Shown in pieces: positions 1 through 64,000 of a stretch of DNA of 64,000 nucleotides (the first letter of the stretch is position 1; every line of letters begins with the position of its first letter). The translations under genes and the position numbers were made by a program. Under the pieces are notes generated by a model. The model was not told where the DNA came from, did not search any database, and was given only the letters and a program-made list of their open reading frames with translations. The DNA is from an uncultured delta proteobacterium (GTDB taxonomy: Bacteria; Myxococcota_A; Polyangia; Polyangiales; Polyangiaceae): contig CAVQUB010000005.1 in the NCBI GenBank assembly GCA_963716725.1, forward strand, positions 640,001-704,000, given 5' to 3'.

Positions 1-455
1 AGCACGGGGGCACCGTTCTCGTCGAGGCCGAGAGCGTGGACGGGGACGATGTTCGGGTGCTCGAGGCGGCCGGTGATGATGGCCTCGCGCAACAGCGCAC
101 CGGTCGGGCCGTCTCCCGCGCTCCGCGACTTCAGGGTCTTGAGGGCGACCTCGCGATCGAGGGACCGCTGCCGCGCGGCGTGCACGACGCCCATGCCGCC
201 TTCGCCAATCACGCCGCGGACTTCGAGATCCGCGCGGGTGCGCGCGTCCGGATGCGAAGGCGGGACCGAGGCGAGGGCGAAGGACAGCGAGATGCGAGGC
301 AGATCGCCTGGGTCTGGGCGGGTCCAGGCGCGCGTCGACGGCTCGCCTCCCGGACGTTGGGTGGCGTCCAGCGCCACGGCGACGGCGGTGTCGGCGATCC
401 CGAGCTGGCTCACTCGTTCGCCGAAAGTCCGCAGCAACTCCGCTCGATCGTTCAC
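1..455 (-). CDS. Ser/Thr protein kinase (Hanks type), 5' part; runs off window edge
   Basis: Manual reverse-strand translation from GTG at 455 gives ...IGEGGMGVVHAARQRSLDREVALK...LEHPNIVPVHALG (subdomains I-IV). Absent from the ORF track because it is truncated. Similar to 47117..49096. Confidence 0.9.
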   Translation of the reverse strand, partial: MNDRAELLRTFGERVSQLGIADTAVAVALDATQRPGGEPSTRAWTRPDPGDLPRISLSFALASVPPSHPDARTRADLEVRGVIGEGGMGVVHAARQRSLDREVALKTLKSRSAGDGPTGALLREAIITGRLEHPNIVPVHALGLDENGAPV

Positions 456-574
456 GCGCCCGGCATCTTCGCATGCCAACCCCCGCGCGACCCTGCCAAC
501 CACAGGTTGGCGATAGCCGGCCCTAACCCAGCGAAAATACGCGGACCGGCCCTGGTGCGGGACTTGCGAAGGCA

Positions 575-2680
575 ATGGGCGTGAACCTCCGCCTGGCCTC
601 GGTCCTGCTGGTCTTCGCGCTCCTGCTCGGGGGCTGCGGTCCCTCGGCCGACCCGGCGCCCCGGGCGGCCCGCGCCGAGCTGACCGGTGACTCGCCCCTG
701 ATCGCTCACTTCCGGGACGCCGAGCGCGCGCGCGGAGTGCCCGCCGAGTTGCTCGCGACCATCGCCTACGCCCAGACCCGCCTCAGCATGAACCTGAGCG
801 CTGGCGAGGAGCACGCGTCGGACCACGATCACAACCCACGCGAGTGGGGCCTGATGGCCATTGGCACCGGTGGCCTGACTTCGCCCGATGCTGCCGCGCT
901 TCTCGTGGGCACCGGCGTAGAGCGCGTGAAGACCGAGGCCCGCGTCAACATCCTGGCCGCGGCTGCCCTGCTCCGGACCTCGGGTCATGCCCGCGGAGTC
1001 GGCGCCGAAGACGACCTCGTGAGCTGGACGAGCGTCGTCGAGTCTTACGGTGGATTGGCGCTCGTGGAGCAGGTGCGTGCGCTCCTGGCGACCGGGTGGA
1101 AGGGACACGACGACAGCGGCTACGCAGTGGCGGTCAGTGGTATCGCGCTCGACGCCGACGAGCTGGGCAGCGTGCAACAAGCACTGGGCTTCCCCGGTGC
1201 GATTTGGAGCCCTGCCTACTCGGGCAACTACACCAACGCGTCACGCGGCGCCGCGCAGATCAACTACGTCATCATTCACACTACGCAGGGCAGCTACGCG
1301 GGCGCCATCTCGTGGTTCAAGAACTCGACGTCCAACGTGTCGGCGCACTACGTCATTCGCTCCAGCGACGGACAGGTCACCCAGATGGTCGACGACGCCG
1401 ACGTCGCGTGGCACGACGGTTGTTTCAACACCAACACCATCGGCATCGAGCACGAGGGTTACGTCGCCGATCCCGGCAAGTGGTACACCGAGGCCATGTA
1501 CAAGGCGTCGGCCAAGCTCACGGGCTGGCTCTGCGATCAGTACGGGATCCCCAAGGATCGCAAGCACATCATGGGTCACGGTGAGGCGCCGGACTGCTCG
1601 GACCACACCGATCCGGGCAGCGGTTGGAACTGGAATCACTACATGGATCTGGTCGTCAACGGCGCGTGCACGCCCAAGACCGAGGTCTGCAACGGCAAGG
1701 ACGACGACTGCGACGGCAAAGTGGATGAAGGCGACGCCTGCAACCAAGCGCCGACGGGGCACGTCGATGAAGTGAGCTGCGACGCCATTCGTGGCTGGGC
1801 CCAAGACCCTGACGCGAAGACCAAGGCCATCGACGTTCACCTCTACTTCGGCGGGCCGCCGGGCTCGGCCGCCCCGGGCGTCCCACTGACGGCCAACGTC
1901 AAACGTGACGACCTGTGCACGGCCCTCGGATCGTGCAATCACGCCTTCGACATCCTCCCGCCGCTCTCCCTCTTCGACGGCAAGGCGCACGCGGTTCACG
2001 CTTACGGCATCGACACCGCGGGCGGCACCAACGCGGCCCTGACCGGCAGCCCAAAGAACATCAATTGCACCGCGACCGTGCCCAAGGGTGTGCGGCGCCA
2101 TGTGGTGGATCCGACCAGCCTCGATGCCTGGAAGCTCGACCTGTTCTGGGACGCGCTGCCGCTGACCGACCAGCAGATCGCGACGCTCGACCCGGCGGAT
2201 GCCTGGCCCGAAGCGCCCCAGCTGGTGCAAGCCGACGACGGTTCCCCTGAGGTGTGGATCGTCGACGGCGAGTGGCGTCGTCACGTCCCGAGCCCCGAAG
2301 TGATGGGAACCTGGGCGCTCTCCTTCGACGCTGTGAAGAAGGTCCCCGCTGCCGAGGTGAAGGCGCTGCTTGAAGGACCCAAGCTCAGGTCGCGCCCCGT
2401 CCTGGTCAAAGACAGCACGGGCAAGGTCGAGATGATCGACGCCCCGATGCCCGCACCGGGAGCTGCTGTGTCCTTGCCCACGCCAGACGAGCAGGGCTGG
2501 GGTGGTGGCGGCGGTGTGGGCGGGAAACCCGGCGCGAAGCCTGGACCGAAGGCCGCGCACGACTCGGACGCCGACGACCTCGGGACCTCGTGCGCCGTCG
2601 GGCCGCGGCCGCGGTCGGGCGGCGCTTGGGCGCTCTTCGCCCTGCTGGGCGTCCCGCTGCTCCGTCGTCGTCGCGGCTGA
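575..2680 (+). CDS. Lipoprotein N-acetylmuramoyl-L-alanine amidase (Amidase_2) with N-terminal SLT-like region, Cys/Asp metal-binding motif and MYXO-CTERM tail
   Basis: Lipobox LLGGC; amidase motifs IIHTT, SAHY, AWH, IGIEHEG, GH...HTDPG; EVCNGKDDDCDGKVDEG motif; C-terminal SCAVG...WALFALLGVPLLRRRRG. Confidence 0.88.
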   Translation: MGVNLRLASVLLVFALLLGGCGPSADPAPRAARAELTGDSPLIAHFRDAERARGVPAELLATIAYAQTRLSMNLSAGEEHASDHDHNPREWGLMAIGTGGLTSPDAAALLVGTGVERVKTEARVNILAAAALLRTSGHARGVGAEDDLVSWTSVVESYGGLALVEQVRALLATGWKGHDDSGYAVAVSGIALDADELGSVQQALGFPGAIWSPAYSGNYTNASRGAAQINYVIIHTTQGSYAGAISWFKNSTSNVSAHYVIRSSDGQVTQMVDDADVAWHDGCFNTNTIGIEHEGYVADPGKWYTEAMYKASAKLTGWLCDQYGIPKDRKHIMGHGEAPDCSDHTDPGSGWNWNHYMDLVVNGACTPKTEVCNGKDDDCDGKVDEGDACNQAPTGHVDEVSCDAIRGWAQDPDAKTKAIDVHLYFGGPPGSAAPGVPLTANVKRDDLCTALGSCNHAFDILPPLSLFDGKAHAVHAYGIDTAGGTNAALTGSPKNINCTATVPKGVRRHVVDPTSLDAWKLDLFWDALPLTDQQIATLDPADAWPEAPQLVQADDGSPEVWIVDGEWRRHVPSPEVMGTWALSFDAVKKVPAAEVKALLEGPKLRSRPVLVKDSTGKVEMIDAPMPAPGAAVSLPTPDEQGWGGGGGVGGKPGAKPGPKAAHDSDADDLGTSCAVGPRPRSGGAWALFALLGVPLLRRRRG

Positions 2681-2798
2681 ATTGACGCCCGCCGGCGAGT
2701 TCACTCTGGGCGCGTAGCGCCGCGTTCACGCTCGTCGCGCGCACCGGCACCATTTCTTGGACTTCCCGCACTGGTACGAAAGCTGCTCAGCTGGCGGA

Positions 2799-3596
2799 AT
2801 GATTCTCACGCGTGCTGGATGGGTCGTCGCCGTTCTCGTCGTCACCGGGCACGCGCAGGCACAGCCCGAGGCCGCGCCCCAGCCCGACGCGACCCCGCCG
2901 CCCCCGCCGGCACAACCGGGCTTCCATCCCTCGGCGCCGGCGACCGCGCCGCCCCCGCTCCCGCCGGAGGCGCCGCCGCCCGAATCGAGCCGCGCCACCC
3001 GCGAACCCGTCGAGCTGCACCTGCTGCTCGGCTTTGGCAGCGCGGTCTGCGACAACAAGAAGCCCGACAGCGACTGCCCCGTCGACGGAGGCGCAGCCTT
3101 TGCTCTCGGGGGCGGATGGCGCTTCCACGATCACTGGTCGGTGGGGCTCGAGCTCGCCGCCTGGAGCTTCAAGGTACGCGACTCGTGGAAGGGTCAGCTG
3201 CAAGACGACGCGACCGACGTGAAGTTCGGCTCGACCTACTTCGCCGCGTTCGCGCGTTGGTACTGGTTCGACCCCGGCACCATCAATCCGTACCTGCAAG
3301 CCGGGATCGGATTTGGCACGGTGACCGCCGAGGCATCGAACAAGAACGCGACCTACACCTACAGCGCGCCCGGCATCGTCTATCCGCTGGCCATCGGCGC
3401 CGAGTTTCAGGTCTCGAAGCTGTTCCGCATCGGCCCGCAGTTCGGCGCTTACCTGCACGTCGCCAACAAGGTCTGTCAGGACCCCGGCGGCAACGAGACC
3501 TGCACCAGCCCGGGCAAGAACGAAGACGGCGAGCGCGAGGGGCTGGCGCTTCCGTGGCGGCTCGTCGCGGTCGGCACCTTCACCTTCGGGAGCTGA
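2799..3596 (+). CDS. Outer-membrane beta-barrel protein with Pro-rich N-terminal linker
   Basis: Signal peptide ending AQA, Pro-rich spacer, alternating beta-strands (GGGWRF, NPYLQAGIGFG, IGAEFQV), ends GTFTFGS. Confidence 0.65.
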   Translation: MILTRAGWVVAVLVVTGHAQAQPEAAPQPDATPPPPPAQPGFHPSAPATAPPPLPPEAPPPESSRATREPVELHLLLGFGSAVCDNKKPDSDCPVDGGAAFALGGGWRFHDHWSVGLELAAWSFKVRDSWKGQLQDDATDVKFGSTYFAAFARWYWFDPGTINPYLQAGIGFGTVTAEASNKNATYTYSAPGIVYPLAIGAEFQVSKLFRIGPQFGAYLHVANKVCQDPGGNETCTSPGKNEDGEREGLALPWRLVAVGTFTFGS

Positions 3597-3642
3597 GCCG
3601 GGGTAGCGCTTGCCGTCGCTCTTGGGGTAAGCGAAGAGCGGC

Positions 3643-4455
3643 ATGCGTCTAGCTCACCTCGGACCGGCGGGAACCTTCGGCGAGAGCGCCGCGTTTGCGT
3701 GGGCGCCCGACGCCGAGTACCTGCCGGTGTCGAGTCACGCTGGCGTCGTGGCGGCGGTGACCGAGGGCGCGGCGCACGCCGGGGTCCTGGCCATGGAGAA
3801 CAGCATCGAGGGCTCCGTGAGCGAGACGCTCGACCTCTTGATCCACGACACCGACCTCGCCATCACCGGCGAGGTCATCGTGCCCGTCGGGCATTGCCTG
3901 ATCACGCGGGCGGGCACACCTCGGGACGCGATCCAAGTGGTCTACTCGCACCCCCAGGCCCTCGCCCAATGCCGCAAGTACCTCGAGCGTGAGCTGCCCG
4001 CGGCGCGGGTCGAAGCCACGCTCTCCACCGTGGCTGGCGTTGAACGCGCGCTTGAGACGGACGCTGCCGCTGCCATTGGATCGTCGCGCGCGGCCCAGCG
4101 TTTTTCGGCAGAGGTCCTTGCGAGCGGCGTGCAGGATCGAGCAGGCAACGTCACGCGCTTCGTGATCGTCGCTGGGACCGACGCGGCGCCCAGCGGGTGC
4201 GACAAGACCAGCCTGGCCTTCAAGACCGCTCACGACCGGCCCGGCACGCTGGTCGACGTTTTGAGCGATTTGGCTTCGAGAGGGATCAACCTCAGCAAGA
4301 TCGAGTCGCGCCCCGCTCGCGATGCGCTGGGCATCTACGTGTTTCTGCTCGACTTCGAAGGGCACCGCGGCGACGCGGTCGTGGCCGAAGCCCTGGCGCA
4401 GGTGCGGCAGAAGACCAGCTGGCTCAAGGTCTTCGGCTCGTATCCTCGGGCCTGA
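3643..4455 (+). CDS. pheA: Prephenate dehydratase (PDT + ACT)
   Basis: LGPAGTF, ENSIEGSV, SHPQALAQC, NVTRF, NLSKIESRP and GSYP motifs. Confidence 0.95.
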   Translation: MRLAHLGPAGTFGESAAFAWAPDAEYLPVSSHAGVVAAVTEGAAHAGVLAMENSIEGSVSETLDLLIHDTDLAITGEVIVPVGHCLITRAGTPRDAIQVVYSHPQALAQCRKYLERELPAARVEATLSTVAGVERALETDAAAAIGSSRAAQRFSAEVLASGVQDRAGNVTRFVIVAGTDAAPSGCDKTSLAFKTAHDRPGTLVDVLSDLASRGINLSKIESRPARDALGIYVFLLDFEGHRGDAVVAEALAQVRQKTSWLKVFGSYPRA

Positions 4456-4471
4456 GTTCCCGCGACGCTTG

Positions 4472-5329
4472 TCAGCCGATCCGCAAGATCACCAGCGCGG
4501 TCGCCACGTAGGCCATGGCTTCGATGGCGCCCATGCCCACGTTCTTGTCGCGAGCGATCTCGGTGTCGAGGGTTCCCCCGCGGAGCGAAAACGATCCGAG
4601 CAGGATGGTCTGGACGATGAGTTGGCGAACCACGTAGAGGCCCGCGCCCCAGGAGAGCGCCTTGCCATACGCCAGCATCGAGTCACCCCAACCGGTGAAG
4701 GTGCCTTCGACGGCCTGGCCGACGATGACGGCGACGGCCACCGTGAGGCCAGCGTAGCTGAGCGCCGCCGCGACGTTGCCGTTCTGTATTTCAGCCGAGT
4801 CGTCGTACTTGGTGAGCATCCGGAACAAGAGCACCAAGATGTGGAGCGTGACCTGGGCGATCGCGAAGAACACCAGCGACAAGCCCAAGGTCTTGAGGTC
4901 GCTGCCGGCGACCGCCCGAGCCACGATGATGCCGGTGGCCAGGGAGTGCGCTCCGCCGGCGATGCCCGCGGCGATGTTGCCCGCCTCGATCTCAGCGTTC
5001 ATGCGCGACTTGAGCAGCAGGCGCACGCCCAAGCGCGAGGTCACGAGGTAGAGCACGAGGGCCGCGACGCCGAAGGCCGTCACCCAGAGGAGGTCGGCCT
5101 TCCAACTCTTCTCTTCCATGCTGCCCGTGGCGATGTTCGCCGCGATCAAGAAGATGCCGAACACGTCGCCGCCGTGCAGCATCGCGCGGGCCGCGTTGCC
5201 CTGTTCGAGATCCGCCTTGACTGTCTGTTTCGGGGACAGAATGCGGAGGCCGAGCTGGAACAGCAGCAGGAGCACGAGCGTCGCGCCGAGCGCGAACGCG
5301 AGGCGGTAGAGCGGGCTATCGGGTTGCAT
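4472..5329 (-). CDS. Tandem DUF350-family membrane protein
   Basis: Hydrophobic, with four repeats of the DUF350-type motif: DLEQGNAA, EIEAGNIAAGI, EIQNGNVAAAL, EIARDKNVGMG. Confidence 0.75.
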   Translation of the reverse strand: MQPDSPLYRLAFALGATLVLLLLFQLGLRILSPKQTVKADLEQGNAARAMLHGGDVFGIFLIAANIATGSMEEKSWKADLLWVTAFGVAALVLYLVTSRLGVRLLLKSRMNAEIEAGNIAAGIAGGAHSLATGIIVARAVAGSDLKTLGLSLVFFAIAQVTLHILVLLFRMLTKYDDSAEIQNGNVAAALSYAGLTVAVAVIVGQAVEGTFTGWGDSMLAYGKALSWGAGLYVVRQLIVQTILLGSFSLRGGTLDTEIARDKNVGMGAIEAMAYVATALVILRIG

Positions 5330-5359
5330 GGCGGGTCCGAGCCTATCACGGCCCCGGTG

Positions 5360-5434
5360 GCGCCCTTGACCCCGTTCGGCACGCGGACGATGCTGGCCGC
5401 GAGCCGTGCTGCCGTTTTCGGCTTCCGAGCTGCG
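5360..5434 (+). repeat. Direct repeat copy 1 (duplicate of the upstream region and first codons of the Rieske gene)
   Basis: gcgcccttgaccccgttcggcacgcggacgatgctggccgcgagccgtg(6-nt gap)ctgccgttttcggcttccgagctgcg matches 7398..7478 with two substitutions and a 6-nt indel. Confidence 0.92.
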
Positions 5435-5468
5435 AGCTGGTCGCCGCCATCACGGGCGGCTTGCTGGC

Positions 5469-7333
5469 CTACCGCGCACTCACCCGCGCCGGTCCCGTCT
5501 CCGCACGTGCTTCGGGCTCGTAGTACGCATAAGCGACCGACGGCGGCGCCAGTGCGCTGACCCGCATCACTGCGCGCAGACGGAAGGCGAAGCGCTTGCT
5601 CGTGGCCGCGGGAAGGCGATCCAAGTAGACGACGACCCCGCTCGACGTGGGTTGATAGCGCCGCAGCGTGCCGTCGCTGACCAGTTTTTCGAGATCGCTC
5701 GTCTGTAGCTCGAAGCCCGGCGGAATGCCGATCTCGAGGGTCGGCATGTTCATGGCGTTGTTGCGCTTCCAGCCCAGTTCCACCCGGCACTCCAGGGTCT
5801 GGCCGACTGATACGCTGGCAGGGGAGTAGCCGACCCGAAGCGAGACAGCGTCGCTCTCGCCCGCTCGTCCTGCTCCGGTCCACGGCAGATGATGAACGAA
5901 AGCGAGCTGGTACGAGTGGTCGGCGCTGGCGGCGCCTTCGAACTCCACGACGTTTTCGCCGGACCGGACGTGCTCGGTCAACCCGAGCAACTGGTGAACG
6001 TCACGATTGCCCGCGTTCAAGCTGAGCTCCGCGGAGGGAACTCCGTTCACGCGCACCTTGACGAGCTGGTCCCCCGATTCGACATGCTTCGCCCCATCGA
6101 GCAGAGCGCGCAACGCCGCGACGCTGGCTGAAGCGCTGGCCCAAGCGCCGGATGCGTCGCGGCGCGAGAGCAGCCAAGCGTGCGCCTCGACGCGAAGTTC
6201 AGGCTCTAGATCGAGCTTCGACAAGAGATGGGCGACGAGGGCCGTGACCTCGACCTGGAGGGATTCACCGTAGCTGAACATCACGCCCTCTCGCCCGGAC
6301 TTCCAATGGGCCTTTCCGTCTTTTCGCTCCACGAGGGTCGCCAGCCGCGCCGCGATCTTCGACGCGGCGTCGCGATGACCGCCGCTCGACAGGGCGTTGC
6401 CAAAGAGCGCGAGTTCGTACGCATCCGTGGTGGAGTCGTCGCTTTCCAGCTTGGCTAGCGCACGCACGAGACGCTCGTCCTTGATTCCCGACTCGGCGAG
6501 CGCCCAGGCCACGTACGCCGTGGTGGCGAGCAGGCTCGAGCGGGACGCGGACACGGCCGAAGACCCACCCTGGCTGGAGGTGGCCCAGCTGCCGTCGTCG
6601 CGTTGGCCTGCCAACAAGAAGCGGCGAGTTCGCTCGATGAGCTGCTCGTCCACGGGCCTGACCTTGGCCATGTCGGAGAATTCGAGCAGCCCATAGGCGC
6701 TGAGGACGACGTCGCCCGTTGCTCTCCCAAACCAGCTGAACCCGCCGCCTTCGACCTCGAAGGTGAGCAGGCGTTGATACCCCTCGTCGATGTAGGCGCG
6801 GGCCTTCTTCTCGACCTCGGGACTCTGCAGGTTGGAGCGCCGGAGGAAGTCGAGCACGAGCACGTTCGGATAGGTCGTCGACGAGGTCTGCTCGAAGCAG
6901 CCGTACGGTCGCCGAAGCACGCCGTCGAGCGACTCCGCGAGCTGACTGAGCACCCCCCCATACAGCTTCAGCGTCAGCAGGTTGCCACCGGCGATCGCGT
7001 CCCTGGGCACCGTCACCACGAGTCGAGTGGCCTTGCCCAGAGTGCCGCTCTCGACGTGCTCCACCGGCAGCCCGTCGGGCTTGACGCTGATCTTCCGCTC
7101 GACCGCGTCCGCCAGGGACGGCGCGCATGGATCCGGAAGCGCACGGTCCCGCCCGGAAACCCCGTCGCTGCGCCGTCTATCGCGAGTGCGGGCACGACAC
7201 CGGGATTGCCCCTGAGCGGGCCGCGCAACGCCGAGAAGAACCAGGCGCCGAGGGCGACGAAGACAACGGCAACCAGGACCCAAAATCGATGATCCAACCA
7301 CGGAATGTCCCGCTCGACCGGAGTCGGCCCCAT
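5469..7333 (-). pseudogene. Internally deleted, frameshifted alpha-2-macroglobulin family gene (TM anchor joined out of frame to thioester and C-terminal domains)
   Basis: Frame A from ATG 7333: TM helix then PGGTVRFRIHA (MG2-like). Near 7120-7127 the A2M-like sequence continues in another frame: DAVERKISVKPDG...PYGCFEQTSS (CxEQ)...GGGFSWFG...AYAYYEPE. About 620 codons, versus >1500 aa typical of bacterial A2M. Confidence 0.75.
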
Positions 7334-7397
7334 AGAGCGGCATCATGAACGTGTCGTGTCCGGGCGCGCAACGGTTGTGTCGAAACCCCGTTTGGTC

Positions 7398-7478
7398 GCG
7401 CCCTTGACCCCGTTCGGCACGCGGACGATGCTGGCTGCGAGCCGTGCCCCCTCTGCCGTTTACGGCTTCCGAGCTGCG
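7398..7478 (+). repeat. Direct repeat copy 2; contains possible -35 TTGACC and start of the Rieske gene
   Basis: See 5360..5434. TTGACC-N17-GATGCT lies upstream of GTG 7444; the promoter role is inference. Confidence 0.9.
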
Positions 7479-8589
7479 TTCGGTGCTCGCGCCCGTCGCG
7501 AGGGCCGAGCCCCTGCCCAAGGCGGCCTACGCCGATCCGTCGGTGTTCGCCCTCGAACGCGTGCAGCTCTTCGATCGCGCGTGGCTCGCTGTGTGCCACG
7601 GTTCGGAAGTCGAGGCGCCGGGGTCCTTCGTGAAGGCGCCCGTCACTCCCGAAGGCATCCTGGTCGCGCGCGGCGCCGACCTCCGACTCCACGCGCACTA
7701 CAACGTGTGTCGGCATCGCGGGGCGCTGGTCTGTCACGAGCGCGCGGGCCGCACCGACGCGTTTGTTTGTCCGTACCACGCTTGGCGATACGAGCTCACG
7801 GGCCGGCTCTCCTCCGCGCCGGGAACCCGCGGCCTCGAAGATTTTCGGCTCGCCGATCGAGGCCTCTCGCCGGTCCGGGTCGAGGAGTGGCAGGGCTTGG
7901 TGTTCGTCAATCTAGCCGCCGACGCGCCGCCCTTGGCCGCCGCGCTCGCTCCGGCTCCCGAGCACCTCGGGCGGCTGCACCTGGCTCAGCTCCGCCTCGG
8001 GCGGCGCGTCGAGCACGAGGTCGCTGCCAACTGGAAGCTCCTGATCGAGAACTTCCAGGAGTCACATCACTTCCGCAGCGTGCATCCGATGCTCGAGCGT
8101 TGGACGCCCTTCGAGCGATCGTCGAGCTTCATCTCCGACGGAGCGTGGCTCGGCGGCACGATGGAGCTGGTCGACGAGGCCGAGACCGTCTCGCTCGACG
8201 GTCAGCGACACGGTCGTCCCTTGCTCGGTGGGAGCAGTGACCTCGATCGGCGTCGGGTCTACGACTACTTCTGCTTTCCGAACCTGCTCTTGAGCGTGCA
8301 GCCGGACTACCTGCTGACCTACCGCATCTGGCCCCTCGCCCCCGACCGCAGCCGGGTGACCGCCGACATCCTGTTTCACCCGGGCGCCTTCAGCGACGGC
8401 TTCGACCCCAGCGACGTCTACGAGTTCTGGGACGTCACCAACCGCGAAGACCGGGAGATCTGCGAGAGTCAACAGATCGGAATCGCCTCCCGGGGCTTTG
8501 ACCGCGGCCGCTTTGCCACGAGCGAAGACGGAACGCACGCCTTCGACGGGCGCATCGCCCGCTTCTACTTGGAGCACATCGACGTATGA
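7444..8589 (+). CDS. Rieske non-heme iron oxygenase alpha subunit (choline/glycine-betaine oxygenase-like group)
   Basis: Rieske CRH...CPYH; ANWKLLIENFQESHHF..VHP iron site; FPNL; C-terminal EDREICESQQ. Confidence 0.9.
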   Translation: MPPLPFTASELRSVLAPVARAEPLPKAAYADPSVFALERVQLFDRAWLAVCHGSEVEAPGSFVKAPVTPEGILVARGADLRLHAHYNVCRHRGALVCHERAGRTDAFVCPYHAWRYELTGRLSSAPGTRGLEDFRLADRGLSPVRVEEWQGLVFVNLAADAPPLAAALAPAPEHLGRLHLAQLRLGRRVEHEVAANWKLLIENFQESHHFRSVHPMLERWTPFERSSSFISDGAWLGGTMELVDEAETVSLDGQRHGRPLLGGSSDLDRRRVYDYFCFPNLLLSVQPDYLLTYRIWPLAPDRSRVTADILFHPGAFSDGFDPSDVYEFWDVTNREDREICESQQIGIASRGFDRGRFATSEDGTHAFDGRIARFYLEHIDV

Positions 8590-9407
8590 GCCAACTCTGG
8601 GGTGTCTTCGGTCAGCCATTCCTCGATCTCGAGCCCCACGTGGACCTCGGGTTGCTCTCGGAGCTCGACGACGAGATCTGCGCGGGCCTGGCCGAGGTCG
8701 AGGTCGGCTACACCGGCGGCAGCCTGAAGTGGATGGAGGTGGCCGCGCCCTGGGTGCTCGACGACCCCTACGAAGATCTGGGCTGGGTCATCGAGCGCAT
8801 GACCCGCGAAGAGCGCGAAAAGCTGGTCTCACTCGCCGACGATCCGAGCCTCTTCGAGGCTGACAAGCTGATGCAGTACCAGTTCGGGGATGAAACCGAG
8901 CACCCGCTCTCTCGGAAGCAAGCGCGCTGGCTCGAGTACCGGTTCGGCGTCTACTTTCCGTGGAAGGTGGTCTTCCACCTGCTCGAGAACTTCAGCTGGG
9001 ACGACAACCAGAACGGGCGGGGCAAGGAGTGGAACCCCGAGGCGCTGCGCCACTTTCCCAAGACCGTGGCTTTCGTGAAGTCGCTGCCCTTCACCGAGAT
9101 CGGTCGTTGCGTGCTCTTCGGCCTCTCGCCCAACGATCACGCCACCGTGCACCGCGACAGCGAGCCGGGCAGCAGCGTCTCCGTCGCGCAGTGCATCAAC
9201 GTCTGTCCGCGGGGCGACAAACGCTTCTTCTTGGTCGATCCAGAGGGCGAGCAGCAGACCTTCGTGACCCCGCGCGTGTACTGGTTCAACGACATGGACT
9301 ACCACGGCGTCGAGGCCGATCCGTGGTTTCGCTACTCGATCCGCGTGGATGGCAAGCTCGACCCCGCGTTCGTGAACAAGCTGAGCCGCGAGGCGCGGGC
9401 GAGGTGA
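8586..9407 (+). CDS. Uncharacterised putative Fe(II)/2OG-type (DSBH, AspH-like) oxygenase, paralog 1
   Basis: Overlaps the Rieske stop (ATGA); C-terminal HRD...WFNDMDYHGV...RYSIR pattern; strongly similar to 10738..11562. Confidence 0.6.
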   Translation: MSQLWGVFGQPFLDLEPHVDLGLLSELDDEICAGLAEVEVGYTGGSLKWMEVAAPWVLDDPYEDLGWVIERMTREEREKLVSLADDPSLFEADKLMQYQFGDETEHPLSRKQARWLEYRFGVYFPWKVVFHLLENFSWDDNQNGRGKEWNPEALRHFPKTVAFVKSLPFTEIGRCVLFGLSPNDHATVHRDSEPGSSVSVAQCINVCPRGDKRFFLVDPEGEQQTFVTPRVYWFNDMDYHGVEADPWFRYSIRVDGKLDPAFVNKLSREARAR

Positions 9408-9413
9408 GCGAAG

Positions 9414-10664
9414 CTACGCGTCGCGCCGGACCAAGGTCGCGACGCTCATGGCTTCGTCCGTCGTCGCGCCCTTGTGCGTGCGCGAGTAGATGCCCGCGGC
9501 GCAGCCGGCCACCAGATAGACCCCGTAGTTGACCACGTCTCCGTTCTCGTTGGCGCGGGCTTCGAAGTATCGTTGAGCGACCCAGTGGCCGGGGCGAGCA
9601 TGCAGCAAGCACTTGTTCCAATCGTCGGCCGTGGACAGCTTGCCGATGATCACCTCTTCGCCTTCGGCGCCGTAGTCGCTCTTCAGCACCCACTCGTCCT
9701 TCTCGGCGACCAGGGCTGCTTCCGCCATCGTCTCCAGGCGGAAGGTCGCCGGAATGAACTGGCGAATGACGTTCTGCGCCGCGGGTCCAAAGCGGTGGAT
9801 GTGCTCCCACATCAAGGCCATGGCTCGCTTGTTCTGGGGCAGCACGGCGCCGAAGGGGTTCACGACGCAGAGCTTGCCGGCCAGGGAGGCGGCAATGGCG
9901 ATCCCCAGGGGTTCGCGCAGAGGCTCCGTGTCCGGGAGGTTCTCGTCGTCCCAGGCGGTTAGCCGCTCGCCCCACCAGTCCGTCTTGTAGTGGCGGAGCA
10001 TGACGCTGAAGGGCACGTCGAACAGGCACGCGCGTCCTTCGCTGTCGAGCGTCAGGTTGTAGGGCGACCCGAGCACCACCTCCCAGCCGCGATCCTCGAA
10101 CCAGCGTTTGAAGAGTCGGATCACGCCGAGGTCCTCGGTGAACTCCGTGGGGTACACGATGCCGGCGACGCGGGCGTGCTCCGCGCCCAGCGTGTAGCGC
10201 GCCAGGCCCTCGACCATCTCGCAATAGGTCGCCTCGAGGGTGGCGTTTGGATCATCGGTCTCGGGGTGGCTCGGGTGCACGACCCGGTTCAGGATGATCG
10301 CCTCGGCTTCGCCGGTTGGCGTGTCGCTGTTCAGCTCGGCGAAGGCGAAGCCCTCGTCGGTCGAGAATACGTCGGCGCGGGCGATGCCGTGCCACGTCGG
10401 TCGCGAGGACTCCCACATCGCCTTCTGGAATTCCGTGAGCTGAAAGAAGGTGTCGAGCAGAGCCGGGTCGTCCGCGCACATGCAGCAGACGTCGTTGTAG
10501 ACGCCGGCGACCTGCTCCGAGGCGCGGTACAGCGCGTCCCGCTCCCGCGGCGAGAGGATCAGCGGTCGCTCGGCGAGCCGCGGTTTGCCTCGGATCCACG
10601 GGTCAGTGACGATGCCTGACTCGACCACTTGGGCGGCAAAGTCGTCGTAGCTCGGTTCGCTCAT
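9414..10664 (-). CDS. Glutathionylspermidine synthetase-like ATP-grasp ligase (YgiC/YjfC-like; no amidase domain)
   Basis: ARADVF, ELNSDTPTG (ExN), NKRAMALMWE, WVLKSDYGAEGEEV, WVAQRY, GVYLVAG..AGIYSR. Start placed at MSEPSY (10664). Confidence 0.85.
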   Translation of the reverse strand: MSEPSYDDFAAQVVESGIVTDPWIRGKPRLAERPLILSPRERDALYRASEQVAGVYNDVCCMCADDPALLDTFFQLTEFQKAMWESSRPTWHGIARADVFSTDEGFAFAELNSDTPTGEAEAIILNRVVHPSHPETDDPNATLEATYCEMVEGLARYTLGAEHARVAGIVYPTEFTEDLGVIRLFKRWFEDRGWEVVLGSPYNLTLDSEGRACLFDVPFSVMLRHYKTDWWGERLTAWDDENLPDTEPLREPLGIAIAASLAGKLCVVNPFGAVLPQNKRAMALMWEHIHRFGPAAQNVIRQFIPATFRLETMAEAALVAEKDEWVLKSDYGAEGEEVIIGKLSTADDWNKCLLHARPGHWVAQRYFEARANENGDVVNYGVYLVAGCAAGIYSRTHKGATTDEAMSVATLVRRDA

Positions 10665-10737
10665 GCGGGAGGGCGCGAGCCTAGCGCAGTCGAAAGACTT
10701 TGAGCACGCTACGCTCTCGGGATAGCGTGGCCGCGCG

Positions 10738-11562
10738 GTGATACACGGCATCTGGGGCCACCCCTTCATCGATCTCGAGCCGCACTTGGATTTGTCCGAG
10801 CTCGAAGCCATCCACGCAGAGGTCTGCCTCGGGCTCGCGCAGGTGCCCGCTGCGTACACGGGCGGCAGCCACCGTTCGATGGGCATCATGCCGGCTTCGC
10901 GCGCCGAGGAAGGTCTCGGGGATTACGGCAGCGTGCTCAGCGAGCTCTCCGCCACCGAGCGCGCCGTCTTCGCGTCGCTCGCGGACGATCCGATCGGCGC
11001 CCGCGAAGAAGACACCCTCGACTTCGGCGAAGAGCGCCCTTGCACGCTCTCGCGTCGGCAACAGCTCTGGCTCGAGTACCGCCACGGCGTCTACTTTCCG
11101 TGGAAGGTCTATTACGAGATGATCCCGAATCACTATTGGGACGAGAAGAGCAGCGCGGCGGGCAAGGCCTTCACGCGTGAGGCGCGCACCTTCTTCCCCA
11201 AGACCGTCGCCTTCGTGAAGAGCCTGCCTTTCATCCAGATCGGGCGCTGCAACATCATGGGCCTCTGCGCCCACGACCATGGCACCGTTCACCTGGACGG
11301 CGATCCGCTGCAAAAGGCCGAGGTGGACCACTTCGTCAGCTTCTGCCCCGGAGGCAACAAGCGCTTGTTTCTCTGGGACGAGGAGCGCACACAGAAGGTC
11401 CAGGTCGAGCGGCGCGCGTTTTGGTTCAACGACAGCGACTACCACGGGGTAGAAGCCGCGCCGTTTTTCAGATATTCGATCCGAGTGGACGGGGTGTTTC
11501 AGCCGGAGTTCTTTGATCGACTCCGAGAGAGCCACCCCGCGCCGACCCGAGGAGCCTCGTGA
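10738..11562 (+). CDS. Uncharacterised putative Fe(II)/2OG-type (DSBH, AspH-like) oxygenase, paralog 2
   Basis: HLD...WFNDSDYHGV...RYSIRVDG; shares WLEYRxGVYFPWKV and FPKTVAFVKSLPF with 8586..9407. Confidence 0.6.
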   Translation: MIHGIWGHPFIDLEPHLDLSELEAIHAEVCLGLAQVPAAYTGGSHRSMGIMPASRAEEGLGDYGSVLSELSATERAVFASLADDPIGAREEDTLDFGEERPCTLSRRQQLWLEYRHGVYFPWKVYYEMIPNHYWDEKSSAAGKAFTREARTFFPKTVAFVKSLPFIQIGRCNIMGLCAHDHGTVHLDGDPLQKAEVDHFVSFCPGGNKRLFLWDEERTQKVQVERRAFWFNDSDYHGVEAAPFFRYSIRVDGVFQPEFFDRLRESHPAPTRGAS

Positions 11563-13007
11563 ATCCGAACGACCCGTCATTCAAAGAAGCGTATCGCGTC
11601 GAGAAACCGGGCATCGTCGGTGCCAAGTGGTGGCAAGAGGGCTTGGTTGAGCAGGCGGCGGTGGCCATGCCGCGCCGATCCGCCCTCGCTGGCATGATCG
11701 GGCTCGCGACCGCCGTTGGTGCCATCGCCCTGATTGGCAGCGCACTGGCCATCTGCGGCGCCGCCAGCGACGACGAGGTCGAATTCAAGACCATCGATCA
11801 AGCGTCGCTCCAGGCACAGCGCAACTACGGCTGGAACTTCGGCGCCGTCACCGAGAACCTGGTCTTCGATGGAGCGCAGAAGACGCCCTTCGATCGCGGC
11901 GCCCTCGCACGCTTGCGCAACGAGCTGATGCCGGTGAAGGGCGATCTGCGACCCTACTACTGGCCCACGCTCTTCGAAGCGCCAACCGCGATGCCGAAGA
12001 CGCCCATCGAGGGGGAGTCGCCCACCACGCCGCTCGCGAACGTGCTGACGCCGGTGTTCACCGCGGCGATGGACGTCGCCTACAAACGCGGTCGAGCTCT
12101 GGCCGCGCTCTTCGAGAAGGCCACGCCCGACACCGCGGTGCTGGTCGACTTGCCGGGGCCCGAGTCCGTGGCCATGGCCGCCGGCATGGCCGAGCGATTC
12201 GAGCCGGTGGCGACCTTCGACAACTGGCCGCATCCGCGCGGCGTCGTGCCCGCGCACCTGACCCTGGCCGCGGCGGCCTACTACCAGCCATTGTTCGCCA
12301 AAGCGCAGAAACGGCGCACGCTGACCGCGCTCCCACTGATGGTGCTCGATCGCAAACGCCTCAGCCCCTACGCCGACGAGACGCGCCAGTTCGACAACCG
12401 CTACGTCGCCAAACTGCCGCCGCCCGCGGGGTTCAAGCAGCTGGGTGTGAAGCGCCTGCTTTACGTGGTGCCCGGCGGCGCCGACGCGGCGGAGCTCGAC
12501 GATTTGAACCAGGACTTCGTGGAGTACGAGAAGGCCGGCATCGACGTGAAGATGGTCGCCGCATCGGACTTCAGCGCCGGCAACCCCAGCCTCCCGCCCG
12601 CCGACAAACAGGCGCTCGAGCAGGCCGGGGACTGGCCGCCCTACTACTATGGCGGCGACACCGGATCGTCGGACGGCTTCTGGTCGGATTACGGCTGGGA
12701 CGCTGGCACGACCGCGCGAAGCCCGAAGCTCGGGACCAGCCGCCGTTCGTCGTCGCACCGGAGTTGGTCGCCCGCAGCGAGGGCCACGGCCTTCGGATCG
12801 AGCACCTCGGGCACGAGCGCGAGCGCCGACGGCACGGGGTCGATGAGCAAGACCGCCAAGGTCGCCGTCGGAACCGTCGGCGTGGCAGTCGCAGCGGGCA
12901 CGGGGATCGTGCTCGGCACGCGCTACGGCACCGGCCGCAGCAGCGGTGTGCGCACGGGCGGACGCAGCGGCTCCTTTGGTCGCTCGAGCGGATCGGGGTG
13001 GGGCTGA
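11559..13007 (+). CDS. Hypothetical membrane-anchored/exported protein with Gly/Ser/Arg-rich C-terminal tail
   Basis: Overlaps both neighbours; PRRSAL + hydrophobic stretch + Cys near the N-terminus; tail ...SSGVRTGGRSGSFGRSSGSGWG. Confidence 0.75.
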   Translation: MNPNDPSFKEAYRVEKPGIVGAKWWQEGLVEQAAVAMPRRSALAGMIGLATAVGAIALIGSALAICGAASDDEVEFKTIDQASLQAQRNYGWNFGAVTENLVFDGAQKTPFDRGALARLRNELMPVKGDLRPYYWPTLFEAPTAMPKTPIEGESPTTPLANVLTPVFTAAMDVAYKRGRALAALFEKATPDTAVLVDLPGPESVAMAAGMAERFEPVATFDNWPHPRGVVPAHLTLAAAAYYQPLFAKAQKRRTLTALPLMVLDRKRLSPYADETRQFDNRYVAKLPPPAGFKQLGVKRLLYVVPGGADAAELDDLNQDFVEYEKAGIDVKMVAASDFSAGNPSLPPADKQALEQAGDWPPYYYGGDTGSSDGFWSDYGWDAGTTARSPKLGTSRRSSSHRSWSPAARATAFGSSTSGTSASADGTGSMSKTAKVAVGTVGVAVAAGTGIVLGTRYGTGRSSGVRTGGRSGSFGRSSGSGWG

Positions 13008-13564
13008 TGAGCAACTCGCTCTTCGCGGTGGAGATTGCCGCGCACACTCACCCGAACGATCCTTTTCGTCAGGCGCTGCACCACCTGATCCGCTCGCAGC
13101 CCTCGATGCAGTCGCCGATCCAGAAGCGGCAGCTCTACTACCAAGCGGTGCAGCACATCGGCGCGAACTTTGCTGCCGTCGAGCGAGGCTGTTGGGACTA
13201 CTGGCCCGACCACGACAAGGCCGTTGCCGACTTCGAAATGTGGACGCAAGGCATGGTCACCGAAGAGGGAGCGCGCCCTGGACCCGCCTACGACGGTCCG
13301 CCGCGATACCTGACCTTCACCATGGCGTTCTTGATGGTGCACGGCTCGCCGACCGATCAGGCGATTGCCCAGCGCTGCAACATCCAGCAAGAGAGCCTCT
13401 GGCGTCGCGACGTGTTCGGCTACATCGTGCAGGCGGCGGCCTCCATCGACTTTGGGGACGTGCAAGGCGACGTCGTCTATCTGATCCCCGGCGACGACGG
13501 CTTCGCGCTCACTCCGCAGGACTTGGCCCAGCCCAAATTCGAATATCTGAGGCCCATCGCCTGA
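13007..13564 (+). CDS. Hypothetical protein, DUF1517-like core
   Basis: TGATG coupling to the upstream gene. The pattern RYLTFTMAF...DVVYLIPGDDGFALTPQDL...YLRPI resembles the DUF1517 C-terminus as I recall it (unverified). Confidence 0.55.
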   Translation: MSNSLFAVEIAAHTHPNDPFRQALHHLIRSQPSMQSPIQKRQLYYQAVQHIGANFAAVERGCWDYWPDHDKAVADFEMWTQGMVTEEGARPGPAYDGPPRYLTFTMAFLMVHGSPTDQAIAQRCNIQQESLWRRDVFGYIVQAAASIDFGDVQGDVVYLIPGDDGFALTPQDLAQPKFEYLRPIA

Positions 13565-13572
13565 GCCGCGGC

Positions 13573-14328
13573 TCAGAACCAGACCTCCCACAGCCCCGGC
13601 TCGACCTCGGCGGCGTGGGCCGTGACGCTGATGCGATCGCGTCGGCCGCCGAAGGGCTGGATCTGGTGCAGCCGGTAGCTGTCGAATACACACAGCTCTC
13701 CCACGCGGTACTCGACCACCTCGCAGGGGTGGTCCAGCTCCTCGTCGGTGGCCTCGTCGGCGCCGGAGTAGTGCACGTCCCAGAGCGCGATGCCCCCGCC
13801 ACGCTGGGGAGCCTGCAACATCAACAACAGCGACAGCGCCGGCCTCCGCTCCCGCGCCTGCTCCTCGCTCAGCCCTTCGGTGTCGAAGTGCACGATCCCG
13901 CCGCGGTGCGCGACCACGTCGCCGCTCGGAAAGACGTGCACGCCGGGCCCGCACCAATCGGCTCGCTGCACGGCGCGACCCCCGCCCAGGGCCTGGACCG
14001 CGCCGATCATGCGCTGCTGCACGCCGGGCAGCGTCGCCTCGACCAGCGCGTTCGAAGCCGCGGCTTCGGCGAAGTACTCGTCTGAGCGGTCTTCCTCGAG
14101 GTGCGTGTACCAGGCGCGCCCGAGCGAGTGTTGCTCGCCCTCGAAGGCCGCGGTCCAGCGCTCGCGGGCCGCGTACACCGCGCGCGTCCACCCGTGGCAC
14201 TCGTGCCACGACGCGAAGCCCGGGACTCGGATCGCTGAGTGACGCGACACGTCCGCGATCAACCGATCGCGATCCCCGGGCTCGGCCGGCGGCCAGCTGA
14301 GCACCCGTGGCTCGTCGCTCGAGGTCAT
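13573..14328 (-). CDS. 2OG-Fe(II) oxygenase superfamily protein
   Basis: VHFD, LSLLLMLQAPQRGGGI, GELCVFDSYRLHQI, RISVTAH (HxD...H...RxS). Start MTSSDEP at 14328. Confidence 0.8.
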   Translation of the reverse strand: MTSSDEPRVLSWPPAEPGDRDRLIADVSRHSAIRVPGFASWHECHGWTRAVYAARERWTAAFEGEQHSLGRAWYTHLEEDRSDEYFAEAAASNALVEATLPGVQQRMIGAVQALGGGRAVQRADWCGPGVHVFPSGDVVAHRGGIVHFDTEGLSEEQARERRPALSLLLMLQAPQRGGGIALWDVHYSGADEATDEELDHPCEVVEYRVGELCVFDSYRLHQIQPFGGRRDRISVTAHAAEVEPGLWEVWF

Positions 14329-14372
14329 GTCCGCGCGACGGTGTCCAGCCGGCGGCGCGACGTCAAGGTGGG

Positions 14373-14873
14373 TCACGGAATCAGCATCGGGCACACCGGG
14401 CTGCAGTTGGTCTGAAGGCACGTCGACACGCCTAAAAAGATCTGCGTGGAGGCCAGGCAGGCCGGGCACTGGCCCGGCACGCAGCCGAAAGCGCTCTGCC
14501 CGAGGCAACTCTCGAGGTAGCAGCGCAGCTGCTGCGCGCAGCTCTGGTCCGCGAGGCAGGTGTTCGTCTGAGAGCAGCAGTTGTCTCGTCCGCACTGATC
14601 GCAGGTCGCGTTGCCGGTGGTGATGAGCGGGCTCTGACAGGTCTGCTGGAAGAGCTCGCTCGTGCATTTGTTCGCGGGCGCGTCTGGACCGGAGTCCACG
14701 CTGCCGCCGGTGCCGGCCTCCGCGTCCGAGCCGCCGGAGCCGCCGCTGCCGGAGGAGTCTGCTCCCGCGTCGCTGCCTCCGGTCTCGCCGTCGGCGGAGA
14801 ACTCGCTGCCGCCGCAGCCGACCACGAGCGCGATCACGCACCCGAGCCCGAGCATTCGAGACAAACCGCCCAT
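14373..14873 (-). CDS. Cys-rich lipoprotein with Gly/Ser linker
   Basis: Lipobox VVGC, Gly/Ser linker, C-terminal domain with CxxC/CC pattern. Confidence 0.7.
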   Translation of the reverse strand: MGGLSRMLGLGCVIALVVGCGGSEFSADGETGGSDAGADSSGSGGSGGSDAEAGTGGSVDSGPDAPANKCTSELFQQTCQSPLITTGNATCDQCGRDNCCSQTNTCLADQSCAQQLRCYLESCLGQSAFGCVPGQCPACLASTQIFLGVSTCLQTNCSPVCPMLIP

Positions 14874-15021
14874 CACCGGTGATTGTTCTCCGAAGCGCCT
14901 CCCGCGGCAAGACAAGAGTCGGCGAAGCTTCAGCAGTCGGCGCAACGGCTCGTGACTGAGCGTTCGTGGGCACCCCTGAGACGCGCTTGTCGCCCTAGCG
15001 GCCTCGTGGCATGTGCGACGC

Positions 15022-16458
15022 ATGAAGCGTGCGGTCGTCTTGGCGCTTGGTGGATGGCTGCTCTTGGGCAGCGGCTGTGGTTCCGACGACGGGGACGGCA
15101 AGCCCGCTGGCGCATCGACCATCGGCGCACCCGGTGTTTGGTTCGACGGCTTGGCGCTGTATCAGGGACCGAAGCGAACGCTGATGGTGGGCGGCACGCC
15201 AGGGCAGGGAGTGCCCATCGTCGCCGGACGCGACGCGTTGTTCCGGGTCTTTCACGCCATGGGGCCGGAGTACGACGGGCAGCCGGTCACGGCGAAGCTG
15301 GATCTGCTCGACGGGCAGCCAGCCCTCGAGGTCGTTGCGCCGCTCGCACCGAACTACAGCGAAGGCGATCTGCAAAGCACCCTCAACTTCCAAATCCCGG
15401 GCGGCCGCATCGGCGACGAGTTTGGCTACGAGCTGACGCTCTCGCAGCCTGCCGGCGGGCGCGCTGACAATCCGAACGCACGCTTCGGGCAGAAGGTCGC
15501 GGTGGCGGGGAAGCAGAACACGCTGCGCGTCATGCTCGTGCCCTTTGCGTACCAAGCGGACGGCTCCGGCCGCTTGCCAGACACCTCGCCGGAGGAGGTG
15601 GAGCGTTATCGCAAGCGCTTGCTCGCGCTCTATCCGGTGTCGAACGTCGAGGTCTCGGTGCACGATCCGGTGCCTTGGACCACCGCCATCGGCTCAAAGG
15701 GCGAAGGTTGGCAATCGGTCGGGATCAAGCTCTACGGCCTCCGGAACGCCGAGGGCATCCCGCCGGACGTCTACCTGTACGCGGTGTTCATGCCGACCGC
15801 GACCCTGGGTCAGTTCTGCAATCCAAGCTGCCAGCTCGGCGTGACGCTGCTCAACAATGACCCGCCGGACGTTGGCAACGTGTCGTTGCGCTTGGCGCTC
15901 GGCGTGGGCTATCCGGAGGTGGCTCAGGACACGGCCGCTCACGAGCTGGGCCACGCCCACGGGCGCGGCCACGCAAACTGTGGCTTCGGCCTCGATCCGT
16001 CGAGCATCGATCAGAGCTTCCCGCACCCGAAGGGGTCCATCGGCGACTGGGCCTACGACATCACCAGTGGTCAGATGCACGACCCCGCGGTGGCGACCGA
16101 CATCATGAGCTACTGCAAGAACCAGTTCATCTCGGGCTACAACTACGAGAAGCTGTCGGCGCGCGGACAGAACGTGAACCTGGCCAGCGTCATCGCGACG
16201 CCCCAGCCCTACTGGCTGATCGCCGAGGACGGCCTCGGCGAGGCCGAGTGGCAGCAGATTGAGCTCTCCGGCTTGCCGAGCGGTCGGCAGGTGGAGGTGA
16301 CGGCTCGGACTGGCGAACGCGGGTCCTTCAGCACCCAGGGCTGGTACACGCCCTACGATCATTTGAACGGAGGCTGGCTGCTCGTTCCCGCCAGCGTCGG
16401 TGACCTGAAGAGCGTCGAGCACCGCGCTCGGGGCGCGCTCGCGGTCATCGACCGCTAG
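15022..16458 (+). CDS. Lipoprotein zinc metallopeptidase (metzincin, M66-like)
   Basis: Lipobox GSGC; HELGHAHGRGH (HExxHxxGxxH); Met-turn DIMSYC. Confidence 0.85.
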   Translation: MKRAVVLALGGWLLLGSGCGSDDGDGKPAGASTIGAPGVWFDGLALYQGPKRTLMVGGTPGQGVPIVAGRDALFRVFHAMGPEYDGQPVTAKLDLLDGQPALEVVAPLAPNYSEGDLQSTLNFQIPGGRIGDEFGYELTLSQPAGGRADNPNARFGQKVAVAGKQNTLRVMLVPFAYQADGSGRLPDTSPEEVERYRKRLLALYPVSNVEVSVHDPVPWTTAIGSKGEGWQSVGIKLYGLRNAEGIPPDVYLYAVFMPTATLGQFCNPSCQLGVTLLNNDPPDVGNVSLRLALGVGYPEVAQDTAAHELGHAHGRGHANCGFGLDPSSIDQSFPHPKGSIGDWAYDITSGQMHDPAVATDIMSYCKNQFISGYNYEKLSARGQNVNLASVIATPQPYWLIAEDGLGEAEWQQIELSGLPSGRQVEVTARTGERGSFSTQGWYTPYDHLNGGWLLVPASVGDLKSVEHRARGALAVIDR

Positions 16459-16482
16459 GCCGAGAGCCCCCGCGCTGGGGCA

Positions 16483-17784
16483 TCAATCGCGAGGCTGCGG
16501 CTCGATCCGCGTCTCGAGCTGGCGGGCGAGTCGATGAAAGTCGCTGCTGGCCCGCAGGTAGCGCACCCCAGCGATCAGGGACTCGGGATCGACCAGCTCT
16601 CGGAACGGGACGAACTGAAGGTCGAGCTGACCGCTCACGCTGACCATGTGCCCGTCGAGCCCTTCGTCCACCAAACCGCGGTAGGCGCCCAGGCCCAGCT
16701 GACTGCCCAGCATCACGTCGAAGGCGTGGGGCGCCGCGCAGCGAGAGGCGTAACCGAGCTGAACTCCCGTGAGCCGCTTGTCGCGGCCGGTGCGTTCGCG
16801 GAAGCGCTTGGCCGCGAGCTCGGCCACGAGCTTGCCGATGTCCACCTTGCCCAGCGAGACGTGCCCGTGCTCGTCCCGCGGCACGCCCCTCAGAAAAGAC
16901 TGAGGCAGGATCTCGGCCAGGCCCTCGGCCAAGACGATGGTCCCGTAGTGTTTGCCGCGCTTCGCACGGGTCAAGATCAGGTCCACAATGCGGTCGCAGA
17001 GCGCATCGAGGGAGAGCCGCGTCTCTCTTCGTGTGGTGCCCGAGGCATCGGTCACTTCTTCTTCGACCCCGAGCGGTCCCTCGACGTCTTCCACGCCCAC
17101 GACCATGTGGGCCTCGCCGGCGATGGCGACCCCGTAGGCGAGCCAACCCGTCTTGCGGCCCATGGTCTCGATCACGAAGTAGCTCTTGGTCGCCATGGCA
17201 TCGGCGCGGAGGTTGAGCAGCTCTTTGCCCATGAAGTCCACCGCGGTGAAGAAACCGAAGGTAAAATCGATCCCGCGGTAATCGTTGTCGATGGTCTTGG
17301 GCACGTGCACGATGTGAACGCGCTTTTCGCCTTCCGGCAGCTGGTGCTGGTACTCGAAGAGCAGGTTCGCGGTCTTGAGCGTGTCGTCGCCGCCAATGGA
17401 CACCAAGGCATCGACGCCCAGGGACCTGAGCCCGCGGTGCACGCGCGACAGCGGCGCGGTCTTGACCGGATCGGCGAGATCCGCTCGCGAACGCACTGCC
17501 TTGCCGGGGTTCGCGCGGGAAGTGCCGACCAGGATGCCGCGGGCGTTTCTGAGCCCGCGCAGGTGGTGGTCCTGGAATACGAAGTAGTCCGTGCCCTCCA
17601 CCAGCGGGCGCTGCTCGGCGTCGTAGTCCTGCAGTCCCGAGTAGCCGTTCATGAAGCCCACGACTTCGCGGCCGTTGCGGCGAAAGGCCATGGTGGCCGC
17701 GGCGATGACGGAGTTGGCCCCGGGCGCCGGTCCCCCCGCAAATACGATGCCGACCCGTCGAATTGAAGACTCTGCGAGCGTCAT
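16483..17784 (-). CDS. pfp: 6-phosphofructokinase, probably PPi-dependent
   Basis: GGPAPGAN, GTSRANP, IGGDDT, PKTIDND, ETMGR. The GGDD Asp and PKTID Lys are PPi-type signatures. Confidence 0.9.
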   Translation of the reverse strand: MTLAESSIRRVGIVFAGGPAPGANSVIAAATMAFRRNGREVVGFMNGYSGLQDYDAEQRPLVEGTDYFVFQDHHLRGLRNARGILVGTSRANPGKAVRSRADLADPVKTAPLSRVHRGLRSLGVDALVSIGGDDTLKTANLLFEYQHQLPEGEKRVHIVHVPKTIDNDYRGIDFTFGFFTAVDFMGKELLNLRADAMATKSYFVIETMGRKTGWLAYGVAIAGEAHMVVGVEDVEGPLGVEEEVTDASGTTRRETRLSLDALCDRIVDLILTRAKRGKHYGTIVLAEGLAEILPQSFLRGVPRDEHGHVSLGKVDIGKLVAELAAKRFRERTGRDKRLTGVQLGYASRCAAPHAFDVMLGSQLGLGAYRGLVDEGLDGHMVSVSGQLDLQFVPFRELVDPESLIAGVRYLRASSDFHRLARQLETRIEPQPRD

Positions 17785-17809
17785 CGAAGATGCTCCGTCG
17801 GGTACTCAG

Positions 17810-18706
17810 TCACTTGCTCGTGCTGCCGGAGCAGATTTGGGACGAGACCATGCCGGAGGACCCGCACTTGGCCGCTTCGCATTTACCGGACGCGCACTCC
17901 TCCCACTCCTCGCAAGCGGCTCCGTCGAGCTTCGTGGTGGCGCACTTGCCCGCGGTGCAATAGGCGCCCTCGGCGCATTCATTGCTGATCTCGCAGGCGC
18001 CGCCGACTGCGACTCGGCTCACGCACTTCTCACTTGGATACTGGCAGTAGGCCGTTGCCACGCAGCCGCCCTCCGTGCACGCCTCGCCAATCGGGGCGAG
18101 AGGGGCACACTTGCCCTCGGAGCCGCAGACGAAGCCATCGTTGGTGTAGCACAGCGCGTTGCCGCCGCTCGCGCCTCCGCTGCCACCGCTGCACGAGGTC
18201 GAGCTGCCCGCCTCCGTGCACGTCCCGGAGCAGCCATCGCCCAGTTTGCCTCGCGGAGTTTGCACGCAGACGCCGTCGTTGCAGTACGCGTCGCCCCCCG
18301 GTGGCCCAATGCACTCGGCGCTCGCAGCACACTTGCCGCCATCGGGGACCGTGCCGGTGGCCACGCTCTCGCAGGGGCCCGGGGCGGGATCGTCGTCACA
18401 GTTCTTCATGGCGCCTGCGGCGTAGGCGATGCAATTGCCGCCCTTCTGTGCGTCGTACAGCACGTTGCCGGCGACCATGTTCTGGTACAAGCCTTCCAGC
18501 GACGCAGTGCACTTGACGGCGTCGTGCGTGTACCCCGCCTGCTGGCAGCACGGTCCGATGTTCGTGCAGACAGCCTTTGCCAGCTCGCCGGCGAATTTCT
18601 CCTTGGCGACGGGCGCCGCGTTCGTGCCTCCGCCCTCCGTGGACGATCCGCCACAGCCCGCAAACGCCGTGAACCCAAGCAATGCCAGCCCGATGAAGCG
18701 CTTCAT
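17810..18706 (-). CDS. Cys-rich lipoprotein
   Basis: Lipobox FAGC; repeated G-x-x-C...C...C...C modules. Confidence 0.75.
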   Translation of the reverse strand: MKRFIGLALLGFTAFAGCGGSSTEGGGTNAAPVAKEKFAGELAKAVCTNIGPCCQQAGYTHDAVKCTASLEGLYQNMVAGNVLYDAQKGGNCIAYAAGAMKNCDDDPAPGPCESVATGTVPDGGKCAASAECIGPPGGDAYCNDGVCVQTPRGKLGDGCSGTCTEAGSSTSCSGGSGGASGGNALCYTNDGFVCGSEGKCAPLAPIGEACTEGGCVATAYCQYPSEKCVSRVAVGGACEISNECAEGAYCTAGKCATTKLDGAACEEWEECASGKCEAAKCGSSGMVSSQICSGSTSK

Positions 18707-18770
18707 GGGGCCTGCCTACCATGGGCATCCTCGACCTTCCAGGCGGGGTCCGAGTAGACTCGCTTTCAGC

Positions 18771-19370
18771 ATGAAGCGAGCTTGGCTGTTGGTTGCGGTC
18801 GTCGGGTGTACCGCGTGCGGCGGCGAGTCGTCGGACGACGGGTCCGGGGGAACGGGTGGCAGCGGCGCGACGGGTGGCAGCGGCGCGACGGGTGGCAGCG
18901 GCGCGACGGGTGGCAGCGGCGCGACGGGTGGCGGCGGCGCGACGGGCGGCACTGGCGCGACGGGCGGCACTGGCGCGACGGGCGGCACTGGCGCGACCGG
19001 CGGTGCTGGCGCGACGGGAGGCACTGGCGGAGCAGCTGCTGTCGACTGTGATCCGAGCACGGTGACCTGCAAGTCCATGATCCCCAATTGCGCGAAGGGC
19101 GAGGTGCCCTCGGTCAAAGACGCTTGCTGGGGGCCCTGCGTGCCGATCCTGAGCTGCGCCACGGTCAGCGACTGCTCCAAGTGCACGAAGGGCTTCTGCG
19201 CCGAGTACTCATCCTGGACTGCGCAGTATCGGTGTGTGATGCCTTCCCTCCAGTGCTCGGCGCTGGCCTGCTCGTGCCTCGCCGACTACTTCTGCGTCGC
19301 GCCCTTCGACTCGTGCTCGATCCCCGCGTCGGGTTCGGCGGCGGTTTCTTGCTCGTGTCCGTCCTGCTGA
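18771..19370 (+). CDS. Cys-rich lipoprotein with TGGxGA repeat linker
   Basis: MKRAWLLVAVVGCTAC signal; Gly-rich linker; Cys-rich C-terminal domain. Confidence 0.75.
   Translation: MKRAWLLVAVVGCTACGGESSDDGSGGTGGSGATGGSGATGGSGATGGSGATGGGGATGGTGATGGTGATGGTGATGGAGATGGTGGAAAVDCDPSTVTCKSMIPNCAKGEVPSVKDACWGPCVPILSCATVSDCSKCTKGFCAEYSSWTAQYRCVMPSLQCSALACSCLADYFCVAPFDSCSIPASGSAAVSCSCPSC
18852..19031 (+). repeat. Coding 18-bp tandem repeat x10 (TGG[S/G/T/A]G[A/G])
   Basis: Unit acgggtggcagcggcgcg and variants. Confidence 0.9.
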
Positions 19371-19431
19371 TCGCCGTCATCGCGCAATTCTTTCACGCGC
19401 ATTCCGGCCTCCGGCGAGGGAGGATGACGCC

Positions 19432-20802
19432 GTGATCGGAGTGCGGCGCTCGGCGGGAGGCTACCTGCTAGCCACGTGCGTTGCTGCGTCATCGGTGGCG
19501 CTCGCAGAGCCCGGTGACGACAGCTCCCAGGCGCCCGAGATCTCGGCGCGCACCGAGACGCACTTCCGCCTGTACCAACGCGCGCTCTTGCCGGGACCCT
19601 ACGGCGCAGTGGTCACCGAAGAGACGGCGGCGCCCATCGTCGAGTACGTGTCTGTCACTGCGCGCGACCTCGACGCACCCTGGCAGAAGCGAAGCTTGGA
19701 CGTCGAGCTCGACGCCTGGGGGAGCGCGACCTTTGGTGAGGCCGGCGCGGGCCGCCGCTTCGACGGTGAGGTGCAGCACGCCAGCGTGCGCCAGCGCATT
19801 GGACCTGCATGGTTCCGTCTCGGGCGGCAACACGTGGCGGGCGGCGCTGCGCGCTATGCACGCTTCGACGGTGTCGCCGTCGGCGGTCAGCTGCCCATTG
19901 GTTTCGGGATGGAAGGCTACGGCGGGTTCACCGTATTGCCGCGCTGGGCCGCGCGCCCCGGGTATCACCAGCTGGGTTCCGCTGCGGAATCCCTGTGGCG
20001 TGATCCCGCAGCGCTGCCCGAGCCCGATCGTGCGGAGCACTGGGTCGTCGGTGGCCGCGCCTTCTACGACTCGCGCAGCTTCGACTTCGGAGCATCGATC
20101 CACGAAGCGCGGGAGAGCGGCGGGCTCGCGCATCGGAGCCTGGCCACCGACTCACGCTTCCAGGCGTCGCAGAAGCTCTCGTTGGGCGGGGCCGCAGTGA
20201 TGGAACTCGACGCCAGGCGGGTCGCTGACGCGCGACTCTGGGGGAACTTCGCACCGCTGTCCGCCCTCGAGCTCGAACTCGAGGTACTTCACGCCGAGCC
20301 GGCGCTGTTTCTCTCGCGGCAGAGCGTGCTCAGCGCATTCTCGACGGAGGCCTATGGAGAGGTCGGCGGGAGCGCTCGCTGGAAGGTCTGGCGCGAGCTC
20401 ACGCTCACCGGCTCTGGCTTCGTCCAGATCCACGACAGTGAAGATGTGGGCCAGCGCAGCGAGATCGGAGCGCGCATTGCCCCCGGACGCGGCGACGGCA
20501 CGCTGGTCATGCTCTCGATGTCTCGGGTGAGCGCTCTGGACAACGGCTACGTGTCGATGCGCAACGCTTGGCGACAGCGCATCGATTCGAGGTTCCGCAC
20601 CACCATCGAGGCCTATCACTACCGCTACGACGAGCCCATCGCCGGCTACGAGACCTCGAGCGTCTACGCTGGGACGATCGAGTGGGTATTCACCCGTCGC
20701 GTGTCGGCGCTCTGGGGAGCGTCATTTGCGCATACTCCCTACGCAGCCGCCGACGCCCAGACTCAGCTCCGCCTACGCTACGCATCAGGAGGGCTCGAAT
20801 GA
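19432..20802 (+). CDS. Putative outer-membrane beta-barrel associated with multiheme cytochromes
   Basis: Signal peptide (ALA-EP), many alternating strands, terminal QLRLRY strand; overlaps the cytochrome start (ATGA). Confidence 0.65.
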   Translation: MIGVRRSAGGYLLATCVAASSVALAEPGDDSSQAPEISARTETHFRLYQRALLPGPYGAVVTEETAAPIVEYVSVTARDLDAPWQKRSLDVELDAWGSATFGEAGAGRRFDGEVQHASVRQRIGPAWFRLGRQHVAGGAARYARFDGVAVGGQLPIGFGMEGYGGFTVLPRWAARPGYHQLGSAAESLWRDPAALPEPDRAEHWVVGGRAFYDSRSFDFGASIHEARESGGLAHRSLATDSRFQASQKLSLGGAAVMELDARRVADARLWGNFAPLSALELELEVLHAEPALFLSRQSVLSAFSTEAYGEVGGSARWKVWRELTLTGSGFVQIHDSEDVGQRSEIGARIAPGRGDGTLVMLSMSRVSALDNGYVSMRNAWRQRIDSRFRTTIEAYHYRYDEPIAGYETSSVYAGTIEWVFTRRVSALWGASFAHTPYAAADAQTQLRLRYASGGLE

Positions 20803-21818
20803 GGGCCTCGCTGCTGCTCATTGCCTGCGCTACCGCCCTCGTGGCGGCCTGCGCCGAACCGGGGCCGGTCCGCTTTCCCCACGCGCAGCACGTCTCGGAG
20901 ATCAGCTGCGGTGGCCCCGGTCTCCCGGAGTGCCTGAGCTGCAACAGCTGCCACCGCCTCGCGACGACGCCAAAGCGGCCCTTCCCCGAGAAGCAGCTCT
21001 GCTCGCGCTGCCACCAGTCGACCGAGAAACTGTCCGTGACCCCGCCGACCGAGGTCCCGCAGCCGCTGGCCTACACCATCCGCTTCAACCACGAAAAGCA
21101 CCTGGCCATGCGCGAGGTCAAGGGACAGTGCGTGCCCTGTCACGCCGGAGCCACCGAGGCCCGATCGCCGCTATTTCCCGTGATGGAAAGCTGCTTCGAC
21201 TGTCACGAGCATCGCCAGCAGTGGGACCGGGCCGAGTGCGCGCCGTGCCACCTGCGCAAGGACGTCGAGCGGCTCCTCCCTCAGACCTTCGCGAAGCACG
21301 ATGCGGGCTTCCAACGCAATCACGGTCAAGCGGCGCGCCAGCAGCAGAAGCTCTGTCAGCAGTGCCACACGCAGCAACAGTGCGACGACTGCCACGACGT
21401 GACCCAGGACCTCTCCGTCGAGAAACGCCGCCCCGAGGCCATCGAGCGCAACTTCGTTCACCGCGGCAACTTCTTGTCTCGTCACTCCATAGAAGCGAAG
21501 TCGCAGCCCGCCACCTGCGCCCGCTGCCACACGCCCGCGAGCTGTGATGGTTGCCACTTGGAGCGTGGCGTGAGCGGCGGGGGGATCAACTCTCGCAACC
21601 CCCATCCGGGCGGCTGGATCACCGGCAGCCCCAGCGCGCACGGTCGTGACGCCCGCCGCGACATCTTGAGCTGCGCGGGCTGTCACGACCAAGGGCCGGC
21701 GACCAACTGCATCCGCTGCCACAAGGTCGGCGCCTACGGCGGCAATCCGCATCCCAAGGGATGGAAGAGCGCCCGCTCCGAGTCCTCCACCATGTGCAGG
21801 TACTGCCATGCGAATTGA
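20799..21818 (+). CDS. Dodecaheme c-type cytochrome lipoprotein (c3/c7-like)
   Basis: Lipobox VAAC; 12 CxxCH; FPHAQH and FNHEKH c7-like motifs. Confidence 0.9.
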   Translation: MRASLLLIACATALVAACAEPGPVRFPHAQHVSEISCGGPGLPECLSCNSCHRLATTPKRPFPEKQLCSRCHQSTEKLSVTPPTEVPQPLAYTIRFNHEKHLAMREVKGQCVPCHAGATEARSPLFPVMESCFDCHEHRQQWDRAECAPCHLRKDVERLLPQTFAKHDAGFQRNHGQAARQQQKLCQQCHTQQQCDDCHDVTQDLSVEKRRPEAIERNFVHRGNFLSRHSIEAKSQPATCARCHTPASCDGCHLERGVSGGGINSRNPHPGGWITGSPSAHGRDARRDILSCAGCHDQGPATNCIRCHKVGAYGGNPHPKGWKSARSESSTMCRYCHAN

Positions 21819-23457
21819 CGCGAAGTGGTCGCTGCTCTTCGGGGGTGTCGGCTTGCTGGGTGCCGCGCTCTTTCCGGGCTGCCAAAGCGAGCGCGGGGCG
21901 GCGGACGGTGCTCGCGGATTGGCCTGCACCTCCTGTCACGGAGACGCCTCGCGCCCCGGCAGCGTGCTCGAGCGCGCCGCGCCGCCGCGGGACCTGTCGG
22001 GCAGCTCCGATCCGCAGCGTGCGGGCGTTGGCGCGCACGAAATTCACCTGCGCGCTGGCGCGACCCACGGCCCTGTCGCCTGCGCCGAGTGTCACGTCGT
22101 GCCAAAGTTCACCGGCGACCAAGGGCACGCCGACGACGCGCTCCCCGCTGAGTTGGTATTCGGAGCGCTGGCCAAACAGGGCGGCAGGGCGCCGACTTAC
22201 GACGCGGTCAGCGGCGGTTGCAGCGATTCGTACTGTCACCGCGCCGCGGATATCAAATGGACCGCGCCGCGCCCCTCCGACGCGGCTTGCGGCAGCTGCC
22301 ACGGGCTTCCGCCCCCGGCGCCGCATCCCCAGAGCGCGAGCTGTCACAGCTGCCACGGCGACGTGATCGGTGAAGACGGCTTCGTCGACGCCGCACTGCA
22401 CGTCAACGGCAAGGTCGATCTCGGCGAGTTCGGCTGCGACGCTTGTCATGGCAGCAGCGGCGATCCCGCTCCGCCCCGAGATCTCGCTGGCAACACCAGC
22501 GTGACGTCACTCGGAGTTGGGGCCCACCGGGTTCACCTCTCGGGCGGAGCCGCAAGCCGCCCGGTGGCATGCGCGGAGTGCCATCAGGTCCCCGCCAAGC
22601 TCGACGCATCTGGTCACACTGACTCCGACCTGCCGGCGGAGCTGAGCTTCTCCGGTGTTTCCCAGGCTCAGCAACGAAAGCCCAGCTGGGATCGGCAGAC
22701 GCGCCGCTGTAGCGACTCGTGGTGTCACTCGCCATCGGCGCCCGGGCCATCGGCAGAATGGACCAGCGACGCAGGTCGCTTGCCCTGCACCGGGTGTCAC
22801 GGCAGCCCGCCGCCAGCGCCCCATGTTCAGATGGCGGCCTGCGCGCGCTGTCACGGGGACGTCGTCGGCGACGATCACGTGAGCATCAAGGACCGCAACA
22901 AGCACATCGACGGCATCGTCGATGCGGTCGTGCCGGTCACCTGCAACGGGTGCCACGGTGGCATCAACGATGCCCCGCCCAGCGACCTGGCCGGAAACTC
23001 ATCGACCACGTCACCCGGCGTCGGCGCGCACCAGGCCCACGTGGCCGGCACCGGTCGGGCTCGCGCGGTGCCTTGTGCGGAGTGTCATGTCGTGCCCGCC
23101 GCAGTGGCCGATCCAGGTCATCTCGACAGCCAGGGCTCCGCGGAGGTCCTCTTCGGGGGAGTCGCGAAGACGGCCGGCGCCGAGCCCGGCTACGTCTTCG
23201 GAAGCTGCCAGAAGAGCTATTGCCACGGAGCTAGCTTTCCCGGCGGCGCTCCCTCGGGGGGCAAACACACCTCGCCCAAGTGGACGGTCGTCGATGGTTC
23301 CCAGACCGGATGCGATGGCTGCCACGCGCTGCCGCCGCCGGCGCCGCACACCTCGTCGACCGCGTGTTGGTTCTGTCACAAGAACGTGGACTCGACCCTG
23401 AAGTTCCTGTTCCCGAACACCCACGTCGACGGCGTCGTGACCACTGTCGTGCCCTGA
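21808..23457 (+). CDS. Multiheme cytochrome c with Geobacter-type CxxxxCH...CxxCH repeats (15 heme motifs)
   Basis: Lipobox-like FPGC; 12 CxxCH + 3 Cx4CH (CSDSYCH, CSDSWCH, CQKSYCH) in three ~170-aa repeats. Confidence 0.9.
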   Translation: MRIDAKWSLLFGGVGLLGAALFPGCQSERGAADGARGLACTSCHGDASRPGSVLERAAPPRDLSGSSDPQRAGVGAHEIHLRAGATHGPVACAECHVVPKFTGDQGHADDALPAELVFGALAKQGGRAPTYDAVSGGCSDSYCHRAADIKWTAPRPSDAACGSCHGLPPPAPHPQSASCHSCHGDVIGEDGFVDAALHVNGKVDLGEFGCDACHGSSGDPAPPRDLAGNTSVTSLGVGAHRVHLSGGAASRPVACAECHQVPAKLDASGHTDSDLPAELSFSGVSQAQQRKPSWDRQTRRCSDSWCHSPSAPGPSAEWTSDAGRLPCTGCHGSPPPAPHVQMAACARCHGDVVGDDHVSIKDRNKHIDGIVDAVVPVTCNGCHGGINDAPPSDLAGNSSTTSPGVGAHQAHVAGTGRARAVPCAECHVVPAAVADPGHLDSQGSAEVLFGGVAKTAGAEPGYVFGSCQKSYCHGASFPGGAPSGGKHTSPKWTVVDGSQTGCDGCHALPPPAPHTSSTACWFCHKNVDSTLKFLFPNTHVDGVVTTVVP

Positions 23458-23467
23458 CCGAGGCGGG

Positions 23468-24301
23468 CTATTTCACGACCACTGCGTCTTCGAGCAGAGC
23501 GTCGTAGCGGTATCCGGCGCCGAGATCTTTGTCGAGCACCAGGGTCCCTTCGAAGGTGACCGTCTGGTCGCGCGCGACCTCCTCTGCGGTGGTCACCGTC
23601 AAGTCGTGGTCCTTCGTCTGCTCGCTGCCCGTGCCGTCCTGCAGGTGCAGGAAGTTCTTGCCCAAGATACCGCTGGTCACCTTGACCACTCGGCCGCGCA
23701 CGCGGATCTTCTTGGCGGAGAGGGCCTGCTTTTCAGCGAAGACCTCGGCGATGGTGCGCGCGTTCGGTCCCGTCGCCTTGCCGACCGGGCCGACGGCGCT
23801 CGGCCCGGCGCTCGCGGCAGACGGAGGGTGCCCGGGGGGCAATGCGCCGGCGGTTGGCGCGTGTCCGGGGGGCAATGCGCCGGCGGTTGGCGCGTGTCCG
23901 GGGGGCAATGCGCCGGCGCTCTCGCCGGTTGCCAACGAGCCAAAGTGGATGCTGTCGAAGCTTCGCTTCAGCGTCTTGCTCTCGAAGTTGTTCATGACGG
24001 TCTCGGAGCGCACGCTCACCCGCTCGCCCACCTTCACGCCGGCCGTCGCGACCGCGGTCCACGTCCCTTCCGAACCCGCTTCACCGACCCGGATGTAGGT
24101 GTATCCCGGGACGTCGTGGACCTCGAGGGCGGCCCCTTCGACCAGTCCGGCTGCCGGCGACTCCGCCGTGGGGGACGGCAGGGGAGGCGCGCTCGATGCC
24201 ATTGGCTCGGCCCGCGGACGCTCGCGGCTGAAGCTGCCGCCAAACATGGCCACGACGCCGGCCGCAACGATGACCCCACCGAGCAAGTAACCCATCTTCA
24301 T
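23468..24301 (-). CDS. NrfJ-like double OB-fold membrane-anchored protein
   Basis: N-terminal TM; EVHDVPGYTYIRV...WTAV, FESKTLKRSFDSIHFG; LPPGH linker repeats; GKNFLHLQDG...DKDLGAGYRY. Confidence 0.7.
   Translation of the reverse strand: MKMGYLLGGVIVAAGVVAMFGGSFSRERPRAEPMASSAPPLPSPTAESPAAGLVEGAALEVHDVPGYTYIRVGEAGSEGTWTAVATAGVKVGERVSVRSETVMNNFESKTLKRSFDSIHFGSLATGESAGALPPGHAPTAGALPPGHAPTAGALPPGHPPSAASAGPSAVGPVGKATGPNARTIAEVFAEKQALSAKKIRVRGRVVKVTSGILGKNFLHLQDGTGSEQTKDHDLTVTTAEEVARDQTVTFEGTLVLDKDLGAGYRYDALLEDAVVVK
23829..23918 (-). repeat. Coding 33-bp repeat (~3 x AGALPPGHAPT)
   Basis: ccggggggcaatgcgccggcg recurs three times. Confidence 0.85.
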
Positions 24302-24317
24302 TTGGAACGGACCTTTC

Positions 24318-26072
24318 TCAGTCTCCGGCTTTGAACAGGTGGCAGCCGCTGCAGCGATTCGCTTCGGGATGATGCTTCTGTAGGTTGGTGTGACACGCAG
24401 CGCACGCGGCGCGTTCGGGTCGATCGTCCCCGTGGCCGGTATGGCACTTGATGCATTCCCGGTGGTTGGGATCGAGGTGCAGCCCGGCGAGCGTATTGGT
24501 CTGGTGGCAAGCGGTGCAACTTGGAGGCTTGGCGACCCCGCCGGGGCCGTGGGCGCGGTGGCACTTGGCGCAGCCGCCATCGACCCGGGCGTGAGGAGTC
24601 TTTTCTGCGGCCTGGTGGCAGCGAGCGCAACCCCCCGGAGTCGTCTGGCCCGTGTGTGGTTCATGGCACGTCGAGCACTGCTTGTGTCCGCCGGGGGCGC
24701 TCTGGTGTTCCTTGGCGTGGCAGCTGTCGCAGCGCTTCTGTACGCCCGCGCTGTGGGGATCGTGGCAGCGTTGACAGCCGGCGTGCCCCCGATTGACCTG
24801 AGCCGCTTGCCGCTCGTGGCAGGTCTTGCAGGTCTGCACTGCGAAGGGTTTGTGCGGAAGGCCAGCGTGGCACTCGCCACACTTGCGGTGGCCTTTGCTC
24901 TGGGCCGCCAGGGTCACCTCTTGTCCGTGGCAGCGCGCGCAAGTGGCCGTGTTGTCCTTGGCCAACCCAAACTGGTGAGGTGTGTGGCAGCCCACGCAGG
25001 GCACTGTCTTGGCGTGGAATCCCTTGTCGCCAGCCGCGTCCGTGTGGCAGCTCGAGCAGGGTCGCGGTCGGGCAGCGGCGGCGTTGCCGGGGTGCGGATC
25101 GTGGCACGAGGTGCAGGCCGACGCCTTGCCCTTTGCTCGAGGGTGGTCCGTCTTGCCCGCGCCGTGACAAGCGACACACGCGCCGCTGGGATCGGCCTTC
25201 ACGTCATGCGGGCGATGACACGAGTTGCATTGAGCATGGGCCGCGATGCGCCCGCCGCCCAAGACCGGTCGGTCTTCGTGACACGAACGGCAGCTCACCA
25301 CGTTTTCGGGACGGAAGTCGTGGGGCCGATGACACCCGGTGCATTTCTCGTGTCCTTCGACGAAGAGCGCGGTCGCCGGCACGATGGGTTTCTGCTCGGC
25401 GTGGCAACCGGCGCAGCTGAGGTTGGCGGCCTTGCCCGGCGCGTGCTGCGAGGCGTGGCAGGTGGTGCATACCTGCTCCGGCGACTTGCCTTCGGTGGCG
25501 TGGGTGGCGTTCACACCGCTGTGGCAGGTCGGGCAGCTCGTCTGTTCGACGGGCGGCTTTGCGTGGGGCTGATGACAGGTCTGGCACGCCTGAGAGCGGT
25601 GCACGACCACCGCCGGAACGTCGCCTTCGGGGTGCTCGCTGTGGCAGCGCTGACAATCCCAGGCCCCCGGGGCCGCCTTCGGGTCGAGCTCGGGCTTCTG
25701 ACTGAAGGCGTGGCAGTCCAGGCAGCTCGCGCCCGCGGTCGGGCCATGGAGCTTGCGGGCGTTCTCGGCGCCGTGCACGATCTCGGCTTCGCCTTGGTGG
25801 CACTCCGTGCATCGCTCCTGAGGGACCGGGCCGAGCACACCCTGATCGAGCTCGTGGCACTTGCTGCACTCGATCTTGCGCTTGCCGACGTGGGTCTCGT
25901 GGCTGCGCACCTTCCGAGCGTCGGCCCATTCGACCGGGATCCTCACGCCCGCGTTGGTGGCTGGGCCTTCATCGCCGCAGGCTGCGAGCAGCAGACCGAC
26001 GATCGTCGCCAAGACGGCGACGAGCCCGCGACGTGCAAGGTCTGCGCGTGCCTTGGGGCGATTCGAGGTCAT
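24318..26072 (-). CDS. 27-heme c-type cytochrome lipoprotein
   Basis: Lipobox LAAC; 27 CxxCH counted, many as paired CxxCHxPH...CxxCH modules. Start MTSNRP (26072) assumed. Confidence 0.9.
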   Translation of the reverse strand: MTSNRPKARADLARRGLVAVLATIVGLLLAACGDEGPATNAGVRIPVEWADARKVRSHETHVGKRKIECSKCHELDQGVLGPVPQERCTECHQGEAEIVHGAENARKLHGPTAGASCLDCHAFSQKPELDPKAAPGAWDCQRCHSEHPEGDVPAVVVHRSQACQTCHQPHAKPPVEQTSCPTCHSGVNATHATEGKSPEQVCTTCHASQHAPGKAANLSCAGCHAEQKPIVPATALFVEGHEKCTGCHRPHDFRPENVVSCRSCHEDRPVLGGGRIAAHAQCNSCHRPHDVKADPSGACVACHGAGKTDHPRAKGKASACTSCHDPHPGNAAAARPRPCSSCHTDAAGDKGFHAKTVPCVGCHTPHQFGLAKDNTATCARCHGQEVTLAAQSKGHRKCGECHAGLPHKPFAVQTCKTCHERQAAQVNRGHAGCQRCHDPHSAGVQKRCDSCHAKEHQSAPGGHKQCSTCHEPHTGQTTPGGCARCHQAAEKTPHARVDGGCAKCHRAHGPGGVAKPPSCTACHQTNTLAGLHLDPNHRECIKCHTGHGDDRPERAACAACHTNLQKHHPEANRCSGCHLFKAGD

Positions 26073-26128
26073 GACGCGCACGATAGATTGCCTCACGCGA
26101 GCCGAGATGACAAAGAGGACGTGGCACC

Positions 26129-26854
26129 GTGCTGTCACACGTCACCCCCGCCGGTTGGTTCTGTTTGGTGGCCGCAGCTGCGTCCGCCGCCATCGTCATC
26201 TGGTACTTGGTCAAAGAGCCACCGCTCTTTCTCAGGACCAAGCTCACGCTCTTGTTCGGAGTCGGCGCGCTGCCGGCGGCGGTGGCGGTGAGCTCCACCA
26301 CCATCGGGATGCAAGAGACGACCGAGCGCAGGTTTTGCGGCTCGTGCCACGTGATGCAGAGACACACCTGGAACTCGGAGCAGCCGGAGAGCATGTCGCT
26401 GGCCGCGCGGCATGCGCGAAATCCGTTTTTCGGTGATCGCAACTGCTACGTCTGCCACGCCGACTACGGGATGCTCGGTTATCCGTTGACCAAGATGAAC
26501 GGCATGAAGCACGTCTGGCACTACTACTTCGGCGGATACAAGGACAAGTCGCTCGAAGCAGCCGTTGACGAGATCGACCTCTACAAACCCTACGACAATT
26601 TGAACTGCCGGCAGTGCCACTCCGGCACGCTCGTACACTTCAAGAGCATCGCCGATCATCAATCGCTCGAGACCGAGCTCGCGAACAACCGAGTGAGCTG
26701 CACCAGCGGTGGCTGTCACGGCTTCGCCCATCCCTTCAGCAAGTTCGGCAAGAAGGCGCCCAAGCCGAACGACGTGAAGGCAGCCCACTCGGCCGCGAAC
26801 AGCGCGGCGCCGGTCGGCTCCGCGGCGCCGGCTGCGTCCGGAGGCGCTCCGTGA
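26129..26854 (+). CDS. NapC/NirT/CymA-like membrane tetraheme cytochrome c
   Basis: Two N-terminal TM helices; TERRFCGSCHVM, CYVCH, NCRQCH and variant CTSGGCH. Confidence 0.8.
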   Translation: MLSHVTPAGWFCLVAAAASAAIVIWYLVKEPPLFLRTKLTLLFGVGALPAAVAVSSTTIGMQETTERRFCGSCHVMQRHTWNSEQPESMSLAARHARNPFFGDRNCYVCHADYGMLGYPLTKMNGMKHVWHYYFGGYKDKSLEAAVDEIDLYKPYDNLNCRQCHSGTLVHFKSIADHQSLETELANNRVSCTSGGCHGFAHPFSKFGKKAPKPNDVKAAHSAANSAAPVGSAAPAASGGAP

Positions 26855-27130
26855 GCATCCGGTCCACGGTTGCCCGGCTGCCGCAGCGCTTGCTGCTCCG
26901 CACAGCCTGTTACCTCGTGCTCGCAGCGCTGTTGGTGATGTGCGCTTCGATTCTTGGTTCCCAAGCCAGTCGCGGTCATCGCGGCCATGAGCGTCGGGCA
27001 CGTCTTGGGCGCCCTCGGCGTCGCGTGTTTTGGACTCGGGGTATTGGTCGAGATGGCAACCCGGCCCGGGGCGCCGACCTCCGTCCGGCCGCCGACCGTG
27101 ACCGCGGACCCGGACGAAGACCACGACTGA
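26851..27130 (+). pseudogene. Small membrane protein gene with an apparent one-base insertion
   Basis: GTGA overlap with the napC-like gene. VSIRS...VMCASIL continues, after removing one base near 26955, as VPKPVAVIAAMSVGHVLGALGVACFGLGVLVEM...DHD*. Confidence 0.55.
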
Positions 27131-27181
27131 GAGCCGGCTGCCGCCCCTCGCCGAAGCGACGCCGGTCCCCATCGCCACCCG

Positions 27182-29263
27182 CTACTGGGGCATCGGGTGG
27201 CAGAGCGCGCAGGCATCGGTGTAGGGGATCGGCATCATGTCGGACGCCTTGGTGGCGATGGCGGCCTTCTTAGGCACGTCGAAGACGTGGGACGAAATGT
27301 CGCCGTGGTAGTAGGTGGTGCCGCCGGCGGTGAGCCCAACCCTGCCGGCGCCGGACTTCGCGGTCTTCGGCATGTGGCACTGGACGCAGGTCGTATTCGG
27401 CTTCGCCACGTCGGGCACGCCGTAGAGTTTGTAGTGAGCGCGCATGCGGTCGGTGAAGGTCGCCCCCGCGGGGAAGGTCGCGCCGTGGCAGCTCATGCAG
27501 AAACCCTCGCCGGTGGCGGTGTTGTCTTCCGCGCCGCGCAGTTGGTGCTTCTGTTGAGTCTTGCCGTGGGAGTCGTGACACGACGAGCAGGTGATCAGGT
27601 GCGTGTCGTTTCGGTACTTGCCCGAGCGCAGGAAGTCAGTGACCTGTTGGTGGTGCTTCTTGGAGTGTTTGCCGTCACCCTTGACGGTGTCCCACATGCC
27701 GTCGTCGAACTTCGACACATGATTCGCCAAGAAGTCGGCGCGTGAGATGCCCGCCACCGGCATTCGGCCGCTGGCGTTCATGGGAGTCTCGGTGGCTCCG
27801 CCGCCAACACCGAGAGGCCGGCTGTGGCACTGCGTGCAGATTGCGACCTCGCGCTCGGGCGTGAGCAGGTAGGGGCTCACGATGGCGCGGCCTTGGCCGG
27901 CCCACTCCCAGTGCTCCGAGCCCGGGCCGTGGCAGGTCTCACAGCCCATGTTCAGCTGCTCGAGCTTGCCGTCCCCGTCGAAGTCCATCTCGCCCTTGTC
28001 GTCGGGCACGCCGTGGGCAGTCCAGCCGCTCGTGGCGTCGCCGGTCAGCTTGAAGCCCGTCATGTGACAGCCGGCGCAGTTGTTGTCGAAGGACTTGGTC
28101 TTGGTCGGCTCTTTGAGGGCCTTGCCCGCCTCGTCGTACCAGTTCTGCGCGTTGTAGTGCTGCCAGACCCAGCGCGACGAAGGCGAAGTCGCCTCGGCCG
28201 TGAGTCCCTCGAAGTTGTACTGGAGCGGGATGATGTACCAGCTCGCGCCGATCTTGGTCATGTAGCGCTGCTTGTAGAGCCCGCCGCCGTAGCTGATTCG
28301 CGCTTCGTAGGTCTTGGTCGCCGCGGTCCCCGCCACGTTGGTCAGGTCGACGTAGTACTTGCCTGCGCTGGAGTAGAGCTTCATCGTGAAGCTCACGCCA
28401 GTGCCCGGGTTCGTCTCCGATACCTTCCAGTCCGGGGAGGTCGCGTTGCCGTTGTAAGCGTAGACGAAGAGCATCGTCCCAGAGGCGCTGAACTTGGTGT
28501 CGATGGGCTTGGTCCACTCGGGGAAGCGGCTGTAGTCCTGCAGACCGCCCGTCTGTCCCATCACCTTCAGTCCCAGCGCGTGCAAGGTCTGCTTCTGGTG
28601 GTTCATGCCGTGACAGCTCAGGCACACGCTGGTGCCCACGTACTCGGCCTTGGCGCTGGGCTTGGTCGAGAGGTCGATGTTCCACTGCTTGCCGACGAGC
28701 GCGGTCGATGCCGACGCAGTGCGGCACATGCTGCCGCCGGGCAAGTGCGCGTCGTCCGTCTTGGCGGGCACGACCGTGACGAAGTAGCTGCCGGGCGGGA
28801 CGGTGGCGACGCGGTAGACGCCGTCGGGATCAGTGACGGCCTGCGGGTACGACGCGCCCTTGGCCGCGATGGGATCCTCGAGGGGTTCGTCGATGGCGCT
28901 CGTCTTCTCGACGGCGATGTCTTTCGGTTCGAGCAGCGCCGTGGGGATGTCGGCGCTCGGCACGAGGTACACCGTCGCGCCGACCACGGGCTTGTCGGCG
29001 GTGTCTTTCACGACGCCAACGATTCCGGTGGGCTCGAGCGCCAAGTACCCTTGCCGGGGCGGGCCCGGGGGCCCCGCCTCGCCCGCGGGTCCGGGCTCAC
29101 CGACGGAGCCGTCGGCGCCGGGCTCACCAGGCAATCCCGTCGCGCCGTCGGCGCCGTTCTTGCCCGGCTTGCCATCGGCTCCGTCGTCCCCGCCGCAACC
29201 TGAAGCAAGCGCGAACGCGCTCACTACTACCCAACCGAGATACGAAGTGCGGCGAATGGACAT
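27182..29263 (-). CDS. Octaheme c-type cytochrome lipoprotein with collagen-like linker and beta-sandwich domain
   Basis: Lipobox ASGC; G-x-y repeats; IVGVVKD...VVGATV and TDPDGVY; 8 CxxCH including YVGTSVCLSCH and GCETCHGPGSEH (c552/c554-like). Confidence 0.88.
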   Translation of the reverse strand: MSIRRTSYLGWVVVSAFALASGCGGDDGADGKPGKNGADGATGLPGEPGADGSVGEPGPAGEAGPPGPPRQGYLALEPTGIVGVVKDTADKPVVGATVYLVPSADIPTALLEPKDIAVEKTSAIDEPLEDPIAAKGASYPQAVTDPDGVYRVATVPPGSYFVTVVPAKTDDAHLPGGSMCRTASASTALVGKQWNIDLSTKPSAKAEYVGTSVCLSCHGMNHQKQTLHALGLKVMGQTGGLQDYSRFPEWTKPIDTKFSASGTMLFVYAYNGNATSPDWKVSETNPGTGVSFTMKLYSSAGKYYVDLTNVAGTAATKTYEARISYGGGLYKQRYMTKIGASWYIIPLQYNFEGLTAEATSPSSRWVWQHYNAQNWYDEAGKALKEPTKTKSFDNNCAGCHMTGFKLTGDATSGWTAHGVPDDKGEMDFDGDGKLEQLNMGCETCHGPGSEHWEWAGQGRAIVSPYLLTPEREVAICTQCHSRPLGVGGGATETPMNASGRMPVAGISRADFLANHVSKFDDGMWDTVKGDGKHSKKHHQQVTDFLRSGKYRNDTHLITCSSCHDSHGKTQQKHQLRGAEDNTATGEGFCMSCHGATFPAGATFTDRMRAHYKLYGVPDVAKPNTTCVQCHMPKTAKSGAGRVGLTAGGTTYYHGDISSHVFDVPKKAAIATKASDMMPIPYTDACALCHPMPQ

Positions 29264-29430
29264 GCGACCTCCTGAGCTCGAGCGCGTTCGAATCCGCACA
29301 GCGGACCACAAAGCGCGCACCGCGGCCCAATAGCGCGATTGTTCAGTGCTCCGTCGCGCGAAAATTGCAGCCGGCCGGGCGTCGCGCTGGCTTTGCGGCC
29401 GGCGTGGTACGCTCGGCGGCGAGGGAAATC

Positions 29431-30738
29431 ATGCAATCTCGGCTTCTTGGAGCGGCGCTGGCGTTTTCGTCCCTGGCTTGGGGCCTCGCGGGAGGGTGCT
29501 CGGCATCGAGCGGCGGCGGCGGCGGCGGCGGTGCTGGCGCCGGCGGGTCTGGCGGCACTACCGGCGGAACTGGCGGCGGAGGCATCGGCAATACCGGCGG
29601 GTTCATCGACAGCGGGCCCAGCGATGGCCCGGCCGGAGACGCCTGCGCCGAGCTACAAGTCGAGGCCAAGCAGGCCCCGCTGGCGATGCTCGTGGTGCTC
29701 GACAAGAGCACCAGCATGGCGCAGGCGGGCAAGTGGACCGCCGCGCAGCTCGCGATCGTCCAGGCCATCGACACCGCGGGCTTCGACAACCTCGCGCTGG
29801 GCATGCTGCTCTATCCCGCGGGCGACGTGCCCGGACCGGCGTGCGTCTTCGGCCTCTCGGTTTCGTGCGGGGTGTCGGCGCTGGCGCAGGTTCCCATCGC
29901 AGACACCGGCTCTGCCAAGAGCAACGCACCGGGAGTCCGCCAACAGATCTACAACTGGCTCGCGAGCAACCAACCCAATGGAACCGCGACGCCGGGCTAC
30001 GACGCGCTCAAAGCCGCGATCGCGGGCGTTGGCGCGTATTCGATGCCGGCCGGTGCGCTCCGCGTCGTGCTCTTGATCTCCGACGGCGGCTTCACCTGTA
30101 CGTCGCTTTCCAACCCGAAGCGTCCTGCCTATTTGGACTCGATCGGTTGCGAAGACTGGGAGCACCCGGACAACGTGGTGAGCATGCTCGACGCCGCCTA
30201 CAAGGATCCGACCAAGCCCACGCGCACGCTGGTGATCGGCGTGCCGGGGTCCGACACCAAGCCCACCGATTCCGAGGCCCCGCCCTATTACATGCGGCGA
30301 GCGCTCTCGGCCTTCGCCAAGGCGGGCGCACCGGACCTGGTCCCCGCCGGCTGCGATGGCACCTATCAGCAGAGCCAGGGCGATCCCGCCCTCGAATGCC
30401 ACTACGATCTCACCAAGGGGACCTTCAACGCCCAGGCCCTCGCCGACTCCATCGTCAAGATCCGTGGAGCGGTGCTCGGCTGCGTCTACCAACTTCCCGA
30501 TCCGGGCGCCGGCAAGACTCTCGACAAGAAGAAGGTCAACGTAGTGGTCACCCTCGATGGCAAGACCACGACGGTGCCGCAACGGAGCGATCCCAACGAC
30601 CACTGCCTGGGGTCGCCCTGCTGGGATTACGACGCGACCGGCCAGGTCGTGCTGATCGGTGCCGTGTGCTCGGACGTGCAGAAGTCCTCCAACGCCAAGG
30701 TGGAGATCCAGGTCGGCTGCGCGACCATCGTAAAGTGA
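29431..30738 (+). CDS. vWA-domain lipoprotein
   Basis: Lipobox AGGC; MIDAS DKSTSM, TP, LISDG. Confidence 0.85.
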   Translation: MQSRLLGAALAFSSLAWGLAGGCSASSGGGGGGGAGAGGSGGTTGGTGGGGIGNTGGFIDSGPSDGPAGDACAELQVEAKQAPLAMLVVLDKSTSMAQAGKWTAAQLAIVQAIDTAGFDNLALGMLLYPAGDVPGPACVFGLSVSCGVSALAQVPIADTGSAKSNAPGVRQQIYNWLASNQPNGTATPGYDALKAAIAGVGAYSMPAGALRVVLLISDGGFTCTSLSNPKRPAYLDSIGCEDWEHPDNVVSMLDAAYKDPTKPTRTLVIGVPGSDTKPTDSEAPPYYMRRALSAFAKAGAPDLVPAGCDGTYQQSQGDPALECHYDLTKGTFNAQALADSIVKIRGAVLGCVYQLPDPGAGKTLDKKKVNVVVTLDGKTTTVPQRSDPNDHCLGSPCWDYDATGQVVLIGAVCSDVQKSSNAKVEIQVGCATIVK

Positions 30739-30851
30739 GAGCGCCTAACCCCGGGCGCTCACGGAATATTTCCCGCGCGTCGACGAATCGCGTCCGTGGG
30801 CCCTGATCCCTGGCGCAGGGGGGGCGTCTGCCTTATCTTGCCCGCGAAACC

Positions 30852-31556
30852 ATGAATCAACAATACGCAGCCACGTTCGCCAGAGGGCGGGCCGCGGCGA
30901 ACCCCGTTGAAGCGCGCGCCAAGTTCATCGTCCGCACCTACAACCATCTCTTCGCCGCCATCCTGCTCTTCGCGGCCATCGAGGTCGGTCTGTTCATGTC
31001 GGGCCTCGCCGGCGTGATCGCGCAGGCCATGATGGGCACCAGCTGGCTCCTGGTGCTGGGCGGCTTCATGGTGGTCAGCTGGGGCGCGAGCCACGTCGCC
31101 CACCGTTCGCTGTCCAAGCCCGCGCAGTACGCGGCGCTGCTGGCGATGGTCGGCGTCCAGGCCATCATCTTCGTGCCGCTGTTGGTCATCGCCGACGCCG
31201 TGGCGCCCGGAGCCATCCAGAGCGCGGCGCTCGTGACCATGCTCGGCTTCGCAGGTCTCACCGCCGTCGCCTTCGTCACCCGCAAAGACTTCTCGTTCCT
31301 GCGCGGCCTGCTGCTCTGGGGCGGAATAGTGGCCGTGGTCGCCATCGTCGCCGGCGTGGTGTTCAGCTTCCAGCTCGGGACCTTCTTCAGCGTGTTGATG
31401 GTCGGCTTCGCCGGCGTCGCCATCCTTTACGACACCTCCAACGTCATCCACCACTTCCCCGAAGACCGCTACGTCGCCGCGGCGCTCGAACTCTTTGCGT
31501 CGGTGGCGCTGATGTTCTGGTACGTGCTCAGGATCTTCATCGCCACGCGAGACTGA
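30852..31556 (+). CDS. Bax inhibitor-1/YccA family membrane protein
   Basis: FIVRTY, KDFSFL, ILYDTS, YVAAALELF; about 7 TM helices. Confidence 0.9.
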   Translation: MNQQYAATFARGRAAANPVEARAKFIVRTYNHLFAAILLFAAIEVGLFMSGLAGVIAQAMMGTSWLLVLGGFMVVSWGASHVAHRSLSKPAQYAALLAMVGVQAIIFVPLLVIADAVAPGAIQSAALVTMLGFAGLTAVAFVTRKDFSFLRGLLLWGGIVAVVAIVAGVVFSFQLGTFFSVLMVGFAGVAILYDTSNVIHHFPEDRYVAAALELFASVALMFWYVLRIFIATRD

Positions 31557-31639
31557 GCGCTCGGGCTCTGAATCTGGACCGGGGCAAGGTCGTCGAAGCA
31601 CTGGCATCGGCTGGCCGCTTGATCGTGAAAGGGAACTTC

Positions 31640-32596
31640 ATGCGCGCTCTCGAGCTTTCGTTCATCACCGCCTTCGTTGCTCTGCTCGGCACGGCCTGCT
31701 CCGTCACCTGCATCGAGGACGCCAGCGGCACGCGCTGTTCGGCCAAGAGCCTCGTGCGCTACGATGGACCGCCCAGCGCTCCGCAGGCCTTCGATCGGGC
31801 CCCGGGCTCACCGTTGGTGGTCGATGTCCTGTACGGCAACGTCGAGCTCCAACGCAGCACCAGCGGCAAGCTCGAGGTGCAGTTCTTCCCCTTCGCCTAC
31901 GCAGGTCACGACGAGAAGGTCCTGGCCGATCAGCAGCTCGCCCAGAACCTGAGAACCTCGGCCACCGGCAACGCGGTCACGGTCGGGCGCGAGGGCGGGA
32001 GCAACGGTCTGGGTGCGAACGTGGTCGTGCGGGTTCCCGATCAGTTCGATGGACCGATCACCATCGTGAACAAGGGCGGCGGACCCATCAACAACTTCGA
32101 CGTCAAGGTCCAGGCCGTGGGCCGGGCCACCGCGCTCGCGGTCACCAACCAGTCGTCGCTGGGCGCGTGCTTCATCCAGGGCGCGCCGACTGTGCGAAGC
32201 ACCACCGTGCAATGCGGCGCCGGCGTCAGCGTGTTCGACGTCAGCGACGAGGTGAACCTCACGAACCTCGATCAGAGCCACGATGGCCCCAACCCCGCCA
32301 TCACGCTGCGGCTCGCGGCGGTGAACCCAGGCAGTCGGGGCGGTCGCGTCTCGAGCGCGTCGGGCAGCGTTGCGGTCACCTTCCCGCGGACCCTGGGATT
32401 TGTCGTCAACGCGAAATCTCCCGTCAAGGGCACGGTCAACGACGGCGCGCTGCCGCCGAGCTGTCAGCGCCAGGGCGCAGCCAATCAGAAGACCGTCGCC
32501 TGCGGCGCGGGCCCGACCTACGAGGTCGTGGCGGGCACTCAGCCCAGCAGCTTGGGCCAGCCCCGGGACCACGACGTCGTGCTCGCCGCGCAGTAG
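31640..32596 (+). CDS. Hypothetical beta-rich lipoprotein (DUF4097-like)
   Basis: Lipobox GTAC; beta-strand repeats. Confidence 0.55.
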   Translation: MRALELSFITAFVALLGTACSVTCIEDASGTRCSAKSLVRYDGPPSAPQAFDRAPGSPLVVDVLYGNVELQRSTSGKLEVQFFPFAYAGHDEKVLADQQLAQNLRTSATGNAVTVGREGGSNGLGANVVVRVPDQFDGPITIVNKGGGPINNFDVKVQAVGRATALAVTNQSSLGACFIQGAPTVRSTTVQCGAGVSVFDVSDEVNLTNLDQSHDGPNPAITLRLAAVNPGSRGGRVSSASGSVAVTFPRTLGFVVNAKSPVKGTVNDGALPPSCQRQGAANQKTVACGAGPTYEVVAGTQPSSLGQPRDHDVVLAAQ

Positions 32597-32644
32597 TCGT
32601 CAATCTCGCGCCGCCAGCCCAGCTGCGGTACGACGGGGCGGCCG

Positions 32645-34588
32645 ATGCTCGTCCTGGGCCACGCCGTCGTGCTTCTCTTGGTCGCCATCGCGGCAGTTTC
32701 CGCGTCGTCGCTGGCGCGCTGGGCCAGGGTCGAGAGCGGCGCGGAGCACCTGCTCGCCACCATGCTCGGGGGCGCGGCGCTGCTGCTGCTTGGCATCCAT
32801 GGCCTCGGCGTGGCCGGTGCGCTGTGGCCGACCACGCTCTTCGCCGCGGTCGCGGTCCTGGCGGTTGTGATCGTTGCGCTCACGCGGGACGGCGAGACCC
32901 TGGCCGGCCGCTGGCTGAGCAGCGCCCGGGCGCTCGGGCAGAGCGTTGCCCGAGTCGTGCCCCTCGCGCGCGAGCTCCGCGAGGCCGGGCCCCTCGTCGT
33001 CATGGCGGCCGCCGTGCTCGTCGCCGCCATCGCCTGGGCCACGCTGTTGACCTACCTCTGTCCCTCCGACAGCTGGGACGGGGTTTGGTACCACGACCTG
33101 ATGGTGGGCTACGCCATCCAGCAGCACGGCTACGCTCCCATCGAGCTGCCGAGCCTGGGCATCGCTCCGCTGTTTCAGCAGGCCAACGGCTACCCGCGCA
33201 ACTCGGAGATGCTCTCGCTCTTCTTCGCGATCTACACCGGCCGCACGTGGCTCGAGCTGCCCAGCGTGATCGCGGCGATCCCGCTGGCGCTCACGACCTA
33301 TCTGTTCGTGCTCCGGGTCAGCCCCTCGAGCCGGGTGGCGGCGCTGGTGTGGGCGGCGGCCATCGTGGTGCTGCCGGGGGTGAGGCTGCAAATGCGTTCG
33401 ACCTACGTCGACAACGCCTTCGCGGCCTTCAATCTGGCGGCCTTCTACTTCGCCTCCGATCCAAAGCTCTGTCGTCGGCGCGCGGTCGTGGCGGCGCTCT
33501 GCTTCGGTCTCGCGCTGGGCACCAAGGGCATGGCGTTGCTTTCGGTGCCGCCCCTGGCGTTGCTCGCGGTGCTGGTGCTCGTGGTGCGGAGCGGGCGCCG
33601 CGAGCTCGGCAAGACCCTTGGGGTCATCGCCCTCGCCGGGCTCTTGGTGGTGGCCGTGGGGGGGGTCAGCTACCTCATGAGCTACTTGCGCTACGACAAT
33701 CCCTTCTGGCCCGTCACGGTGAAGGTCGGAGGCCTGAATTTCCCCGGCGCCGTTTCGACCGTCACGGTGATGGTCAGCGAGAAGGGCGACGTCATTGCCA
33801 ACCTGTTTGCGGTGCCCGTACCCGGGCGCGACTACGTCGATACCCGCGCGAGCGGTTACGGCATCGCCACCGGTGTGCTGCTCCTGCCGCTGGCTGCTCT
33901 GGGCGCACTGACGACGCTCTGGCGTTCGGGTCTGGCATTGGTGGCCAAAGCCCGCGAGCGCCGAGCGCTGACGGACGAAGAGCGCGGCACCTTGCTGCTG
34001 GCTGCCGTCGGCGCCATCGCCGCGTTCACGCTGTGGAAGTCTCCGGCGCTCTGGGGCGCGCGCTACAACCTGCATGGAATCGCGATGCTGATGGTGTTCG
34101 CGGCAGCGGCGGGCGCTCTGACACCCAAGGCCGAACTCTCGCGAGTCGGCGCAGCGGCGGCGGTGCTGGTCGCCAACGTGCTGATGTGGTTCTGGGCGGA
34201 GCCGGGCTGGGGAGTGAAGTGGGGCGAGGCCGTGGCCCGCCTCAGGAGCACTTCGTTGGAGCGCGAAGCCGAGTCGCCGCTCTTCGTGAAGCGGACCGTC
34301 CTCGCTCGCGACAGCGAGCTGGGCCGCGGGGATCTGGTGGTATGGAGCGGCAACCTCGATTTTGCATCGGCGCTGCACAACCGCAGCTACTCGAATCGGC
34401 TGAAGTACGTGGGGCAAGCCCCGGTGGACCACGCGGAAGCGGAGGGCGCGCGCTGGCTTGCCCTGCCAGCCGCGAGCGGCGAGGCCGCCCTGGCCCGATC
34501 GCGCGGCGATCGCTGGCAGTCCGTCGGGATGCTGCACAACCATCCGCAGATGCCGACGATGGTGTTCCGGAGTCTCTCGCGGCGTTAG
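32645..34588 (+). CDS. GT-C fold membrane glycosyltransferase (PMT/ArnT-like)
   Basis: Polytopic; WDGVWYH, YPRN, YVD, GLALGTK, YDNPFWP. Confidence 0.7.
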   Translation: MLVLGHAVVLLLVAIAAVSASSLARWARVESGAEHLLATMLGGAALLLLGIHGLGVAGALWPTTLFAAVAVLAVVIVALTRDGETLAGRWLSSARALGQSVARVVPLARELREAGPLVVMAAAVLVAAIAWATLLTYLCPSDSWDGVWYHDLMVGYAIQQHGYAPIELPSLGIAPLFQQANGYPRNSEMLSLFFAIYTGRTWLELPSVIAAIPLALTTYLFVLRVSPSSRVAALVWAAAIVVLPGVRLQMRSTYVDNAFAAFNLAAFYFASDPKLCRRRAVVAALCFGLALGTKGMALLSVPPLALLAVLVLVVRSGRRELGKTLGVIALAGLLVVAVGGVSYLMSYLRYDNPFWPVTVKVGGLNFPGAVSTVTVMVSEKGDVIANLFAVPVPGRDYVDTRASGYGIATGVLLLPLAALGALTTLWRSGLALVAKARERRALTDEERGTLLLAAVGAIAAFTLWKSPALWGARYNLHGIAMLMVFAAAAGALTPKAELSRVGAAAAVLVANVLMWFWAEPGWGVKWGEAVARLRSTSLEREAESPLFVKRTVLARDSELGRGDLVVWSGNLDFASALHNRSYSNRLKYVGQAPVDHAEAEGARWLALPAASGEAALARSRGDRWQSVGMLHNHPQMPTMVFRSLSRR

Positions 34589-34621
34589 ACGTAGCGGCGC
34601 CGGCGGTGTAAGAACGCCGCG

Positions 34622-35914
34622 ATGCTTCGGTTCCCGGGCTGGAAGCGCGTCGTCCAGTCGATCCCCTTCCGGCTGCTGGTTGCGGCCCTCGTGCTCGCGG
34701 TGCACCTCGGGGCCTTCGCGCACATGGCGCAGAGTCGGTACGGCTTGCCCTTCAACTCTGCGCCCGGCGAGGCCCCCGCCCTCGAGGAAGTGACGCAGCA
34801 CCGGCCGACCAACTGGGATCGGCTGGTGGTGTCGCGCTGGGACGCGGCCCACTACATGTCCATCGCGATGCGAGGCTACTCGCAGTGCCCGTCGGGTTCG
34901 CTGGCTGGCACCGATCTGCGCCCCATCTTCACGCGCTGCGACATCACCTTCTATCCGGGGTACGGCCTGCTCGGCAAAGCCATGATGTGGGCGACTGGGT
35001 GGCCCATCGACTACTCGCTCTTCGCGGTCTCGCTGCTCTGCAGCTTCCTCTTCTTGTTCATCTGGACCGGGCGATCCGTGGTCGAGATCTTCGGTCTGCG
35101 GGTGACCTGGCTCGCCTTCCTGCTCTTCAACGCGTTCTCGACGGGCTACACGCTGGTGGCCATCCTGACCGAGCCGCCGGCGTTGCTCTTCACGCTCTGT
35201 GCGTTCTTGGCGCTGCGCCGACGCTGGTGGCTGCTGGGCGCCATCTTCGCTGGCGCCGCCACCGGCTTGAGGATCAACGCCGCGAGTACGGGCCTCGCGT
35301 TCGCGCTGACCGTCTTCGTCTCGTTGTTCGTGCTCCGCCCCAAGGGCATCTGGGACTGGTTTTCCCGCATCGTGGCCTTGCCGGTCTCGGGCTGGGGCGT
35401 GATGAGCATGATGGGCTATCACTGGTGGCGCTTCGGCGATCCGCTGCTCTACTCCAACGCGCACTCTCAGGCCTACGCGCATTCCGCGGATCCGCTGACC
35501 GCGCTCACGCCCAAGCTGCTCTGGATCTTGCGGGCCATCGACCACCCCCTGCACGAGGGCGTGGTCGTGCTGCTGGTGACCATCGGCTTTTTGCTGGGTC
35601 ACCGGCGCGCGATGCGCGGCGTGCTCTTGCCCGAGCAGGTCTTCTTCTACGCTCAAGCGGGCTTCTGCATGGCGATCAGCCTCTTGGGCTCCTCCGGCAT
35701 CGCCTTCGCCGGGCTCAATCGCTACACGCTGATGGCGCTGCTCGTGTTCTTTGCCATCGCGGCGGCGTTGCAGCGACGTCCGCTGCTGCTGGCCGTCTGG
35801 CTCGCGGCGAGCCTGTTCCACTATTGGCAGGTGGACATGTGCGACTTCATCGGCGGCGTCGGGCCCAATAGATTGGTCAAGTGCCACGTGCCGCAGTGGC
35901 TCAAGAGTTGGTGA
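34622..35914 (+). CDS. GT-C mannosyltransferase-like protein (PIG-V-like)
   Basis: RWDAAHYMSIAMRGY, FYPGY, TE, FGDPL, NRY. Confidence 0.75.
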   Translation: MLRFPGWKRVVQSIPFRLLVAALVLAVHLGAFAHMAQSRYGLPFNSAPGEAPALEEVTQHRPTNWDRLVVSRWDAAHYMSIAMRGYSQCPSGSLAGTDLRPIFTRCDITFYPGYGLLGKAMMWATGWPIDYSLFAVSLLCSFLFLFIWTGRSVVEIFGLRVTWLAFLLFNAFSTGYTLVAILTEPPALLFTLCAFLALRRRWWLLGAIFAGAATGLRINAASTGLAFALTVFVSLFVLRPKGIWDWFSRIVALPVSGWGVMSMMGYHWWRFGDPLLYSNAHSQAYAHSADPLTALTPKLLWILRAIDHPLHEGVVVLLVTIGFLLGHRRAMRGVLLPEQVFFYAQAGFCMAISLLGSSGIAFAGLNRYTLMALLVFFAIAAALQRRPLLLAVWLAASLFHYWQVDMCDFIGGVGPNRLVKCHVPQWLKSW

Positions 35915-35966
35915 CGCCGACGCTTCCAAGGCCGGGGTGAAAGTGCCAGTATCCCGGCACACACCG

Positions 35967-36753
35967 ATGCCCGCCGTGACCCAACACCTGCTGCGGCTGG
36001 CGCGCCTTCCGGCCGACTTCGTCGACATGCACTTGACCTGGCAGCGGCGAGTGCTGCCGCCCGTGGCGCCGCTGGCCCACGGCCGCCTGATCGACGTTGG
36101 CTGCGGCGAAAAGCCCTACCTGGAGCTGTTCGCGCCTTACGTCGACGAGCACGTCGGGGTCGAATACGGGACGGCGTTCGAGCTCACCGACGCCGCGCAT
36201 CGTGAGAGAAAACCCGATCTCTACTACGACGGCGTGACGCTGCCCTTTCCCGACGCGAGCTTCGACACGGCCATCAACATCGACGTGCTGGAGCACACCG
36301 AGGACCCGGCGACGGTGGTGAAGGAGATCGGTCGAGTGCTGAAGGGTGGGGGGAGTCTTGATCATGACCGCGCCCTTCTCGTTTCGCATTCACGAAGCGC
36401 CCCACGACTACTTCCGATTCTCCCCCCACGGGCTCCGACTGCTGTGTGAACGAGCGGGTTTCGAGATCGAGACCATGCAGCCCTACGGCTCGCTCCCGAG
36501 CCTGATCGCGCACAAGGTCAACAGCTACCTCGCTTTCCGAGTGGCGCGCCTCCAGGCCCTGGGCCAGCTGGTCGGCAAGTTGCCCCACGAAGCCACCACC
36601 CGCTCGGGACCCAACCTGGCGGCGCTGCCCCTGGTCGTACCCGCGATGCTCCTGACCGCCGCCACCGCCCGCGTGCTCGAGCACGTCGTGAAGGATCCCA
36701 CCGAGAGCTTGGGCTACCTGGTGGTGGCGCGGCGCCGCTCGACCGCAGGCTGA
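35967..36753 (+). pseudogene. Class I SAM-dependent methyltransferase, frameshifted at a G run (possibly a sequencing error)
   Basis: LIDVGCG, LPFPDASFD, VLEH, RVLKGG in one frame; GGVLIMTAPF..HEAPHDYFRF in another after G6 at 36348-36353. Confidence 0.8.
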
Positions 36754-36763
36754 GCCCCGACTC

Positions 36764-36887
36764 AAGAGCTGTCGAAATTCGACAGCTCTTTCACTTTGTC
36801 ATCGGGGAGGCACGCGCCTCCCCGCCCCACCGAAGTGAATTCGTTGGGGCCCCACCCCACGCGACGCGCTTCGCGATACCCGACGGG
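36764..36887. repeat. Intergenic palindrome/multi-hairpin (REP-like) element, left part; continues at 38355-38381
   Basis: Perfect 13-bp-arm palindrome aagagctgtcgaa-a-ttcgacagctctt (36764-36790); ggggaggc..gcctcccc; gccccaccgaa..ttcgttggggc; cccacccc...ggggtggg closes only across the IS. Confidence 0.7.
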
Positions 36888-38354
36888 CTCATGATCAAAC
36901 ACATCTCATTGCGAGCGGACGGCGCGTGTGATCTACGGGAGAAATGCCGGCAACAGAATGGTTAGGGCGGTCGATTTCGGACGAGTTCGAGGGCTCTCAG
37001 CTCGGCGATAAGCGGCGCAGTGACAGGCTCGGTTGGCTCGCTGAGAAACTGATGGCGGCGCCCGGTGTTGGGTTTCCGCAGGCTGTCGACACTCCGTCCG
37101 AGCTTGAGGGAGTCTACCGATTCCTGCGCAACGAGCAGTTCGACGCGGAGCAGATCCTTGACCCGCACCTGTCGGCGACGGTGGAGCGTGTGAGTTCCGC
37201 TGGCCTGTGTATCGTCGCGCACGATACGACCGAAGTATCGCTCGGCGGCGCCAGTCGGCGAGCTGGGTTGGGCGTCACGTCCGGCGGCAGCCAGGGGTTT
37301 CTCGCACACGTGGCGCTGGCCGTGCTTCCCGGCGAGGAGCGAGTGCCACTCGGAGTTCTGGGTCTACAGCGACACGTCCGCCTCGTACACAAGGGTGGAC
37401 GCGGGCGCCGCCGGTCTGTCAGTCGGAGAGACCCCGAGCGCGAATCACTGCGCTGGCCGGCCATGCTCGAGGCCGTCCATGCACGCTGCCCCGGCAGCGC
37501 GCTCATTCACGTGATGGACCGCGAAGCGGACATTTTCGAGGTCCTGGCGAAGGCGCAGGAACTCGGTGCGCGCTACGTCATCCGTTCGGCTCACGACCGA
37601 GTAACTGAGGAAATAGGCATCTGCTTGCGCAGTGCAATCTCAACGCTCGAACCGCAGTTTTTTCGCACGATCTCGGTGTCATCGAGGAAACCGAGCAGTC
37701 GCGCGCATGCTGCAAAAGAGCACCCGTCTCGCAACGCCCGGAGCGCGGAGGTCGCCGTGGCAGGCAAACGTTTGACTGTGCTGCGCCCCCGCAACACTCG
37801 ACATGAGACGCGCAGCATCGAACTCAACGTGGTTCGAGTCTGGGAACTCCAACCACCAGAAGGCGAGCCGTCGGTCGAGTGGGTGCTGCTCACTACCGAA
37901 CCCATTGACACCGTCGCCGAACTCGCGACCGTCGTGGACTGTTACCGCAGTCGGTGGGTGATCGAAGAGTTCTTCAAGGCACTCAAGCAAGGGTGTTCTC
38001 TCGAGAAACGACAGCTCGAGTCGTATCAGGCACTGAGCAACGCGCTCGCCGTGTTCCTGCCCATCGCCTGGCGCCTGTTGCTCATGCGCTCGTTAGCCCG
38101 CGTCGCACCCGAGCAACCGGCAACAACGATCCTGAGTGAGCCCCAGTTGCTCCTCATAAAGTTCAAGCTCCGCCTCCCGGCCGTCCCGCAGACCATTGAG
38201 CAAGCGCTATTCGCTGTCGCGCGACTCGGCGGGCATCTGAAGAACAACGGCGCACCCGGGTGGCAAACGTTAGGACGGGGCTACCAGAAGCTCCTCGACT
38301 ACGAGATCGGCTTCCGAGCTGCCCGGTCCCAGATGGGATCCGATCAATCATGAG
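36888..38354 (+). mobile_element. IS4-family (IS50/Tn5-like) insertion sequence, 1467 bp
   Basis: Imperfect terminal inverted repeats beginning CTCATGAT; 8-bp target duplication CCGACGGG at 36880-36887 and 38355-38362. Confidence 0.9.
36944..38353 (+). CDS. IS4-family DDE transposase
   Basis: LGDKRR, HDTT, VMDREAD, WVLLT, YRSRWVIEEFFKALK (YREK), ARLGG...PGWQTL. Confidence 0.95.
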   Translation: MPATEWLGRSISDEFEGSQLGDKRRSDRLGWLAEKLMAAPGVGFPQAVDTPSELEGVYRFLRNEQFDAEQILDPHLSATVERVSSAGLCIVAHDTTEVSLGGASRRAGLGVTSGGSQGFLAHVALAVLPGEERVPLGVLGLQRHVRLVHKGGRGRRRSVSRRDPERESLRWPAMLEAVHARCPGSALIHVMDREADIFEVLAKAQELGARYVIRSAHDRVTEEIGICLRSAISTLEPQFFRTISVSSRKPSSRAHAAKEHPSRNARSAEVAVAGKRLTVLRPRNTRHETRSIELNVVRVWELQPPEGEPSVEWVLLTTEPIDTVAELATVVDCYRSRWVIEEFFKALKQGCSLEKRQLESYQALSNALAVFLPIAWRLLLMRSLARVAPEQPATTILSEPQLLLIKFKLRLPAVPQTIEQALFAVARLGGHLKNNGAPGWQTLGRGYQKLLDYEIGFRAARSQMGSDQS

Positions 38355-38409
38355 CCGACGGGGTGGGCCGGCTCCGCCGGCCTGCGCTCCGCCATTCTTC
38401 GACAGACCT

Positions 38410-39384
38410 TCAGCGCGCCGGTCGACCGTAGATTTCGACCTCGCTCAGCGCGATGTAGGCGTTCTTTCGGTCCACGCGCACACGCACGTAGCGAGCGGTC
38501 TCGCCCTTCAAGCTCGCGGTCCAAGGCTGCTTGTGGGTGAAGGTGCCGTCTCGGGAGGCCGCGCGATCGAAGCTGCGAGCGTCCAGCGAGAGCTCGACCA
38601 CCAAGGGGAGCATGTCCGCGAAGTAGCCGTCCCCGCGGTTGTAGACCACGACGCGGCTGAGGCGATGTGGTTTGCCCAGGTCGATGGTGAACCAAGCCTT
38701 GCCATCGATCTCGGTGTGAGCCCCGAAGGTGTCCGTCACCGAACCATCGACGAGGCCGGCGGGCGGCGGCGTACCGGGCCACATGCTGCTGGCCGTGACG
38801 GGTCTTCCGCGGGCGAGGTTCTGCGGCAAGAACAGCCAGAGCGCCGCGGCGGCCAGCGTCCCCGCAAACGCAAGCGCGAGAGCGGCGAGCCGGAGCCAGC
38901 GCAGCACGCGGATGCGCCGACGGGTCCGCACTTCGTAGAGCTTGCGCACACGCCGCAGCGCGGCCGTGAGCAGGTCGACGGATTTCGTCCGCTCGGTAGG
39001 GCTCAGGCGATCCGTCACCGAGGCATCGTCGGCGACAAAGACCACGCGAAGCTCTGCGTAGTCCGCCGCAGGTCCCAGCGCCGGCAGCTCGCCCGAGTCG
39101 ATGAGCTGCATGAGCTCCGCGCTGCCGAGGGCGGTGCCCGCGGGGCGCGTGCCCCGACCGACGAGCGCCGCCGTGGTCGCGAGCCGCAGGGCCTGTCCGT
39201 ACAGCACGATGGCGACGGGGTCGAAATGCTCGTCTGCCGCCTCGCGGGCCATCTTCGCCCGAGCATTCACCCCGGTGGCCAATACACGCACCTCGCCCCG
39301 GGCGTCGTCCGTGCAGCCCTCGGCCAAGCGCTGCGCTTCACCGAGCCAGAACCACTCGCGGACGCTACGGAGCCAGTGCCTCAC
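38410..39384 (-). CDS. Membrane protein with C-terminal discoidin (F5/8 type C, CBM32-like) domain
   Basis: TM helix then NLARGRPVTASS, WFTIDLG, VYNR, ARYVRV, LSEVEIYG. Start approximate. Confidence 0.75.
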   Translation of the reverse strand: MRHWLRSVREWFWLGEAQRLAEGCTDDARGEVRVLATGVNARAKMAREAADEHFDPVAIVLYGQALRLATTAALVGRGTRPAGTALGSAELMQLIDSGELPALGPAADYAELRVVFVADDASVTDRLSPTERTKSVDLLTAALRRVRKLYEVRTRRRIRVLRWLRLAALALAFAGTLAAAALWLFLPQNLARGRPVTASSMWPGTPPPAGLVDGSVTDTFGAHTEIDGKAWFTIDLGKPHRLSRVVVYNRGDGYFADMLPLVVELSLDARSFDRAASRDGTFTHKQPWTASLKGETARYVRVRVDRKNAYIALSEVEIYGRPAR

Positions 39385-39443
39385 GATGAGCAACCTCGGC
39401 CCGAGAGCGCGACCCCACTCTGACGCATCGCCGGCTGTGCCCC

Positions 39444-40784
39444 TCAGCTCCGCCGGCAATCGAAGCGGCTCTGGGGGCCGCCCACCCGCTGACCGTGCCC
39501 AAACGCGCCGGCGATGCGGATGTACGTCCACAGCACGCCGCGGACCTTGGCGAGCTTCGAGACGCCCATGCGTTCTTTGTAGTCGATGGGAAACTCGACG
39601 ACCTTGTAGCCGCTCTTGGCCGGCAAGATCAGCGTGTCGAGCGGGATGGCGTCGCCCGACCCGTCGAAAGAAAACCCCCGGATGACCGACGAGCGGTAGC
39701 CGCGCATCCCGCTGTGCACGTCCGTCGTCGGCAGACCGTGCGCCACCTGGGCAGAAGCGGCCATGAAGCGATTCGCGAGGAAATTCTGGAGCGGCATGGC
39801 GTCTTGGAACTTCGCCGTGCGACTGGCATTGACCACGTCGGCGCCGTCTTCGAGCACCTTGCGGATGACCGGGATCTTGTCGATCGGGTAGGTGAAATCG
39901 CAGTCCAGGTAGATGAGCGCGTCGCTGTCCTGCGCGGCCTCGTACATCAGGCGCTCCATGGCCGGGCCATGGCCTTGTGGCGGCAGCTGCCGTACCACCC
40001 GGGCTCCCTTGGCCTTCGCTAGCTCCGGCGTCCGGTCGCTCGAGCTGTCGATCAGCAGGATCTTCGCGTCCGGCGCCACCGCGCGGATATCGTCGATCAT
40101 GCGCTCGACGCTCTCGATCTCGTTGAGCGTCAGCATGCCCACGGTCAGCGAGAGGGGACCGCGCTTCGGGGGAACGCGCGCTACGAACACGTGGTCCGCC
40201 GCGAACCGGTCGGGGTCGCGCATGGCGACGAGCTTTTCCATGGGCCGCGCGAGTTGCCGCGTGGTGCGGAACGAGGTGGTGTACCGGATGCGCAGGTCGT
40301 CCACGGCCTTCGCGGTTCGAGTCAGCTCGGCCCGGAGGAAGCGCGGGTTCATGTCGTAGCGCATCACCTCGAACCCTGCCGTCTCGAGCGCCGCCCGGAC
40401 CGCGGCTCGAGTCGGACCGGCTTGGGCCTCGAACGAGACGACCAGGTGACCCCCGTCGACCAGATGTGAGCGTGCGTCCTCGAACAACGCCACGAGGCTG
40501 GGTACGCGCTCGCAACCACCTTCGATGGCCACCAAATCGAAGCTTCGCCCCTCGGCAGGGCGAAACAGATCGGGCTGTGTCAGATCGACCGCGTGCACTT
40601 CTGGCACTAGATCCATGGCTCGATCGAGCAGCTCGTCGCAGCCCTCGAGGGCGACGACCTTGGTGCCGAGAGTGCGGAGCGCGGTGGCACTCTCGGCGAC
40701 GCCGAGGCCGACGAAGAGCGCGGTGCGCGGCCGACCCAGGTTCTCGACCAGGGCGAAATTCATTTCCTTCAGAAGGGGGACCAT
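39444..40784 (-). CDS. GT2 (polyprenol-phosphate glycosyltransferase-like) fused to a degenerate methyltransferase-like domain
   Basis: TLNE, IDSSSDRT, GHGPAM, LDCDFTYP, DVHSGMRGY, PIDYKERMGVSK; N-terminal LFVGLG...FDLV...GGHLVV. Confidence 0.85.
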   Translation of the reverse strand: MVPLLKEMNFALVENLGRPRTALFVGLGVAESATALRTLGTKVVALEGCDELLDRAMDLVPEVHAVDLTQPDLFRPAEGRSFDLVAIEGGCERVPSLVALFEDARSHLVDGGHLVVSFEAQAGPTRAAVRAALETAGFEVMRYDMNPRFLRAELTRTAKAVDDLRIRYTTSFRTTRQLARPMEKLVAMRDPDRFAADHVFVARVPPKRGPLSLTVGMLTLNEIESVERMIDDIRAVAPDAKILLIDSSSDRTPELAKAKGARVVRQLPPQGHGPAMERLMYEAAQDSDALIYLDCDFTYPIDKIPVIRKVLEDGADVVNASRTAKFQDAMPLQNFLANRFMAASAQVAHGLPTTDVHSGMRGYRSSVIRGFSFDGSGDAIPLDTLILPAKSGYKVVEFPIDYKERMGVSKLAKVRGVLWTYIRIAGAFGHGQRVGGPQSRFDCRRS

Positions 40785-40855
40785 TGGGACCGGCGGCTCA
40801 TAACATGGTCTAAATCCGCGGTCGCGATCCGCGTTCCGTCCCGGGGATCCAGCCC

Positions 40856-41485
40856 TCAAGCGCTTCGGAACGGCACCAGCTTGGCCGTGAACTGCAGCTC
40901 GGACCAAGCCACCAGGCGCCAGGGCAGGTCGTGCATCTTCATCGGCCAGCTGAGTTCGGCGATACGGGCGCCGGCAGCTTCGGCCATCTCGACCCAGCGG
41001 TTGGGCGAGAAGTAGGTGCCACGAACGTGGATGGCCTCTTTGGCGTTACCGAAGAGGTCCATGAAATGCAGGATCTTGTGGCTCAGCGGACCGAAGGCAA
41101 AGTGGTCCTTCACGACCACCATGTGCTTGGCCACCCGCACGCACTCGCTCAGCACGGCCACAGGATCCTCGCAGTGGTGCAGCACGTCGACGATCATCAC
41201 GGCATCGAAGGACTGATCCGCGTGGGGCAGCGACTTGCCGTCGTAGAGCTTCACGTCGATGTACTTCTCGCGTCGGAACACCACGTCGACACCTTCGATG
41301 CGCGTGGCCCCGACCCGCTTGCCGACTTCCAGGGTCAGCGCGCCGTTTCCGCAGCCCACGTCCAGCAGCGAGCTCGCCGCGCCGATGTGAGTCGCCAGCG
41401 CCGACGAGATGCGCGCGTTGCGCGGCGCCGGATTGGTCCGGTGGTAGTGGTCGAAGACGACTCGGAAGGGGTTCAGACTCGCCAT
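40856..41485 (-). CDS. Class I SAM-dependent methyltransferase
   Basis: [21 protein letters not shown]. Confidence 0.88.
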
Positions 41486-41538
41486 CGCGCGGGATTGGGT
41501 AGCAGGGCGGCGCGGCGCTGGCCAGCGCGTTCAACGCA

Positions 41539-42708
41539 TCACGATCGTGGCGGCGCCTTCGAGCGGCGCATGCCCTTGAGCGTCGGCGTGCGTTTGGGTC
41601 CGACGGTCTCACGTTTGTCTGGGCTGGCCGTCCCCCGAGGGCCGGTCTTGCTCTTGGGTCGCACACTCGGAGTGACGCGCCCCGCGATACCCGGAGGGGT
41701 GCACCCGGGCTTCACCGTGGCCTTGTTCGCGTTCGAGATTGGGGCGGGGCCGTTCCGAAGCTCCAGACTCGGCCGGACCTTCGGCCGCAGTTCGTCGCTG
41801 TGGGAGACCCGCACCACCTCTTCGATGGTGATCCGCGGAGTGCTGGGGATGGAAACCTTGGGCATGCCCGCCGGTAGCGTCGGCGCGCGGCGGCTCGTGG
41901 AGTTGCGCGACAGCGGGGCGCGGTCCGGCGCCGCGACCCGCACCACCCTGCCCATCTCGTCGGGCCAGTTCACCTTCGGCGGCGGGTTTGCCGGGCGGGC
42001 CAGCAGGAAGCCCTGAGCCAGCTGAACGCCGAGATCGCGCAACGCCAGGAGTTCCCTCACCGTCTCGATGCCCTCGGCCACGACCTGACAGCCGAGGTCG
42101 CGACACAGCGCGACCATGTGCGCGACCACCGCACGCTGCCGCGGCTTCTGATCGATGTCGCGGATCAACGCCAGATCGAGCTTCACCACCGCAGGCTCGA
42201 GATCCAAGATGCGCGAGATGTTGGAGTAACCCGCACCGAAGTCGTCGATGACCAGGTGCGCGCCCGTCCGCGCGCAGAGCTCCTTGAGCACGCTCGTGCA
42301 GAGATCGAAGTGGCTGAAGGCGGCCGTCTCCGTGATTTCCAGATATACGCCCGAGTCGTGGAACCCGATGGGGTCGTCGGGCTGAATCAGCCAGCGTGAG
42401 CTCAGCTCGTCCGGGTGGATGTTCACGAACAAGGGGAGCGACGGTTGCTCTGAGAACGCCACGTCGCGGATCAACCGACCGAGGCGGCCCGTTGCTCGCT
42501 CAGCGACCGCGCGCGCGAAGAGCTCGAGGGGCGAGGCCAAGCTCGCGCGCTGGCACCGCACCAGCACCTCGTGAGCGAAGGTGACGCCCGTGCCCATGTC
42601 CACGATGGGCTGGTAGGCGACTTTGACGTCCTCGCGTCCGATCTCTCGCACGCCGGGAGTGACCGCGCTCAGCGCGTCGGACGTCCAGGTCAGCTTGGGT
42701 TTGGACAT
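41539..42708 (-). CDS. EAL-domain c-di-GMP phosphodiesterase with low-complexity tail
   Basis: YQPI, EVLVR, FVNI, LEITE, DDFGAGYS, VKLD, AEGIET, QGF. Confidence 0.9.
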   Translation of the reverse strand: MSKPKLTWTSDALSAVTPGVREIGREDVKVAYQPIVDMGTGVTFAHEVLVRCQRASLASPLELFARAVAERATGRLGRLIRDVAFSEQPSLPLFVNIHPDELSSRWLIQPDDPIGFHDSGVYLEITETAAFSHFDLCTSVLKELCARTGAHLVIDDFGAGYSNISRILDLEPAVVKLDLALIRDIDQKPRQRAVVAHMVALCRDLGCQVVAEGIETVRELLALRDLGVQLAQGFLLARPANPPPKVNWPDEMGRVVRVAAPDRAPLSRNSTSRRAPTLPAGMPKVSIPSTPRITIEEVVRVSHSDELRPKVRPSLELRNGPAPISNANKATVKPGCTPPGIAGRVTPSVRPKSKTGPRGTASPDKRETVGPKRTPTLKGMRRSKAPPRS

Positions 42709-42886
42709 GAGCCGGGAAGGGTACGCAGGCGCCGAAGGTGAATCAAGGCCCCTGGGTCTCGGTGGTCTCGGTCGATGCCGCTTTGCGTCGGCGAGGCGGG
42801 GGCCGCATGATGAGCACAGTCGAGTGCAGGAACGAGCAGCGGTATTGTCGACGGTTGCGTCGAGCGTTCCCGGGGGCGCGCCGGAC

Positions 42887-44188
42887 GTGGAGCCGTGGAT
42901 CGGGCTGCTGGTCGCCTTGGTCTTGGTGTTGGTGAACGGGTTTTTTGTCGCCGCGGAGTTCGCGCTGGTCAAGGTCCGACCGACCCAGATCGAGCCTTTT
43001 GTCGAGCGCGGTGAGCTGCGAGCCAAGGTCGCGCAGAACATGATCACTCACCTGGACGCCTACCTGTCCGCGACCCAGCTGGGCATCACCCTAGCGAGTC
43101 TCGCGCTCGGGTGGATCGGTGAGCCGGCGTTCGCGTGGTTGCTCGAGCCCGTTCTCTCTCGGATCCCCGGCATGACCCCAGCCTTGAACCACTCGGTGAG
43201 CCTCAGCGTTGCCTTCATCACCATCAGCGCCCTGCACATCGTGCTGGGCGAGCTCGCGCCCAAGTCGCTGGCCATCCGCAAGCCGGAGCCCACCACTCTC
43301 TGGGTGTCGCTCCCGCTCTACGCGTTTTACAAGCTCACCTATCCAGCAATCTGGGTCCTGAACCACGCGGCCAATGCGCTGCTCAGGCTGGTGGGCATCG
43401 AGCCGGTGAGCGAGGCGGACGGCGCGCAGGGGGAAGACGAGCTTCGGCGCCTGCTCGGCTCCAAGCACGCCGCGGGAATTTCCCACGCCAAGCGAGAGAT
43501 CATCGACAACGTCTTCGATCTCTCGCGCCGCACGGCCCGGCAGGTGATGGTGCCGCGCGCCGACGTGGTGTTTCTCAGCACGAAGAACTCGCTGGAGACC
43601 AACCTGAGCGCCGCCCGCGCCAGCGGCCACACGCGATTCCCGGTGTGCCACGGACAGCTCGACAGCGTCTTCGGGCTCCTCCACATCAAGGACCTGTTCC
43701 AGAGCGCTGCGCCCCCCGACTCCATAGAAGAGCTGGCTCGCGGGATTGACTGCGTCCCGGAGACGACGACGCTGGAAGCATTGCTCCGCCAAATGAGGAG
43801 TCGGCACGCCCACATGGCCGCAGTCGTCGACGAGCACGGCGGCGTCAGCGGCATCATCACTCTCGAAAACGTGATCGAGGAGATAGTCGGTTCCATCGAG
43901 GACGAGTTCGATCAGGAGCTGCCCGAGGTCGTGCAGCTGACCCCCGGTGTCTATCGCGTGGCGGGCAAGGTCTTGGTCCAGGATCTCGAGCGCGAGATCG
44001 GGATCGAGCTCAGCGATCGGGACGAGGACACGATCGGCGGGGTCGTGTTGAGTGAGATCGGACGCAGCCCCAAGGTTGGCGACCAGGCCACCCTCGGCTC
44101 GGTTCGTTTCGAGGTGCTCGTGGCCCGAGCGCACCGGATCCTCTGGCTCGAGGTGCGGGTCACGCCCGGTGAAGAACCTGGTCGCTGA
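42887..44188 (+). CDS. CNNM/HlyC-CorC family protein (DUF21-CBS-CorC)
   Basis: NGFFVAAEFA, ATQLGIT, GELAPK, VMVPR, VVDEHGG..GIITLE. Confidence 0.92.
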   Translation: MEPWIGLLVALVLVLVNGFFVAAEFALVKVRPTQIEPFVERGELRAKVAQNMITHLDAYLSATQLGITLASLALGWIGEPAFAWLLEPVLSRIPGMTPALNHSVSLSVAFITISALHIVLGELAPKSLAIRKPEPTTLWVSLPLYAFYKLTYPAIWVLNHAANALLRLVGIEPVSEADGAQGEDELRRLLGSKHAAGISHAKREIIDNVFDLSRRTARQVMVPRADVVFLSTKNSLETNLSAARASGHTRFPVCHGQLDSVFGLLHIKDLFQSAAPPDSIEELARGIDCVPETTTLEALLRQMRSRHAHMAAVVDEHGGVSGIITLENVIEEIVGSIEDEFDQELPEVVQLTPGVYRVAGKVLVQDLEREIGIELSDRDEDTIGGVVLSEIGRSPKVGDQATLGSVRFEVLVARAHRILWLEVRVTPGEEPGR

Positions 44189-44322
44189 CGCGCAGAGCGC
44201 CCGAGCCTCAGCTTCGCGTGGAACGTCGGTGGGCCCGGAACCAGCGCTGATTTCCGGAACCGGCGACTCCGTGGACGCACGGTTGCTTTTCCCCCATTGT
44301 CTCGGCGGCGGAGGCCACGCAG

Positions 44323-45240
<918 letters not shown>

Positions 45241-45264
45241 GGGCTCGAAGCGCGCGCGGCGCCT

Positions 45265-45585
45265 CTACTTCTTGCGCGACGACTTCTTCGCAGCGGGCTT
45301 CTTCGCAGCGGGCTTCTTCGCAGCGGGCTTCTTCTTGCCGGGCACCTGCGCGAGGGCGCTCGCCGCGGCAGTTCTGCCGGCCGGGCTGGTGACCGTGCGG
45401 GCGAGTGCTCGCCCCGCCGCGCTCGCGGCCTTCGAACCGGTGCGCGCAGGGCGTCCGGTCTGAGAAAGCGCGCTGCCGGCCGCGATCTTCGCCGCCTTTG
45501 TCGCCTTCGGGTTGCGCAGCGTCTTCGATGCAGCGCTGGCTGCTTGCCCGTGGGTACGCCCCGTCCTCGCCTTTGCTCGTGCCAT
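45265..45585 (-). CDS. Small very basic protein with two internal repeats and a histone-H1-like KKPAA tail
   Basis: MARAK...AASAASKTL...AAGSALSQ / AASAAGRAL...AAASALAQ...KKPAA x3 (15-bp repeat 45283-45327). Confidence 0.7.
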   Translation of the reverse strand: MARAKARTGRTHGQAASAASKTLRNPKATKAAKIAAGSALSQTGRPARTGSKAASAAGRALARTVTSPAGRTAAASALAQVPGKKKPAAKKPAAKKPAAKKSSRKK

Positions 45586-45699
45586 GTGCCGGACACTAGC
45601 AACGTCGTCGCGCCAAGGTCCAGCAGTCCCGCCCGATGTGCGCTCACCCCTGTCGGAGGCGGGGTGGCGGCAGGTCCCCAGCAAGCGTAAGGTCGTGGC

Positions 45700-46998
45700 A
45701 TGCGCCGCGCGGTGTTCGTCCTCGTCGTGACCGGGGGTCTGACGCCGGCGTGCGCCGCGTTCGACGGCGCCGAGGAGCTCTTGCCGACCTCCGACGCCGG
45801 CGCCGACGGATCCTTCGGCGGGACTGGGGTATCGGGCAACGCGGGTTGGCCCGGCACGGGCGCCGCTCCGGCCGGAGGAACGTCGGGAAACGGAGCCACC
45901 GGCGGAGGCGGGACGACCAGCGGAGGCGGCACGACCAGCGGAGGCGGCACGACCAGCGGAGGCGGCACGACCAGCGGAGGCGGCACGACCAGCGGAGGCG
46001 GCACGACCAGCGGTGGCGGCACGACCAGCGGTGGCGGCACGACCAGCGGTGGCGGCACGACCAGCGGTGGCGGCACGACCAGCGGTGGCGGCGGCGCTCC
46101 GCCTCAGTGCACCGGGAACGCCGATTGTGCCGATGGCAATCCGTGCACGAACGAGATCTGCTCCGCCGGGAAATGCGGCAAGACCTTGGTGGCCTCGGGC
46201 ACGGCGTGCGGGAACAATACCGTCTGCGATGGCGCCGAGACCTGCGACGGGAGCGGCAATTGCAAGGCGGGTGCTCCGCCTCAGATCAACGACAACAACG
46301 CGTGTACCGTGGACAGCTGCGACCCCGTGAGCGGGGTGAAGCACACGCCGGTCAACGTCAACGACAACGATGCGTGCACGACTGACAGCTGTAACCCCCA
46401 GACCGGGGTCATCTCCCACGTTCCGGTCAATGTCGACGACGGCAACTCCTGCACCGTCGACAGCTGCGACCCGGTCACCGGTGTCAAGCACCAGGCGGTT
46501 TCCTCCATCAGCCAGTGCGGGCTGTCGTGTCCGAGCGGCTACCACCCGAGCTCGTACAGCTACTCGAGCGGGTGCGGCGGCAGCTGCTGCTCCAACAATC
46601 ACGCCACTTGCGCTCACAATTGCGGCACGTCGTTCAGCCAGTGCGGGTTGTCGTGTCCGAGCGGCTACCACCCGAGTTCGTACAGCTACTCGACCGGGTG
46701 CGGCGGTAGCTGCTGCTCCAACAACTCGGGCACCTGCCAGGCGGACAGCGGGACCTTCTCCCAGTGCGGGCTCTCGTGCCCATCGGGTTGGCACCCGACC
46801 TCGTACAACTACTCCAGTTCCTGCGGTGGCAGCTGCTGCTCCAACAACTCCGCCAGCTGTGCGCCCAATACCGGAACCACGTTTTCGCAGTGTGGGACCT
46901 CGTGCCCGTCGGGGTACGTCGCGCAGTCCTACAACTACTCGAGCTCGTGTGGCGGCAGCTGCTGCTCCAACAACTCCGCCAGCTGCAAGAAGATCTGA
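45700..46998 (+). CDS. Cys-rich lipoprotein with Dictyostelium-type repeats and four C-terminal 6-Cys repeats
   Basis: Lipobox-like TPAC; TTSGGG linker; DxNxCTxDSC repeats; 4 x SQCGxSCPSG...CGGSCCSNN..C. Confidence 0.85.
   Translation: MRRAVFVLVVTGGLTPACAAFDGAEELLPTSDAGADGSFGGTGVSGNAGWPGTGAAPAGGTSGNGATGGGGTTSGGGTTSGGGTTSGGGTTSGGGTTSGGGTTSGGGTTSGGGTTSGGGTTSGGGTTSGGGGAPPQCTGNADCADGNPCTNEICSAGKCGKTLVASGTACGNNTVCDGAETCDGSGNCKAGAPPQINDNNACTVDSCDPVSGVKHTPVNVNDNDACTTDSCNPQTGVISHVPVNVDDGNSCTVDSCDPVTGVKHQAVSSISQCGLSCPSGYHPSSYSYSSGCGGSCCSNNHATCAHNCGTSFSQCGLSCPSGYHPSSYSYSTGCGGSCCSNNSGTCQADSGTFSQCGLSCPSGWHPTSYNYSSSCGGSCCSNNSASCAPNTGTTFSQCGTSCPSGYVAQSYNYSSSCGGSCCSNNSASCKKI
45913..46092 (+). repeat. Coding 18-bp tandem repeat x10 (TTSGGG)
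   Basis: Five units acgaccagcggaggcggc followed by five units acgaccagcggtggcggc. Confidence 0.95.
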
Positions 46999-47116
46999 GC
47001 GAGTAGAGGCGCGTGGCGCCGACCCCGCCTCGACGACGAGCCCCCGGGGCGCCGAAGCTCCGAAATACGAGCCCTCACCCCTACCGCTTCGAGCCGTATT
47101 GCCCCCAGAATGAGCT

Positions 47117-49096
47117 GTGGCCGAGACTCTCCCCCTGCCGCCGGATCTCGCGCAGACCCTCGAGGCCTGCATGCGCACGCTCTCGGCCGACGTTAGCGCG
47201 GGTGTGGAGCGAAACCCGAACTCCACCATCACGCCTGCCCAGCACACGCCTGATCCCGAGATGGCCGCCGCCATCGAGCTGTTGCGTCAGATGGGCCCGG
47301 AGCTCGGGGCCGACAAGGCTCTCGACATCGAGGGCACCCTCGGGGAGGGCGGCATGGGCGTCGTTCGACTCGCGACGCAACGCTCCGTCGGGCGCAAGGT
47401 CGCGCTGAAGACCCTGCGCGACGGCATCGACTCGAAGACCGCTGCGGCAAAACTGCTGTACGAGGGTTGGACGACGGGGGCCCTCGAACACCCGAACGTT
47501 GTGCCCGTTTACGACGTGGGCACGAGCAAGAACGGCACGCCCTTCATCGTGCTCAAGCGAATCGAAGGCGAGCACTGGGGTCAGATCATGACCAACGCCG
47601 CCGCCGTCGAGGAGCGCTTCGGCGTAACCAACCTCGTGGAATGGAATCTCCGCACGCTGATGCAGGTGTGCAACGCCGTGCATTTCGCCCACCGTCGCGG
47701 CATCGTGCACCGGGATCTGAAACCCGAGAACGTGATGATCGGCCAGTTCGGCGAGGTCTACGTCGTGGACTGGGGCATCGCCGTGAGCCTCCGCGACGAC
47801 GAGGGCGGGCGCCTGCCGCTGGCTTCGCGCACCACGCGACTGGCCGGCACTCCCTGCTACATGCCGCCGGAGACCATCGCCGAAGAGATCGGGCCCATCG
47901 CTGAGGTCTCGGACGTGTACCTGCTCGGAGCGGTGCTCTTCGAGATCCTCACGGGGCACCCGCCCCACGAAGGCTCCGAGCTGGTGGCCATCCTCGCCAG
48001 CGTGCTCATCAGCGACCCGCAGCTGCCCGACGAAGTCCCCAAAGAGCTGGCGCGGATCTGCACCCAGGCCATGGCGCGTCGGCAAGCGGACCGCTTCGCG
48101 ACCGCCGAGGATTTCCGCCTCGCCCTCCAGGACTACCTGAGTCACGCCGGATCCGTTCGGCTGGCGGCTGGCGCCGAGCAGAGCCTCGAGCGACTGCGCG
48201 CCGCCACGGCGGGCTCGACCGACGGCCTGGAGCGGACCCACCTCTACGACCTGCTGGGCGAGTGTCGCTTCGGATTTCGGTCGGCCTTGCAGGCTTGGTC
48301 TGGGAACGACGATGCGCGGCGAGGTCTGGCCGCGGCCATCGCGGCGATGACCAAGTACGAGCTCTCGCGCGGCGACGCCCGGTCGGCTCAGCTGCTGCTC
48401 TCCGAACTCGAGGAGCGTCCGGAGGATCTGGCCCGGCAGGTCGCGCGCGCGCTCCGCGAACAGGAGCAGGCCGAGCGCAAGGCGGAGGAGCTCCGCCAAC
48501 TGGGCGCGAGCCTGGATCCGACTGTCGGCCGGCGGACGCGGGTCGCAGCCGGCAGCATCTTGGGGGTGTTCTGGACCGCAGCCCCCATCATCGGGCACTA
48601 CTCGATGAACGGTGGGCGCGACCTGACCTCGAGATCTGCGCTGATCTTGGACGCGAGCGTATTCCTGATCATGGGCGCGCTCTTCATCTGGGCGCGCGAC
48701 TCGCTCACGCGCAGCGTGTTCAATCGTCGAGTGAACTCGACAGTGGCGGTGGCGATGTTGCTGAAGACCAGCATCGACCTGTGGGTGATGTGGCAGGAGA
48801 GACCGCCCGAAGAAGGCTTGCGTGCCGCGGTCTTGCTCTTCAGCGCCGTGGCAGCGGTTACGGCGATCCACCTCGGTTGGAAGCTACTGCCGCTGGCATT
48901 CGCCTACCTCGGCGTCGTCGCGCTTTCCGAGCTCGTGCCGGGCTCGATCTTACTGGGACTCTCTGGTGCCAACTTGGTGCTCACCCTGTGCATGCTGTGG
49001 ATTTGGCTGCCCAATCGGCGTTTGGGACGCGGCTTTTGGGGCGACGAGTCGCCGGAAGTCGAGAGCGCTCGCGGCGGGGATAGAGGCGGCGGGTAG
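47117..49096 (+). CDS. Ser/Thr protein kinase with C-terminal multi-TM region
   Basis: LGEGGMG, VALK, HRDLKPEN, DWG, GTPCYMPPE, DVY. Confidence 0.93.
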   Translation: MAETLPLPPDLAQTLEACMRTLSADVSAGVERNPNSTITPAQHTPDPEMAAAIELLRQMGPELGADKALDIEGTLGEGGMGVVRLATQRSVGRKVALKTLRDGIDSKTAAAKLLYEGWTTGALEHPNVVPVYDVGTSKNGTPFIVLKRIEGEHWGQIMTNAAAVEERFGVTNLVEWNLRTLMQVCNAVHFAHRRGIVHRDLKPENVMIGQFGEVYVVDWGIAVSLRDDEGGRLPLASRTTRLAGTPCYMPPETIAEEIGPIAEVSDVYLLGAVLFEILTGHPPHEGSELVAILASVLISDPQLPDEVPKELARICTQAMARRQADRFATAEDFRLALQDYLSHAGSVRLAAGAEQSLERLRAATAGSTDGLERTHLYDLLGECRFGFRSALQAWSGNDDARRGLAAAIAAMTKYELSRGDARSAQLLLSELEERPEDLARQVARALREQEQAERKAEELRQLGASLDPTVGRRTRVAAGSILGVFWTAAPIIGHYSMNGGRDLTSRSALILDASVFLIMGALFIWARDSLTRSVFNRRVNSTVAVAMLLKTSIDLWVMWQERPPEEGLRAAVLLFSAVAAVTAIHLGWKLLPLAFAYLGVVALSELVPGSILLGLSGANLVLTLCMLWIWLPNRRLGRGFWGDESPEVESARGGDRGGG

Positions 49097-49148
49097 AAAC
49101 GCCGCCAACTTCCCGGACCCTGTCCGACGCCGCACAGCCCCGCGCTCG

Positions 49149-49781
49149 TTACTGCTTCGCGCTCTTCTGCTTTTTCTTCTTGGCGGCCCAGATCTTCTCG
49201 GACCGATCACGCGATCCGATCACGGCTTCGTCGGCGGCGTAGGAGGCCTCCCCCGTCACCACCGAGCCCGGCACGGGAAGCTTCGACACGATCAAGAGCT
49301 CGAGGTTGAGCTGGGTGTTGTCGTCGTCGATCTCTTTGATGCGCCACCACGCGTCCAATCGAGAAACGTTGCCCTTGATCATGTGGCCTTCGAGCACCTC
49401 CTCGCCGTCGACCGACTTGATGGGGCCGAAGCGCACGACGGCCCACACCTTCGCCGCGCCCTTGAGGATCGGGACCTGAAGGTAGACGTCGGTGTTCTTG
49501 CCGTCGCGTCCCACGACCTTCGACTTGTCGAACTTGCCGATGAACTTGGAGTAGTTCTTGAAGTCGGTGACGACCTTGCGCAGCTCCGATTTCGGCGTCG
49601 CCACGTGCACGCGCGCTGCGCCCGCCTTCGTGCTGCTGTGCGCCGTCTTGACCTGGTACCGCTCCGAATCACGGAGCTTCATCAAGCGCTTCGCCTCATC
49701 TGTGGGCTCGGCTGCGGCGGTTGGAACGCTCAGCGCGAGGGCGAGGCCCGCGACGGAGACGAGGAGTGTGCGCCAGCGCAT
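49149..49781 (-). CDS. Exported SRPBCC/START-like protein
   Basis: Signal peptide AAA-E; VVTDFKNYSKFI pattern; GNV..LDAWW. Confidence 0.6.
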   Translation of the reverse strand: MRWRTLLVSVAGLALALSVPTAAAEPTDEAKRLMKLRDSERYQVKTAHSSTKAGAARVHVATPKSELRKVVTDFKNYSKFIGKFDKSKVVGRDGKNTDVYLQVPILKGAAKVWAVVRFGPIKSVDGEEVLEGHMIKGNVSRLDAWWRIKEIDDDNTQLNLELLIVSKLPVPGSVVTGEASYAADEAVIGSRDRSEKIWAAKKKKQKSAKQ

Positions 49782-49919
49782 CGTCCCCAGTATGCCTCCC
49801 CACGAAGCCGAGCCAAACGGGAGCGGCATCCCGTCAGTGATTCTCGGTGGTTGAGGCGGCGCAGCAGACGAAGCCGCGCTCGGAATGCGCCGGCGCGAGG
49901 CATGCGCGCCGCACGCGGT

Positions 49920-50312
49920 TCACCACTCGTCGATCTTCAGGTATTCCGCCGCCTGGCGATCGGACGACTCCTCGTGCTTGGAGAACCACGAGTGCAGCGT
50001 GTCCGCCAGCACCCCCATCAGCTCGCTGCTGGAGTCGTCGCCCCGCGCGCGCATCGCCCGGATCCTCTCCAAGAACGAAGCGTGCTCTTGGCGATGCCCG
50101 ATGATGCCCGGATACCCCCCGCGGTCCATCAGCCGCTCTTCGAGGGCGAAGTGCTGCCCAAAGTCCCCGAGCAGCGCGTCCAGCAGCGTTCCCGCGGCGG
50201 GCTCGCTTCCTCCCAAACTGCGCCTCAGCTGCTTGATCCCATCAGCGAGGTAGCGGTGCTGCGCTGCGACGCCTTGGGGAAGCCCGCGGCGTTCGGGGAC
50301 CTCGTCGTTCAT
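49920..50312 (-). CDS. Bacteriohemerythrin-like protein
   Basis: QH, HFALEERLM, HRQEH, WFSKH...D di-iron ligands. Confidence 0.85.
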   Translation of the reverse strand: MNDEVPERRGLPQGVAAQHRYLADGIKQLRRSLGGSEPAAGTLLDALLGDFGQHFALEERLMDRGGYPGIIGHRQEHASFLERIRAMRARGDDSSSELMGVLADTLHSWFSKHEESSDRQAAEYLKIDEW

Positions 50313-50357
50313 ACAGCGCCAGTTTCGCTCCAGGACGCCTGCCCGGTCAACGAACAC

Positions 50358-50567
50358 TTAGTCGTTGAGCCCCGCCAAGATATCGGCCGGTGGGGGCCAC
50401 TGCGCTTCGGTCGCCGGGTCGAGCCAGTCCATGCCGAAGTCGTGGCCGTTCTCACAGCGGTAGCGGTCGGTTTCATCGCCTTCATAGATCCGTTGGGCGC
50501 GGGTCAGCACTCGATCGTCGAGGCAGACCATGCAGGCGACCACTCGAGCGAACTCTCCACCGGCCAT
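50358..50567 (-). CDS. Small putative zinc-ribbon protein (69 aa)
   Basis: CMVC...YRCENGH; abuts the hemerythrin gene on the same strand. Confidence 0.55.
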   Translation of the reverse strand: MAGGEFARVVACMVCLDDRVLTRAQRIYEGDETDRYRCENGHDFGMDWLDPATEAQWPPPADILAGLND

Positions 50568-50685
50568 GCCAACACATACCTCGAATCGGCCCGCGCCCGG
50601 AAGGCAGTCTGGCCCCGGAAGCGCGCGTCCGCAGAATCTGCGTGCGCCGACTCCGGGTGTCGTCATCATGGTATGAGCTCTTCCC

Positions 50686-51513
50686 ATGAAGACGCGCATT
50701 GCCGGCATTGCCGTGATGGTTCTTGCCGCGTGTGGAGGCCCACCGGCGGAGCCAGCAGCGGCCCCCGCTGCACCCGCAACGCCCGAGCCTCCCGGGACGG
50801 CGAAGCCGGCGGAGTCGGCGTCGCCTCCCGCAGAGCTGACGCCCCCGTCCGAGTCGGCGCCCGAGCCGATGGGCAAGATCGAAGAGCCTCCGCCGGGATC
50901 GCCGCGCGAGAAGCTGATGCGCGCGCACTTCAAAGAGACGGAGCTGATCCGCGCCGCGATCATCACCGGAAAGCTGAACAACGCGGTGGCTCCTGCCAAG
51001 GCGCTCACCAACACGGAAGGCATGGGAAAGATCCCGCCGAAGGGCGAGCCCGCGGTGGAGCTGATCAAGGCGGCGTCGGGTCGGATCGGCAACAGCCCGG
51101 ACGCGCCCGCGGTCGCCGCTGCCACCGCAGACATCGGAGTCGCCTGTGGCAACTGCCATCGGTCCACCAACGGTCCCAAGCTGCAGGTCGGCAAGCCGCC
51201 GGCGGCTGGAACCACGGTGGCGAGCCGTATGGCGCGCCACGTGTGGGCGACGGACCGTCTCTGGGAAGGACTCTACGTGCCGTCCGATGCCGCTTGGGCC
51301 GCAGGGGCCGATGCACTCGGGGGCGATGCGTTCCCCGAAGAGGTGCGCAAGAAGGGCGGCGTGCACGGGCGCGCCGCCGCGGATCGTCTCGCGACGCTGG
51401 TCGCGACTGCGGGCAGCAAGAAGACCCCCGCGGACCGCGCCGCGGTCTACGCGTCGATGCTCGAGACTTGCGCCGCGTGTCACGGCGTGATGGGCGGCGG
51501 GCAGAAGAAGTAG
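50686..51513 (+). CDS. Diheme cytochrome c lipoprotein (two cytochrome c'-like helical halves)
   Basis: Lipobox LAAC; MRAH...CGNCH and MARH...CAACH. Confidence 0.8.
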   Translation: MKTRIAGIAVMVLAACGGPPAEPAAAPAAPATPEPPGTAKPAESASPPAELTPPSESAPEPMGKIEEPPPGSPREKLMRAHFKETELIRAAIITGKLNNAVAPAKALTNTEGMGKIPPKGEPAVELIKAASGRIGNSPDAPAVAAATADIGVACGNCHRSTNGPKLQVGKPPAAGTTVASRMARHVWATDRLWEGLYVPSDAAWAAGADALGGDAFPEEVRKKGGVHGRAAADRLATLVATAGSKKTPADRAAVYASMLETCAACHGVMGGGQKK

Positions 51514-51536
51514 GCGTCAGCCTGCCGGACGAGGCG

Positions 51537-52412
51537 TCAGGGCCCGCGCTCGGACAGCACCTGACCGAGCTTCGCGGGGTCGTCGCTCATGATGCCGTGC
51601 GTGCCGAGGTCGAGCAAGCGCTCCATCTCTTCGCGATCGTTGACGGTCCAAGCGTGCAGCCGCAAGCCCAGGCGCTTGGCGCGAGCCACCGACTCTGCGT
51701 TGACGGAGCTCGCGGGCGGCTGCACGAGGCGGGTGGGCGCCTGGTAGTCTCTCTCGCTCTCGTCAGTCAAAGAACTCAGGGCCAGCATCTCGCCCAGCCC
51801 CATGCCCGTGAGTACGTCCGGGCGTTTCTGGCGAACCTCCTGCACGATCGCGTCCGAAAACGCGACCACCACTGCCCGCGAGGCGGCGCCCTTGGCATCG
51901 AGCACCTCGAGGACTTCATCGACGATGCTCGGTGAGCTCTGCTTGATCTCGATGGACCACCACGCCTGGGGATGCGCGTCGAGCACTTCGGCCAAGGTTG
52001 GCACCGTGACGCCCTGGCCCCGCGAGGGAAATGTCGCGCCGCCGTCGGTCGTGAAGTCGTAGCCCGCGTCGAGCTCCTTCACTTCCTTCAGGGTCAGGGC
52101 ATGCACGGGCCCGGTGCCGTTGGTGGTGCGATCCACCGTCGCGTCGTGCAGACAGACTATCGTGCCGTCCGAGGTCGAATGCACGTCGAGCTCGAGTATG
52201 TCTGCCCCGAGGGCAGCTGCGTTTCCGAACGCCGACAAGGTCTCTTCTGGCCTGAGCGCGCCGCCCCCGCGGTGCGCTATCAGGAGCGGGGCCCCGCACA
52301 GCAGGCGGTTGTCGGCGGGGCTGCAGGTGGCCTGCTGGTCTGCGGCGGTGTCGTCGCCACAGCCGGTGAGCGCGAGCGCGAACAGCGCGACCAGGAGCCT
52401 CGGGGCCATCAC
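51537..52412 (-). CDS. Glycerophosphodiester phosphodiesterase lipoprotein
   Basis: IAHRGG, PEET, ELDV, HD, IEIK, WTVND, IMSDDP; lipobox LTGC. Confidence 0.92.
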   Translation of the reverse strand: MMAPRLLVALFALALTGCGDDTAADQQATCSPADNRLLCGAPLLIAHRGGGALRPEETLSAFGNAAALGADILELDVHSTSDGTIVCLHDATVDRTTNGTGPVHALTLKEVKELDAGYDFTTDGGATFPSRGQGVTVPTLAEVLDAHPQAWWSIEIKQSSPSIVDEVLEVLDAKGAASRAVVVAFSDAIVQEVRQKRPDVLTGMGLGEMLALSSLTDESERDYQAPTRLVQPPASSVNAESVARAKRLGLRLHAWTVNDREEMERLLDLGTHGIMSDDPAKLGQVLSERGP

Positions 52413-52472
52413 GCCGAGCTTGCACCGAATCGCGGCTTCGGTCGACGCTCGCTTTCGACGAGCCTCGAGGGA

Positions 52473-53849
52473 TCAGACGATCGAGACCCGCCCCTCGCTG
52501 AAGTCGGCGGCGCCGTTCAGGACGTCCTCGAGCTCCCGCAGGCGGCGCTCGGAGTAGTCCGAGAGGAAGGACAAGAGCCGGGGGTCCGTCATCGCCATCT
52601 TCTTGAATTCGTCGTTGTCGAGCACCAGCACCAGACACTTGGTGTCGCAGCGGACCGAGGTCGGCGCGGGCCAATTGCTGAGCAGCGAGGCCTCACCGAA
52701 GATCGCCCCGCTGTTCAGGGTACCCAAGAGCCTGCGCTGCTCGCGGTCGCCACGGATGACCGAGGCGCGACCGGTCAGGAGCAAGAACAGTCCCGGGGAG
52801 ATCCAGTTTTCGGTCACCAAGACCGCCCCGGCAGGCGCTTCCAGCAGCCGAAATCGGCCGACCAGGTCCTGGCGCTCGTCGGGTGCGAGCTGGGTGAACA
52901 TCGGATGCGTAGACGTCAGCGCATTCACCAACCGCTCGCGCACCTCTTGCAACAGCGCGTTGAGCACCTCGGGCTCGCGCTCGATCAACTCGGTGACAGC
53001 GACTCTGGAGAGCTTCAGCAGCTTGCACTCGTCGAGAGCCACCGCGGTGTAGGGCCGCGCGTCGTCCGAGAGGACGCCGACGACGCCCAGCACTCCGCCC
53101 GACTCCAGTCGTGTGAGCTCGACGCTGCGCTGAGCGTCCGCCCACAAGACCACTCGACCGTCGGCGACGACGTACATCGCGTCGGGAACTTCGCCGCGCT
53201 CGAAGACCACGCTCCCCCGCGGGCAATCGATCAGCTCGAGGCGGTCGATGAGCAGCTTGAGGGTCTCGGGGCTCACGCTGCGGAAGAGCGGCAGCGACTC
53301 CAGGACTGCTCCCGGATCCAGCGGGTAGTCCACGAAGTACTCGATCTCTTCGATCTGGATCTCGTAGGCGCCGGACTCCTTCTTGACCGCGCCCGGCACC
53401 GCGTCCCGCAGTGACATCGTCTCGAGGGGTGCGCCGGACCGGATGCTCCTCGGCCCCTCGGTCGACACGGCCCCGTCGCTCGCCAAGATCTCCGCCGCCG
53501 CGCGGGGAACGCGGTCGAGCCCTCGCACCCGCTGGCCTTGCAGCTCGGCGAGGCGGTCCTGCGTCCGGGTGTGGTCCGGATCGAGAGCCAGAATCATCTT
53601 GCAGATCGCCACGGCCTTGAGCGTGAACCCGCGGTCGGCGTAGCCCGTCGCGGCCCGCTCCAGCGCCGCCTGTTGCTCGCGACCCTTGCCGAGCTGCCGA
53701 TAACACTCGGCCGCGCGTTGGGGCCAGCTGGCGTCGCGTGGCTCGAGACGCTCGAGCTCGAGGTAGGCGTCGAGGGCCTGCTCGAGGCGGCCTTTCTCGC
53801 GTGCTTCGGCCGCTGCTTGGCGCAAGCGCCTGATCTGCTCCTTCGACAT
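52473..53849 (-). CDS. TPR-like + tandem cyclic-nucleotide-binding domain protein
   Basis: Helical N-terminus; two cNMP domains (VFERGE...YVVADG; FGEASLL...TSVR). Confidence 0.85.
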   Translation of the reverse strand: MSKEQIRRLRQAAAEAREKGRLEQALDAYLELERLEPRDASWPQRAAECYRQLGKGREQQAALERAATGYADRGFTLKAVAICKMILALDPDHTRTQDRLAELQGQRVRGLDRVPRAAAEILASDGAVSTEGPRSIRSGAPLETMSLRDAVPGAVKKESGAYEIQIEEIEYFVDYPLDPGAVLESLPLFRSVSPETLKLLIDRLELIDCPRGSVVFERGEVPDAMYVVADGRVVLWADAQRSVELTRLESGGVLGVVGVLSDDARPYTAVALDECKLLKLSRVAVTELIEREPEVLNALLQEVRERLVNALTSTHPMFTQLAPDERQDLVGRFRLLEAPAGAVLVTENWISPGLFLLLTGRASVIRGDREQRRLLGTLNSGAIFGEASLLSNWPAPTSVRCDTKCLVLVLDNDEFKKMAMTDPRLLSFLSDYSERRLRELEDVLNGAADFSEGRVSIV

Positions 53850-53951
53850 GCTCCTCCGATTTCTATAGCAGACCTGCGCGGGGACCCCTTGCTGTCCCGG
53901 CGCCTCAGCGCAGCGCAGATTTGGTGCTAAGCAAGCTGCGTGGGCGGTTCC

Positions 53952-54941
53952 ATGAGCACTCGGGCAAGGCGTGAAGGATTGGCGTGCGCAGTGCTCGCAA
54001 CGGCAATGGCGCTCGCGTGCTCGGGTTCGTCGGACGACGATCCGGGATCGGGCGGTGCGGGTGGCGCCGCCGGAGGTGTTGCGGGCATGGCCGGTACCGG
54101 CGGGACGCCTGCGGGAGGTTCGGCCGGGGCTGTCACCGGAGGAAGCGCGGGTGCCGCCGGAACGGGCGGCGCCTCGTCGAGCGGTTCCTTCTCGGTCCTG
54201 ACCTACAACGTTGCAGGGCTGCCTCAAGGCATCAGCGGCGGCAATCCCACCGTCAACACGCCGCTGATCAGCCCGCTCTTGAACCCATTCGACTTGGTCT
54301 ACGTGCAGGAGGACTTCAGCTTCCACGCGGCGCTCGTCTCTGCGGTGACGCATGCCTATTTGTCGCTTCCGCTCGCCACGGGTGGCGCGCTTGGCGACGG
54401 GTTGAATCGCCTGGCGCGCTTCCCGTTCTCCGGCTTTGCCCGGGAAGCGTGGCAGGTCTGTTACGGGACCATCGATTCTGGGAGCGACTGTCTGACCAAG
54501 AAGGGCTTCTCGGTCGCTTCGCACCAGTTGGCGGAGGGCGCGAGCGTGCACGTCTACAACATGCACATGGACGCCGGCCACAAGAGCCAAGAAGACTACA
54601 AGGCTCGCCAGGCGCAGGTTCAGCAATTGCTCGCGGCAATCCAGAAGCGTTCGCTCGGACTGCCCGTGATCGTCGTGGGCGACACCAATCTGAAGGACAC
54701 GCAGGATGAAACGATGCTCCAGGCGCTGCTCGACGGCGCCGGACTCGAGGACGCCTGTCGCGCGCTCGGTTGCCCGGAGCCCGCTCGTATCGATCGCATC
54801 ATGTTCCGCAGCAGCGTCACCTTCACGCTCACGCCGAAGAATTGGCGCGTGGATCCGAGTTTCGTCGACGGCACGGCCAAGCCGCTCTCGGATCACGAGG
54901 CCGTCGCCGTCGACTTCGACTGGTCTGGCAAGTCGGAGTGA
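53952..54941 (+). CDS. Endonuclease/exonuclease/phosphatase family lipoprotein (sphingomyelinase-like)
   Basis: LTYNVAG, QEDF, KG, NMHM, GDTN, IDRI, LSDH. Confidence 0.88.
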   Translation: MSTRARREGLACAVLATAMALACSGSSDDDPGSGGAGGAAGGVAGMAGTGGTPAGGSAGAVTGGSAGAAGTGGASSSGSFSVLTYNVAGLPQGISGGNPTVNTPLISPLLNPFDLVYVQEDFSFHAALVSAVTHAYLSLPLATGGALGDGLNRLARFPFSGFAREAWQVCYGTIDSGSDCLTKKGFSVASHQLAEGASVHVYNMHMDAGHKSQEDYKARQAQVQQLLAAIQKRSLGLPVIVVGDTNLKDTQDETMLQALLDGAGLEDACRALGCPEPARIDRIMFRSSVTFTLTPKNWRVDPSFVDGTAKPLSDHEAVAVDFDWSGKSE

Positions 54942-54992
54942 CGAGGCACGAAGCGATCAGGCGCCGGCGACGGCGTCGCGGGGAATTCGGGG

Positions 54993-55769
54993 TCAGCGCC
55001 CGCCGCGGTCGGCCGCGTCGACGATGGCACTGAACCCCGCGGCGTCGAGGGACGCGCCGCCCACCAGGGCGCCGTCGATGTTCGGTTGCCCGAGCAACTG
55101 CGCTGCGTTGTCGGCCTTCACGCTGCCGCCGTAGAGGACGCGGGTCGCTTTGGCCAACGCGCCCGACTGCTGGGCCAGGAGCGCCCGGATCGCCGCGTGC
55201 ACGGCCTCCGCGTCTTCGGGGCTGGCGACCTTGCCGGTGCCAATGGCCCACACGGGCTCGTAGGCGATGGCGCCGAAGCCCGGTTGTCGGGCCAGCACGT
55301 CGATCACGGCGCGGACCTGACGCCCGACTACCTCGAGCGTGGTGCCGGCGTCGCGCTCGGCCAGCGTCTCGCCGACGCACACCATCGGCCGCGGGCCCGT
55401 CGTCAGCGCGCGTTGGGTCTTCTTCGCGACGACCGCGTCGGTCTCGCCGCAGAGTTGACGTCGCTCACTGTGGCCGACGAGGACCCACGTCACGCCCGTC
55501 GCGAGCAGCATCCCGCTGGAGATTTCACCTGTGAACGCGCCGTCGTTGGCATCGCTCATGTTCTGCGCGCCAAGCGCGACGCGGCTCCCGGTGGCGTCGA
55601 GCGCTGCGCGAACCGCAGCGAGCGCGGTGAAGGGCGGCGCGACGAGCACGTCGACGCGATCGCGGTCCCGCACGCTCCGCGCTACGGCGGCCGCCAACTC
55701 AGCGGCCTCCGGCCCGCCGACGTTCATCTTCCAATTGCCGGCGATGAAAGGCCTTCGGTCGGGGTTCAC
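54993..55769 (-). CDS. tpiA: Triosephosphate isomerase
   Basis: [36 protein letters not shown]. Confidence 0.97.
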
Positions 55770-55853
55770 GAGTTCCTGCCTACGGCTTGGGCCGCGCGAC
55801 GGTCAAGCCCGCTTCCATGGCCGCCCTGCTTGGGATACGGTCGCCATTCTCCG

Positions 55854-57287
55854 ATGAGTACCTCCTTCCACGCGGCTGGGCCTGTCGTCCTCGCCAGCGA
55901 TCATGGGGGTTTCGAGCTGAAACAGGCGCTGCTTCGCCACCTAGCGCGGGCTGGGGTGCGCACCTTGGACGCGGGCACCCACAGCAAGGAGGCCTGCGAC
56001 TACCCCGTGTTCGCGACCGCCGCCGCGCTCGCGGTGGCGCGCGGTGAGGCGTGGCGTGGCGTGGTGATCGACGGCGCCGGAATCGGCTCGGGCATGGTCG
56101 CAAACAAGATCCCGGGCGTGCGCTCGGCGATGGCGTTCAACGAGGCCACCGCGCGGAACGCGCGTGAGCACAACAACGCCAACGTCATCACCTTGGGAGC
56201 GGGCTATCTCAGCGAAGAAGCGGCCATCAAAGTCCTTGACGTCTTTCTGGCTACCGATTGTACTGAAGACCGCCACAAGCGCCGTGTGGCGATGATCGAC
56301 GCACTCGACGCCGGGCGCAGCTTGCCCGCGTCCCCACACCTCACGAGGATCAGCGAGCCCATGGCAAGCACCGACCGCGCGGCGCTCGTTCAAGCGATCG
56401 TCGACGTCCTGACGGCGAACCCGTCGTTGCTCGCGGGCGCCGGCGACATGCCCGGCGGTGCGCCCAGCTTGTGCGAGAACGGGCGCTGCGTCGCCTGTGG
56501 GCACTGCATCTCCAAGCGAACCGACAGCGTGCGGGCCATCGTCGGCGCTGGCCGCCCCATGCGCCTCGCCAGCGCGCCGGGGTTGGGCGCGGTTCCCGAG
56601 GACATCGCCAAATACATCGACCACACCCTGCTCAAGCCCGACGCGACCTACGCCGACATCGACAAACTCTGCGACGAGGCGCGGCGGTTCGGCTTTGCCT
56701 CGGTCTGCGTCAATCCGGTGCACGTCAAGCGCTGCGCGGACAAACTCCGGGGCTCGTCCTCCCTCGTGTGCACGGTGATTGGCTTCCCGCTCGGTGCCAC
56801 GCCGCCTGAGGTCAAGGCGCTGGAGACTCGCCGCGCGATCCGCGATGGCGCTCGCGAGATCGACATGGTCGTCGCCATCGGCGCGCTCAAGTCCGGGGAC
56901 CACAAGTACGTGTACGAAGACATCCGTACCGTGGCTGAGGCAGCCCACGACGGCCGCGCCATCCTCAAGGTCATCCTCGAGACGGCACTGCTGACCGACG
57001 AAGAGAAGATCGCCGGCTGCGTCGCCGCCAAGAAAGCGCGCGCCGACTTCGTCAAGACTTCGACCGGCTTCGCCAAGGGTGGGGCGACCGTGCACGACGT
57101 CACGCTGATGGCCACGGCCGTCGATCAGAAGCTCGGCGTCAAGGCCTCCGGCGGCGTCGGTTCGGTGGACGACGCGCGCAAGATGATCGAAGCCGGTGCG
57201 ACTCGCATCGGCGCGTCCGTCGGTGTGAAGATCGTGCAAGAGTCACGTGGGCAGAAGTCCGACGAGACCGCGAAGGCTGCGTACTAG
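55854..57287 (+). CDS. deoC: RpiB/LacAB-family isomerase fused to deoxyribose-phosphate aldolase, with internal encapsulation-peptide-like helix
   Basis: [32 protein letters not shown]; then [43 protein letters not shown]; no stop between the two domains. Confidence 0.92.
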
Positions 57288-57313
57288 CAGCCTCGAAAGG
57301 TGAGAGCAGCCAG

Positions 57314-57949
57314 ATGGCCGACCTCCGAAGCTTCGTTTTCCTCGATTCGCTCCAACCACAGCTCGCGGCTTACCTCGGCACCATCGCCAAGGGCTTCTTG
57401 CCCGTGGCGGGCGAGGCGTCGCTGATCGTCGAGATCTCTCCCGGCATCGAGATCAACCGCTGCACCGACATCGCGGTGAAGGCGACCGACGTTCGGCCGG
57501 GCATGCAGATCGTCGAGCGCTTGTACGGCATGCTCGAGCTGCACAGCCCCTCCCAAGCCGACGTGCGGCAGGCGGGCAGCGCCATCCTCGAAGCGTTGGG
57601 GCTGAACGAAGAAGACCGCATCAAGCCCCGGGTGCTGTCCTCGCAGGTCATCAAGCACGTCGACGACCTGCAGGTGCAGCTGATCAACCGCAGCCGCCAA
57701 GGCATGATGCTGATCGCGCAGGAGTCGCTCTTCATCATGGAGGTCGAGCCCGCGGGTTACGCGGCGTTTGCCGCCAACGAAGCCGAGAAAGCCGCCGAGA
57801 TCAACGTGGTCGACGTGCGCATGACCGGCGCCTTTGGCCGCATCTATTTGGGTGGCGAGCAGCGCGACATCGACGTGGCCAGCGTGGCCGCGGCGAAGGC
57901 GATCGAGTCGCTGAAGGGTCGCGAGGCGAAATCCTCGCGGAAGGACTGA
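57314..57949 (+). CDS. BMC-T shell protein (CcmP/CsoS1D-like double-stacking type)
   Basis: [38 protein letters not shown]. Confidence 0.93.
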   Translation: MADLRSFVFLDSLQPQLAAYLGTIAKGFLPVAGEASLIVEISPGIEINRCTDIAVKATDVRPGMQIVERLYGMLELHSPSQADVRQAGSAILEALGLNEEDRIKPRVLSSQVIKHVDDLQVQLINRSRQGMMLIAQESLFIMEVEPAGYAAFAANEAEKAAEINVVDVRMTGAFGRIYLGGEQRDIDVASVAAAKAIESLKGREAKSSRKD

Positions 57950-57952
57950 GCC

Positions 57953-58573
57953 GTGATCGACCTCCGAAGTTTCGTATTTTTGGACTCGCTGCAGCCGCAG
58001 CACGCCGCATTTCTCGGCACCGTCGCCAAGGGCTTCTTGCCCGTGCGCGGCCAAGCGTCGCTGCTGATCGAGATCGCGCCGGGCATCGAGATCAACCGCC
58101 TCACCGACATCGCGGTCAAGACCACCAGCGTGCAGCCGGGCATGCAGATCGTCGAGCGCCTCTACGGCCTGCTCGAGTTCCACCACGATCAGCAGGCCGA
58201 GGTGCGCCGCGCGGGCGAGGCCATCCTCAAAGAGATTGGCGCCGAGGAGTCCTCGCGCATCAAGCCGGAGATCTTGTCGTCGACCGTCATCCGCCACCTC
58301 GACGACCGGCAGACGCAGCTCATCAACCGCGTGCGTCATGGCCATATGATCGTCGCCGGTCAGACGCTCTACACCCTGGAGGTGCAGCCGGCGGCCAACG
58401 CCGCCCTGGCCGCCAACGAAGCCGAGAAAGCGGCGAACATCAAGGTGCTCGAGATCGTGAGCTTCGGCTCCCTGGGTCGCGTCTACTTGGCGGGTGACGA
58501 CCGCGACATCGACGTGGCTGTGCCCGCGGCGGAGCGGGCGCTCGCGGGGCTGACGGGCCGCGCCGGCAAATGA
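57953..58573 (+). CDS. BMC-T shell protein (CcmP/CsoS1D-like), paralog
   Basis: Same motifs; the 5' half is highly similar to 57314..57949. Confidence 0.93.
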
Positions 58574-58620
58574 ACGAAGGCTTTGGGAAGAACAACGCGT
58601 CAGTACAACGGAGAACGTAA

Positions 58621-58938
<318 letters not shown>

Positions 58939-58951
58939 GAGACCTCTCGAG

Positions 58952-58985
58952 CCCCCGTGTCTCGCGCCGCGGCGCGGCGCGGGGG
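58952..58985 (+). other. GC-rich intergenic stem-loop between BMC-H and BMC-P
   Basis: cccccgtgt..cgcgc-cgcg-gcgcg-gcgcggggg can pair with G-U pairs and a bulge; no U-tract. Confidence 0.5.
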
Positions 58986-59001
58986 AAGTCAGGATCGGAC
59001 G

Positions 59002-59316
59002 ATGCTCCTAGCAAAGGTGGTCGGGACTCTGGTCGCGACGCGCAAGGATCCGAAGCTCGACGGGCTCAAATTCATGCTGCTCCGGCAGGTGAACCCAGAG
59101 AGCCTGGTCGAAGGCGGTTACGTGGTGGCCAACGACGCCGTCGGCTGCGGCGTTGGCGAATACGTGCTCTACGCGTCGGGATCGTCCGCCCGTCAGACCG
59201 AGGTCACCAAGGATCGGCCCTGCGACGCGGTCGTCATGGCCATCGTCGATACCTGGGAGATCGGCGGCGAGACGCGCTTCGAGAAGCACGGACAGGAACA
59301 CGGCTATGCGGACTAG
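59002..59316 (+). CDS. BMC-P pentamer (EutN/CcmL)
   Basis: [38 protein letters not shown]. Confidence 0.95.
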
Positions 59317-59340
59317 CGCTCCGGATCGGCAAGCGTCGCG

Positions 59341-60783
59341 ATGAACCCGGAGGAAATCAGGCGCATCGCCGAGTCCATCGCCGACCGGCTCGCCGGGGGC
59401 GGTGGTGTTTCGGCCAACGCGCCCGCGCCGCTCGCGACCGCTGCGCCCTCCCCTTCTGCTGACGGCATCTTTGCCAACGTCGACGACGCCATCAAGGCCG
59501 CCCGGGCAGGGTTCATCGCGCTGTCGGCCCTCGGCCTCGAACAGCGCAAGCTGATCATCGAGTCCATGCGCGTCGAGATGCGCCGCCAGGCCGAGCCCCT
59601 GGCGCGCATGGCCAATGAAGAGACGGGCCTCGGGCGCTTCGAGGACAAGGTCCAGAAGAACCTGCTGGTCACCAACAAGACCCCCGGAACCGAAGATCTC
59701 AGCCCCATTGCCCACAGCGGCGACGACGGCTTCGCGCTGATCGAGCCGGCGCCCTTCGGTGTCATCGGAGCCATCACTCCGGTCACGAACCCGCCGTCGA
59801 CGATCATCTGCAACTCCATCGCCATGGTGGCCGCGGGCAATGCCGTCACTTTCAACCCGGCTCCCGGCGCGAAGCGGGTCTCGGCGGAGACGATCCGCTG
59901 CTTGAACCGCGCCATCGTTGCGGCGGGTGGGCCGGCAAACGTGCTGACCGCGGTGGCTGAGCCCACCATCGAATCGGCGACGGCGCTGATGAAGCACCCG
60001 CTGACGCGGCTGATCGTCGTGACCGGCGGGCCCGGCGTGGTGCAGGCCGCGATGAACTCGGGCAAGCGCGCGATCTGCGGTGGCCCGGGCAATCCGCCGG
60101 CGGTGGTCGATCCGACCGCTGACATCGACAAGGCCGGGCGCGACATCGTGCTGGGCCACTCCTTCGACAACAACGTGATTTGCGTCGACGAGAAGGAGGT
60201 CATCTGCGTGGACTCCGTCGCCGACTCGCTGAAGGCGGCGATGAAGCGCAACGGCGCGGTGGAGCTCAAGGCCACCGACATCCCGCGCCTCGAAAAGGTG
60301 ATCTTCGAGAAGAACGCCGGCCCTCGGGGCCACGCCGTCGTGAACCGAAAGTTCGTCGGCAAGAACGCCTCGCTCATCTTGCAGGAGCTCGGCATCCCCG
60401 GCGGCCCCGAGGTGCGCTGCATCCTCATCGACGTGCCCAACGACCATCCTCTGGTCTGGACCGAGCAGATGATGCCGGTGCTGCCCCTCACGCGCGTCAG
60501 GACCGTGGACGAGGCCATCGACCTCGCGGTGGAGGCCGAGGGCGGCTGCTTTCACACGGCGACCATGCACTCCCATGACATCGCGGCGCTCTCCCGCATG
60601 GCGCGCAGGTGCAACTGCAGCATCTTCGTCAAGAACGGTCGCGCCATCGCCGGGCTTGGCGCGGACGGCGAGGGCTACACCTCGTTCACCATCGCGTCGC
60701 CGACCGGGGAGGGGCTCACCACGGCGCGCTCGTTCTCGCGCTGGCGACGCTGCACGATGGTCGATCACTTCCGCATCGTCTGA
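59341..60783 (+). CDS. BMC CoA-acylating aldehyde dehydrogenase (EutE/PduP-like) with N-terminal encapsulation peptide
   Basis: MNPEEIRRIAESIADRL; TPGTEDL, TPVTNP, TGGPGVV, GPGNPP, FDNNVICVDEK, TIASPTGEG. Confidence 0.93.
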   Translation: MNPEEIRRIAESIADRLAGGGGVSANAPAPLATAAPSPSADGIFANVDDAIKAARAGFIALSALGLEQRKLIIESMRVEMRRQAEPLARMANEETGLGRFEDKVQKNLLVTNKTPGTEDLSPIAHSGDDGFALIEPAPFGVIGAITPVTNPPSTIICNSIAMVAAGNAVTFNPAPGAKRVSAETIRCLNRAIVAAGGPANVLTAVAEPTIESATALMKHPLTRLIVVTGGPGVVQAAMNSGKRAICGGPGNPPAVVDPTADIDKAGRDIVLGHSFDNNVICVDEKEVICVDSVADSLKAAMKRNGAVELKATDIPRLEKVIFEKNAGPRGHAVVNRKFVGKNASLILQELGIPGGPEVRCILIDVPNDHPLVWTEQMMPVLPLTRVRTVDEAIDLAVEAEGGCFHTATMHSHDIAALSRMARRCNCSIFVKNGRAIAGLGADGEGYTSFTIASPTGEGLTTARSFSRWRRCTMVDHFRIV

Positions 60784-60793
60784 GCCCCGGCCG

Positions 60794-61405
60794 ATGCTGT
60801 CGGAAATTCAGGCTCTCGGACCCGCGCTCGCGATGGTCGAGCTGTGTGACATTCCGTCAGGGCTGGTGGCGCTCGACGCCCTCGCCAAAGAGGCTCCGGT
60901 CGTGGTGGTCGGGGCGGGCACCATCCACCACGGCCATTTCTTGATCGTGTTCGCGGGTTCGGTCGCGGAGGTCGAGATGTCGTATGCGCGGGCGATCGAG
61001 CGCACCGAGGCCGCGATCGTCGACCGCGTGCTCTTGCCCGACGCCGAGCCTCGGCTCTTGCCCGCGCTCTCTCGCGGCGAGCGTCGCCCGCCGCTGGTCG
61101 GAGACGCGCTGGGCATGCTCGAGGCGCGTTCGTCTCCGACTCTGGTCGGCGCCGTCGACGCCGCGCTCAAAGGCACCGACGTCGAACTCGTCGAGTTGCG
61201 CCTCGCGGAGGGCCTGGGAGGCAAGGCCCTGGCGTCGCTCTGGGGCTACCAACACGATGTCGACGCGGCCGTCGAGCTCGCGGCAAAACGGCTGGAACGG
61301 GGCCGCTTCGAGGGCTCGTCCACCACCGTCATCGCCAACGCGCATCCAGAGGTGACGCGCGTGCTCGGCGGGGGTACGCGATTCTTCAAGGAGCAATTCG
61401 GATGA
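60794..61405 (+). CDS. BMC-T shell protein (PduT-like single-layer type)
   Basis: ALAMVE..DALAK, GHFLI..GSVAEV; second domain ALGMLE..DAALK, LAEGLGGK, IANAH. Confidence 0.88.
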   Translation: MLSEIQALGPALAMVELCDIPSGLVALDALAKEAPVVVVGAGTIHHGHFLIVFAGSVAEVEMSYARAIERTEAAIVDRVLLPDAEPRLLPALSRGERRPPLVGDALGMLEARSSPTLVGAVDAALKGTDVELVELRLAEGLGGKALASLWGYQHDVDAAVELAAKRLERGRFEGSSTTVIANAHPEVTRVLGGGTRFFKEQFG

Positions 61406-61716
61406 AGCTCGGTCGCGTCATCGGCACCCTGGTCGCCAGCGTGAAGCCCGAGGCCATGAAGGGTCTCAAGCTGCTGATCGTGCGTCCGCTCACCTCGACG
61501 CTCGAACCCGGCGGAGAGGCCTTCGTCGCGACCGACGCATCGGCTCAAGCTTCGACCGGCGATCTCGTGACTTGGGAGGCATCGCGGGAGGCCGCACTGC
61601 TCCACGATCCCTGGTTCGTGCCGGTGGATCACGCGGTCGTAGGCATTGTGGACCAACACCACTACGACGAGACGGGTACCGCCGATCCGCGCACGCGGCG
61701 GGGGACAGGCTCGTGA
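61402..61716 (+). CDS. BMC-P pentamer (EutN/CcmL)
   Basis: MKLGRVIGTLVASVK, SREAA, PVDHAVVGIVD. Confidence 0.92.
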   Translation: MKLGRVIGTLVASVKPEAMKGLKLLIVRPLTSTLEPGGEAFVATDASAQASTGDLVTWEASREAALLHDPWFVPVDHAVVGIVDQHHYDETGTADPRTRRGTGS

Positions 61717-61994
61717 TCCTGGGTCGCGTCACGGGGACCGTCGTCTCCACGGTTCAGCACGCATTCTACTCGGGAAAGAAGCAGCTCATCGTTCGTGCCT
61801 GCACGCCCGACGGCGCCTTCGATGGTGAGTCCTACGTCGTCGCCATCGATCTGGTCGGCGCCGGAGTAGGCGAGATGGTGATCGTGCAAGACGAGGGCAA
61901 CAGTGCGCGGCAGTTGCTCGGCCTCGAGGGCGCTCCGGTTCGATCGGTGGTCGTGGGCATCGTCGACCAGGTGACCGATTCGTCAGAACGCTGA
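61713..61994 (+). CDS. BMC-P pentamer (EutN/CcmL)
   Basis: GTG start; ILGRVTGTVVST, DLVGAGVGE, EGNSAR, VVGIVD. Confidence 0.92.
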   Translation: MILGRVTGTVVSTVQHAFYSGKKQLIVRACTPDGAFDGESYVVAIDLVGAGVGEMVIVQDEGNSARQLLGLEGAPVRSVVVGIVDQVTDSSER

Positions 61995-62008
61995 GGCGCA
62001 GGCCCTGG

Positions 62009-62368
62009 TCACATCCAGACGGCCCAGGCCCGGTCCAGTGGATCCTGCTGCGGCTCGAGCTCGAGCCTGGATGACGAGACCGAGTCGGACAGCCGCAGCG
62101 TCGGCGCGTCTGGGCGGCGCCACCCCTCTTCGTCCACCCGAGTCACTCGTTCGACTTCCTCGTCGAGAGTGCCGGACAAGAGCTTGCCCAGAGCGAGCAG
62201 CGCCGCCGCGATGGCCCAGCGCCACTTCTCTGGCGCGCCGCGCCCGAAAGCCGAGCGCGTGAGGGACATGCCCACCCGCGCGACCTGCAACCTGCCCCGC
62301 GACGACGCGCAGTGCCGGAGCACGAAGCCCGCCCAATACTCTTCGAATGACCGATGTTCGGTGCTCAT
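62009..62368 (-). CDS. Hypothetical protein (N-terminus weakly DUF962-like)
   Basis: MSTEHRSFEEYW...H; SD-like GAGGT upstream. Family call weak. Confidence 0.4.
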   Translation of the reverse strand: MSTEHRSFEEYWAGFVLRHCASSRGRLQVARVGMSLTRSAFGRGAPEKWRWAIAAALLALGKLLSGTLDEEVERVTRVDEEGWRRPDAPTLRLSDSVSSSRLELEPQQDPLDRAWAVWM

Positions 62369-62517
62369 GGTGACCTCGGGCGCCTTCGCCCTATCCACCG
62401 GATACCTAGCCCGGCGCGACCGGGCCAAGTGTTGGGCGAACCCGAGTGGGCGGCGGCTCAGCGGGGGCGCAGCCGCTCAGAGAGAAACCTCCGGCCCCGC
62501 GATCCGGCTCCCAGTGT

Positions 62518-62830
62518 CTAGATCGGATAGGGCGACGCGCCGATCGCGTAGGTGTGCGTGGCGAGCGCGAGCGCGTAGATCACGACGCCGAGCAGCAGGC
62601 GCCAAGCCCCGATCTCCGAAACGCTCAGGCGATTGCGCCCCTCCAAGATCGCGGCGAAGGGCACGATGGACGTGGCGCTTGCGAACTTCTCCCAGTCTTC
62701 GCCGTGGGTTTCGCGTCGACGCCGCTCGATATGGAGCGTGCCGAGGATGGCGAGCGCGGCGGCCCCTGCGGCGAAGGACGCGGTCCCGCGAAGCAAGCCA
62801 CCGAACACGCAGCCATGCGTATCACGACGG
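62518..62830 (-). pseudogene. C-terminal remnant of an NnrU-family membrane protein
   Basis: HIERRRR..HGEDWEKFASATSIVPFAAILEGR...EIGAWR...H...IGASP; no N-terminal TM region or convincing start. Confidence 0.6.
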
Positions 62831-62897
62831 GGGGCGACACGGCGACGACCAGCGCCGCATTTGCGCTCCCGCACGCCTTGACGCATCATGCCGGGTC

Positions 62898-63341
62898 ATG
62901 ACGGACGGGGACAGCAAACGCTTGGTATTGGCTCGGCGCGCTCGCTTCGTGGCGATGGCGCTCGCGAGCGCGGGCATCGCCTCGGCGACCACTACCGCCT
63001 GCGGCGGCGATTCCGATGGCGGCGGCAGCGGAGGAAGTGCGGCCGCCTCGGGCGGAGGCGCAGGCGGTACGGGCGGCGCGAACACCGGCGGCGCGAGCGG
63101 ATCGGGCGGCGCGAGCGGATCGGGCGGCGCGAGCGGATCGGGCGGCGCGAACACCGGCGGCGCGAGCGGATCGGGCGGCGCGAGCGGATCGGGCGGCGCC
63201 AATACCGGCGGCGTTGCCGGCGATGCGGGCTTCGATGCCGACGCGGGGCCCCAGCCCTGCCTCGCGCCACCACCCGCAGATGCGAGCACTGATGGACCGC
63301 AGGTGTGTCTGTCGCTCCCGCCCCCCGACAGCGGGAGCTGA
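62898..63341 (+). CDS. Small exported/lipoprotein-like protein with ARRARF leader, Gly/Ser linker and two PQxCL motifs
   Basis: MTDGDSKRLVLARRARFVAMALASAG...TACGG; GGASGS repeats; GPQPCLAPP and GPQVCLSLPP. Confidence 0.7.
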   Translation: MTDGDSKRLVLARRARFVAMALASAGIASATTTACGGDSDGGGSGGSAAASGGGAGGTGGANTGGASGSGGASGSGGASGSGGANTGGASGSGGASGSGGANTGGVAGDAGFDADAGPQPCLAPPPADASTDGPQVCLSLPPPDSGS

Positions 63342-63438
63342 CGAGCTACGCCTCACGGATCCCGGGCTATCGTGCGGGACAACGAAGGCAACCGCGTCGC
63401 GCTGCACGCGAGCTGAAGCGGCCGCGACCGGCAGACAA

Positions 63439-64000
63439 TCAGTTCGTCGCCGCGCCCTTGAAGGTCGCGATGACGCCCGCGGCCCCGCGGCTCGGCGCTG
63501 CATGAGTCCAGGTGTGAGAGGCGGTGCCGGTGCTGTTCAGCACCTTGGAGACCATCGAGTGCGCTGGTGGGCCGTTCGCGTTGTCTTGGTGGATCTGATG
63601 CGGAGACCAGCCCGCGCTGGGCTGGATGTTCGCGTAGGTCTGATCGTGTCGAACTGACAGCACCGCGACCGCGAGCTCGTTGGCCTGAGTCGTGACTTGG
63701 AAGGTGCTGGCATTCGTCGTCGTTCCCGAGGCGGCCGCGGTGTAGCCGCTGGCGTCCAGGCTGGGCGGTGCGCTCAAGCCCGAGACCTCGATCACGCCCC
63801 ATGCGATGGCCTGAACGTTGGAGGTGCCCACGGGATCCACCTTGATGGCGAAGGGGCTGCTCGGAACAGTGATGGTTTGGGCGATGAAGATGTAGCCGCG
63901 CGCTGCTTGGTGACTCGACTTGATGGGAGAGCCCTGAACGACCTGCGCGTAGCTGTTCCCGTGGTTGTCGGTGACCGAGCCGGTGGGCACCAGGCAATCG
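63439..64000 (-). CDS. 3' end of a beta-rich, probably secreted protein (start outside window)
   Basis: Open reading frame from the window edge; VTDNHGNSY, IEVSGL, TTQANELAVA. Confidence 0.65.
   Translation of the reverse strand, partial: DCLVPTGSVTDNHGNSYAQVVQGSPIKSSHQAARGYIFIAQTITVPSSPFAIKVDPVGTSNVQAIAWGVIEVSGLSAPPSLDASGYTAAASGTTTNASTFQVTTQANELAVAVLSVRHDQTYANIQPSAGWSPHQIHQDNANGPPAHSMVSKVLNSTGTASHTWTHAAPSRGAAGVIATFKGAATN

Follow-up and report, generated by a model that had tools for sequence, protein, structure and literature searches.

Results

Gene content and layout of the locus

The window, i.e., the whole stretch of 64,000 nucleotides that was analysed, carries a compact group of eight genes (A and C to I) and one gene fragment (B) flanked by a direct repeat (Table 1). 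We re-derived the gene set and coordinates that a sequence-only reading had proposed for positions 4472 to 14328, and all agree; these coordinates give overlapping genes at 8586, 11559 and 13007 and closely spaced convergent ends at 9407/9414 and 13564/13573.

Table 1 Genes and repeats of the cluster, with positions in the window
Feature	Description	Position	Strand	Basis
A	Tandem DUF350 (YjfL-family) membrane protein, 285 aa	4472..5329	-	Pfam
Left direct-repeat copy	Duplicates the Rieske upstream region and its first codons	5356..5434	+	
B	Alpha-2-macroglobulin (A2M) gene fragment, TED and receptor-binding domains only	5469..7100	-	Pfam
Right direct-repeat copy	Holds the Rieske start codon (7444)	7394..7478	+	
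C	Rieske non-heme iron oxygenase, alpha subunit only, 381 aa	7444..8589	+	Pfam
D	2OG/Fe(II)-oxygenase-fold protein, family without Pfam model, 273 aa	8586..9407	+	Predicted fold, motif
E	GSP-synthetase-family ATP-grasp amide ligase, 416 aa	9414..10664	-	Pfam GSP_synth
F	Paralogue of D, 274 aa	10738..11562	+	48% identity to D
G	Partner protein with R/S/G tail, 482 aa	11559..13007	+	Alignments, tail
H	Soluble protein, remote DUF1517 relative, 185 aa	13007..13564	+	Profile intermediates
I	WelO5-like 2OG/Fe(II) oxygenase with HxD, 251 aa	13573..14328	-	Pfam, motif

The fragment B (Pfam TED_complement, E-value 1.5e-38; A2M_recep, 1.6e-13) shares 76% identity with the C-terminal 543 aa of a 1634-aa frame that lies on contig C15 of this genome, and the two repeat copies around it consist of two segments that are 96% identical, with a 6-nt indel between the segments. 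B was not found in any of the 80 related loci examined, which were collected with D as the seed, and in the two closest of these A and C are directly divergent with a gap of 73–81 nt, as expected from the earlier proposal of a repeat-flanked A2M insert. B is a local insert and lies outside the system.

Four non-heme iron oxygenases

The product of C combines a Rieske domain (4.4e-16) with a Ring_hydroxyl_A domain (1.1e-44; both Pfam). Its matches among solved chains include 3n0q (8.7e-49, a putative aromatic-ring dioxygenase), 3vca (4.8e-43), which we take to be the stachydrine demethylase Stc2, 4qup (6e-43) and CntA 6y8j (3.7e-38), with the demethylase 4qup and the carnitine monooxygenase CntA both within the top five. 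The best NCBIfam model is that of the glycine betaine monooxygenase GbcA, at 193.9 bits against a cut-off of 670, so that C is not an equivalog of GbcA. C has both domains of the alpha-only amine Rieske monooxygenases (GbcA, CntA and the 4qup demethylase) and scores best here against this group, but no reductase partner lies nearby in the cluster: a reductase-like family was not found among the 16 open reading frames (ORFs) scanned, in line with the earlier reading. A Rieske-type putrescine hydroxylase, reportedly described in 2016, would be the nearest functional precedent for C.

D and F are 48% identical, and neither matches any model in Pfam or NCBIfam. Across 63 sequences H189, H240, R249 and S251 do not vary, and at least 90% have D191. 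The HxD...H...RxS motif is conserved; the D family numbers 988 proteins. The structural model of D (pLDDT 93.3) gave 194 Foldseek matches in the PDB at E ≤ 0.001, and among the matches listed all are 2OG or related Fe(II) oxygenases. The remaining oxygenase, I, scored 27.3 bits against the WelO5 cut-off of 27 (3.3e-6, on the long ORF) and also matched 2OG-FeII_Oxy_5 (1.1e-4; both Pfam). H147, D149, H221 and R232 show no variation among 25 sequences, and the HxD motif, judged by its residues, is of the hydroxylase rather than the halogenase type. The Rieske oxygenase, the pair of paralogous HxD...H proteins and the 2OG-Fe(II) oxygenase named in the sequence-only reading are thus all borne out.

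Ligase E, membrane protein A and soluble protein H

The first assignment of E as a Gsp-synthetase-like ATP-grasp ligase stands: its Pfam GSP_synth score of 51.3 bits (1.4e-13) exceeds the cut-off of 29.3. The family profile of E matched only E. coli GspS (3o98, 2io7; E-value 0.0046) among solved structures, and in BLASTP E is only marginally similar to YjfC (0.002) and YgiC (0.15); because E is very distant from these two, its amine and carboxylate could differ widely from theirs. In vitro, YgiC and YjfC couple spermidine to the carboxylates of peptides. The earlier remark that they have no known substrate holds in part: RefSeq now names them "peptide--spermidine ligase", and a 2025 review, in its accessible part, gives the physiological substrate as unknown. 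E is interrupted by an in-frame stop in some Sorangium genomes. In most related loci A, which matches DUF350 in two stretches (E-value 2.4e-36, Pfam) and has several hydrophobic 19-aa segments, lies directly downstream of E.

No hydrophobic segment was detected in H, which had been called DUF1517-like. This label does not stand as a direct match, with PF07466 unmatched at E ≤ 1 in 23 members and at E ≤ 10 in a search of the own genome; it does stand through intermediate sequences and language-model features, as among 24 relatives, distant or of odd length, that the H profile retrieved, 3 exceed the DUF1517 cut-off and 7 have E < 0.1, and DUF1517 clusters rank second and third for H in the protein atlas (0.91 and 0.90). 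The N-terminal region of DUF1517 proteins, known from cyanobacteria and plants, is rich in glycine; H does not have this region, and here such a part resembles the end of G, the gene before it.

The partner protein G and its tail

G (family size 822 proteins) has a conserved N-terminal WW motif and an invariant RR that precedes a hydrophobic segment. Its alpha/beta core, which belongs to no recognised family, is followed by a second hydrophobic stretch and by the R/S/G tail, whose last residue is Gly. G had no match in Pfam or the PDB, and its model (pLDDT 67) gave no Foldseek match at E ≤ 0.001, the best (VIA, Z 4.5) not being convincing. Among complete frame ends of the family 34 of 39 finish in Gly, usually as [W/Y/F]-G-G after R-S-G-S-W-N-R, against a background of 111 Gly-ending frames in 933 ORFs, and in this 933-ORF set the tail motif occurs only in 16 G orthologues.

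Comparable tails occur beside related ligases. The last residues are ...RSMGG in YgiB and ...RGHWGG in YjfM, each with an RGG[F/Y]G element upstream, and in six further loci with distant GSP-like ligases the downstream neighbour ends in ...GGFG...GG. One of these six neighbours is homologous to the G core (hhalign probability 97.5%, E-value 8.4e-12), and five of them lack any hydrophobic segment. Gly-ended tails are found on three unrelated globular parts, namely DUF1190, the G family (including a soluble form of ~300 aa) and a 435-aa protein at locus L101. The proposal that a ligation takes place on the tail of G finds its backing in comparison, the Gly-ended tail being conserved and common to the neighbours of YgiC, YjfC and GSP-like ligases, and is kept here as a possibility.

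The invariant RR, the hydrophobic segment and an acidic stretch predict an outward-facing domain in G. Since the G forms of simple operons are without the second hydrophobic stretch, their tails would lie outside the cytoplasm, and because E has no signal sequence, ligation to such a tail would have to precede export.

Conservation and modularity of the cluster

All eight genes occur together in 17 of the 80 loci. These 17 belong to Polyangiaceae and to three Acidobacteriota metagenome-assembled genomes (MAGs; L033, L047 and L040, the last without A). The order C+ D+ E- A- F+ G+ H+ I- is shared by 13 of the 80. Among the 30 loci from outside Sorangium that have full flanks, 22 carry E no more than 10 kb from D. 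The oxygenases are thus neighbours of the ATP-grasp and DUF350 genes in other genomes, as the sequence-only reading had anticipated, and no match to a characterised pathway was found in the sequence libraries and literature searched.

C adjoins D in 68 of the 80 loci, with a gap within 100 nt in 54. The C-D pair is found alone in 28 loci, and in four complete Sorangium genomes it is located 44–55 kb from E. F lies between A/E and G in 33 loci and is retained with E-A-G-H-I in the Sorangium loci L025 and L029, while I, found in 25 loci, abuts H and is convergent with it in most.

A search of 301 genomes sampled across the phylum detected H in 18 and an E orthologue in exactly those 18 (at least 326 bits, the next match scoring 112 bits; the threshold was chosen after seeing the gap), with E and H within 3.5 kb of each other in 15. 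D has a strong match in nine genomes, i.e., 7 of the 18 with the core and 2 of the 283 without it, and is unmatched in 11 of the core-bearing genomes. Seven genomes without a D match were fetched, and they contain A-E-G-H in five cases (L083, L084, L088, L089 and L090) and E-G-H in two (L085 and L087), with unrelated flanks; H in L084 and L089 was missed by tblastn and was placed just beyond G from the genome-wide H search. The core A-E-G-H thus stands by itself, with no oxygenase gene alongside, in further families of this phylum. F and I are kept in distant lineages (L086, from another family, and the three Acidobacteriota MAG loci). Most loci stem from one family, and as related genomes are not independent samples, these co-occurrence counts overstate the statistical support.

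The cluster is two-layered, with a four-gene core (A, E, G and H) and an accessory shell of four oxygenases, of which F and I are tightly integrated with the core and the C-D pair is more loosely attached. The idea of a single cluster-wide system holds insofar as the genes are co-located in other genomes, but not in full, since the core and the Rieske-D pair each also stand alone.

Discussion

Judged by sequence comparison, the core appears to be a myxobacterial counterpart of yjfL-yjfM-yjfC (within yjfIJKLMC) and ygiB-ygiC of E. coli, and appears to have recruited the oxygenase shell in Polyangiaceae. As in the cluster, a GSP-family ATP-grasp ligase adjoins a DUF350 protein in yjfL-yjfM-yjfC, and the partners YjfM and YgiB resemble G in a long N-terminal region and a tail with RGG[F/Y]G and a Gly-Gly end. 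Unlike YjfM, G is not a DUF1190 protein (hhalign probability against YjfM 0.1%), and H and the four oxygenases are extras relative to the E. coli systems.

RimK, which acts on ribosomal protein S6, and tubulin-tyrosine ligase, both ATP-grasp enzymes, each modify one particular protein at its C-terminal carboxylate and so provide a mechanistic precedent for a tail-directed ligase, although they belong to other ATP-grasp subfamilies and add amino acids, not amines.

A link to polyamines comes from both a published survey and sister modules. The accessible part of that survey (Ravi et al. 2024, PMC11237479) ties ligase-DUF350 operons, PspA-linked as well as PspA-free, to polyamine genes; they follow the same ligase plus YjfL/DUF350 logic as the cluster and include AdoMet decarboxylase and polyamine oxidase as amine-acting accessory genes, whereas the partners named there are DUF1190, DUF2491, DUF4247 and DUF2617, with no mention in that part of Rieske or 2OG oxygenases or of the G or H family. 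Among our sister modules, L097 and L099 lie beside genes for arginine decarboxylase, agmatinase and a deoxyhypusine-synthase-like protein, and L102 beside a flavin amine oxidase gene. The similarity of C to Rieske enzymes that act on amines (4qup, CntA and GbcA) also points to an amine. Clustering of a polyamine-making enzyme with a GSP-synthetase homologue is also known from hss-gss clusters, which occur in beta-Proteobacteria and in a phage (Li et al. 2023, PMC9992855), where the partner, homospermidine synthase, is biosynthetic rather than oxidative and, in the accessible part of the text, no G, H or oxygenases are described. By analogy with such operons a role in envelope stress, as first suggested, might be imagined; no PspA, DUF2170 or DUF2491 genes were found among the 16 ORFs scanned.

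We tentatively favour, as plausible though short of probable, a module of the yjfL-yjfM-yjfC type in which the oxygenases would tailor the amine substrate of the ligase, and the ligase might attach it to the C-terminal Gly of G. E would activate a carboxylate at the expense of ATP and amidate it with a polyamine-type amine, the best candidate carboxylate being the C-terminal glycine of G; the oxygenases would hydroxylate or N-dealkylate the amine before or after ligation, in a position that polyamine-synthesis or amine-oxidase genes hold in the sister modules, and A and H would assist at the membrane. Both the identity of the amine and the membrane side of the G tail are points that we infer. 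The predicted outward orientation of the tail, the great distance of E from YgiC and YjfC, the in-frame stop of E in some Sorangium genomes and the lack of a Rieske reductase gene in the cluster weigh against this reading. The cluster offers a testable lead on what a widespread and physiologically unexplained kind of ligase acts on.

Alternatively, the oxygenases and the ligase could build or remodel a free metabolite, e.g., a hydroxylated polyamine amide serving as chelator, osmolyte or signal, which A and G export or sense, the G tail not being a substrate. Small-molecule amides are known products of GSP-family enzymes (GspS being the sole solved match of the E profile), C groups with small-molecule amine oxygenases, and the fungal E-64 pathway, as far as the accessible part of its description goes, pairs a 2OG oxygenase with ATP-grasp amide formation. 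We nevertheless regard this pathway as unlikely, as it leaves unexplained the Gly-ended tail on three unrelated globular parts beside GSP-like ligases and the strict E-G-H linkage in the absence of oxygenases.

It is more doubtful that two unrelated units merely adjoin each other, with C and D (perhaps also F and I) serving amine or betaine-like catabolism, A-E-G-H forming an independent membrane module, and their adjacency inherited within one lineage and functionally uncoupled. The solitary or distant C-D pairs, the core-bearing genomes without a D match and the dominance of one family among the loci fit this explanation, but F is inserted inside the core, I abuts H, both persist in another family and in the Acidobacteriota MAG loci, and D is much scarcer in genomes without the core than in those with it. 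The C-D pair itself, being often alone, may serve another pathway, which counts against its having a role in the module.

Least probable, and in our view improbable, is that D, F and I hydroxylate G (in its tail or N-terminal WW segment) or H, with the ligase acting on or regulated by the product: F and I are interspersed with A, E, G and H, and the best fold matches of D include AspH, an aspartyl/asparaginyl hydroxylase, and an EF-Tu-bound prolyl hydroxylase, but we know of no precedent for a Rieske enzyme such as the partner C as a protein hydroxylase, and small-molecule and nucleic-acid oxygenases score equally against D, with ~150 residues aligned at a TM of ~0.35.

Gene map of the cluster

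The genome that hosts the window comprises 7.9 Mb in 35 contigs (~67% G+C, estimated completeness 84%), and the close relatives of the window's proteins carry the label Polyangiaceae. The gene overlaps and tight convergent gene ends described in the sequence-only reading agree with the coordinates that we found (table), and its observation of the cluster as a whole was confirmed.

Genes of the cluster and of the fragment inserted into it, with positions in the window
Gene	Product	Position	Strand	Basis of assignment
A	Tandem DUF350 protein	4472-5329	-	Pfam
B	Alpha-2-macroglobulin gene fragment	5469 to ~7100	-	TED and receptor-binding domains only
C	Rieske oxygenase alpha subunit	7444-8589	+	Pfam
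D	2OG/Fe(II)-type oxygenase	8586-9407	+	No family match
E	GSP_synth ATP-grasp ligase	9414-10664	-	Pfam
F	2OG/Fe(II)-type oxygenase	10738-11562	+	48% identity to D
G	482-aa protein with R/S/G tail	11559-13007	+	No family match
H	185-aa protein	13007-13564	+	No family match
I	2OG/Fe(II)-type oxygenase	13573-14328	-	Borderline WelO5 / 2OG-FeII_Oxy_5 match

With 76% identity, fragment B is a copy of the final 543 amino acids of a 1634-aa frame that lies on a different contig of the same genome (G000:C15:86120-87736). A direct repeat of ~80 nt lies on both sides of it, with the Rieske start codon within the right copy, and the insertion of B duplicated these ~80 nt including the start of the Rieske gene. 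B was absent by tblastn from all of the best 80 (of 195) related loci, no transposase was seen at the insert, and A and C are directly divergent in the two loci closest to the window, which lack B; the insert is a local accident. Two open reading frames (ORFs) without counterparts in the related loci, one Cys-rich (14373-14816) and one M66-like (15013-16458), were excluded as cluster members. The latter, which lies downstream of the cluster and encodes 481 amino acids, has a weak M66 peptidase match (E 0.0079).

Conservation and modularity of the neighbourhood

With the D/F alignment as seed, 195 relatives were found in 185,579 species genomes, and sequence reaching up to 10 kb to either side was retrieved for the best 80 of the 195 loci. 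Gene counts per locus were obtained by tblastn with the window's proteins, and many loci were shortened by contig ends. Among these best 80 loci, C was present in 68, E in 46, A in 38, F in 33, G in 29, H in 25, and I in 25; in the 30 non-Sorangium loci whose flanks are complete, C occurred in 29, E in 22, A in 19, F in 18, G in 16, H in 15, and I in 13. The commonest full order, C+ D+ E- A- F+ G+ H+ I-, was found in 13 of the best 80 (of 195) loci. Three of the 80 are from Acidobacteriota MAGs (L033, L040, and L047). The ligase gene E is accompanied by the DUF350 (YjfL) gene A, which lies directly downstream of it in most related loci and in the window has shifted to the other side of C-D; in the window, as in the two loci closest to it, A is found upstream of C. 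When six-frame ORFs of 81 loci were clustered all-against-all for further partners such as a reductase, transporter, or regulator, only the eight families, antisense shadows, and Sorangium-specific flanks emerged, a weak result since single linkage merged some families; a GC3-based gene picker missed real genes.

The association is looser in Sorangium, where 14 of 16 loci have only C-D within 10 kb and the E-D distance in four complete genomes is 44-55 kb, and in loci L025 and L029 the block E-A-F-G-H-I is placed 3 kb from C-D. In Sorangium genomes G001 and G004 the E gene is interrupted by an in-frame TAG, and in L029 (13667-14896) by an in-frame stop, and the G gene of L047 (13987-15312) likewise contains an in-frame stop; these may reflect decay of the module where C-D moved away. 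Because of these stops, L029 was dropped from the alignment of E and L047 from that of G.

To place these genes in the phylum, 301 evenly drawn genomes were searched with H, D, and E. H had a match in 18 of them, and E scored at least 326 bits in exactly the same 18 genomes and no more than 112 bits in every other match (a threshold chosen after the gap had been seen), with E and H at most 3.5 kb apart in 15 of the 18. Strong matches to D occurred in nine genomes, seven of them within the 18, all seven with a D/F copy ~10 kb or less from E; the two outside were G101 and G115, the latter a 780-contig assembly. D had no match in 11 of the 18 core genomes. Among seven fetched genomes without D, five hold a co-directional A-E-G-H operon (L083, L084, L088, L089, and L090; H in L084 and L089 was missed by tblastn and placed from the sample search with H) and two an E-G-H operon (L085 and L087), with unrelated flanks in all seven, while L086, from another family, has the layout F-E-G-H-I. 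From these layouts we derive a core of A-E-G-H, to which F and I are tightly attached additions and C-D a looser one. Co-occurrence counts are given without a significance test because relatives are not independent samples. The sequence-only reading, a pathway that oxidatively tailors an amine or peptide and ligates it, perhaps onto the tail of G, is thus partly supported: the neighbourhood is conserved, with the eight genes together in 17 of the best 80 (of 195) loci, but the cluster is modular. In L085, two radical-SAM genes (11929-15645) lie directly downstream of the E-G-H operon, which lacks both oxygenases and DUF350.

Four non-heme-iron oxygenases

Neither D nor F gave a usable match to Pfam, NCBIfam, or the PDB by sequence or profile, and their family of 988 database clusters has no Pfam model. 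The structural model of D, built from 63 sequences, has a pLDDT of 93.3, and a Foldseek search against the PDB returned 194 matches at E<=0.001; among the matches listed, all are oxygenases of the 2OG/Fe(II) fold, to which the C-terminal half of D corresponds, including a nucleoside-antibiotic hydroxylase, AspH, AlkB/ALKBH5, prolyl hydroxylases, and proline cis-4-hydroxylase; the TM-score is low (~0.35) because the aligned part covers only ~150 residues. All 63 sequences share H189, H240, R249, and S251, and at least 90% of them retain D191, giving the pattern HxD...H...RxS. The double-stranded beta-helix fold, the iron triad, and the basic 2OG residue together place D/F in the 2OG/Fe(II) superfamily. 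Many proteins of the D family are named "Rieske 2Fe-2S family protein" by JGI, and D itself has no Rieske domain; the name is probably a carry-over from the overlapping upstream gene.

That upstream gene, C, encodes both the Rieske domain (PF00355, 59 bits) and the catalytic domain (PF00848, 153.2 bits) and scores best against alpha-only Rieske enzymes. Its nearest solved chains include 3n0q, for which the only label is putative aromatic-ring dioxygenase, as well as 3vca, a demethylase (4qup), and a carnitine monooxygenase (CntA). Several of these act on amines, and C groups with Rieske enzymes that oxidise amines. A putrescine hydroxylase of the Rieske type has reportedly been described. The best NCBIfam model for C is the glycine betaine monooxygenase GbcA, of which C is not an equivalog (193.9 bits against a cut-off of 670).

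For I, a phmmer search of the PDB gave nothing useful, and the Pfam match to WelO5 is borderline (27.3 bits against a cut-off of 27). H147, D149, H221, and R232 are kept across 25 sequences. WelO5-type halogenases have Gly or Ala in place of the iron-triad carboxylate; since the H147-x-D149 motif of I is invariant and the carboxylate D149 retained, I is hydroxylase-like rather than halogenase-like, and its identity as a WelO5-type halogenase was rejected.

Ligase E and the partner families G and H

E belongs to the GSP_synth family (PF03738, 51.3 bits against a cut-off of 29.3), and its profile matches GspS (E 0.0046); phmmer against the PDB found nothing useful. The predicted complex of E with ATP and the tail of G (residues 436-482) scored 0.01, which bears on binding neither way.

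The family of G comprises 822 database clusters without a Pfam model, and G itself had no match in Pfam or the PDB. Its structural model (pLDDT 67, better over core residues 75-380) shows a generic alpha/beta domain with no Foldseek match in the PDB at E<=0.001 and no convincing fold match with VIA-align over 48,161 chains, where the best Z of 4.5 reflects a generic alpha/beta arrangement. In the protein atlas, the stored homologue P0465 lies near unnamed clusters only (0.87-0.88). G is not a DUF1190 protein, as none of 19 family members match that model at E<=1 and hhalign against YjfM gave a probability of 0.1%; its likeness to YjfM and YgiB is confined to the short C-terminal tail.

A profile search of 1.84 billion representatives yielded 212 relatives of H, nearly all ~190 amino acids long, in a family of 260 database clusters without a Pfam model. 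Sequence and profile searches with H in Pfam, NCBIfam, and the PDB gave nothing usable; against PF07466, none of 23 members matched at E<=1 and none in the window's own genome at E<=10. Among 24 distant or odd-length matches to the H profile, three exceeded the DUF1517 cut-off and seven matched at E<0.1, and in the protein atlas DUF1517 clusters rank directly behind H's own cluster (0.91 and 0.90). Calling H "DUF1517-like" is therefore supported indirectly, as a probable remote relationship traced via intermediates and the atlas and without a direct Pfam match. Four distant H/DUF1517-like relatives (P0382, P0365, P0331, and P0339) start with a twin-arginine-like RR-x-F-F/L-x-K-L followed by no hydrophobic stretch; in the window's system the invariant RR sits on G. 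In P0306 (317 aa), another relative, residues 38-137 form an alpha/beta-hydrolase domain and residues 152-315 an H-like domain fused to it.

A glycine-ended tail and its topology

Reading the G-family frames to the stop gave 39 complete ends, a few of them from partial or mis-hit frames, of which 34 end in Gly, three in Ser, and one each in Trp and Asn; among 933 other ORFs taken from these loci, Gly is the last residue in 11.9% and Gly-Gly the last pair in 2.3%. The usual ending is R-S-G-S-W-N-R, a few S/G residues, and [W/Y/F]-G-G, preceded by a G-F-G-x-V element, and within that ORF set the motif was found only in 16 G orthologues. The C-termini of YgiB and YjfM in E. coli read ...RSMGG and ...RGHWGG, respectively, with an RGG[F/Y]G element upstream in both, and their genes adjoin ygiC and yjfC, which RefSeq names peptide--spermidine ligase. 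Six further loci of the phylum carry distant GSP-like ligases (27-32% identity to E), and the gene that follows in the same orientation has a product ending in ...GGFG...GG. This tailed neighbour has ~300 amino acids in five of the six loci and 435 in L101, and for one of the 300-aa forms hhalign gives an alignment to the G core over 195 columns (97.5%, E 8.4e-12). Five of the six lack a hydrophobic segment, so this form should be cytoplasmic and within reach of the ligase.

In G itself an invariant RR precedes the first of the hydrophobic segments and acidic residues come after that segment; the domain is predicted to face outward, possibly through Tat export. Polyangiaceae forms of G have a second hydrophobic stretch, which could return the tail to the cytoplasm; it is absent from the simple-operon forms, for which ligation would therefore have to come before export. 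Topology is the main difficulty for reading the tail as a substrate.

Proposed function and relation to known modules

Based on its family membership, E would activate a carboxylate with ATP and amidate it with a polyamine-type amine. The tail comparisons suggest that this carboxylate would most plausibly be the terminal glycine of G. Judging from their position and families, C, D, F, and I would oxidise the amine or the conjugate, and A and H would act with G at the membrane. We assign a low probability to a broader proposal in which GSP-family ligases of this kind are protein C-terminal amidating enzymes. In the cytoplasm, E would then place a polyamine, pre-oxidised by the dedicated Rieske/2OG set, on the C-terminal glycine of G, whose twin-arginine N-terminus would afterwards direct its insertion or export. 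This would yield a covalently polyamine-decorated envelope protein, with the DUF1517-like H as cytoplasmic handler of G and the DUF350 protein A as membrane partner. If true, C-terminal amidation would provide a first function for DUF350, DUF1190-type tails, DUF1517, and three unnamed families together. We know of no role for DUF350.

The yjfLMC/ygiBC module and the window have the GSP_synth ligase and the adjoining DUF350 gene in common, but the DUF1190 lipoprotein partner is not found in the window. Identity with a PspA-linked envelope-stress operon was rejected, as no Pfam family of PspA/IM30 with a CesT/Tir-like partner was detected among the 16 ORFs scanned from 575 to 18757. The parts of the literature covered on DUF350, ATP-grasp ligases, YgiB/YjfM/DUF1190, and DUF1517 contain no oxygenase-bearing version and no proposal for the tail. 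Operons of GSP-like ligase, DUF350, and DUF1190 with AdoMet decarboxylase and polyamine oxidase (PMC11237479) and hss-gss clusters (PMC9992855) have been described, and according to a review it has yet to be established what YgiC/YjfC-type ligases act on physiologically. The cluster is a variant, not seen before, of this known and physiologically unexplained module type, with three families lacking curated models and a testable substrate hypothesis.

Comparison with the other loci adds a second, unrelated partner family with the same Gly-ended tail, a soluble partner form that would be in reach of the ligase, and accessory positions held by amine-making, amine-oxidising, or, in the window, oxygenase genes. 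Sister modules of DUF350, ligase, and tailed partner stand beside genes for a pyruvoyl arginine decarboxylase, an agmatinase, and a deoxyhypusine-synthase-like protein (L097 and L099) or a flavin amine oxidase (L102), and the accessory position in the window's cluster is taken by the four oxygenases. If these act on polyamines, they would represent a new route of polyamine oxidation in Myxococcota. The cluster also delimits three sizeable families without Pfam models (D/F, G, and H) and tentatively sets H near DUF1517. In the sister loci, the arginine decarboxylase-agmatinase-deoxyhypusine-synthase-like operon (L097:130-2653 and L099:393-2712) is divergent from the module, and L099 contains two DUF350 genes and two tailed partners.
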